From contig NZ_CP010904.1 of NCBI RefSeq assembly GCF_001017655.1, forward strand, positions 1,590,001 to 1,622,000: DNA of 32,000 bases, read 5' to 3'. The stretch comes from Kiritimatiella glycovorans (GTDB lineage: Bacteria > Verrucomicrobiota > Kiritimatiellia > Kiritimatiellales > Kiritimatiellaceae). A model generated the notes under the pieces. The model had not been told where the DNA came from, did not search any database, and saw only the letters and a list, made by a program, of their open reading frames with translations. This document shows, one piece after another, positions 1-32,000 of the stretch; position 1 is the first letter of the stretch, and every line of letters starts with the position of its first letter. Position numbers and translations under genes: made by a program.

Positions 1-294
1 AAGACCAAAGCCCGTAACCTGCTCGAACGGCTCGACGAGCACCGCGATGAAGCGCTTGCGTTCATGTACGACTTCAACGTGCCCTTCGACAACAATCAGG
101 CTGAGCGCGATCTGCGCATGATGAAGGTGCAGCAGAAAATCTCGGGCATGTTCCGAACCAAGGATGGCGCCCAAGCCTTCTGCCGCATTCGAAGCTACAT
201 CTCAACCGCCCGCAAGAATGCCGTCGGCGCTATGGATGCGCTGACCCGCCTGTTCAGCGGAAACCCCTTCGTTCCGGCGCTCAATACCTCGTAG
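1..294 (+). CDS. tnpC: IS66-family transposase TnpC, C-terminal part (partial at window edge)
   Basis: Frame 1 is open from nt 1 ([39 protein letters not shown]...). It matches the C-terminus of the 23484..24968 ORF except for two substitutions (K/E and Q/K). Confidence 0.9.
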
Positions 295-529
295 CCTCTG
301 CCGCGGATGAACGGACCTCGCCGATCCTACTCGCACTCGCCCCCTCGCAAATCCAGGCGGAGCCATCCCGACTTGCCGCCATCGTCTCGATCCCGTATAG
401 CCCATCTGGAATCGGCTAACGAGAACGGGCGACGAGAACGGCTCACGAGTTGGAAGCGCCTATCGTCCACCGCTCTCGTCGCCCGTTATCGTCAACCGTC
501 CTCTGGGAGAGGGGTACCTGAGTAGTCAC
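1..529 (+). mobile_element. IS66-family insertion sequence, copy A (right-hand ~530 bp only; the rest lies beyond the window start)
   Basis: 1..529 is a near-identical reverse complement of 23249..23777 (copy B), with only a few substitutions seen. The terminus ...GGGGTACCTGAGTAGTCAC ends at 529. The flank CCTGGCGG (530..537) would be its target-site copy. Confidence 0.9.
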
Positions 530-1280
530 CCTGGCGGTTTATCGTGTAATGGGAAATGGCCTGAAGGTTCGGGCGGTGGCTCAGGGTGTCGCGCTGGATC
601 CAGTCATAATGAAAACCGGCGGCATTCGTGTTTCCTCCCCTGTACAGGGTCTGAAACGTATACCGGAGGACTTCGTCCTCCGGGACCGTATGCCGGTAGT
701 ACTGACGCCCTCCTCCGCTTTCGCCCACGCCGGCATTTTCGGGGTAATTGATATAATGCTGCATTTCCGCGAAGTCCGGGCTTCCGGCCTCGTCGCGCAG
801 ATAGGAGGCGGCAAAACCTCCCCATGCGCTCCGATGATCCACCACAAGGTCCGCCGCTCCCGGAAACGCATTGCTGACGGATATATCCGTACTCCGGATG
901 ACGCCTTTTTCCACTCCGGCATAATAGGGCACGGAGACCTCCCAGACGCCGCGCATCGGCGAAAACCCCGCCGGCCGTCCGGAAGCGTCGACTGTGAGTC
1001 CCGCATTGCGGTTATGCGTTTCGAACACCGCACCGACCTGCCGCTCGTCATCGCCGGGCGCCGCCATAAACCCGAATTCATGCGTCTCGTTGACGCCCCA
1101 CGTCTCATCCGGCGCATAGGTGAGGCTGAGTACATTCGTGGCGGAGGCCCCGGTCGAGAAGTGACCCGTTTCCGGAGAGGTGGAGAGGAATCCCATGTGT
1201 GCCGACGGGATGATCACGCGATCGCTCACGGTGTCGTCCAGTGCACGAAAATCCTGTGAACAGGCCAGCGCGAGCCGCAC
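492..1280 (-). CDS. Hypothetical protein; its 3' end runs into IS66 copy A, and it may be the downstream half of one gene with 1317..1814
   Basis: 262-codon ORF with a GTG start and no visible SD. It is in the same frame as the upstream ORF, separated only by TGA at 1317..1319. The last ~12 codons (below nt 530) are IS-encoded, so the native C-terminus is probably lost. Confidence 0.4.
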   Translation of the reverse strand: MRLALACSQDFRALDDTVSDRVIIPSAHMGFLSTSPETGHFSTGASATNVLSLTYAPDETWGVNETHEFGFMAAPGDDERQVGAVFETHNRNAGLTVDASGRPAGFSPMRGVWEVSVPYYAGVEKGVIRSTDISVSNAFPGAADLVVDHRSAWGGFAASYLRDEAGSPDFAEMQHYINYPENAGVGESGGGRQYYRHTVPEDEVLRYTFQTLYRGGNTNAAGFHYDWIQRDTLSHRPNLQAISHYTINRQGDYSGTPLPEDG

Positions 1281-1316
1281 GGAGGCGACGGGCGAGGTTC
1301 CGCTGAAGTTTCCGAA

Positions 1317-1814
1317 TCACTCCCGCGCCTCGTAGACGAAATTGTCCGATGCGATCCCGTCGTCGTTATGCACGACGTATCCCGTTCCGTCCGAGGCATA
1401 CGTCACGAACCGCACCTTGACATAGAGACGGTCCGCATGGCCGTAGAATCCGAGTTCCGCGAGCCCCGGCCAGGCGCTCCCGTCCTCGGCCCGAAGAACG
1501 ATGTTCACCAGGTGGAACTCGTTGAATACCGGTCCGGTGGCGATCGGATACGCATCCGGGGGGTCCCTGTCGAAGTTGAACGAATACCGGATTCCCGCAT
1601 CCACCAGCGAGAACTCCTTAAGGATCCACTCCGCGTCCCATCCGTCCGGCGAGAATTCGACCGAGGTGGACGGCACGGATCGGTCGTGCCGGATTTGCAG
1701 CGAGTAGGACGGGGTGTCCACCGCGGAATACCCGAGTGCCGTGGTAAAGCGCATATCCTCCGCAGCAGCCGCGAAGACCAGCGAAAGCAGGAGAAAACCC
1801 GCTATCCGACGCAT
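1317..1814 (-). CDS. Secreted hypothetical protein (signal peptide)
   Basis: ATG at 1814 gives MRRIAGFLLLSLVFAAAAED..., a classical signal peptide, preceded by AGGAAA. The longer ORF start at 1940 would overlap the upstream sulfatase gene. Confidence 0.55.
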   Translation of the reverse strand: MRRIAGFLLLSLVFAAAAEDMRFTTALGYSAVDTPSYSLQIRHDRSVPSTSVEFSPDGWDAEWILKEFSLVDAGIRYSFNFDRDPPDAYPIATGPVFNEFHLVNIVLRAEDGSAWPGLAELGFYGHADRLYVKVRFVTYASDGTGYVVHNDDGIASDNFVYEARE

Positions 1815-1843
1815 TTTCCTGCCGGGCCTTTCAGCATTCCACA

Positions 1844-3331
1844 TCATTCGATCTCGACGAGGTGGTGGGGCACGAAATCTTTCGGGTCGGCGGGATACGT
1901 ACGCTGCCAGCCGCGCTCGCCAAAGGCCCCTTCGCCGCACAGGCCTCCGCGCTCCACGATTTTCTCGTCATTGGCGTCCATGATCGAGGCATCGATCTCC
2001 CGGTTCATGATCTCCGAAAGCTCCTCGATCACCCCGCGGCATGCCGGATCGTCAAGCCGGTTCGTGCGGTCGTCCGGATCGTCTTCAAGGTTGTGAAGGG
2101 CCTTCGTGCCGCTGTAATAGCGCGTATACTTCCACGGTTCTCTGACGACCATGTAGCCGAGCGAAGACGCGGCGAAGAGGTAGTCGCGCTCCGTTCCGTC
2201 ATACCCCGGAAGTCCGGGCAGCACTTTGGAGTCGTCGCTCTCGCTGAAAGGCGTTTCGCTGATACGGAGGATGGTGCTGCACAGGTCGGTAAGCGAGACG
2301 ACGGAATCCACCGTACGGGGTTCCGCGAAGTCCGGCATACGGATAAACAGCGGCACATGAATGCTCGGACGCATGAAGTGGCTTTTGCCGACAAAGCCGT
2401 AATCCCCGGCATACTCGCCGTGATCGGCGGCGAAAATGACCACGGTATTCTCGATCCGGCCGGTCCGCTCCAGGGCATCAAGGATGCGCCCGACGCCGAT
2501 ATCGATCTGATGGATCAGGGCGCTGTAGTAGGCCTTGATCCGTTTACGCTGGGGTTCGCTGAACTCGCGGTAGTCTACGCCGTTCCAGTCGAGCCGCATG
2601 CCGGCCAGGAAGGCGTCGCGGAACTGATCCGTGATCTCGTTTTCGGGGATGCTGTCCGGCATGTCTTCGGGGTCGAACTGTTCGGCGATATCCTGCGGGG
2701 GATCGTAGGGGCAGTGCGGTCCGGGGAAGCCCACCATGCAGGCGAACGGCTGGTCTGAGTCGTACGATTCCAGGAACTCGACCGCGCGGTCCGCGCACCA
2801 GATATCCACCTGGTGTTCGAACGGAATACGGCTGGGGGCCGCGCCTTTATGCTCGAAATACCCCGGATTCTCCTTCGCGTGGTACTTCTCGAGACCGTGC
2901 GCCCTGAGGTAGTGCCAGTAGTCGTCCCTGACGAGGTAATGCCGCTTGTCCTCCGCGATACTCCGGTGCAGAAAGCCCTCGCTGATATCCCAGGGATAAA
3001 AATGCATCTTTCCGATCGCCTCGGTCCAGTAGCCGTTGCGGGCGAGCCGTTCCGGCCATGTGGGCATGCCGCACCGGGCGTGGTCCGGCCGGAGCCAGTG
3101 ATCGTTGTGAAAGACGCCCGTCCGGATCGCGTTCCGGCCGGTCAGCATCGAGGCCCGCGCGGGGACGCACAGCGGGGAGGGTGAAAAACAGTGCGAATAC
3201 TTCACGCTTTCCGAACAGAGGCGGTCGATATTCGGGGTCCGCGCGAAATCCGCCCCGTAGCAGCCCAGGTAATCGGCGCGAAGCTGGTCCGGGAACAGCA
3301 GCAGTATGTTGGGTTTTTCAGGTCGGCTCAT
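1844..3331 (-). CDS. Cys-type (formylglycine) sulfatase, no signal peptide
   Basis: N-terminus MSRPEKPNILLLFPDQLRADYLG and sulfatase signature SPLCVPARASMLTGR (C-x-P-x-R). ATGA overlap with the GH65 stop (3328..3331). Confidence 0.85.
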   Translation of the reverse strand: MSRPEKPNILLLFPDQLRADYLGCYGADFARTPNIDRLCSESVKYSHCFSPSPLCVPARASMLTGRNAIRTGVFHNDHWLRPDHARCGMPTWPERLARNGYWTEAIGKMHFYPWDISEGFLHRSIAEDKRHYLVRDDYWHYLRAHGLEKYHAKENPGYFEHKGAAPSRIPFEHQVDIWCADRAVEFLESYDSDQPFACMVGFPGPHCPYDPPQDIAEQFDPEDMPDSIPENEITDQFRDAFLAGMRLDWNGVDYREFSEPQRKRIKAYYSALIHQIDIGVGRILDALERTGRIENTVVIFAADHGEYAGDYGFVGKSHFMRPSIHVPLFIRMPDFAEPRTVDSVVSLTDLCSTILRISETPFSESDDSKVLPGLPGYDGTERDYLFAASSLGYMVVREPWKYTRYYSGTKALHNLEDDPDDRTNRLDDPACRGVIEELSEIMNREIDASIMDANDEKIVERGGLCGEGAFGERGWQRTYPADPKDFVPHHLVEIE

Positions 3332-5658
3332 GATGTATTCTCCGGTTTCCGCTCAAAACGGTATTCGCCGTCTCCCTCGATCCACTCCGTGACGCCGCCC
3401 GAACTCAGCCGCAGACCGGGTGAGCGGCGGACCCGCACGCGGACCTCTTCCGGCGCGCAGCGCACGACGATTTCCGCGCCGCGCACGCGCAGCGTGAATG
3501 CGACGGCTTTCCATCCCTCCGGCAGGCGCGGATCAATCTGCAGACCGTCCGGGGTGACACGCGCGCCTGCAAAACCCTGTACCACCCCGCTGTACGCCCC
3601 GCCGTGACAGGCGGTGTGGAGTCCTCCGGCGGTCTCTTCCTTGATGTCCTCCAGGTCCATGGCGGCACCCAGCCGGAACAGGGCCTTCGCGCGTTTGAGC
3701 CGGCCGGCGCGGACGGCGACCGCGGCGCATACCCCGGGGGAGAGCGAAGAAAACTGGAGCGTGCGGAGGTCGTAATAGTCAAACGTCGCGCGAACCGTGT
3801 CCCCGTCGAAGGCATCCGGCTCGAGGAGCATCGGCAGGATCGCGTCGGCCTGCTTGATGAGCCGGGTCCGGGTGGCATGCGCCTGAAGCGCATCCTGTCG
3901 CTCGGCGTCCGGAAGCCCCCGGCCGACCGAGGGGTCGGGGTAGCGGGGCAGACCCGCTTCGCTGTACTCCTTCAGCGGGAGGTCTTCGAGGTTGAAATAG
4001 CCCGCAAACTGCTCGATCACGCCGTCCTTCGCGCGGGGGACATGGAGTCCGGATGCGATGTCGCGAAACGTATCCAGTTCGTCATCCCCGAGTCCGGACG
4101 CGTCCCGAACCTCGTCGCGATGTTTCGGCGGCGCGCCGTCCCACCACGAGAAGAAGCGTTCGAAGACCCTCTTCGTGAGAAAGTTCGTGTGAAAGTTGTC
4201 GTCCACCCCGGTGTGATACTCATCGGGTCCCATCACGTTCCGGATGTGATACGCTCCCGCGTCGGGTCCCTGCCGCCGGGACAGGAAGCTCTTCCAGAAA
4301 CGCAGCGACTCGACAATCAGCGGCATGAGCCGCGTGCGCAGAAAGGCCTCGTCTCCCGTCTGCTCCGCATAGCGGAAGCAGGCCCAGGCGACGTCCGAGA
4401 CGATATGGCGCTGATCCAGGATATCGCGACGCAGGGCGCGTCCGTCGTCGGTTACGATCTGGCGGATGCCCTCATTCCCGAGTTCATCGGACTGCCATGG
4501 CCAGAGGCACCCCTCGAACCCCTGTTCCCGCGCCCGGCGGCACGCCGCATCGAGCGTGCGCGCCCGGAATGAGAGGATATTGCGGGCGACGGCGGGGGCG
4601 GTATTGAGATAGAACGGCAGCAGAAAGATCTCGGTGTCCCAGAAATAATGGCCCCCGTAGTGCTCGGTCGAAAGCCCCTTGGCCCCGATCGAAAAGTCGT
4701 CCCGGTCTTCGGCCCCGAGCCCGAGAAGCTGGAAGATATTATAGCGGATCAATCGCTGCGCGTCCTCATCGCCCTCGATCGTCACATCCGCCGACGCCCA
4801 CTTTTGGCCGAGGGCGGATGCGGACCGCGCGAGTTCTCCGTCGAATCCGGCGTGCTTCATACGCGCCAGGACGAGATCCGCATCTTCAGCCAGCAGCTCC
4901 GGATCCTTCCGCCGGGCGTCGTCGACCACCGCGTATTTGACGACCGTGGCCGGCCGGCCGGCGGTGACGTCCAGCTCGACCGACTCCGCCACCTTTTCAC
5001 AGAAAATCTTTCGTTCGCGTCGGAGGACCGGGGTTTCAGCGCCGAGGAAGGTCGCGAACTCAACATGCGTCCCGCGGTCGCGAAGCGCGAGGCGGGCGTG
5101 AAAGTCCTCCTCGTACGGATCGTTGAAGCCGACGAGGTTGAAGTGCCGGATCTGTTCGTCGTACCGGTATCCGCCTTCGCGGCTGGGAAGATACGCGTCA
5201 AAAACGGTCTCCACGCGCACCGGCCCCGAATAGTTCTCAAAGGTGAACGTCAGTTCGGCCGCGGCGGCGCGGGGATCGTCGAAGCTGAGGAAACGCCGGC
5301 TTTCGAGCGCGACCCGCACCCCGTCGGGCGACTTGAGGATGCAGCTGCGCCGCAGCAGTCCGCCCCGCATATCCAGCTCCCGCCGGTAATCGTGCACGGT
5401 GCAGGTGTGCGGTCCGAATCGGGTATCCCCGCAGGCGAGCCGAAGCGTCAGGGGGTCGGGAAAGGTGACGATCTCCGGGGCCAGGGCCTCGGACCGGTCG
5501 AAGAGTCCGGCGATATACAGCCCGGGATTCGCCTCCGCAGCTCCCTCGTCCTCTGCGCCCCGCAGTCCCATGCGGGTGTTGCTGAGCGTGAAAAGCGAGG
5601 CGCGGAAGGCTGCGGCGTCGGGATCATACCCCCCTGCGTTAACGGTCCACTCACTCAT
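3328..5658 (-). CDS. Glycoside hydrolase family 65 protein (hydrolase or phosphorylase)
   Basis: GH65-type catalytic region EHYGGHYFWDTEIFLLPFY and a size of ~776 aa. Start chosen at ATG 5658 (MSEWTVNAGGYDP...), 5 nt after the upstream stop. The 56 extra codons in the ORF track overlap the ADH gene and are R/P-rich. Confidence 0.75.
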   Translation of the reverse strand: MSEWTVNAGGYDPDAAAFRASLFTLSNTRMGLRGAEDEGAAEANPGLYIAGLFDRSEALAPEIVTFPDPLTLRLACGDTRFGPHTCTVHDYRRELDMRGGLLRRSCILKSPDGVRVALESRRFLSFDDPRAAAAELTFTFENYSGPVRVETVFDAYLPSREGGYRYDEQIRHFNLVGFNDPYEEDFHARLALRDRGTHVEFATFLGAETPVLRRERKIFCEKVAESVELDVTAGRPATVVKYAVVDDARRKDPELLAEDADLVLARMKHAGFDGELARSASALGQKWASADVTIEGDEDAQRLIRYNIFQLLGLGAEDRDDFSIGAKGLSTEHYGGHYFWDTEIFLLPFYLNTAPAVARNILSFRARTLDAACRRAREQGFEGCLWPWQSDELGNEGIRQIVTDDGRALRRDILDQRHIVSDVAWACFRYAEQTGDEAFLRTRLMPLIVESLRFWKSFLSRRQGPDAGAYHIRNVMGPDEYHTGVDDNFHTNFLTKRVFERFFSWWDGAPPKHRDEVRDASGLGDDELDTFRDIASGLHVPRAKDGVIEQFAGYFNLEDLPLKEYSEAGLPRYPDPSVGRGLPDAERQDALQAHATRTRLIKQADAILPMLLEPDAFDGDTVRATFDYYDLRTLQFSSLSPGVCAAVAVRAGRLKRAKALFRLGAAMDLEDIKEETAGGLHTACHGGAYSGVVQGFAGARVTPDGLQIDPRLPEGWKAVAFTLRVRGAEIVVRCAPEEVRVRVRRSPGLRLSSGGVTEWIEGDGEYRFERKPENTS

Positions 5659-5663
5659 GGCCT

Positions 5664-6668
5664 TCAGGTTCCGAATTCCACAAGCACCTTGCGGATGTGT
5701 TCCTTCCGGGCGCGGATGCGCTCGATCATATCGGGTACGTCGTCGAGCCTGATGCGGTGGGTAATCAGATCGTCGAAGTCGATTATGCCGTTTTCCACGA
5801 GGGCGAGCGACTTGATGTGCGCCCATTCGGTGTAGTCGTAATGGTGGCCCGCCGAATAGACCGCCAGCGCCTTCTCATGGATCCAGAAAAAGTTGCCGTC
5901 CGGGACCGGTTCGGTGGGTACGCCGAACATCCCCACCCTGCCGAGCCGGCGGGGGAGGCGGCTCATGAGATTGATCGTGTCCGGCTCCCCGCAGGCATCG
6001 ATGCAGACATCCACGCCCTCGCCGTCCGTCAGGCTTTCGATGCGCGCCACGGGATCTTCGCCGTACGGGTCGATCACGGCGTCCGCGCCCTGCTCCAGGG
6101 CGTACTGCCGCCGGTCGGCGATCGGTTCGACCACGAACAGCCGGGCCGCGCCGGCGGCGCGGATCATCCTGCGGAAATAATTTCCGGCACCGCCGTGACC
6201 GAGCAGACACACGGTATCGCCGAGACGGACCACCTGCTCGACCATCAGCCACACGGCGGCGGCCATCTCGAGCAGCGCACCGTCTTCCACGGACATCGCC
6301 GGCGGGATTTTCAGGTAGTCGCGGTCGATGACCACGTAGTCGGCGAACCCCCCGGAGGCGAACCATCCGCGCACGGAAAGCCGGTCGCCGATATCCACGT
6401 CGTCGACCTCGCTTCCCTTGCGCACCACCGAACCGCAGATCTCGTGACCGAGGATGTAGGGGTCGGTCGAGGTGTTCGTGCCCGGCGGGCCGTTATGGAC
6501 CTCGGCGCCGTCCATCAGATGCTTATCCGTGAGATTGCATATAGAGGTGGCCTCATTTTTGAGAAGAATGCACTTTTCGCTCCAGAACTCGGGCACCGGA
6601 ACCTTGCGCACCTCCAGCTGACCCGGGGCGGTAACCATCGCGGCCTTCATCGTTTCGGGAATTTGCAT
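5664..6668 (-). CDS. Zn-dependent medium-chain dehydrogenase/reductase (sorbitol/threonine dehydrogenase-like)
   Basis: GHEICGSVV zinc-ligand motif and LLGHGGAGNY Rossmann motif. Strong SD GAGGAGGAAGG lies before ATG 6668. The TAATG junction overlaps the upstream gene by one nt. Confidence 0.8.
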   Translation of the reverse strand: MQIPETMKAAMVTAPGQLEVRKVPVPEFWSEKCILLKNEATSICNLTDKHLMDGAEVHNGPPGTNTSTDPYILGHEICGSVVRKGSEVDDVDIGDRLSVRGWFASGGFADYVVIDRDYLKIPPAMSVEDGALLEMAAAVWLMVEQVVRLGDTVCLLGHGGAGNYFRRMIRAAGAARLFVVEPIADRRQYALEQGADAVIDPYGEDPVARIESLTDGEGVDVCIDACGEPDTINLMSRLPRRLGRVGMFGVPTEPVPDGNFFWIHEKALAVYSAGHHYDYTEWAHIKSLALVENGIIDFDDLITHRIRLDDVPDMIERIRARKEHIRKVLVEFGT

Positions 6669-7645
6669 TATCCTTCCTCCTCGCTGGTAATTCTGACCTT
6701 GATTACGTGATTGATATCCCGGGCGTAGGTCTCAAACGCCTCGTTGATCTCCGAAAGCGGATAGGTGTGAGTGATGAACCGGTCGACGCGGATGCGGCGT
6801 TCGGCCAGCAGCTGCAGGGCGCGTTCGAACGAAAAACGGTCCGTGCGGTCCTTGAAGCTCCCGTACGAGAGCAGGGTGTGCCCCTTGTCGTGCATCCGCA
6901 TGAATACGTACCGGACCGGCTCGGCCACCACGCCGAACTGGATGATCGTGGCCCCGTAAGGCCGCGTCACCCGCGGGGCCAGCTCCGCGGCCGCGGCCCG
7001 GCCCGAAGCCTCGATCACCACATCCCCGCCACGCCCGCCCGTCGCCGCCATCACCTGCCCGGGCAGATCCTCGCAGGCGGGATCCAGGGCCTCGTCGGCC
7101 CCCAGCTCCAGGGCGAGCTTCCGCTTCATCGGGCTGGGGTCCGTCACGACGACCCGTGACGCGCCGGAGAGCCGGCAGAACTGGGTATAGAGGAGACCGG
7201 CCGGTCCCTGCCCGAGAACGACGGCTGTGTCGCCGGGAACGATGCGCCCGAGCGCCATGTGCGTCACCTTGTAGGTCAGTTCGCCCAGCGAGGCCTCTTC
7301 CCAGGTCAGTGCCTCCGGCACCGGAAGCACACGATCCTCCGGCACGCAGACGTATCCCGCATACGACCCCCAGGCATCGATCGTCACCCGGTCACCCGGC
7401 GCGAACCGCGTGACGCGCGAACCCGTGCGCTCAACCGTCCCCGCCATCTCGTGGCCGAGGATGCTGTTCATCCCCTCTTTCCGGATGCCGGCGATCACCT
7501 CGCTGTCCGTCGCACTGCACAGCGTGTTGATCCGCACCCGGATCAGGACCTCGTTCTCCGCCGGCTCCGGAACAGGGACCCGTTCTATCGAGAGTCGTCC
7601 CGGCTCACGAAGAACAGCGGCCGTCATGGTTCGTTCTTCCGTCAT
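6668..7645 (-). CDS. Zn-dependent medium-chain dehydrogenase/reductase (second paralogue)
   Basis: GHEMAGTVE and VLGQGPAGLL motifs. The true start may be ATG 7627 (MTAAVLREPG) rather than 7645. Confidence 0.8.
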   Translation of the reverse strand: MTEERTMTAAVLREPGRLSIERVPVPEPAENEVLIRVRINTLCSATDSEVIAGIRKEGMNSILGHEMAGTVERTGSRVTRFAPGDRVTIDAWGSYAGYVCVPEDRVLPVPEALTWEEASLGELTYKVTHMALGRIVPGDTAVVLGQGPAGLLYTQFCRLSGASRVVVTDPSPMKRKLALELGADEALDPACEDLPGQVMAATGGRGGDVVIEASGRAAAAELAPRVTRPYGATIIQFGVVAEPVRYVFMRMHDKGHTLLSYGSFKDRTDRFSFERALQLLAERRIRVDRFITHTYPLSEINEAFETYARDINHVIKVRITSEEEG

Positions 7646-7689
7646 AGTGTTCAGCTCTTTTCCGTATCTTTTAACGGTCAGGTAAGGGC

Positions 7690-7718
7690 ATTATTCCGTA
7701 AAGGCGCGGTGCGATCAA
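7690..7718 (-). promoter_or_regulatory. Candidate sigma70-like promoter of the ADH-ADH-GH65-sulfatase operon
   Basis: The minus strand reads TTGATC-N17-AATAAT (-35 at 7718..7713, -10 at 7695..7690), about 45 nt upstream of the first ATG. Promoter consensus for this phylum is uncertain. Confidence 0.3.
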
Positions 7719-7740
7719 GAGAATGGATAAAATAATTGCA

Positions 7741-9223
7741 TCACTAGCATCCCATTCGCGAAGGACGAAAATTGTAATGGCTGACTGACTGGCTACAATC
7801 TTCTTCAGAGTCTAACCCAAAGGAGATTGCGTGATGCCAGCCAGTCGAGCCGGGAGTAAGCGTGCCATTTTTCGCCAGGTCTGTGAACTCATTCCGCCGC
7901 ACCTTGTGCCGAAACTTGCGCGCAAGCACGGGATCAAGTCGAGGGGCATCACGCCCTGGAGCCATCTGGTGAGCATGCTCTATGCGCAGTTCACCCATGC
8001 GATCGGGCTGAACGACGTGGTGGACGTGCTGCGCGCCCATCGGGCGCCGATGGCCAGCATCCGTGGCGCCAAGCCACCGAGCCGCAACGGGCTCTCGCAC
8101 GCGAACAAGACCCGCGATCCGAAAATGGCCGAGGAGCTTTTCTGGTCGGTGCTCGAGTACTTCGAGACGTTGCGACCGGGGTTCGGTGGCGTGAAGTTCC
8201 GCCGACTGCCGAGGCGCTTCAAACGAACGGTGTATGCCCTGGACTCCACGACGATCAAGCTGTTCGCCAACTGCATGGACTGGGCGAAGCACCGGCGGCG
8301 CAAGGCGGCCGCGAAGCTGCACCTGCGGCTGAACCTGGAGAGCTTCCTGCCGGCCTTCGCGATTGTCGACTCGGCCAGGGGGCACGACAGCACCAAGGCG
8401 CACGAGTTGTGCGCAGGCCTCAAGGCGGGTGAAATCGCCGTGTTTGACATGGCCTACATCGACTATACGCATCTGTTCAGACTGGCCGAGCGGGGTATCT
8501 TCTGGGTGAGCCGCGTGAAAGAAAGCATGAACTTGCGCTGCGTGAAGCGGCTGGTGAAGAAGCCCGCGGGGCGCATCCTGCGTGACGATCTCGTGCTCGT
8601 TCAGAATCCCGGTAAGCGAAAGGACTATCCGAAGCGCATGCGCCGGATCGTGGCCCGCATCGAGATCAACGGCGAGGATCGGATAATGACCTTCTTTACG
8701 AACAACTTCGAGTGGGCGGCCTCGAGCATCTGTGATCTGTACAAGGCGCGATGGAACATCGAAACCTTCTTCAAACAGATCAAGCAGACGCTGCACCTGG
8801 GCGACTTCCTCGGGCACAACCGCAAGGCGATTGAGTGGCAGCTCTGGACGGCGCTGCTGATGTACGTGTTGCTCCGCTTTCTGCATACCTGCAGCGATTG
8901 GGCGCACAGCTTTACGCGGTTGTTTACCTGCCTGCGCGCGGTTCTGTGGCAACGGCTTCATCTGCTCGCTTATTTGAAATCCTATGGGACAGCACAGGGC
9001 AGCTTCCGGATGCAATGGGCCCCACAACAAGCCTATTTGCCCGGATTAGGGTTGTCCCCTCTCTGAGATGTGGGACAGCATCGGGCGCATTTAAAAACAG
9101 GGGCATCCTTGATCGCGAAAATTATCAAATGAAACATAGCTCGGAGAAAAAGTGCGACCCTTGCAGGGCAAGGGGTTACGTAAGTCCTGTGCCCCGATAT
9201 GGGGCCTTATGGGATGCTACTGA
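7741..9223 (+). mobile_element. IS4-family insertion sequence (about 1.48 kb)
   Basis: Terminal inverted repeats TCACTAGCATCCCAT (7741..7755) and, read inward from 9223, TCAGTAGCATCCCAT (14 of 15 match). Direct repeat AATTGCA at 7734..7740 and 9224..9230; it could be 8 bp (AATTGCAT), so the boundary is ambiguous by 1 nt. One transposase ORF inside. Confidence 0.85.
7831..9066 (+). CDS. IS4-family DDE transposase
   Basis: C-terminal YKARWNIETFFKQIKQTLHL (the Y-R-E-K signature of IS4/IS5 DDE_Tnp_1), plus DSTTIKL and AVFDMAYIDY acidic-residue regions. AGGAG lies before GTG 7831 / ATG 7834. Confidence 0.9.
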   Translation: MMPASRAGSKRAIFRQVCELIPPHLVPKLARKHGIKSRGITPWSHLVSMLYAQFTHAIGLNDVVDVLRAHRAPMASIRGAKPPSRNGLSHANKTRDPKMAEELFWSVLEYFETLRPGFGGVKFRRLPRRFKRTVYALDSTTIKLFANCMDWAKHRRRKAAAKLHLRLNLESFLPAFAIVDSARGHDSTKAHELCAGLKAGEIAVFDMAYIDYTHLFRLAERGIFWVSRVKESMNLRCVKRLVKKPAGRILRDDLVLVQNPGKRKDYPKRMRRIVARIEINGEDRIMTFFTNNFEWAASSICDLYKARWNIETFFKQIKQTLHLGDFLGHNRKAIEWQLWTALLMYVLLRFLHTCSDWAHSFTRLFTCLRAVLWQRLHLLAYLKSYGTAQGSFRMQWAPQQAYLPGLGLSPL

Positions 9224-9372
9224 AATTGCATTATGTTTTCCGGCGTTTCAGCGACAAAGATAACCCGTGATCGCGTACGAACCTCCGATTCGATTGCGTA
9301 CGGCGTTCCAACCCGAACAAGGCTGTAATTTTTTGTGGTGCAAATCGCTTCCACTGTGCTAAATACGCGTTC

Positions 9373-10422
9373 ATGAACAGAAAAAGAGAGAAGGTTACAC
9401 AGCAGGAGATCGCCGAGCGCGTGGGGTTGTCGCGGGCGACGGTGAGCCGGGTGCTGCGAAATGTTACAGGGCCGAAGTCAAGCACGGCGGCGCGGATCAT
9501 CGACACGGCGCGCGAGATGGGGTACCGCCTCCCGGCTACGGCGAAGACGCCGACACGCAAGGGCACGGGCCGCCAGAAATCCCTGGTGGCCGGCCTGCTG
9601 CTGTGCACGCCCGATGAGAGCACATCCTCCAGTTCCGTCGTGCCGATGCGGATCCTTCACGGAGCGACGGATGCGTCCAATGAACGCAACGTGCTACTGC
9701 ACGTCGAGTATATTTCCGAAAGCGAGGCGGCGGATATTCGCTCCATCGACGACGTCCCCTCTTCTCTGCGGAACAGAAATCTGTCAGGACTGGTGCTGAC
9801 CGGCTTCCTCCCCGCCGAAACGGTGGACGCGATCTCCGGAAGGAAGACCTGCGTGCGCCTGAACTACCACGACCCCGGCATTGAGATGGACGTGGTGGGA
9901 CAGGACGACCGAACCGCGGTGCGTCATCATATCCTCGATCTGAGGGAACGGGGACACCGGAAAATCGGGTACTACTGCCGGAAGTCTACGGCCTCTTACG
10001 CCCTCTCCCGGTTCGCGGCCTATGTCGAGGCGCTGGCGCTCTTCAATATGGAATACCGCCCCGACTGGTCCGTAAATATCTGGGACCATGCCGACGGCCC
10101 GGCCTGGAACCGGGTGGATCGCGCCATTGAGGAAGGGGTGACCGCATGGATCTGCGCTCATGACGACCTGGGCTATGAAATGATCCATCACCTGTCCTCC
10201 ACCGGGATAAACGTCCCGGACGACATCTCGATCTGCGGGTTCGACGCCCTTCCGGTTCCCGAGGGCATGAAGCCGATGCGTACGATCGACTGGCCGATCG
10301 AGGATATCGCGGCGGCGGGCGTCGGCATGCTGATCCGTCGGATCAACGAACCTGCCCGCGCCGTGGGACAGCTTCAGTTTACCGGACGCAGAATCCCCGG
10401 CGAAACAGTCGGGAACGCCTGA
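9373..10422 (+). CDS. LacI-family transcriptional regulator
   Basis: N-terminal HTH VTQQEIAERVGLSRATVSRVLRN...AREMGYRLP followed by a periplasmic-binding-protein-like sugar-binding fold of typical length. Confidence 0.85.
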   Translation: MNRKREKVTQQEIAERVGLSRATVSRVLRNVTGPKSSTAARIIDTAREMGYRLPATAKTPTRKGTGRQKSLVAGLLLCTPDESTSSSSVVPMRILHGATDASNERNVLLHVEYISESEAADIRSIDDVPSSLRNRNLSGLVLTGFLPAETVDAISGRKTCVRLNYHDPGIEMDVVGQDDRTAVRHHILDLRERGHRKIGYYCRKSTASYALSRFAAYVEALALFNMEYRPDWSVNIWDHADGPAWNRVDRAIEEGVTAWICAHDDLGYEMIHHLSSTGINVPDDISICGFDALPVPEGMKPMRTIDWPIEDIAAAGVGMLIRRINEPARAVGQLQFTGRRIPGETVGNA

Positions 10423-10452
10423 TCCCAAAAGAACGCGTTTTCCGCGTTGGAC

Positions 10453-10569
10453 GGACGCGCTCTGTCGCGTCCGTTCATTTTCCCCGTGGAGGGACGCGCT
10501 CTGTCGCGTCCGTTCATTTTCCCCGTGGAGGGACGCGCTCTGTCGCGTCCGTTCATTTTCCCCGTGGAG
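10453..10569. repeat. Three perfect head-to-tail copies of a 39-bp unit, each with a 7-bp-stem hairpin
   Basis: The unit GGACGCGCTCTGTCGCGTCCGTTCATTTTCCCCGTGGAG occurs at 10453, 10492 and 10531. The stem is GGACGCG/CGCGTCC with loop CTCTGT, followed by a T-rich run. A fourth hairpin begins at 10570 and continues into the REP-like element. Confidence 0.9.
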
Positions 10570-10622
10570 GGACGCGCTCTGTCGCGTCCGTATTTACGGC
10601 CCCGACAAAGCGGGGGCCCTCC
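10570..10622. repeat. REP-like double-hairpin element (family member 1 of 3 in this window)
   Basis: GGACGCGCTCTGTCGCGTCCGTATTTACGGCCCCGACAAAGCGGGGGCCCTCC. It shares about 85-90% identity by eye with 26217..26268 and 26325..26377. It lies between the convergent LacI and gmk 3' ends. Confidence 0.8.
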
Positions 10623-10656
10623 AGAAAAGGTTTTTTCCATCGGCGCACGCAAAAGG

Positions 10657-10730
10657 CATCTTCCCCCCTCTCCCCCAACAACCCAACAACTCTTCTTTCC
10701 CTCTCCCTCCCTCTACCCATCCCTATCCCT
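10657..10730 (-). other. 74-nt G-free (plus strand) tract, giving a G-quadruplex-type motif on the minus strand at the gmk stop and 3' UTR
   Basis: No G occurs between 10657 and 10730. There are at least 10 C-runs of 3 or more, including C3-TCT-C3-T-C3-TCTA-C3-AT-C3-TAT-C3 (10699..10729). Confidence 0.7.
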
Positions 10731-11373
10731 GCGGGGACATATTCCGGCAATGTTCCGCGAGGACGATCGCCTTCAGGCGATCGAAGGCCTCGTCCAGGCG
10801 GTCGTTGACGACCGTATACCGGTAGGTTGGGCGGTACCGCATCTCCGCGGCGGCGACGGAGAGGCGCCGCGCGATATCCTCGGGCGTTTCCGTTCCCCTC
10901 GCCTCCAGCCTGCGGCGAAGTTCTTCGCGGGAGGGCGGGACGATAAAGATATCCACGAACCCGCGGCGGACCGGATCGTCGGGCGAGGCCTTCTGCACGA
11001 TCGCGCGCACCTGTTCCGCGCCCTGCGGGTCGATATCCAGCAGCGCGTCCGAGCCCTGTCCCATGGTCTCGCGCACGGACTCGCGCAGCGTCCCGTAACG
11101 ACGGCCGTGGACGACCGCGTGTTCGATAAAGGCGTCCTCCCTGACGCGGCGTTCGAACTCCTCCTCGGACAGGAAGTGGTAATCGCGGCCGTCGACCTCA
11201 CCCGGACGCGGCTTGCGGGTGGTGCAGGAGATGGAGAAAACGAGGCCGGGGAAGTGGTCGAGCAGTTTTTGGGCGAGCGTGCTCTTGCCGGATCCCGAGG
11301 GGGCGGAGACCACCACCAGGAGCGGACGTCGGGGCGGGACGGGTTCGGGGAACGATACGTCGGGCGGATGCAT
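10723..11373 (-). CDS. gmk: Guanylate kinase
   Basis: P-loop [11 protein letters not shown] and gmk signature [21 protein letters not shown]. Length is 216 aa. Confidence 0.9.
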
Positions 11374-11377
11374 GCGG

Positions 11378-11617
11378 CTACTCCACGTTCTGGCTCTGTT
11401 CGCGAATGCGCTCGAGCTCGGTTTTGACGGCGACTCCCGCGCGGGCGATCTCGAGATCGCCCGCCTTGGCCCCGATCGTGTTGATTTCGCGCAGCATTTC
11501 CTGCGCGAGAAAATCCAGCGTCCTGCCCGCGGGTTCGTTCCCGGTCATGCTCCGGCGGAACTGTCGCACGTGGCTTCGCAGCCGGGTGCGCTCTTCGCTG
11601 ATATCGACCCGGTCCAC
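11378..11617 (-). pseudogene. yicC: YicC-family protein, C-terminal ~79 codons only (5'-truncated)
   Basis: [16 protein letters not shown]...[22 protein letters not shown]...[13 protein letters not shown] matches the conserved C-terminal (DUF1732) end of the ~290-aa YicC proteins. yicC-gmk adjacency is a common synteny. The first ~210 codons are absent. Confidence 0.7.
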
Positions 11618-12632
11618 GCCGGTCTACCACGCCGCGCGGCTCTCGGAGTACGCGGGCGGCGCTCAGATCTACCTCAAGCGGGAGGACCTCAATCACACCG
11701 GAGCCCACAAGCTCAACCACTGCATGGGCGAGGCGCTGCTCGCGCGACACATGGGCAAGAAAAAGCTGATCGCCGAGACCGGCGCCGGCCAGCACGGCGT
11801 GGCGCTGGCGACCGCGGCGGCCTGCTTCGGTCTCGAGTGCGAGATCCACATGGGCGAGGTCGACATCGTGAAGGAGGCCCCGAATGTCAGCCGGATGAAG
11901 CTGCTCGGCGCGAGCGTCGTGCCGGTGACCTTCGGGCTCAGGACGCTCAAGGAGGCGGTGGATTCCGCCTTTCAGGCGTATCTCGCGGACTACCGCAACT
12001 CGATCTACTGCATCGGGTCGGTGGTGGGGCCGCACCCCTTCCCCCTCATGGTGCGCGACTTTCAGCACGTCGTGGGGGTCGAGGCCCGCGAGCAGTTCCG
12101 CGAGATGACCGGGACCGATCCGCACGCCGTATGCGCGTGTGTGGGCGGGGGAAGCAATGCGATGGGCATCTTCTCGGGATTCCTCGACACCGCGGCGAGG
12201 CTTTACGGGGTCGAGCCCCTCGGGCGCGGCGACGGAACGGGCAACCACGCCGCCACCATGAGTTACGGGCGCGAAGGGATCATTCACGGCTTCAAGTGCT
12301 ACCTGCTGCAGGATGAAGAAGGCAATCCCGCACCGGTCTACTCCTGCGCGAGCGGACTGGATTATCCCGGCGTCGGCCCGGAGCACAGTTTTCTCAAGGA
12401 CGAGGGCCGCGTCCGGTACGTCACCGCGGACGACCGGCAGGCGATGGACGCCTTCCACCGGCTGTGCCGCCTTGAGGGGATTATTCCGGCGCTGGAGAGC
12501 GCGCATGCCGTGTCCTACGCTATCGAACTGGCGCGCGAAAGGCGCCACGACGCGATCCTGGTGAACCTCAGCGGACGCGGGGACAAGGATCTCGACTACG
12601 TACTCGAACAGTACGGTGCCGGGGACGGGTAA
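11616..12632 (+). pseudogene. trpB: Tryptophan synthase beta chain lacking roughly the first 55 codons (5'-truncated)
   Basis: Homology starts at [34 protein letters not shown] (PLP lysine) and runs through GGGSNAMG to NLSGRGDKD. The 70 codons upstream in the ORF track (11406..11615) are antisense to the yicC fragment. No trpA is adjacent. Confidence 0.7.
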
Positions 12633-12663
12633 CCCGCGGTTCCGGGATCCGGTCTCGCCCGGC

Positions 12664-15600
12664 TCAGGACCGGCCCCGGAGCATCGGCGCGGTTCTGCGG
12701 TGCGTGCCGGGAGTCAGCGTCTCCGACACCCGACCCCCTTCGGTTTCCAGCACCAGTTCTGCGGAGGTCCCGGGCGGGATCACAAAGCGGTATTCGACCT
12801 CGTCCCCGCGGCGGGACCAGTCGCTTACGATTTCCCCGTACGGGCATAGGTACGCCGCCTTCGCGCGGGTCAGCGCCTCGCACGCCTTCGGCTCCAGCCG
12901 AAAACGGGCAAACCCCGGGGCCTCCTCCAGCGGCCGTATGCCGGCGATGTGGGCATAGAACCAGGCGCTTACGTCGCCGAACATGATGTGATTCGCGGAG
13001 CGGTCCACCGACCATGATTCGGGCAGCGTCGTATAGCCCTGCTCCATCCACCAGCCGTACCCCGGGTAGGTCTTCTGAAGGACGAGGCGGCAGGCCAGTT
13101 CGTGGCGGCCGTGGGCGCTGAGCACCCGAAGCAGGTACCGGGCGCCGAAAATGCCCGTGTCCGGGTGTCCGTCCGCCGCCTCGACGGCGTCGACGAGCTT
13201 TTCGACCACGGCTGCGCGGTTTTCCTCCGGGACCAGTTCGTGGTAGAGGGCGCATGCCTGGGCCGTCTGGGTGCCGTTCGCCACGGTGCCGTCCTCGTGC
13301 AGGAACTCACGCCGGAATGAGGCGGCGATCTCCCGGGCGCGCGCGGCGTACCGCGCAGCTTCCCGCTCCATCTGCAGACGTGCCGCCGCTCTCGCGATAA
13401 TCCTCGCACTGTCGGCCAGCAGCGCGGTTACGGTGACGGCCTTCGCGGTGATGCTCGTTTCCGGACACCAGTCGCCGCGTCCGGCATCGAGGATCCCGTC
13501 CGCGGCTTTCGAGTAATAACAGTCGTGGCAGGACCTCATCGCCTCAAAGGTCCGCCGCAGGATTTCTTCGTCACCCGTGTACAGGTAGAGCTGCCAGGGC
13601 ATGCAGATGATCACGCAGTCCCAGTCGAAGAACCCGTTATACCCCCAGGTGTCGGTGGGCACGATGTCCGGGATCCTGCCGTCCTCATGCCGGCAGTCGA
13701 GAAGATCGTCAATCCACTTGGAATAGACGGCGGCTGCATCGAAATTCATCAGCCCCGTCTCAGCGGCGAGGTAGGCGTCCGCCGTCCACCCCGCCTTCTC
13801 GCGCGTGGGGCAGTCGGTCGGGAATCCGTGATAATTATTCAGAAACGAGGCGCGGGTGGCCTTCTGAATGCGGTTCAGCAGGTCCGAGGAGCACTCGAAC
13901 GAACCCGCGGATTCGAGATCGGTGTGCACCACTACCGCAGTCAGGCTGTCTTCCGCGGGCTCGCCGGGAAATCCGCTCAGTTCGATACACTGGAATCCGT
14001 GGTAGGTGAAGCGGGGCTCGTACAGCTCATCGCCCTCGCCCCTGAGGATGAAGGTGTCGGTCTGGTACGGCCCCTGATGAGTCCAGGCCTGCAACCGGTT
14101 GTCCGGCGCTTCGAAACAGCGCATCACCACACGCGTCCCCTCGGGTCCCGACACCCTCAGGCGCGGGCGGCCGCTGATGTTGCGCGGAAACGTAAACAGG
14201 AACGTATGACGCGGGGTCTCCTCGATCGAAACGGCGCGGAGTTCCTCCACGGCGCGCTCGGGCGGGAAGCGCGCCGCTTCCAGCCTTCCGCGGGGGGGCA
14301 ACATGTCCCGGACCTCCCCCCACGAGACCCCGTCCTCGAGCCGGGCGTCGTAGACCTCGCCGTTGCGGACGCCGTCGAATACGATCGGGGAGCGGGCGGC
14401 CTCCCACGTCTCGTCGGTGACGATCCAGTCGATTCCGCCGTCCTCGTATTCGATGCGGAGTTGAACGAGCGCCTTCGGATCGTCACGCCACGAGGCGAGA
14501 TCCAGATCGAAGAACTCGTAGTTGCACACGTTATACCATCCGTTGCCGAGCCACACCTCCAGCCGGTGCTCTCCCCGGGGCAATTGGGCGGTGAGATCGC
14601 AGGTCGCATAAAAGACGCGGCGCTCATAATTCGTAAAGGCCGGATCGAGTTCCCGGTCTCCGGCGCGGCGGCCATCGAGCCGCAACTCGCAGAAGCCGAG
14701 GCCGCAGACGGATGCGATCGCGGAGCGGACGGGTTTTTCGATCCGGAATGTCTTCCGCAGCCGCGGCGTCGACCGGGTCTGTCCCCACCGGTCGTCGCGC
14801 AGCCGGGCCATCTGCCGCGGCACCCTCCACATGGGCGGATACTGCAGCAGCTCGCGCTCCTCCCCGTCGGGCGCATGGCGTGCCGACCATGAATCGTCGG
14901 TGAGGATGCGGTGCTCGCCCTCCTCATCCCGTATCGCCAGGGTCGCCTGAATCCCGTAGCCCTCATGCTCGCGCACCTGGTGGGTGCTGAGTTCCAGATG
15001 ATTCTCTCCCGGCCGCAGAAAGGGTTTGAGATCCAGATCGACCGGGAGGACCCAGGAGTCGGCGCCCCCGTTGGCGGAGGTCGTGACCAGATCAGCCAGC
15101 GTGCCGTTGACGCGCACCTCCGTCTCGGTCCCGTCCACGGCCATGCGGAGTACGGCCCACTCCACCTTCTCCCCGCACCGGAAGGTCCTGGAGAAGGCGT
15201 ACCGTGTTCCTGGACGCTGGGCCTGCTGGGTGCGCGGCTTCACGTCACCCTCTTTCTCTACCGCCCAGATCCATGCTGATGAACGAAGATTGAGCGCGCG
15301 CGCCGTCGGGCCGTCGTCCCGCACCCCCGGGAGCGGATCGCTGCGTCCGATCCAGCGGCCGCGCCATCCGGCGGCGTCCAGCACCCCCATACGCCAGCGC
15401 GCCGTGTCGCTCCACGGCGAAACCCCGCCTTCGGCATCCCGCCATCGGACGCGCCAGGCCACGGGTTCATAAGCGTCAAGGGCGCGGCCCCGATAACGCA
15501 GTGCAGGTACCGCGGGCTCGACCCATCCGCTGTCCCACAGCAGTTCGCCGTCCTGCAGCGCTTTTTCGTCGCCCGCTGCATGAACCTGAATCGCCACGGG

Positions 15601-15693
15601 ACGCTCGCCCGGCTCAAAGTTCCAGCTGAGCGCCGGAGATCCGGCATCCACCGCAGGCGGATCCTCCTGCCCTTCGCAACGCAGTCGTTTCAC
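12664..15693 (-). CDS. Alpha-L-rhamnosidase, glycoside hydrolase family 78
   Basis: GH78 N-terminal pattern (SPALSWNF...VAIQVHAA...LWDSGWVE...YRGRALDAYEPVAWRVRWRD...SPWS) and catalytic-domain motif FPTDCPTREKAGWTADAY. Length is 1009 aa with no signal peptide. Confidence 0.8.
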   Translation of the reverse strand: MKRLRCEGQEDPPAVDAGSPALSWNFEPGERPVAIQVHAAGDEKALQDGELLWDSGWVEPAVPALRYRGRALDAYEPVAWRVRWRDAEGGVSPWSDTARWRMGVLDAAGWRGRWIGRSDPLPGVRDDGPTARALNLRSSAWIWAVEKEGDVKPRTQQAQRPGTRYAFSRTFRCGEKVEWAVLRMAVDGTETEVRVNGTLADLVTTSANGGADSWVLPVDLDLKPFLRPGENHLELSTHQVREHEGYGIQATLAIRDEEGEHRILTDDSWSARHAPDGEERELLQYPPMWRVPRQMARLRDDRWGQTRSTPRLRKTFRIEKPVRSAIASVCGLGFCELRLDGRRAGDRELDPAFTNYERRVFYATCDLTAQLPRGEHRLEVWLGNGWYNVCNYEFFDLDLASWRDDPKALVQLRIEYEDGGIDWIVTDETWEAARSPIVFDGVRNGEVYDARLEDGVSWGEVRDMLPPRGRLEAARFPPERAVEELRAVSIEETPRHTFLFTFPRNISGRPRLRVSGPEGTRVVMRCFEAPDNRLQAWTHQGPYQTDTFILRGEGDELYEPRFTYHGFQCIELSGFPGEPAEDSLTAVVVHTDLESAGSFECSSDLLNRIQKATRASFLNNYHGFPTDCPTREKAGWTADAYLAAETGLMNFDAAAVYSKWIDDLLDCRHEDGRIPDIVPTDTWGYNGFFDWDCVIICMPWQLYLYTGDEEILRRTFEAMRSCHDCYYSKAADGILDAGRGDWCPETSITAKAVTVTALLADSARIIARAAARLQMEREAARYAARAREIAASFRREFLHEDGTVANGTQTAQACALYHELVPEENRAAVVEKLVDAVEAADGHPDTGIFGARYLLRVLSAHGRHELACRLVLQKTYPGYGWWMEQGYTTLPESWSVDRSANHIMFGDVSAWFYAHIAGIRPLEEAPGFARFRLEPKACEALTRAKAAYLCPYGEIVSDWSRRGDEVEYRFVIPPGTSAELVLETEGGRVSETLTPGTHRRTAPMLRGRS

Positions 15694-15752
15694 CCTTCGC
15701 CTCCATTCAATCGACCGGTCCGGATGCGCATCTCAAGCCCGGGCCGGGCGGT

Positions 15753-17300
15753 TCATAAATCGTCTGCACGGAAGGGTTCGGCGGGGAGTCCCGCGCTGTT
15801 CTGCAGGGTGACGGGGGGTTCGACCCAGTTATGCCAGGCGTAGCGGACCGCGTCCGGTTCGGCGACGGCATCGCAGCGGAGCTCCACGGTGTCCTCATCG
15901 ACGATCCGCGCGCGCGCCGCATGGAAAACACCGTCCGGACCGGCCATTTCGAAGCCGGGGATCCGCGCCGCGCCGTCCGAACTCTCCAGTCCCTGAGCGA
16001 CATACTCGAACTCCACGCGCACCGCTGCACCGTCCGCGTTCACGTGTTCCGGCGACGGGCCGCGTGAGACGACATCCCGGCCGTAAACCTGATCGAGCGC
16101 CAGCAGGGCCAACCGCTCTCCCACGGGGCGCTTCGCCTTCGGATGGATATCTTTTTCTTCGCCGCAGTCGATCGCCAGCGCCATCCCGGTATGGTCGAGC
16201 GTGTCGCGTGTATAGGTCTGGGCGGCGCGCAGCCCGGGCCAGTCCAGGGTGGGGTGGCCGAAGGCGGCGAGCTGGACAAAGAAAAACGGCCAGTCGGGCC
16301 GGTCCCAGGCCCGCCGCCATGAACGGATCATCGCGGGGAACAGCACGCGATACTCCTGCGGATCTCCCGCGTTCGATTCGCCCTGATACCAGATGACCCC
16401 GCGCGCCGTGTACGGGACGAGCGGGACGATCATGTTCTCGTAAAGCACCGTGGGGCACTTCGGGCTCCAGGGATTGTCCTTCGGCCAGGGCCCCGGATTT
16501 CCCGGGCCCGATCCCTTGCGCCCCTCCCGGACCCACGTCCTGAACTCCGCGAAGCGCCGCTCGAATTCGTCCTGATCCTCCCGGAACTCCTCCGGGGTCC
16601 GCCCCGAAATCATCGAGTCGCGCACCATGTCGGCGTAGTGTTCGAGTTCCGGATGCCGGTCCAGGGTATCGAGCGGGGTCCAGGACTCGGCCGGGGTCCC
16701 GCCCCAGGAACTCTGAATGATCCCTATCCTTCGGTCTGTCGAGGTTCGGAGTTTTTCCGCGAAATAGAACGCCACCGCCGCAATCTGGTGGTTCACCCCC
16801 GGCCTGAACGTCTCCCATGCGAGATCCTCCGGCGTGAAATCCTCCTGCACGGGCAGCCCGACCCGGTTCGGGACCTTGACGAAACGGATGTCGGGCAGCG
16901 TCTTCTGAAGCCATTCTTTCCCGCCGTGCGATCCGCTGAGCGGCACCACCATGTTCGACTGCCCCGTCGCGAGCCAGACCTCGCCGAACCATACATCCCT
17001 GACTTCGGCCGACCCGTTTCCGGTTCGGGCGATCAGGCGGTGCCCGCCGCCCGGGGCCTGCTGCGGGATCGTCACGCGCCAGTGCCCGTCCGCGTCGGCC
17101 GTCCCGCTCGCGACGACCTCATCGTCCAGCCGAACCTCCACCCCGGCCCCGGGATCGGCGTCGCCCCAGACATTCACCTCCATCCCGCACTGGAGCACCG
17201 CGCCGTCATTAAATATCGGCGCAAAATCCACCCCGGCGCGTACCGCCGCGGCGGCGGGAACAAGAACGAACAACCCGATCAGACGCAGCATTTTCAACAT
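15753..17300 (-). CDS. Sialate O-acetylesterase-like SGNH carbohydrate esterase, secreted
   Basis: Signal peptide MLKMLRLIGLFVLVPAAAAV and the active-site block FGEVWLATGQSNM typical of the DUF303 / 9-O-acetylesterase family. Confidence 0.7.
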   Translation of the reverse strand: MLKMLRLIGLFVLVPAAAAVRAGVDFAPIFNDGAVLQCGMEVNVWGDADPGAGVEVRLDDEVVASGTADADGHWRVTIPQQAPGGGHRLIARTGNGSAEVRDVWFGEVWLATGQSNMVVPLSGSHGGKEWLQKTLPDIRFVKVPNRVGLPVQEDFTPEDLAWETFRPGVNHQIAAVAFYFAEKLRTSTDRRIGIIQSSWGGTPAESWTPLDTLDRHPELEHYADMVRDSMISGRTPEEFREDQDEFERRFAEFRTWVREGRKGSGPGNPGPWPKDNPWSPKCPTVLYENMIVPLVPYTARGVIWYQGESNAGDPQEYRVLFPAMIRSWRRAWDRPDWPFFFVQLAAFGHPTLDWPGLRAAQTYTRDTLDHTGMALAIDCGEEKDIHPKAKRPVGERLALLALDQVYGRDVVSRGPSPEHVNADGAAVRVEFEYVAQGLESSDGAARIPGFEMAGPDGVFHAARARIVDEDTVELRCDAVAEPDAVRYAWHNWVEPPVTLQNSAGLPAEPFRADDL

Positions 17301-17318
17301 GAGGCATCCTTCCTTTCT

Positions 17319-18776
17319 TTAGTATTTCAGATGATCCGAGATCTCAAACGTTCCGTCCATCCAGCGCTTCCAGGTGCTCGACGTCGGATTATACGTGGGA
17401 TAGCGGTCGAAGATATCCCCGTTTCCGAACACGCGCGGGTCGCCGGTCTCGCGCAGTTCGTCCTCCAGCTCGGTCCGCAGCTGTTCCTTAAGCCCGGCGT
17501 ATTCCGGTCGTGCGGCGAGATCGGTCATGCAGGAGGGGTCCTCGACAATATCGTACAACTCCTCGGCGGGACGTTTGCCGAAAGCCAATGCGTAGTAGAA
17601 CGACGTCACCCCCGTCTCGTGCAGCTCGATGACCCGGTCCTTCGTCGGGGACCCGTCGCAGTTCGTGAAGAGGGTCTCCGGATTGCCGGCGGGCCACCGC
17701 TCCGGATGGTAGTTCCGCACATAGAGATACCGCGGGGTCCGGATACAGCGCACCGGATACCCGACGTCGCCCTCGCGCCCGAGATCGTGCAGTTCGCGTC
17801 CCATGTACGCGCGGGTCCGGTCGCCGCCGACCGCCCCCCCGCGTCCGGAGCGCAGCAGCGGCATCAGGCTCCGCCCTCTCATCTGTTCATGGGGCGGGAG
17901 CCCCGCGGCGTCGAGGATGGTCGGCGCGAAATCGATGAAGCTGACGAGATCGTCTGCGACCCTTCCCGGCTTCGCGACATCCGGTCCGCGAATCGCCAGC
18001 GGCATCCGGAAATCGTAGTCGTACATCTGTCCCTTTACGCGCGGGAACGGCATCCCGTTGTCGGAGGTGACGATCACCAGCGTCCGGTCCAGTTCGCCCC
18101 GGTCCTCGAGGATACGCATCATGTTGACGAGGTGGGCGTCGAACCACTCGATCTCATAGGCGTAGTCGCAGAGGTCCTCGCGCACCGCCGCATCGTCCGG
18201 CAGATAGGGCGGGACCTCGACCGTGTCCGGGTCCTTGCCGCCGCGCCGTCCTTCGCCAGGCACATAGGCGCGGTGGGGCTCGCGGCCGCCGTACCAGAAG
18301 CAGAACGGCGCACCCTCCGGCCGCGCCGACAGGAAGGCCTCGAAGTTCGCCGTGTAGTCGGTCGACGAGATCATTGAATCCGCGGGCGGCGTCAGCGTGC
18401 GCGCGTTCCATTCGTGACCCGCGGGATTGTGAGAAAACCCTCCCGCCTCATAATTGCCGGGCGCCCACCCCTTGCCCGTGAACCCGATGTGGTATCCGGC
18501 CGCCTCGAGCAGATCGGGATATACGGCAAAACGGTCCGGAAACAGGCTGAAATGATTGCAGGCCTCCTCAAGCTGCCACGTGTGACGCCCCGTCAGCAGG
18601 GACGCACGCGACGGGGCACACTTGGGGTTGGTCGTGAAGGCGGCGGTGAAACGCACGCCCTCCCGTGCCACGCGGTCAAACCCGGGGGTCGTCAGGAAAC
18701 GATCACCACAGGCGCTCATGTGGGACGCGTCATCCGCAATCGCCAGCAGAATGTTGGGTCGATCCGTCTTATTCAC
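17319..18776 (-). CDS. Cys-type sulfatase, no signal peptide
   Basis: RPNILLAIADD and signature NPKCAPSRASLLTGR. Start placed at GTG 18776 (MNKTDRPNILL), which has GGAGAAGG upstream. The ATG at 18872 in the ORF track would overlap the divergent gene start at 18831/18858. Confidence 0.8.
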   Translation of the reverse strand: MNKTDRPNILLAIADDASHMSACGDRFLTTPGFDRVAREGVRFTAAFTTNPKCAPSRASLLTGRHTWQLEEACNHFSLFPDRFAVYPDLLEAAGYHIGFTGKGWAPGNYEAGGFSHNPAGHEWNARTLTPPADSMISSTDYTANFEAFLSARPEGAPFCFWYGGREPHRAYVPGEGRRGGKDPDTVEVPPYLPDDAAVREDLCDYAYEIEWFDAHLVNMMRILEDRGELDRTLVIVTSDNGMPFPRVKGQMYDYDFRMPLAIRGPDVAKPGRVADDLVSFIDFAPTILDAAGLPPHEQMRGRSLMPLLRSGRGGAVGGDRTRAYMGRELHDLGREGDVGYPVRCIRTPRYLYVRNYHPERWPAGNPETLFTNCDGSPTKDRVIELHETGVTSFYYALAFGKRPAEELYDIVEDPSCMTDLAARPEYAGLKEQLRTELEDELRETGDPRVFGNGDIFDRYPTYNPTSSTWKRWMDGTFEISDHLKY

Positions 18777-18830
18777 GGGAAAACACCTTCTCCGGATTTC
18801 ATGGTGGAGACGTGAAATTACTTTGCATAA

Positions 18831-19002
18831 ATGTGCAGCATTCGTCAATCTTTCCCCATGATAAGGCTTCAAAAAACACCGATTCGGACCATAGTCATCC
18901 TCACGATCCTCTGCACCTCGGGCCTGTACCCCGTCCGGTCCGGCCCGGCGGTTCCGATGACGGCGCGAAACGACGAGTCGTCGCCAAGTCCGGAGGAATT
19001 CA
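18831..19002 (+). pseudogene. 5' fragment (signal peptide region) of the beta-helix protein gene interrupted by ISL3
   Basis: Encodes M(CSIRQSFPM)IRLQKTPIRTIVILTILCTSGLYPVRSG...SPSPEEF. Its frame continues exactly into 20434..22055 once the IS and one TSD copy are removed. Confidence 0.75.
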
Positions 19003-20425
19003 GGCTCAATCCGAATCTCTCAACGGCTTTCTTTAGGGAGGTGACACGGCCATAGGTCGGTCCATACTGTTGGTTGTTGTTCGAAGACGACCAGCAGGAA
19101 AGGAGCACGACCTATGACCGGGAACAGAGTAGTCGCGAAGCTGTTGAGATTCAAGGGGCTGCGCGTAGTGGGCTTCGGTTTCGAGGGGAGGAGCAACTTC
19201 GTGGTGACGGTGACGCCACACAAGAACGGGTGCCGGTGTCCGGAGTGCGGCCGCCGCGGAACCATTGTTCGGGTGATGCCCGAGCCGCGGCGGTGGCGGG
19301 ACATCCCCGTCTGCGGGTGGACCGTATGGCTTCAACACTGCCCCCGGGAGATCTGGTGTCCGACCCACGGACGGGTGGTTGAAGCGATCCCCTGGGCGGG
19401 GCGGTTCGCGCGTGTCACCTATCGCTTCGAGTACGTGATGCTGAAGTACTGCCAGATCATGACGCAGAAGGCGGCGGCCCAGTTGCTGCGTATCCCCCGT
19501 TCCACGCTCTCCGATGTGCTCCACCGGACGATTACCCGTATCCGCGACGGTCACCGGATTCGAGGGCTGAAGACCATCGGCATCGATGAGATCTCCTACG
19601 CCAAAGGCCACAAGTACGCCACACTGGTTTACGACCTGGACCGCTCGTGTGTGGTGTGGGTCGGGAGGGGCAAGAAGCGCGAAACCATTGATGTTTTCTT
19701 CCATGAAGTGCTCAGCGACTACCAGAAGAAACAGATCCGGTGGGCATGCTGCGACATGAGTGATGCCTTCATGGGGGCCATCAAGGCGCACTGTCCGAAT
19801 GCCACGCTTGTCCTGGACCGTTTCCATATCGTCAAAGCCCTCAACACGGCCGTCGACGGTGTGCGTAAGGAGCAGTGGCGGCTGGCCGGCGGTGACGAGC
19901 GCAAGGCTCTGAAGGGACTGCGCTGGCTTCTCTACCGTCACTCCTCAACGCGATCCAAAGACGACACCCAGACCCTTCGGGCACTTGAGAAGGCCAACAA
20001 CCGCATCTATAGAGCATGGCGGCTGAAGGACGAGTTCGAGCAGTTCTGGGAATACAAGGCACCCTGGGCTGCCGAACGCTTCCTCAAGAGCTGGACGACC
20101 TCCGCCCTTCGAAGCCGTCTGGAACCTCTGCGCAAGTTCGTCACCACGCTGCGCCAGCACTACTTCGGCGTCCTCGCTTTCGTTAACTCACGGCTCACCA
20201 ATGCCATAGCCGAGGGGCTCAACCGCATCGTCAAAATCGTCAAGAACCGCGCCAGCGGATTCCGCACGCTCGATGCCTTCACTGACATGATATTCCTCAC
20301 AGTCGGAGACGTAGATATCCCTGCGCAAATCCCAACCCGTTTCCGCACAGTATAGGACAGCCCGATGAACCAGTATCCATCGACATCAAATCGAAATCAC
20401 CCCGTTGAGAGATTCGGAAATAGCC
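19003..20425 (+). mobile_element. ISL3-family insertion sequence (1423 bp)
   Basis: Inverted repeats GGCTCAATCCGAATCTCTCAACGG (19003..) and, read inward from 20425, GGCTATTTCCGAATCTCTCAACGG. Perfect 8-bp direct repeat GGAATTCA at 18995..19002 and 20426..20433. One transposase ORF. Confidence 0.9.
19114..20355 (+). CDS. ISL3-family transposase
   Basis: N-terminal zinc-finger CRCPECG...CPTHG, then GIDEISYAKGHKYATLVYDL and DRFHIVKALNTAVDGVRKEQ, which are typical of ISL3 (DDE_Tnp_ISL3). Confidence 0.9.
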   Translation: MTGNRVVAKLLRFKGLRVVGFGFEGRSNFVVTVTPHKNGCRCPECGRRGTIVRVMPEPRRWRDIPVCGWTVWLQHCPREIWCPTHGRVVEAIPWAGRFARVTYRFEYVMLKYCQIMTQKAAAQLLRIPRSTLSDVLHRTITRIRDGHRIRGLKTIGIDEISYAKGHKYATLVYDLDRSCVVWVGRGKKRETIDVFFHEVLSDYQKKQIRWACCDMSDAFMGAIKAHCPNATLVLDRFHIVKALNTAVDGVRKEQWRLAGGDERKALKGLRWLLYRHSSTRSKDDTQTLRALEKANNRIYRAWRLKDEFEQFWEYKAPWAAERFLKSWTTSALRSRLEPLRKFVTTLRQHYFGVLAFVNSRLTNAIAEGLNRIVKIVKNRASGFRTLDAFTDMIFLTVGDVDIPAQIPTRFRTV

Positions 20426-20435
20426 GGAATTCAGG

Positions 20436-22055
20436 GTGCCTCCATTGAGGAGCCTCGAAGTCGCCCGCACGATCCATGCGCGGGAGTACGGCGCGATGCC
20501 GGATGACGGGGCGGACGACCTCGCGGCGGTTCAGGCAGCCTTCAACGCCCTCGCCGCATCCGCCGAGCCGACTCGGCTTCTGTTTGAAAAGGGCACTTAC
20601 GTACTGAACGCGCCCGCTTCCGCAGACGGGGATTCGCGCTGGTTGACCCGGCTCGAATCTGTCACCAACGCCGTGATCGATTTCGCGGGTGCGCGATTCA
20701 TCATCCGTGACCCCGCTTCCGGATTCATACATCTCGATCGATGCCGCAACATAATCCTGCGTGACGGGACGTTCGAGTACGATCCTCAGCCTCACACGGC
20801 GGGCGTGATCGAAGCGGTCGACCCGCGGGAGGGCACCCTGGATCTGCGAATCCCCGGACGCTTTCCCTGCCCCGACCGCCCCTGGTTTGAATCCGCTTCG
20901 GCGCGATGGGGCTACCGACTGGACCCCGAGATCCCCGGCCGGGTCATGCACGGGGCCGTGAACGTTCATCGCTATAAGGAGGTCCGGCGGATCGGGACGC
21001 GACGCTTCCGGGTCACGATTCAGCCGGGCCGTCCGGAGTACTGGGCCGGATTCAAGGTCGGCGACCGGTTCACCATGCTGGCCCGGACGCATGCGGAGTT
21101 TCTTTTTGCCCAATACTGCCGGCAGATCACAGCGATGGATCTGACCACGTACCACACGCCCGCGGGCCACTACATCAGCGTGCGCACGGACGCGTTGAAC
21201 GTTATACGCTGCCGGTCCCCGATCATGCCGGGGTTCTGGAAGGGCGGCAACGCCGACGCCGTACATGTACAGTCGTCACGCATCGGGCCGTGGGTGGAGG
21301 GTTGCCTCTTTGAGGGGATCAGCGACGATGCGCTCGTGGTTTACGCGCGCCCGTTTTCGATTACGGAACAGATCTCTCCGACCCGGCTGAGGATCGCGCG
21401 CCTGACGAACCGCGGCGAGGCCGCGCTTCCGCGGGAAGGCGAGATCCGGCGGGACGACATCCTCGATTTTCTGAACCCGAATACGGGGGTGGTCACCGCC
21501 ACGGCCGCAGTCAGGGAATTCCTGCCCGAGGAGCAGATCATCCGGCTCGACGCACCGGTAACGAATATGCTTGTCGGCGCAGGGAAAGACCGCACCCAGA
21601 TCTGGAACCGCTCAATGGCACGCGGATGCGTCCTGATCGATAATACGATCGTCAACTCCCGGCGGTACGGAATCTATGTCAAGGCCTCGGACGTCCTTAT
21701 CGCAGGGAACCGGATCGGAGGAACAAGCTCCTGCGCGATGTCGTTTCACAACGAACCCGGCGCACCCAACGGCCCGTTCTGTCACAACGTCGTGATCCGG
21801 GACAATGAGATCGTGCACTGCGGGTTCGATCACGGATTCCTGAAACATCCCCGAAGCGGCGCGATTCGCGTGATGGCACGCCGGCTCGATTACAGCCCCG
21901 CGCAGCGGGGCGCGCCTCACAGCGGATTCCGCATCCTCAACAACCGCTTCCGCGATCTGCTTCGTCCTCCGCTCTGCCTCAGCAACGTCCGCGACGTTCG
22001 CCTTTCCGGCAACACGCTCGATGGAGAGGGCTTTACCCGTACCACGGGGCCTTGA
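20436..22055 (+). pseudogene. 3' part of a right-handed parallel beta-helix (pectate-lyase-3/PbH1-like) protein gene, separated from its signal peptide by ISL3
   Basis: REYGAMPDDGADDLAAVQAAFNAL...LLFEKGTYVL N-terminal cap motif, plus repeated NxxIxN / GIYV / IxGNRI beta-helix turns. The only nearby start is a GTG immediately after the TSD. Confidence 0.65.
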
Positions 22056-22058
22056 ACC

Positions 22059-23240
22059 TCAGAACACGAAACGCCGGCGGATAAATCCCAGGGCGAGACC
22101 GGTGGTCCCGAGCATCGTGATCGTGGCCGGTTCCGGGATCAGATATCCGCTGTTATCCAGCGAGTAGTCACCGCTCACGCCGTCAATGGTGATGAGCTCG
22201 AGCTGACTGGAAGTCAGACCGTCCGAGCTGGTCCCGAACCGGAGGCTGTCCGTTCCGAATTCAAATCCGGTCAGTTCGAGCGAACTCCCCGTCCATGAAA
22301 ATCCGGAGCTGTCGCTGAACGAAACCGATTCGCCCGCGGCATCGCTGAAATCAAATGTGAGGTCCATATCAGCCGAGCTCAGATTAAGGACGCCGGCCGC
22401 ATTGTCGTGTCCATTGAAATCGACCAACGAGCTGCCCGAGTTATCGAACCGGAGATGAGAGGTGAACTGATTATCGGCGTTGAGCTGGACGCCCGCACCG
22501 TTGACCAGGCGGAGAGCCACCCCATCCAGCGCCGGACCGCCGGTATTCCCGAGCGAATGGCCCGTGCCCACGAAGCGCACGCCGAGTCCGCTGGTCACCG
22601 AACCGTCGAAATTCAGCACACCGTCGTGATTCTGAACACGCACGACGTTATCCGCATGAGCCTGGATGGTGCCCCTGAAATTAAGGACCGAGCTGCTCTC
22701 GATTTTGACCTCCGCATCGTTAGCCGTGGCATCAATGGTCCCCTCGAGGTTTATGGTGCCCTCCTGCTCGGCCGAGAAGAGGATGTCACCGCCGATATCG
22801 CCGACGGTAATGTCATTCAACGTCAGGTAGGCAGTTGTCGAAGGCGCGATGGTATCGATGGTCAGGTCGGCCCCTGCCCCGGAATTAATGATACTGATCG
22901 GGGCGCCCACCGTGAGCTTGGCGTTACCCACATGGATCACATCCGCCGCCGTACCCGTGTTCGGATCGATCGTAAGCGTGTTCGGCCCGTTCAGGCTCAT
23001 CACACTCGCCCCGACCGTGGTCAGGTACCCGATGGTGTAATCCCCGTCCATCGTGAGATCGAGCTCCCCCGAACCGAGCTCGGCCGTGTCGCCGTTATCG
23101 TCCGGAACACTCCCGCTGGGCGACCACATTGTCGTGTCGCTCCAGTCCCCGGTTCCACTGTCCCAAGTGTAATCCGTCGCACCGGCTATACCGGCGACCG
23201 TGACCAGTGCCGCGAACACAAACAACTTCTTCATCATCAT
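22059..23240 (-). CDS. PEP-CTERM-anchored secreted beta-strand-repeat protein
   Basis: Signal peptide MMMKKLFVFAALVTVAGIAGA, the TDYTWDSGTGDWSDTTMW repeat type, and a C-terminal PEP-CTERM sorting signal IPEPATITMLGTTGLALGFIRRRFVF. Confidence 0.8.
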   Translation of the reverse strand: MMMKKLFVFAALVTVAGIAGATDYTWDSGTGDWSDTTMWSPSGSVPDDNGDTAELGSGELDLTMDGDYTIGYLTTVGASVMSLNGPNTLTIDPNTGTAADVIHVGNAKLTVGAPISIINSGAGADLTIDTIAPSTTAYLTLNDITVGDIGGDILFSAEQEGTINLEGTIDATANDAEVKIESSSVLNFRGTIQAHADNVVRVQNHDGVLNFDGSVTSGLGVRFVGTGHSLGNTGGPALDGVALRLVNGAGVQLNADNQFTSHLRFDNSGSSLVDFNGHDNAAGVLNLSSADMDLTFDFSDAAGESVSFSDSSGFSWTGSSLELTGFEFGTDSLRFGTSSDGLTSSQLELITIDGVSGDYSLDNSGYLIPEPATITMLGTTGLALGFIRRRFVF

Positions 23241-23285
23241 CTCCTCTGGTGACTACTCAGGTACCCCTCTCCCAGAGGACGGTTG

Positions 23286-23359
23286 ACGATAACGGGCGAC
23301 GAGAGCGGTGGACGATAGGCGCTTCCAACTCGTGAGCCGTTCTCGTCGCCCGTTATCGT
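23286..23359 (-). other. Perfect 19-bp-stem hairpin in the 235-bp non-coding right end of the IS66 element (terminator, ncRNA or binding site?)
   Basis: ACGATAACGGGCGACGAGA (23286..23304) pairs with TCTCGTCGCCCGTTATCGT (23341..23359) across a 36-nt loop. The same structure occurs in copy A at 419..492 with one arm mismatch. Confidence 0.6.
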
Positions 23360-23483
23360 TAGCCGATTCCAGATGGGCTATACGGGATCGAGACGATGGC
23401 GGCAAGTCGGGATGGCTCCGCCTGGATTTGCGAGGGGGCGAGTGCGAGTAGGATCGGCGAGGTCCGTTCATCCGCGGCAGAGG

Positions 23484-24923
23484 CTACGAGGTATTGAGCG
23501 CCGGAACGAAGGGGTTTCCGCTGAACAGGCGGGTCAGCGCATCCATAGCGCCGACGGCATTCTTGCGGGCGGTTGAGATGTAGCTTCGAATGCGGCAGAA
23601 GGCTTTGGCGCCATCCTCGGTTCGGAACATGCCCGAGATTTTCTGCTGCACCTTCATCATGCGTAGATCGCGCTCAGCCTGATTGTTGTCGAAGGGCACG
23701 TTGAAGTCGTACATGAACGCAAGCGCTTCATCGCGGTGCTCGTCGAGCCGTTCGAGCAGGTTACGGGCTTTGGTCTTCTTGCGGCGGCCCCGTCGTTTCT
23801 TCGCGTTGCGCGGCAACGGCGGCAGCGGATTCTGCGCGTAGCCTTCGTCGAGGACTTGCTGGTAGCGGGCTTCGAAGGTGTGTAGCTGCCGCCGGTCAAG
23901 ATGATCGGTCGACTGTTTGGCGAGATCGACGGCCTCTTTGATGTCGAGCAGGCAGTCGATCATGTGGTCGGCCCAGTCCTGCTGGTGCTGCTCATGCGCA
24001 AAGATCAGTTCGCGCAAGTGATGGGCGTTGCAGAGGCCATGGAGGCAGTCGTAGCCGAAGTACGGTTTCCAGAAGTCGTGAACGGCGCGTCCGAGGAAGT
24101 CGGGCAGGATGCCGATCTCATCGATCGCTTCGCGGCCGCGTTTGCGATGGATGTCATAATAGGTTGCCTGTGCGGTCGAGGCCGAATGCAGCCACCACAG
24201 CTTGCCGTCTACCCGTGAGCCGGTCTCGTCGAAGTGTGCCACGGCGGCCTGCTCGATCAACTCCTTGATCTTCTCGACGGGGTCGGCGGCCAACGTGTGG
24301 GATTGGGCGATGATATTGCAGAGCGTGCCTTCGCTCATCGGGCAGCCGAAGAAGTCATTCAGCAGTTCGCAGGTTCGGTCATAGGGCAGGAACTGATAGT
24401 TCTTCAGGTACACGGCCGCAGCCTTGATCCCCTCGCCGTATTGCACGGGAGCGTTGACCCCTTCGGGGAACGCGGCTTTGTTCAGATGGCCGCAGGCGCA
24501 GGTTTTGGTTTCAGCCTGGTGCTCGGTGACGATCAGCCGCAGGGGTGGCAGGTCATGGACTTGACGCTTTTCGATGCCCTCGACGGATTGATCGGCTAGA
24601 GAGCGGCCGCAGTGTTCGCATTCCTTCACACGGTGCACTTCGGTGTGCTCGGGCTTGTCGGCCATCGCGAGCGTATGGCCGGTATGGCCGGGCTGGCCGC
24701 CGGACTTGCGCTTGCCCTTCTTGCGCAGGCTTTTGGGCGCAGGTTTCTTGAAGCCGTCGCTGGAGGGCGGTTTGCTGCTGTTGCGCGAGTTTTTGGCGAG
24801 TTGGTTCTCAAGAGACTGAACGCGTTCTTCCAGAGCACGGATGCGCGCATCCATCATCAACAGTACCCGCACGACGGTTTCCTTGCCGGCGTCGTAGATC
24901 GCTTCGGCCTCTTGGCGTGTCAT
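23484..24923 (-). CDS. tnpC: IS66-family transposase TnpC
   Basis: Leucine-zipper-like N-terminus (IRALEERVQSLENQL), NSRNSSKPPSSDG, zinc finger CEHCGRSL...CACGH, and DDE region HFDETGSRVDGKLWWLH. Start chosen at ATG 24923 (MTRQEAEAIY), which shares its A with the upstream TGA. Confidence 0.9.
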   Translation of the reverse strand: MTRQEAEAIYDAGKETVVRVLLMMDARIRALEERVQSLENQLAKNSRNSSKPPSSDGFKKPAPKSLRKKGKRKSGGQPGHTGHTLAMADKPEHTEVHRVKECEHCGRSLADQSVEGIEKRQVHDLPPLRLIVTEHQAETKTCACGHLNKAAFPEGVNAPVQYGEGIKAAAVYLKNYQFLPYDRTCELLNDFFGCPMSEGTLCNIIAQSHTLAADPVEKIKELIEQAAVAHFDETGSRVDGKLWWLHSASTAQATYYDIHRKRGREAIDEIGILPDFLGRAVHDFWKPYFGYDCLHGLCNAHHLRELIFAHEQHQQDWADHMIDCLLDIKEAVDLAKQSTDHLDRRQLHTFEARYQQVLDEGYAQNPLPPLPRNAKKRRGRRKKTKARNLLERLDEHRDEALAFMYDFNVPFDNNQAERDLRMMKVQQKISGMFRTEDGAKAFCRIRSYISTARKNAVGAMDALTRLFSGNPFVPALNTS

Positions 24924-25834
24924 CACCTGCCCGCCCTCCCTTCGGTTCGGGAGCAGGCGGGTGCGCACAACTCCCGCCGGAACTCCGGGATAAGCGGATA
25001 CAGATACACGTCCTTGACCGGCGCCTGGATGCGGCGGTCTCGATCGTTGCGGGTCCGCCCCTGCGTTGCGCCCAGGCGCATCCAGTTCGCGGCCCGGTAG
25101 CAGGTGCCTTTGAATCGGGAACGGTCCACGAACGTTTCCAAGGCATGCACGGGATGAGCGTACTTGCCCTGCCAGTCATCCCGGATGCGCCGGGCAATGA
25201 GGCCGAGGACGTGGCTGGCCAGATGCGGGACTTCGACCCAGGGCAGGATCAGGAAACGCGTATTGTTGGTCAATGCCTGGAGATTGCGTTCACGGCAGGC
25301 CCGATCCCAGCCGAGGAAACGATCCCGATCCGCGCATTTCCATGCCGCCGAACCGAACAGCGCACAGGCCACGAGCCGACCGTGCCGGTCGCGGATCAGA
25401 TAGCGCAGGTTCTCGCCCACCGTGTTGCGATGGCCCAAGTAGTGGTATCGGCCCAGCAGCCCTTTGAACAACTGCGAGTTATCCGAACGTGGGGCGACAA
25501 GGTCTGCCGACAGGGGCCGCAATGCGCTCAGGTCAGAGCGAATCGGTTCGGCGGCAGGTTCTACGGCAGGCACGCACCGGTTGCGGAAATGATTGGAAGA
25601 CGGGCGTTGACGCGCCGGCAACTCGATGCATCCGCGTCGCTCCAGCTTCAACAGCAGGGAGCGCGCCGCCATGTCCTTGATACGGCCCTGCGCGTTGCGC
25701 CAGTTCCAGCAGCGGCACAGTTCTTCGCTCAGGCGGGTACGGCCCCAGTCCTGGTTCTTCGCCATCAAATCCCGGATCAAGGCGATCTCGCCGTCCGTGA
25801 TTCTCCGCCCCTGAATGACCATAGCCTGTGCCAT
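24923..25834 (-). CDS. DUF4338-domain protein (Druantia DruA-like) encoded inside the IS66 element
   Basis: HYLGHRNTVGENLRYL, NNTRFLILPWVEVPHLASHVL, ETFVDRSRFKGTCYRAANW and GATQGRTRNDR match my recollection of the DUF4338 family signature. The ORF lies wholly between the IS inverted repeats. Confidence 0.65.
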   Translation of the reverse strand: MAQAMVIQGRRITDGEIALIRDLMAKNQDWGRTRLSEELCRCWNWRNAQGRIKDMAARSLLLKLERRGCIELPARQRPSSNHFRNRCVPAVEPAAEPIRSDLSALRPLSADLVAPRSDNSQLFKGLLGRYHYLGHRNTVGENLRYLIRDRHGRLVACALFGSAAWKCADRDRFLGWDRACRERNLQALTNNTRFLILPWVEVPHLASHVLGLIARRIRDDWQGKYAHPVHALETFVDRSRFKGTCYRAANWMRLGATQGRTRNDRDRRIQAPVKDVYLYPLIPEFRRELCAPACSRTEGRAGR

Positions 25835-25971
25835 GGTCAGCAGCGTAGAAGACCACGCGATCCGAGTCCAGCAGAAAATCGGGTTTTTTCTGTTGCGCTC
25901 GGGGGGGGGTAGACTACGATTGTTTCAGTGGTAGCGCCATGGTGGGGCTACCTGAGTAGTTACCTCCTCTG

Positions 25972-26170
25972 TTGCGTTATCGGAACAACATCACAACCAC
26001 CCGCACTAAGCGGGTCTATTCGCACCTAGACATATAAAGGGGTGGAGGTCAAGCTGGAATTGCCTCATTTTTGCAAAGCTTTCTATTTTCCTAATTCACA
26101 CACATACTGGCACTAATCACTTCTTTTTATCTTATTTACATCTCTATAGCCCTCTTTTGCTTTCCCGGTC
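25972..26170 (-). promoter_or_regulatory. AT-rich non-coding region, the likely native upstream/promoter region of the PEP-CTERM gene before the IS66 insertion
   Basis: I counted 24/60 and 21/60 G+C in 26041..26100 and 26101..26160, against much higher GC elsewhere. It directly abuts the right TSD copy. It contains a TTGACC hexamer and an ACCCGC-N5-GCGGGT hairpin on the minus strand. I could not call a clean -10. Confidence 0.4.
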
Positions 26171-26216
26171 TTCAGGCCATGTTCCATTACCGGGACAGCG
26201 CGCTCAATCATCGGCG

Positions 26217-26268
26217 GCGCGCTTTGTCGCGTCCGCATGTACGGCCCCGACGGAGCGGAGCCCTCCGG
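26217..26268. repeat. REP-like double-hairpin element (family member 2)
   Basis: GCGCGCTTTGTCGCGTCCGCATGTACGGCCCCGACGGAGCGGAGCCCTCCGG is similar to 10570..10622 and 26325..26377. The first stem is slightly degenerate. Confidence 0.75.
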
Positions 26269-26324
26269 AAGAAGTTTCTCGCAAAGCTCGCAGAGATCGC
26301 GGTGAGGGGGATTTCTCTGGTGAA

Positions 26325-26377
26325 GACGCGCTTTGTCGCGTCCGCATTTACGGCCCCGACGGAGCGGGGCCGTCCGG
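26325..26377. repeat. REP-like double-hairpin element (family member 3)
   Basis: GACGCGCTTTGTCGCGTCCGCATTTACGGCCCCGACGGAGCGGGGCCGTCCGG has hairpins GACGCG/CGCGTC and GGCCCCG/CGGGGCC. It lies just past the 3' end of the sulfatase gene ending at 26406. Confidence 0.8.
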
Positions 26378-26405
26378 ACAATGCAGAGGGAAAGGGAATG
26401 CGGTC

Positions 26406-27896
26406 CTATTCCCAGGGCGTGACGGCATCTCTGAGTTCCGGATGTTCCCGCCCGAACATCAGGGTCTCCTTTTTTGTCATGGTCAGTCTGGGAGGAAGTG
26501 TCGCATCCCAGCGCTCATAGGTCTGGAGCAGTTCCGCGTAGCGTTCCGGGTTTGCGTCTTTCAGGTCCTCGGACTCATCGATATCCCGGTCCAGACGATA
26601 GAGACCGGTGCGGGCGTGGTTGTCGCCGTGGCGTGCCGAACCCCGGAGCCATTCTTTTGTGATCTTCCACTCGCCGCGGCGAATGGCCCACACATGATAC
26701 TCGGGGCGGGCGGGCGGGTGCGGGAACCGCCAGTGCAGGGTGCGCGGTTCCCATTGCTCGGCGCCGGTCACGAGGGGCAGCAGGTTGCGCCCGTCGAGTT
26801 CCGGGGCTACGGCATCCTGCGCGCCCGCCGCCGCAAGGGCGGTGGGGAGCAGATCGAGCGAGATGACCGGCGTCTCGACCACCTGTCCTGCGGGCACCGT
26901 GCCGGGCCACTGGAGCGCGAAGGGCACACGGATTCCGCCCTCGAGCGTATCGCCCTTGACCCCGCGCAGCGGCTCGTTATTCGCCCGGGTGCTTCCGGTC
27001 GGCCCGCCGTTGTCGCTCAGAAAGAAGACGAGGGTGTCCTCTTCGAGTCCGTTCCGGCGCAGCGTCGCGAGCACGCCCCCGACGGCGTCGTCCATCGCCG
27101 CGACCATCGCGGCGTAGACCTGGCGGGGGTGTTCGATCATACGGTCCGTGTAGCCGCAGTGCACCGGTTCATCGTCCGGGCTCGCCAGGTGCGCGAACCG
27201 CTCAAGATAGTCCTTTGGCGCCTGGAGCGGGGTGTGCGGGGCGTTGAAGGCGAGGTAGAGGAAGAACGGCCTGTCCGCATTGCGGTCGATGAACGCGGAC
27301 GCCTCATCGCCGAACACATGCGTCAGGTAGCGGGTCTCTTTCACCGGTTCATCGTTACGCCAGAGATAGGGGATGGACTCCCGCTCACCGTGCGGGAGAT
27401 AAAGCGTCCCTCCGGTCAGGTGACCGTAAAAATAGTCAAACCCCCGTTCGTTGGGCGTATCGGTTCGTTCGGACCGGAGCGGTTCGGCGCTCAGGTGCCA
27501 CTTGCCGACCGCGCCCGTGGCGTATCCCAGTTCCTTCATATACTCGCTGAAGAACCTGACGCCGTCCGGCATCCCGAAGGCATCCAGGTACTGGTTCTGC
27601 TCGCGGCCGAACTCGTTCTGGTATCGCCCGCTTATCAATCCGGCCCGGGAGGGGCCGCACTGCGGGGCCGTCACATAGCCGTCGGTGAAGCGCACGCCGT
27701 TGGCGGCGATTGAATCCAGGGCCGGCGTCGGAATATCCCCGCAACCGTTGAACCCGACGTCGCCGTAGCCCTGATCGTCGGACAGGATCACGATGATATT
27801 GGGCTGCCGCGCCGCGGCGGCCCGCACGGAAATCGTCAGCGCCGCCAGCGTCGAGACGATGGCACACAGGATATGTGAAGCGAAACGCATGGTCAT
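26406..27896 (-). CDS. Secreted Cys-type sulfatase
   Basis: ATG 27896 preceded by GAAGGAGAG. Signal peptide MTMRFASHILCAIVSTLAALTISVRAAAA, then PNIIVILSDDQGYGD and signature APQCGPSRAGLISGR. Confidence 0.85.
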   Translation of the reverse strand: MTMRFASHILCAIVSTLAALTISVRAAAARQPNIIVILSDDQGYGDVGFNGCGDIPTPALDSIAANGVRFTDGYVTAPQCGPSRAGLISGRYQNEFGREQNQYLDAFGMPDGVRFFSEYMKELGYATGAVGKWHLSAEPLRSERTDTPNERGFDYFYGHLTGGTLYLPHGERESIPYLWRNDEPVKETRYLTHVFGDEASAFIDRNADRPFFLYLAFNAPHTPLQAPKDYLERFAHLASPDDEPVHCGYTDRMIEHPRQVYAAMVAAMDDAVGGVLATLRRNGLEEDTLVFFLSDNGGPTGSTRANNEPLRGVKGDTLEGGIRVPFALQWPGTVPAGQVVETPVISLDLLPTALAAAGAQDAVAPELDGRNLLPLVTGAEQWEPRTLHWRFPHPPARPEYHVWAIRRGEWKITKEWLRGSARHGDNHARTGLYRLDRDIDESEDLKDANPERYAELLQTYERWDATLPPRLTMTKKETLMFGREHPELRDAVTPWE

Positions 27897-27913
27897 CTCT
27901 CCTTCAGGGTTTT

Positions 27914-29281
27914 TCAGTATTTCGGATCCTCCCACCGGCTCGGCGCCAGGGTATCCCACCACTCCGCGTACCGGGCCTTCATAGCCTCGAGCCTTTCGGG
28001 ATGCTGCGTGCTCAGATCGTTCTCCTCTCCGGGATCGCTGTTCAATTCGTACAACCGCCACCGCCCGTTCTCCGTTCGACGCACGGCCTTCCAGTCGCCT
28101 TCGCGCATACCGCGCTGCTGAGCGCGCTCCCAGAACAGGGCCTCATGCGGGCGGCCGTCGGCCGTGCCTCGCAGCCAGGGCAGCACGTTCACGCCGTCGA
28201 GCGGCTTCCCTCCGGGCTCGACGCCCGAAGCCGCGGCGAAGGTCGGCAGGAGGTCGAGACTGATAATCGGCGTCGCGCACACCCGTCCCGCGGGCAGTGC
28301 GGCCGGCCAGGAGACGATGAACGGCACGCGTACGCCCCCTTCGTAGACCTGGCCCTTGTGCCCGCGCAACGGACCGTTGAACCCGCCGTTTTGTGGCTTG
28401 CCGCCGTTGTCGCTGATGAATACCACCAGTGTGTTTGCGCGCTGACCGGTCTCCTCGAGATGATCGAGCAGGCGGCCGATATTCATGTCGAGGTTGTCGA
28501 CCATGGCCGCGTAGGTGCGGCGCTTCTCGTCCCCGATGGATTCATATTTGGCGATGGTCTCTGCCGGGGCCTCCAGCGGGACATGCGGGGCGTTGAAGGG
28601 CAGATAGATGAAGAACGGGCCCTCCTCCGCCCGTTTCATGAATCCGATCGCGTAGTCGGTAAGCTGATCGGTCAGGTAACCTTCCTGTTCGGGCAGCTCG
28701 ACGCCGTTGATCTGCAGCGGCGTGGTGTAGTGATAGAGGTAAGGCGTCTCGGTGTCCGAGTGATCGCGCGACCACCGGAGCCTGCTTTTTTCGTATTGTT
28801 CCGGGAAGTACTGATGTCCGCCGGTGAGGAAACCGAAGAACTCGTCGAATCCGCGATTGATCGGGTGGAACTGCTCCGCCGCTCCGAGGTGCCATTTCGC
28901 GATGGCGCAGGTGCGGTAGCCGCCGCGTCGCAGGAGGTCGGCCATGGTCTCTTCTTCGAGGTCCAGCCCCTGCGTCCGGTCGACCGGCCAGTTGCCGGGA
29001 TTGCGCCAGTACCCGTGCCGCTGCTGGTAACGCCCCGTCATGAACCCCGCCCGGCTCGGACCGCAGTACGGAGCGCTCACGTAGCCCTGCGTGAGCCGGA
29101 CGCCTCCGGCCGCCAGGCGGTCGAGACTGGGCGTCCGGATATCCTCGCATCCGTAACAGCCGAGATCGCCGTAGCCGAGGTCATCCGCGACGATAAACAC
29201 GACATTCGGCTTCTCTTTCGCCGCGGCCGCCGACAGGTGCGCGACCATCAGCGCAGAGATTAAGGCGAACTTCCTGATCAT
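27914..29281 (-). CDS. Secreted Cys-type sulfatase (tandem paralogue of 26406..27896)
   Basis: Signal peptide MIRKFALISALMVAHLSAAAA, PNVVFIVADDLGYGD, and signature APYCGPSRAGFMTGR. Clearly alignable with the downstream sulfatase. Confidence 0.85.
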   Translation of the reverse strand: MIRKFALISALMVAHLSAAAAKEKPNVVFIVADDLGYGDLGCYGCEDIRTPSLDRLAAGGVRLTQGYVSAPYCGPSRAGFMTGRYQQRHGYWRNPGNWPVDRTQGLDLEEETMADLLRRGGYRTCAIAKWHLGAAEQFHPINRGFDEFFGFLTGGHQYFPEQYEKSRLRWSRDHSDTETPYLYHYTTPLQINGVELPEQEGYLTDQLTDYAIGFMKRAEEGPFFIYLPFNAPHVPLEAPAETIAKYESIGDEKRRTYAAMVDNLDMNIGRLLDHLEETGQRANTLVVFISDNGGKPQNGGFNGPLRGHKGQVYEGGVRVPFIVSWPAALPAGRVCATPIISLDLLPTFAAASGVEPGGKPLDGVNVLPWLRGTADGRPHEALFWERAQQRGMREGDWKAVRRTENGRWRLYELNSDPGEENDLSTQHPERLEAMKARYAEWWDTLAPSRWEDPKY

Positions 29282-29294
29282 TTTCCCCTCCTCT

Positions 29295-30257
29295 TTACGG
29301 CTTCTCCACGTCGAGATAGCGGGATTTATGCCAGCGTTCGAGCACGTGCTCCTCCGCCACGTTGCGGGACGGATCGAACTCGACGTTGCGTGAGTTGAAC
29401 TCGGGCTGGATATAGAGGTATTCGAACCGCAGCATCGGTTTCTCGGCGCCCATCAGCACGGGGTTCCCGTAGATCTTTCCGTAGAGTCCACCGACCCGCC
29501 CCCGGTCGTCGGTCCGGCTGCGGATGCGGAAATACCACCCGCCCGGCGGCGGGCCGCTGAGTTCGGATTTCATCTCCTGCACATCCTCGAAGAGCTGACG
29601 GCGCCGATATTTCTTCCGGGGCGCTTCGTGCGCGGAGCGGAGGCTGCTTTTTTCTTCGAACGAGGGCGCGTCCATCGGGAGAATACCGTTGTGTTCGCCG
29701 GGGAACCGGGCCTGCATGACCGCTCTGAACGCGGACTCCGAGGCGTGGCGGCCCTTCGCGCTCAGACGAATGTCGGCAACCTCCCCCTCGCCGTGCGGCG
29801 GAAGCCAGTCCACCTTGACAAGGTCGAAGCCGAGCGGTTCGCCCTGCGCGGGAAACGGCAGGATCACCTTCCTGAGCGCGATCATCGGAACGGGATTTTT
29901 CTTCGGCTTGAGCACCACCTGCTGCCGGACGCTTCGCGCGCGGAATGCGAACGACCAGGAACCGGCGTAGTAAGCGGGGTGGTCGACGTCGAATTCCAGC
30001 GCGCCGCTGGTTCGTCCCCGGATCATGACCCCGCCCTGAGGTCCGGTCTGTCTGACGACCTCCCTGATGCGTTCCCCGTAGGGATCGACCGACCAGTAGG
30101 GCACCCGGGCCGTCACCTCCGCACCGTGGACGGGCCGCTCTTCCGGATCGACGACTTTGAGGGCGATGCGCGCGTCGAAATTATCCGCGCCGCCCTGTCC
30201 GGCCGACACGCTCGCGGCCAGCCCCAGCAGCAACACCATATACTTTACTCGCAACAT
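29295..30257 (-). CDS. Secreted hypothetical protein
   Basis: Signal peptide MLRVKYMVLLLGLAASVSAG. Tightly packed in the operon (6 nt after the upstream stop, 13 nt before the next start). I recognise no motif with confidence. Confidence 0.6.
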   Translation of the reverse strand: MLRVKYMVLLLGLAASVSAGQGGADNFDARIALKVVDPEERPVHGAEVTARVPYWSVDPYGERIREVVRQTGPQGGVMIRGRTSGALEFDVDHPAYYAGSWSFAFRARSVRQQVVLKPKKNPVPMIALRKVILPFPAQGEPLGFDLVKVDWLPPHGEGEVADIRLSAKGRHASESAFRAVMQARFPGEHNGILPMDAPSFEEKSSLRSAHEAPRKKYRRRQLFEDVQEMKSELSGPPPGGWYFRIRSRTDDRGRVGGLYGKIYGNPVLMGAEKPMLRFEYLYIQPEFNSRNVEFDPSRNVAEEHVLERWHKSRYLDVEKP

Positions 30258-30263
30258 GGCGAT

Positions 30264-32000
30264 TTACTCCTCCATCGGCGTGAACGACAGCACGCGAATA
30301 CGGTGCCGTCCGCCGTCAAATCCTGCGTCCCCGGGATAAAGGACCTCATCGTCTTCGCCGGTGACATAGGGATCGCGCCAGACCACCGCCACGGCGCGCG
30401 CTTCAGCCGCCACCAGGCTTTCATCCTCCCTCGACTGCGCCGCCAGAAAGATCGTGAAAAGCTGCTGGCGAACCGTGAACAGGCGCAGGCTGCGCATCAC
30501 GATCTCCTCGGCCTCGAACTTGTTGTCGACCCCCAGCGCGTCCGCCCAGTCCTCCCGGCTCGCGGACCGCCAGACGTCCACCAGCCGCGCGTACCCTCCG
30601 GCGGGGCGTTGGTTCAGGATAAGCTCGGCGGCCTCGAATGCGGAGGCGGGTGAGAGGGGCTGCGTCGACGACTCCGGATCGCCGGACATATCGGTGTTGG
30701 CGGCCAGGAAGCCCGCGGCGATCACCTCGGGATACGGGCTGTTGATATTGATCCGGCCCCTGGTCGAGGGCATCCGGTTGGTGATCTGGAAATAGCGCCC
30801 GACGTCCACCGCCTCCGGCCCCAGCAGCGGGATGCTCGTCCAGTGCCGCCGGTTGCTGTAGGGCTGGCGACCGATGTGCGAGAGCGAGTCGAGCACGGGA
30901 TAGCCCGGATCCTCATCGATCTCCGGGTAGTAGAGCAGGTGCGTGCCGTCGGAGTCCGGCGACTGGTTGACGTCCGTGCCGCCGTGCCCGGGATGCGCCC
31001 GGTAGTCGTAGTTCCCGGGCAGGGTGCCGGGTTCCAGCGTCCCGCCATTCGGATAAAACGTCACGATATCGCCATTGTCCAGCTCCGGCACATAATGGTC
31101 GTCGGACCGTTCCCCGCCCCACATCAGGCGCGGGTCATTGGCGACGAACAGGCGTTCATAGCTGTCCTGTCCCTCGTCCCAGACCGCGCGCTCCCGGTGA
31201 CGCGTATGATACTCGAAGTAGTGCATGCCGGCCTTATATTCATAGCCCGAAAGTTCGAAGGCGCGGAGTACGCGGGGGTGAATCACGACCTTGTTGTCGC
31301 GCGAAAAGGTCACGTTGTACTCGTAATCGATACGAACCACCTCGCCCGGCTCCATGGAATCGGAACCGCCGAGCGCCTCGGGGAATGTGGGCGCGCGGCA
31401 GGAATTCTGTATCCAGCGGTAGATCCTGTCCGTCTCAGGCTGGGCCTCATGAGGACTCACGACACCCTCGTCATGCCATCCGGGATCCCCGCTCGACTGC
31501 CAGCGGAAGGTTACACTGACTTCGTTCGTATTCCCCGAGACCGAACCCGTATTCGGATCCGTCGTCTCGTAATAGAGGTTCCCGGGGTCAATGCGCAGAT
31601 AGGGATAGAGTTCCTCCACGTCAATGGCGCGCTGAAACGGATTCACATATTCGACCGTGGCACGCAGCTGCACCTCCGTATCGGAGATCACGCCGTTGGT
31701 GGTCATTACGGGGTGTGCCCAGGTGCGGACCTGCGTGGGGTACGGCACCGGCTGGAGATAGGGCCACTTGCGCAGGTAGTGCCACTGGTCATGCCGACTG
31801 GCCACGTAATCCGTATGAAAATACGTGGTGTCGACTTCCGCATTATGATAACTCGGCACCGCGTTTTCGATGCCGCGCCCGGCATTGTACATGGCGAGGA
31901 AATCGACCATCATCCGACTGGTCTGCTCCAGCGTCTCGAAGTCGTATTCCGGCTCGATCGGAATCTCCGGACGGGTCCCGCTGAGTTCGTACGCGCCTGA
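30264..32000 (-). CDS. Large secreted protein with a GspK-like (type II secretion minor pseudopilin) C-terminal region; 5' end lies beyond the window
   Basis: The frame stays open from 31913 to nt 32000 with no stop, so the gene is partial. GRININSPYPEVIAAGF...AAELILNQRPAGGY...FTVRQQLFTIFLAAQS...ARAVAVVWRD resembles the GspK (G-K-I-N-x-N-T-A ... R-S-x-x-F ... A-V-V-x-R) pattern. Confidence 0.4.
   Translation of the reverse strand, partial: SGAYELSGTRPEIPIEPEYDFETLEQTSRMMVDFLAMYNAGRGIENAVPSYHNAEVDTTYFHTDYVASRHDQWHYLRKWPYLQPVPYPTQVRTWAHPVMTTNGVISDTEVQLRATVEYVNPFQRAIDVEELYPYLRIDPGNLYYETTDPNTGSVSGNTNEVSVTFRWQSSGDPGWHDEGVVSPHEAQPETDRIYRWIQNSCRAPTFPEALGGSDSMEPGEVVRIDYEYNVTFSRDNKVVIHPRVLRAFELSGYEYKAGMHYFEYHTRHRERAVWDEGQDSYERLFVANDPRLMWGGERSDDHYVPELDNGDIVTFYPNGGTLEPGTLPGNYDYRAHPGHGGTDVNQSPDSDGTHLLYYPEIDEDPGYPVLDSLSHIGRQPYSNRRHWTSIPLLGPEAVDVGRYFQITNRMPSTRGRININSPYPEVIAAGFLAANTDMSGDPESSTQPLSPASAFEAAELILNQRPAGGYARLVDVWRSASREDWADALGVDNKFEAEEIVMRSLRLFTVRQQLFTIFLAAQSREDESLVAAEARAVAVVWRDPYVTGEDDEVLYPGDAGFDGGRHRIRVLSFTPMEE

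Follow-up and report, generated by a model that had tools for sequence, protein, structure and literature searches.

Within the 32,000-nucleotide window (the whole stretch of Kiritimatiella glycovorans DNA that we analyzed), in a neighborhood of sulfatases, a rhamnosidase and a PEP-CTERM protein, lies an insertion sequence (IS) whose gene content is limited to two minus-strand genes: orf1, coding for a DUF4338 protein, and tnpC, coding for a transposase (Table 1). The 2715-bp extent of this element, its terminal inverted repeats (IRs), the perfect 8-bp target-site duplication (TSD), the two ORFs and their TGATG overlap are all present as described in an initial annotation made from the sequence alone. 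The IRs, GTGACTACTCAGGTACCCC and GTAACTACTCAGGTAGCCC, match at 18 of 20 positions in an inverted-repeat comparison within the window, and the ends start with GTAACTACTCAGG and GTGACTACTCAGG, i.e., with the GTAA-type repeat by which ISfinder defines the IS66 family. The orf1 stop and the tnpC start share nt 24923, with a GGAGG placed 11 nt upstream of the tnpC ATG. The non-coding DNA inside the ends amounts to no more than 129 bp and 235 bp, and the 10 largest alternative ORFs of the element (72–331 aa) matched no Pfam family; gene content, leftover space and this Pfam search agree with the earlier claim that the element has neither tnpA nor tnpB. When the left copy of the TSD is read as its reverse complement, it includes GAGGAG, the ribosome-binding site of the adjoining PEP-CTERM ORF. 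Near the tnpC-distal end there is also a subterminal imperfect palindrome: the predicted RNA fold of positions 23249–23490 (minus strand) reaches −94.9 kcal/mol (z −3.1). The palindrome recurs in the second IS copy of the window, and akin palindromes are found in the close relatives L086 and L088, though not in distant ones.

Table 1. Features of the insertion sequence and its second copy (positions are those of the window; a dot marks features given no strand).
Feature	Position	Strand	Basis or remark
Whole IS, 2715 bp	23249..25963		Ends and 8-bp target duplication in the sequence
Terminal IR, tnpC-distal end (GTGACTACTCAGGTACCCC)	23249..23268	+	18/20 against the other end
Terminal IR, orf1-proximal end (GTAACTACTCAGGTAGCCC read inward)	25944..25963	-	Matches ISDge4 TIRs
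TSD, left copy (CTCCTCTG)	23241..23248	.	Identical to 25964-25971
TSD, right copy (CTCCTCTG)	25964..25971	.	Perfect 8-bp direct repeat
orf1, 303-aa DUF4338 protein	24923..25834	-	Pfam PF14236 ('DruA'), E 9.3e-38
orf1 N-terminal domain, aa 1-66: beta-hairpin and three helices, HTH-like	25637..25834	-	Predicted secondary structure
orf1 GNAT-fold domain, aa ~100-290	24965..25537	-	Foldseek, Mom profile alignment, conservation
Coupling junction: GGGAGGG Shine-Dalgarno and TGATG stop/start overlap	24921..24940	-	Sequence
tnpC, 479-aa IS66-family DDE transposase, ISBst12-type	23484..24923	-	Start is the ATG at 24923
Subterminal imperfect palindrome: two 36-nt arms, 14-nt spacer	23280..23365	.	Between tnpC stop and IS end
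Second IS copy (tnpC 3' part and terminus)	1..530	+	Inverted relative to the full copy; runs off the window

TnpC combines DUF6444, zf-IS66 and DDE_Tnp_IS66 domains (Pfam; the last at E 2.9e-49). With the NCBIfam IS66 equivalog it scores 325.8 bits (E 3.7e-97), the cutoff being 180, and these matches bear out its original assignment to the IS66 family. Its nearest plasmid relatives, at 42–51% identity, are annotated as 'IS66 family transposase' in Acaryochloris, Bacillus, Geobacillus and Deinococcus; none of the 127 plasmid records with these relatives yielded a DUF4338 match, and the single plasmid region inspected among them has one transposase ORF. The IS termini are nearly identical to the TIRs GTGACTACTCAGCA / GTAACTGCTCAGCA of ISDge4 from Deinococcus geothermalis, an element with an 8-bp DR, the transposition of which was shown experimentally (PMC12898284). 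Thus, TnpC and the termini are those of the ISBst12 group, and the element departs from that group's single-ORF layout by its second, coupled ORF; the tnpA and tnpB genes found upstream of tnpC in canonical IS66 are lacking. Hence, of the initial proposal that DUF4338 stands in place of the canonical TnpA and TnpB, the absence of the two genes holds and the replacement does not: the backbone belongs to the TnpC-only ISBst12 branch, to which a gene was added, and is not a canonical IS66 element in which tnpA/tnpB were swapped. This DUF4338-bearing subgroup may already be catalogued in ISfinder. Mobility, which had been argued from the near-identical copy in the window, is borne out by 99% identity over 530 nt between positions 1–530 and 23248–23777, in inverted orientation, and by at least nine annotated loci of the IS in the genome. 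Given its IRs, TSD, intact TnpC, genomic copies, near-identical window copy and ISDge4-like termini, we place this intact, multi-copy insertion sequence in the ISBst12 branch of IS66 and regard its recent activity as probable.

To place this arrangement in a wider context, we surveyed the nearest part of the DUF4338 family, namely the best 150 representatives and 160 loci from about 9000 clusters at 50% identity. Of the 74 informative metagenome loci reached from TnpC, 71 have a DUF4338 gene upstream (complete in 60 and partial in 11), a count with which the alternative of a chance insertion fails; TnpC relatives at 55% identity or more nearly always have such an upstream gene. When DUF4338 is the starting point, 75 genome loci, drawn from many phyla, are informative, and in 73 of these the gene is followed downstream by a co-oriented DDE transposase, the partner being from IS66 (61), ISKra4 (8) or IS1182 (4). 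In 17 related loci, which come from different phyla, IRs of the same type (the GTAACTACTCAGG terminus) enclose the gene pair, and four of these loci have perfect 8-bp TSDs; of 31 related loci checked for the stop/start overlap, 24 have it (as ATGA, TGATG or −8 to −17). Both features noted at the outset, the position of DUF4338 within the IRs and the overlap, are therefore kept in relatives from other phyla. Further, there are in-frame DUF4338 fusions to Tn5/IS4, DDE_Tnp_1, ISAzo13, IS630, IS701 and IS66 transposases, and one to an ISAs1 transposase on a finished plasmid; in these fusions DUF4338 is N-terminal to the transposase's own DNA-binding domain. In a neighbor-joining tree, ISKra4 partners occupy at least three positions and IS1182 partners at least two, a scatter that implies partner switching. 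The DUF4338 gene is not a passenger of this element; it is a module combined with at least eight unrelated DDE transposase families, i.e., IS66, ISKra4, IS1182, IS4/Tn5, ISAzo13, IS630, IS701 and ISAs1. None of the papers that we searched ties DUF4338 to transposases. TnpC-only elements of 1.9 kb each with the same IR type (L134 and L135) also exist; since ISDge4 transposes as well, orf1 is dispensable for the transposition reaction.

The PGAP label of orf1 is 'Druantia anti-phage system protein DruA'. Neither the window nor any of the 160 related loci contains a Druantia gene; in place of an operon with druB, druC, druD and the DruE helicase, a transposase adjoins the DUF4338 gene. The PADLOC DruA model is matched weakly by orf1 (19.5 bits, E 1e-4, over 54 residues), and such models are matched weakly by 34 of 50 relatives (best 2.2e-7). 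This distant match, the lack of druB–E and the transposase alongside make the PGAP name misleading for the IS genes. The absence of Druantia genes and the in-frame fusions to unrelated transposases strongly back the conclusion that orf1 is a transposon accessory module and not a defense gene. A related proposal has orf1 hitch-hiking in the IS in the service of the carrier, as an anti-restriction modifier shielding IS-bearing DNA when it is transferred horizontally, or as a defense or counter-defense gene giving the host a trait against phages. This would be in keeping with the homology of orf1 to Mom, which modifies DNA against restriction, and to the DruA of a defense system, with the mobility of TnpC-only relatives and with the very wide horizontal distribution of DUF4338, which extends to an archaeal MAG; however, conserved coupling and in-frame fusions to at least five transposase families would not be expected of cargo, DUF4338 is kept in nearly all TnpC-defined loci (71/74) and no other Druantia component was seen at any locus examined, and we hold it to be quite unlikely.

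The orf1 product matches PF14236 with 130.5 bits against a cutoff of 27, so that the profile search upholds the DUF4338 identity first given to the 303-aa ORF; its start is ambiguous, with M1 giving 303 aa (RefSeq) and M5 giving 299 aa (GenBank). The AF2 model (pLDDT 92) displays a GNAT fold with the elements of the superfamily in order (beta1-alpha1-alpha2-beta2-4-alpha3-beta5-alpha4-beta6-7). Foldseek searches with it recovered 96 PDB matches at E <= 1e-3, with target TM-scores reaching 0.66; the top 50 are without exception GNAT-fold acyltransferases, and SpeG, RimI, Gcn5, FeeM and EsaI match at E ~5e-5. Matches in BFVD are better than those in PDB, down to E 3e-9, and the best viral ones include GNAT domains of phage proteins that UniProt names endonuclease-like, restriction-endonuclease-like or homing endonuclease; the Aravind laboratory has described jumbo-phage Mom domains fused to REase-fold nucleases. 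A fold search with the N-terminal domain gave nothing significant, the weak top matches being the HTH domains of Lrp/AsnC, CENP-B, Pax and Mos1. When the beta4-alpha3 loop is read, the Q/RxxGxG/A pyrophosphate-binding loop for acyl-CoA is absent from orf1; the loop has the sequence PWVEVPHLASH, with a family consensus of PWVxVxxLAS.

The only other Pfam family matched by DUF4338 members is Mom (18 of 50, best E 1.7e-6); other Pfam acetyltransferase families were matched by none of the 50. A profile–profile comparison of DUF4338 with Mom (hhalign) gave E 7.4e-4 over 154 columns at a probability of 26%; orf1 of the window had no match to the Pfam Mom model at E <= 0.1, and the top 50 structural matches of the orf1 model do not include Mu Mom. 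The nearest families of the orf1 protein are phage Mu Mom and, equally distant, the defense protein DruA. The active site of Mom comprises H58, Y59, R111, S124, D149, R151 and Y159 (PMC13219725; PMC7261163). Five of these residues align with orf1 residues conserved in the family (H58 with H131, Y59 with Y132, S124 with S207, D149 with D237, where the family has D or E, and Y159 with Y246), and R111 and R151 have only neighboring, unaligned arginines (R193 and R240). The corresponding Mom-like motifs of orf1 are HY (131–132), S207, ETFVD (233–237) and GTCYRAANW (243–251). In the profile alignment, the HTH-like insertion needed for Mom activity (residues ~175–209) is absent from DUF4338, which has an Arg-rich loop of ~17 residues in that place. 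Invariant in 97 sequences, whatever the partner, are H131, R170, R193, S207, E233, Y246 and K274.

These data bear on what orf1 may do. Regulatory GNATs are often fused to their putative substrates, and the DUF4338–transposase fusions could be viewed in the same way, with orf1 as an acetyl-CoA-dependent enzyme that tunes transposition by acetylating TnpC or a nucleoid protein. The generic GNAT fold and the best PDB matches (SpeG, RimI, Gcn5) would suit such a protein acetyltransferase, as would the correspondence of S207 and Y246 to CoA-holding residues of ordinary GNATs (PMC7261163). Yet 0/50 members match a Pfam acetyltransferase family and Mom alone is matched, the CoA pyrophosphate loop motif is missing, and one protein substrate common to eight unrelated transposase families is implausible unless it were a host factor; this reading is improbable. 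The GNAT fold also recalls tRNA-acetylating toxins such as TacT/AtaT, and GNAT toxins act on aminoacyl-tRNA while over-expression of Mom is toxic (PMC13219725; PMC7261163), whence orf1 could be imagined as an addiction module stabilizing the IS in the genome. With no antitoxin-sized gene in the IS, at least nine copies tolerated by one genome, and the domain fused to transposases, we give this hardly any credence.

The initial annotation had cast the protein as an accessory factor for DNA binding or target choice rather than a defense gene. The accessory role stands; as for binding or targeting, the Mom-like residues, invariant in the family, point instead to an enzyme. A non-catalytic adaptor of that kind, binding IS ends or selecting target sites through an HTH-like domain and a degenerate GNAT scaffold, much as OrfA-type proteins of other IS families do, would accord with the weak resemblance of the N-terminal three-helix domain to HTH DNA-binding domains, the upstream, translationally coupled position, the precedence of DUF4338 over the transposase's own DNA-binding domain in fusions and the VPHLASH that replaces the canonical CoA loop. 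We nevertheless regard it as unlikely: the equivalents of Mom catalytic residues, along with a number of Arg, His, Glu and Lys, do not vary through 97 sequences and eight partners, which would be unusual for a scaffold; the partner families have different ends, which makes a common end-binding adaptor unlikely; and five perfect TSDs (that of the window and those of four relatives) show no common target consensus.

Hence, we propose that orf1 is probably best read as a transposase-coupled, Mom-like nucleic-acid-modifying accessory enzyme, the catalysis, substrate and benefit of which we infer. Briefly, TnpC would recognize the GT(A/G)ACTACTCAGG termini and generate the 8-bp target duplications. 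The upstream, translationally coupled orf1 encodes a two-domain protein (predicted HTH-like N-terminal and GNAT-fold), a module joined repeatedly to unrelated DDE transposases as an upstream gene or an N-terminal fusion. Its GNAT domain would be catalytically active in a Mom-like manner, bypassing the canonical acetyl-CoA/protein-lysine route and transferring an acyl or aminoacyl group to a nucleic acid, most likely DNA at or near the transpososome (the element ends, donor flank or target). Coupling or fusion would ensure that the product is synthesized alongside the transposase and that the transposase delivers it. The product might thereby modulate or assist transposition, the chemistry of which would not itself need orf1. 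A broader and distinctly tentative extension is that DUF4338 represents a large overlooked class of transposon-encoded Mom-like nucleic-acid-modifying enzymes, associated with many DDE families, that covalently mark DNA at ends, donor sites or targets, perhaps with a dependence on tRNA, and in this way regulate or safeguard transposition; DruA might then serve type I Druantia as its DNA-marking (self/non-self) subunit, taken over from transposons as a counterpart of the type II DruM methylase.

These observations have several implications. In terms of annotation, IS genes carry the NCBI name 'Druantia anti-phage system protein DruA', and the examined part of the family (the best 150 representatives and 160 loci from ~9000 clusters at 50% identity) is overwhelmingly transposon-borne; 'druA' has been reported as a fast-evolving defense gene in MAGs, and both that report and single-gene 'druA' counts in defense censuses may therefore measure insertion sequences. 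For transposon biology, the sharing of one accessory module, by adjacency or fusion, across eight transposase families is rare and suggests that a generic step in DDE transposition or IS persistence lies behind it. For defense biology, the link to Mom offers a testable hypothesis for DruA in type I Druantia, i.e., covalent DNA marking, possibly with a charged tRNA. If the orf1 family is active, it would be a large expansion of a newly defined class of DNA-acting GNATs.

Among known elements, the ISBst12 group (e.g., ISDge4 of D. geothermalis and ISBst12 of Geobacillus) shares with our IS a TnpC-type DDE transposase without tnpA/tnpB, GT(A/G)ACT(A/G)CTCAG termini and an 8-bp target duplication; its members have one ORF in about 1.5–1.9 kb, whereas the IS described here spans 2.7 kb with a coupled 303-aa gene upstream. 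Canonical IS66 elements (e.g., IS66, IS679, ISEc8) resemble our IS in the IS66 DDE domain and zinc finger of their TnpC, in their GTAA-type ends and 8-bp TSD, and in having one or more accessory genes upstream, with stop and start codons that overlap, but here TnpC has DUF6444 at its N-terminus, homologues of tnpA and tnpB are absent and the accessory protein is a GNAT-fold one unrelated to TnpA/TnpB. DruA of type I Druantia (druABCDE) belongs to the same Pfam family, PF14236, and the core region of orf1 aligns to the PADLOC DruA models; orf1 has about 300 aa against about 400 model positions and, unlike DruA, IS-borne DUF4338 was never seen with druB–E in the loci examined. Mom of bacteriophage Mu (PF25680), an enzyme with the GNAT fold, takes glycine from Gly-tRNA(Gly) and attaches it to N6 of adenine in dsDNA. 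It has in common with DUF4338 the fold, the motifs HY, S (at the start of helix 3), (E/Q)xFxD and GxxYxAxN(F/W)xxxG, and its coding by a transposable element, Mu being a transposing phage. The similarity is weak. Unlike Mom, DUF4338 has an extra, unrelated N-terminal domain and no HTH-like insertion, and Mom is not linked to the Mu transposase gene as IS-borne DUF4338 is to its transposase. Finally, TnpB of IS200/IS605 and IS607, an RNA-guided nuclease with no sequence or fold relation to DUF4338, is by analogy only a comparable case of one accessory family found with several mechanistically unrelated transposases; such a spread suggests, for DUF4338 too, that the protein serves the element in some general way and does not take part in the chemistry itself.

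The products of the element's two genes exactly match WP_201774603.1/AKJ64620.1 and AKJ64619.1 of Kiritimatiella glycovorans, and the anatomy that the initial annotation had read from the DNA, namely a 2715-bp element with inverted repeats, a perfect target-site duplication and two overlapping minus-strand ORFs, was recovered down to the coordinates. The stop codon of orf1, the DUF4338 gene, overlaps the start of tnpC, the IS66-type DDE transposase gene, as TGATG, with a GGAGG 11 nt 5' of the tnpC start. The profile search bore out the assignment of ORF1 to DUF4338, and TnpC scores 326 bits against the NCBIfam IS66 equivalog (cutoff 180). Since none of the ten further ORFs within the element matches a Pfam family, it carries neither tnpA nor tnpB, as had been claimed; the near-identical second copy was also found, in inverted orientation. 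Counted from annotation through the members of its cluster, the protein (at least 90% identity) is encoded at no fewer than nine annotated loci of the K. glycovorans genome. It is a multi-copy element, presumably an active one. A scan of the element for sigma-70 promoters and terminators returned no promoter-like site and a single, irrelevant terminator-like site.

Coordinates of the element, its surroundings and related loci (window positions unless a locus is named)
Feature	Position	Details
IS element	23249..25963	2715 bp; two minus-strand genes
IS termini		GTGACTACTCAGGTACCCC and GTAACTACTCAGGTAGCCC; 18/20 positions agree (inverted-repeat search)
Direct repeat	23241-23248 and 25964-25971	8 bp, perfect; CTCCTCTG
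ORF1	25834..24923	minus; 303 aa; Pfam PF14236 (DUF4338, now 'DruA'), E 9.3e-38
TnpC	24923..23484	minus; 479 aa; DUF6444 + zf-IS66 + DDE_Tnp_IS66
Second IS copy	1-530	inverted relative to full copy; 99% identity over 530 nt; continues past window start
Subterminal imperfect palindrome	23280-23365 (413-498 in second copy)	between tnpC stop and IS end
PEP-CTERM-type ORF	22059..23240	minus; 393 aa
GC-rich short repeat	10439-10624	three tandem copies, 39-bp spacing
Related 52-nt repeat copies	26218-26269, 26327-26378	just past orf1-proximal IS end
L083, Thiodictyon plasmid pTs485	3339-8828	DUF4338 gene + IS4-family transposase gene, together disrupting a DUF2235 gene
L025, Nitrospirales chromosome	5925-8337	IS66-type DUF4338 element; perfect duplication TACAATTG
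L025, Nitrospirales chromosome	10812-12788	659-aa ORF; DUF4338 fused to Tn5-like transposase
L134, TnpC-only element	821-2721	1.9 kb; termini GTAACT(A/G)CTCAG; TnpC about 72% identical to that of the window
L135, TnpC-only element	2118-4018	1.9 kb; termini GTAACT(A/G)CTCAG; TnpC about 72% identical to that of the window

With respect to its backbone, the closest annotated plasmid relatives of TnpC (42-51% identity) are 'IS66 family transposases' of Acaryochloris, Leptolyngbya, Bacillus, Geobacillus and Deinococcus, and the Acaryochloris plasmid region, the one inspected, encodes a single transposase ORF. The 127 plasmids with TnpC relatives carry no DUF4338, because a search of the same collection with ORF1 gave only two unrelated records. 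ISDge4 of Deinococcus geothermalis, an ISBst12-group element with one ORF and demonstrated transposition, has the terminal repeats GTGACTACTCAGCA / GTAACTGCTCAGCA and generates an 8-bp duplication (PMC12898284). Its ends are virtually those of the K. glycovorans element, which differs in carrying the additional gene orf1. These ends, together with the relatives of TnpC, therefore identify the backbone as an ISBst12-type IS66 element plus one gene. Thus, the two-gene DUF4338-TnpC layout of the initial annotation stands, whereas its notion of DUF4338 'in place of' TnpA and TnpB does not: a canonical IS66 element with tnpA and tnpB swapped out was rejected, given that the TnpC relatives and the ends are of the ISBst12/ISDge4 type. 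The PGAP name of TnpC, a generic 'IS66 family transposase', is a weak hint that it lacks a close named reference.

Two independent surveys make ORF1 an integral part of the element. In the first, a profile of 50 diverse ORF1 homologues was searched against one-genome-per-species data, yielding at least 589 loci, the 80 best of which were analyzed. These come from PVC bacteria, Planctomycetota, Desulfobacterota, Acidobacteriota, Bacillota, Chloroflexota and Nitrospirota, along with one Saccharibacteria and one Bathyarchaeota MAG. A co-oriented DDE transposase gene lies directly 3' of orf1 in 73 of the 75 loci with sufficient downstream sequence (IS66, n = 61; ISKra4, n = 8; IS1182, n = 4). The overlap is a recurrent feature: in 24 of the 31 loci examined, the stop and the transposase start overlap or abut (ATGA, TGATG, -8 to -17). 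In 17 loci orf1 lies within the inverted repeats, where GTAACTACTCAGG termini flank both genes in elements of 2.4-3.4 kb (perfect 8-bp duplications in four of the 17). In the second, metagenome contigs were searched with TnpC alone (80 loci, 55-94% identity): upstream of tnpC, DUF4338 is present as a full gene in 60, is cut by the contig end in eight and is damaged in three; six loci have no upstream sequence and three have no DUF4338. Two of these three, L134 and L135, are elements that could be either derivatives that lost orf1 or representatives of an ancestral single-ORF state. These counts thus indicate that ORF1 is nearly always kept, yet is dispensable for the existence of an element, consistent with the mobility of ISDge4. 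A rival account of ORF1 as an addiction toxin we consider very unlikely.

The association extends well beyond IS66. An exhaustive profile-free search recovered 8984 clusters (at 50% identity) related to ORF1, 921 of them at E <= 1e-30. Among the best 150 cluster representatives, 28 exceed 340 aa, and 14 of 20 such long representatives scanned are in-frame fusions to transposase parts: (i) six are Tn5/IS50-like (Tnp_DNA_bind with or without DDE_Tnp_1 and Dimer_Tnp_Tn5); (ii) three are DDE_Tnp_1/IS4-like; and (iii) one each is with ISAzo13, IS630 (HTH + DDE_3), IS701 (DDE_5), IS66 in reverse order and DUF6444. Likewise, the N-terminus of WP_216644545.1, an 'ISAs1 family transposase' (PGAP) from a finished Thiodictyon plasmid, is a DUF4338 domain. 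On a second plasmid, pTs485, an inserted integrase + IS91 unit separates the DUF4338 gene from that of the IS4 transposase, nested insertions that look as if DUF4338 and IS4 had moved as a single unit. In a neighbor-joining tree of 97 DUF4338 domains, built without bootstrap support, ISKra4 partners appear in no fewer than three positions and IS1182 partners in no fewer than two, against a background of IS66, and fused forms fall in separate clades, together implying repeated partner exchange. In these surveys, which cover the closest relatives within a very large family, DUF4338 is linked to DDE transposases from at least eight IS families; our literature search found no paper linking DUF4338, PF14236 or DruA to transposases or transposons. 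Non-transposase fusions were also encountered, with an adenylate/guanylate cyclase domain (P0200) and with DUF6788 (P0216, P0233). On the Nitrospirales chromosome, the fused Tn5-like ORF lies about 2.5 kb from the IS66-type element.

A further rival holds that ORF1 is a passenger that benefits its carrier through anti-restriction or defense, and its Pfam family is indeed that of the type I Druantia protein DruA. However, linkage and fusion to transposases recur across the relatives surveyed, and none of the related loci examined holds a Druantia gene; in the window, the IS lies among genes for sulfatases, a rhamnosidase, an esterase and a PEP-CTERM protein. The proposal of an IS accessory factor rather than a defense gene has therefore held, and we regard ORF1 as very probably a dedicated transposon accessory module.

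The AlphaFold2 model of ORF1, built with the 50-homologue alignment, is confident (pLDDT 92, pTM 0.78). Residues 1-66 are predicted to form a β-hairpin and three helices (pLDDT 87 for the domain alone), for which a fold search gave no significant match (best E 1.8), the weak top matches being the HTH domains of Lrp/AsnC, CENP-B, Pax and Mos1. As these matches are non-significant, a winged HTH and DNA binding are no more than suggestions. A partly disordered linker with a near-invariant LP motif leads to a GNAT fold at residues ~100-290, which matches SpeG, RimI, Gcn5, FeeM and EsaI in the PDB (E ~5e-5); searched by sequence with the family profile, the PDB yielded no homologue. The GNAT assignment accords with a passing remark on DUF4338 by the Aravind group (PMC10853773). 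Matches in the viral structure set BFVD are stronger (E 3e-9 to 1e-6) and include uncharacterized NAT_SF proteins and ~500-aa phage proteins (e.g., I7KLM9, A0A8S5PXW9, A0A6J5LAL1), named in UniProt as endonuclease-like, restriction-endonuclease-like or homing endonucleases. Going by these names, the phage proteins would be a further pairing of the GNAT subtype of ORF1 with mobile-DNA nucleases; the same group described Mom-family domains of jumbo phages fused to a nuclease domain (PMC7824862). The fold also bears on the rival of a regulatory protein acetyltransferase, for which RimI- and Gcn5-like matches would speak; ORF1 lacks the canonical acetyl-CoA pyrophosphate loop (Q/RxxGxG/A), and none of the 50 members matches a Pfam acetyltransferase family other than Mom.

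The Pfam family of Mom, the DNA-modifying enzyme of phage Mu, is matched by 18 of these 50 members (best E 1.7e-6). An hhalign comparison with the single Mu sequence is weak (E 0.011, probability 4%). Set against a profile built from 38 Mom homologues, the family profile gives a better match that spans the entire core, though the similarity is still modest (E 7.4e-4, 154 columns). Mom moves glycine from Gly-tRNA(Gly) onto adenine N6 in duplex DNA, with a putative active site of H58, Y59, R111, S124, D149, R151 and Y159 (PMC13219725; older numbering in PMC7261163). ORF1 aligns H131, Y132, S207, D237 and Y246 with these residues, and its R193 and R240 lie near R111 and R151 but unaligned. Across the 97 DUF4338 domains, with all kinds of partners, H131, R170, W176, R193, S207, E233, G243, Y246, W251, G255 and K274 never vary, and position 237 holds D or E in all but two domains (H, N). 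The GNAT-fold domain of the family retains invariant polar residues in a set resembling that of Mom. The essential HTH-like insertion of Mom gives way to a short Arg-rich loop in DUF4338, which has instead an added N-terminal domain. A non-catalytic DNA-binding or targeting adaptor, another rival, would draw on that N-terminal domain, and would leave the conserved polar residues to be explained.

Taken together, this is an ISBst12-type element that has kept its transposase and ends intact, has moved recently and carries a conserved accessory gene coupled to tnpC. We propose that ORF1 would be an enzyme with nucleic acid as its substrate (DNA at the transpososome being the most plausible), might use an acyl or aminoacyl donor outside the usual acetyl-CoA route, and would modulate or protect transposition with no part in strand transfer. 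Mom-like modification of nucleic acid, taken by itself, is a tentative proposal that we would rate somewhat below even; the composite picture of a coupled transposon module acting as a Mom-like nucleic-acid-modifying enzyme we consider reasonably probable.

The setting of the element offers several further observations. It lies upstream of the PEP-CTERM-type ORF, 8 bp from the start codon (ATG), and the target duplication CTCCTCTG is the reverse complement of the GAGGAG ribosome-binding site of that ORF. With the IS inserted upstream in the same orientation, the ORF has lost its own promoter, and its expression may depend on read-through from tnpC. The two inverted copies enclose 22.7 kb, with tnpC-distal ends inward; the part of this segment nearer the full copy holds genes for a sulfatase, a rhamnosidase and a sialate-esterase-like protein, as well as the PEP-CTERM ORF. 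The pair could mediate inversion; a composite-transposon origin of the segment is ruled out, since the full copy by itself is flanked on both sides by a matching duplication. Judging from the locus tags of other copies (01315, 01320, 01342, 01352, 01372), this may be a local hotspot of the IS. The subterminal palindrome has 36-nt arms (83% complementary) and a 14-nt spacer in a strongly folding region (242 nt, z -3.1); lacking a T-tract, it is no classical terminator. Similar palindromes of related ACGA/CGG-rich sequence are present in the close relatives L086 and L088 and absent in distant ones, and could serve as a transposase-binding site or transcriptional insulator. The GC-rich repeat (…CGCGCTCTGTCGCGTCCGT…) looks like a REP-like intergenic family of this genome.

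These results have consequences for annotation. RefSeq applies the name 'Druantia anti-phage system protein DruA' to the IS-borne K. glycovorans proteins WP_201774603.1, WP_201774599.1, WP_082116585.1 and WP_201774601.1, near which no Druantia partner genes occur; MAG homologues from Roseovarius and Phycisphaerae bear the same name. In a MAG defensome study, druA was listed among high-mutation 'defense' genes, a listing for which IS copies could account. The defense-derived PADLOC models of DruA match weakly (19.5 bits for ORF1; best E 2.2e-7 among the 50 members), and, compared through these models only, the IS clade appears to be about as distant in sequence from true DruA as from Mom.

More notable than the IS variant itself are the cross-family association with transposases and the link to Mom, which bear on IS biology as well as on the job of DruA in type I Druantia. 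DruM is the DNA-marking component of type II Druantia. By analogy, we hypothesize that DruA might be its counterpart, the DNA-marking component of the type I system.
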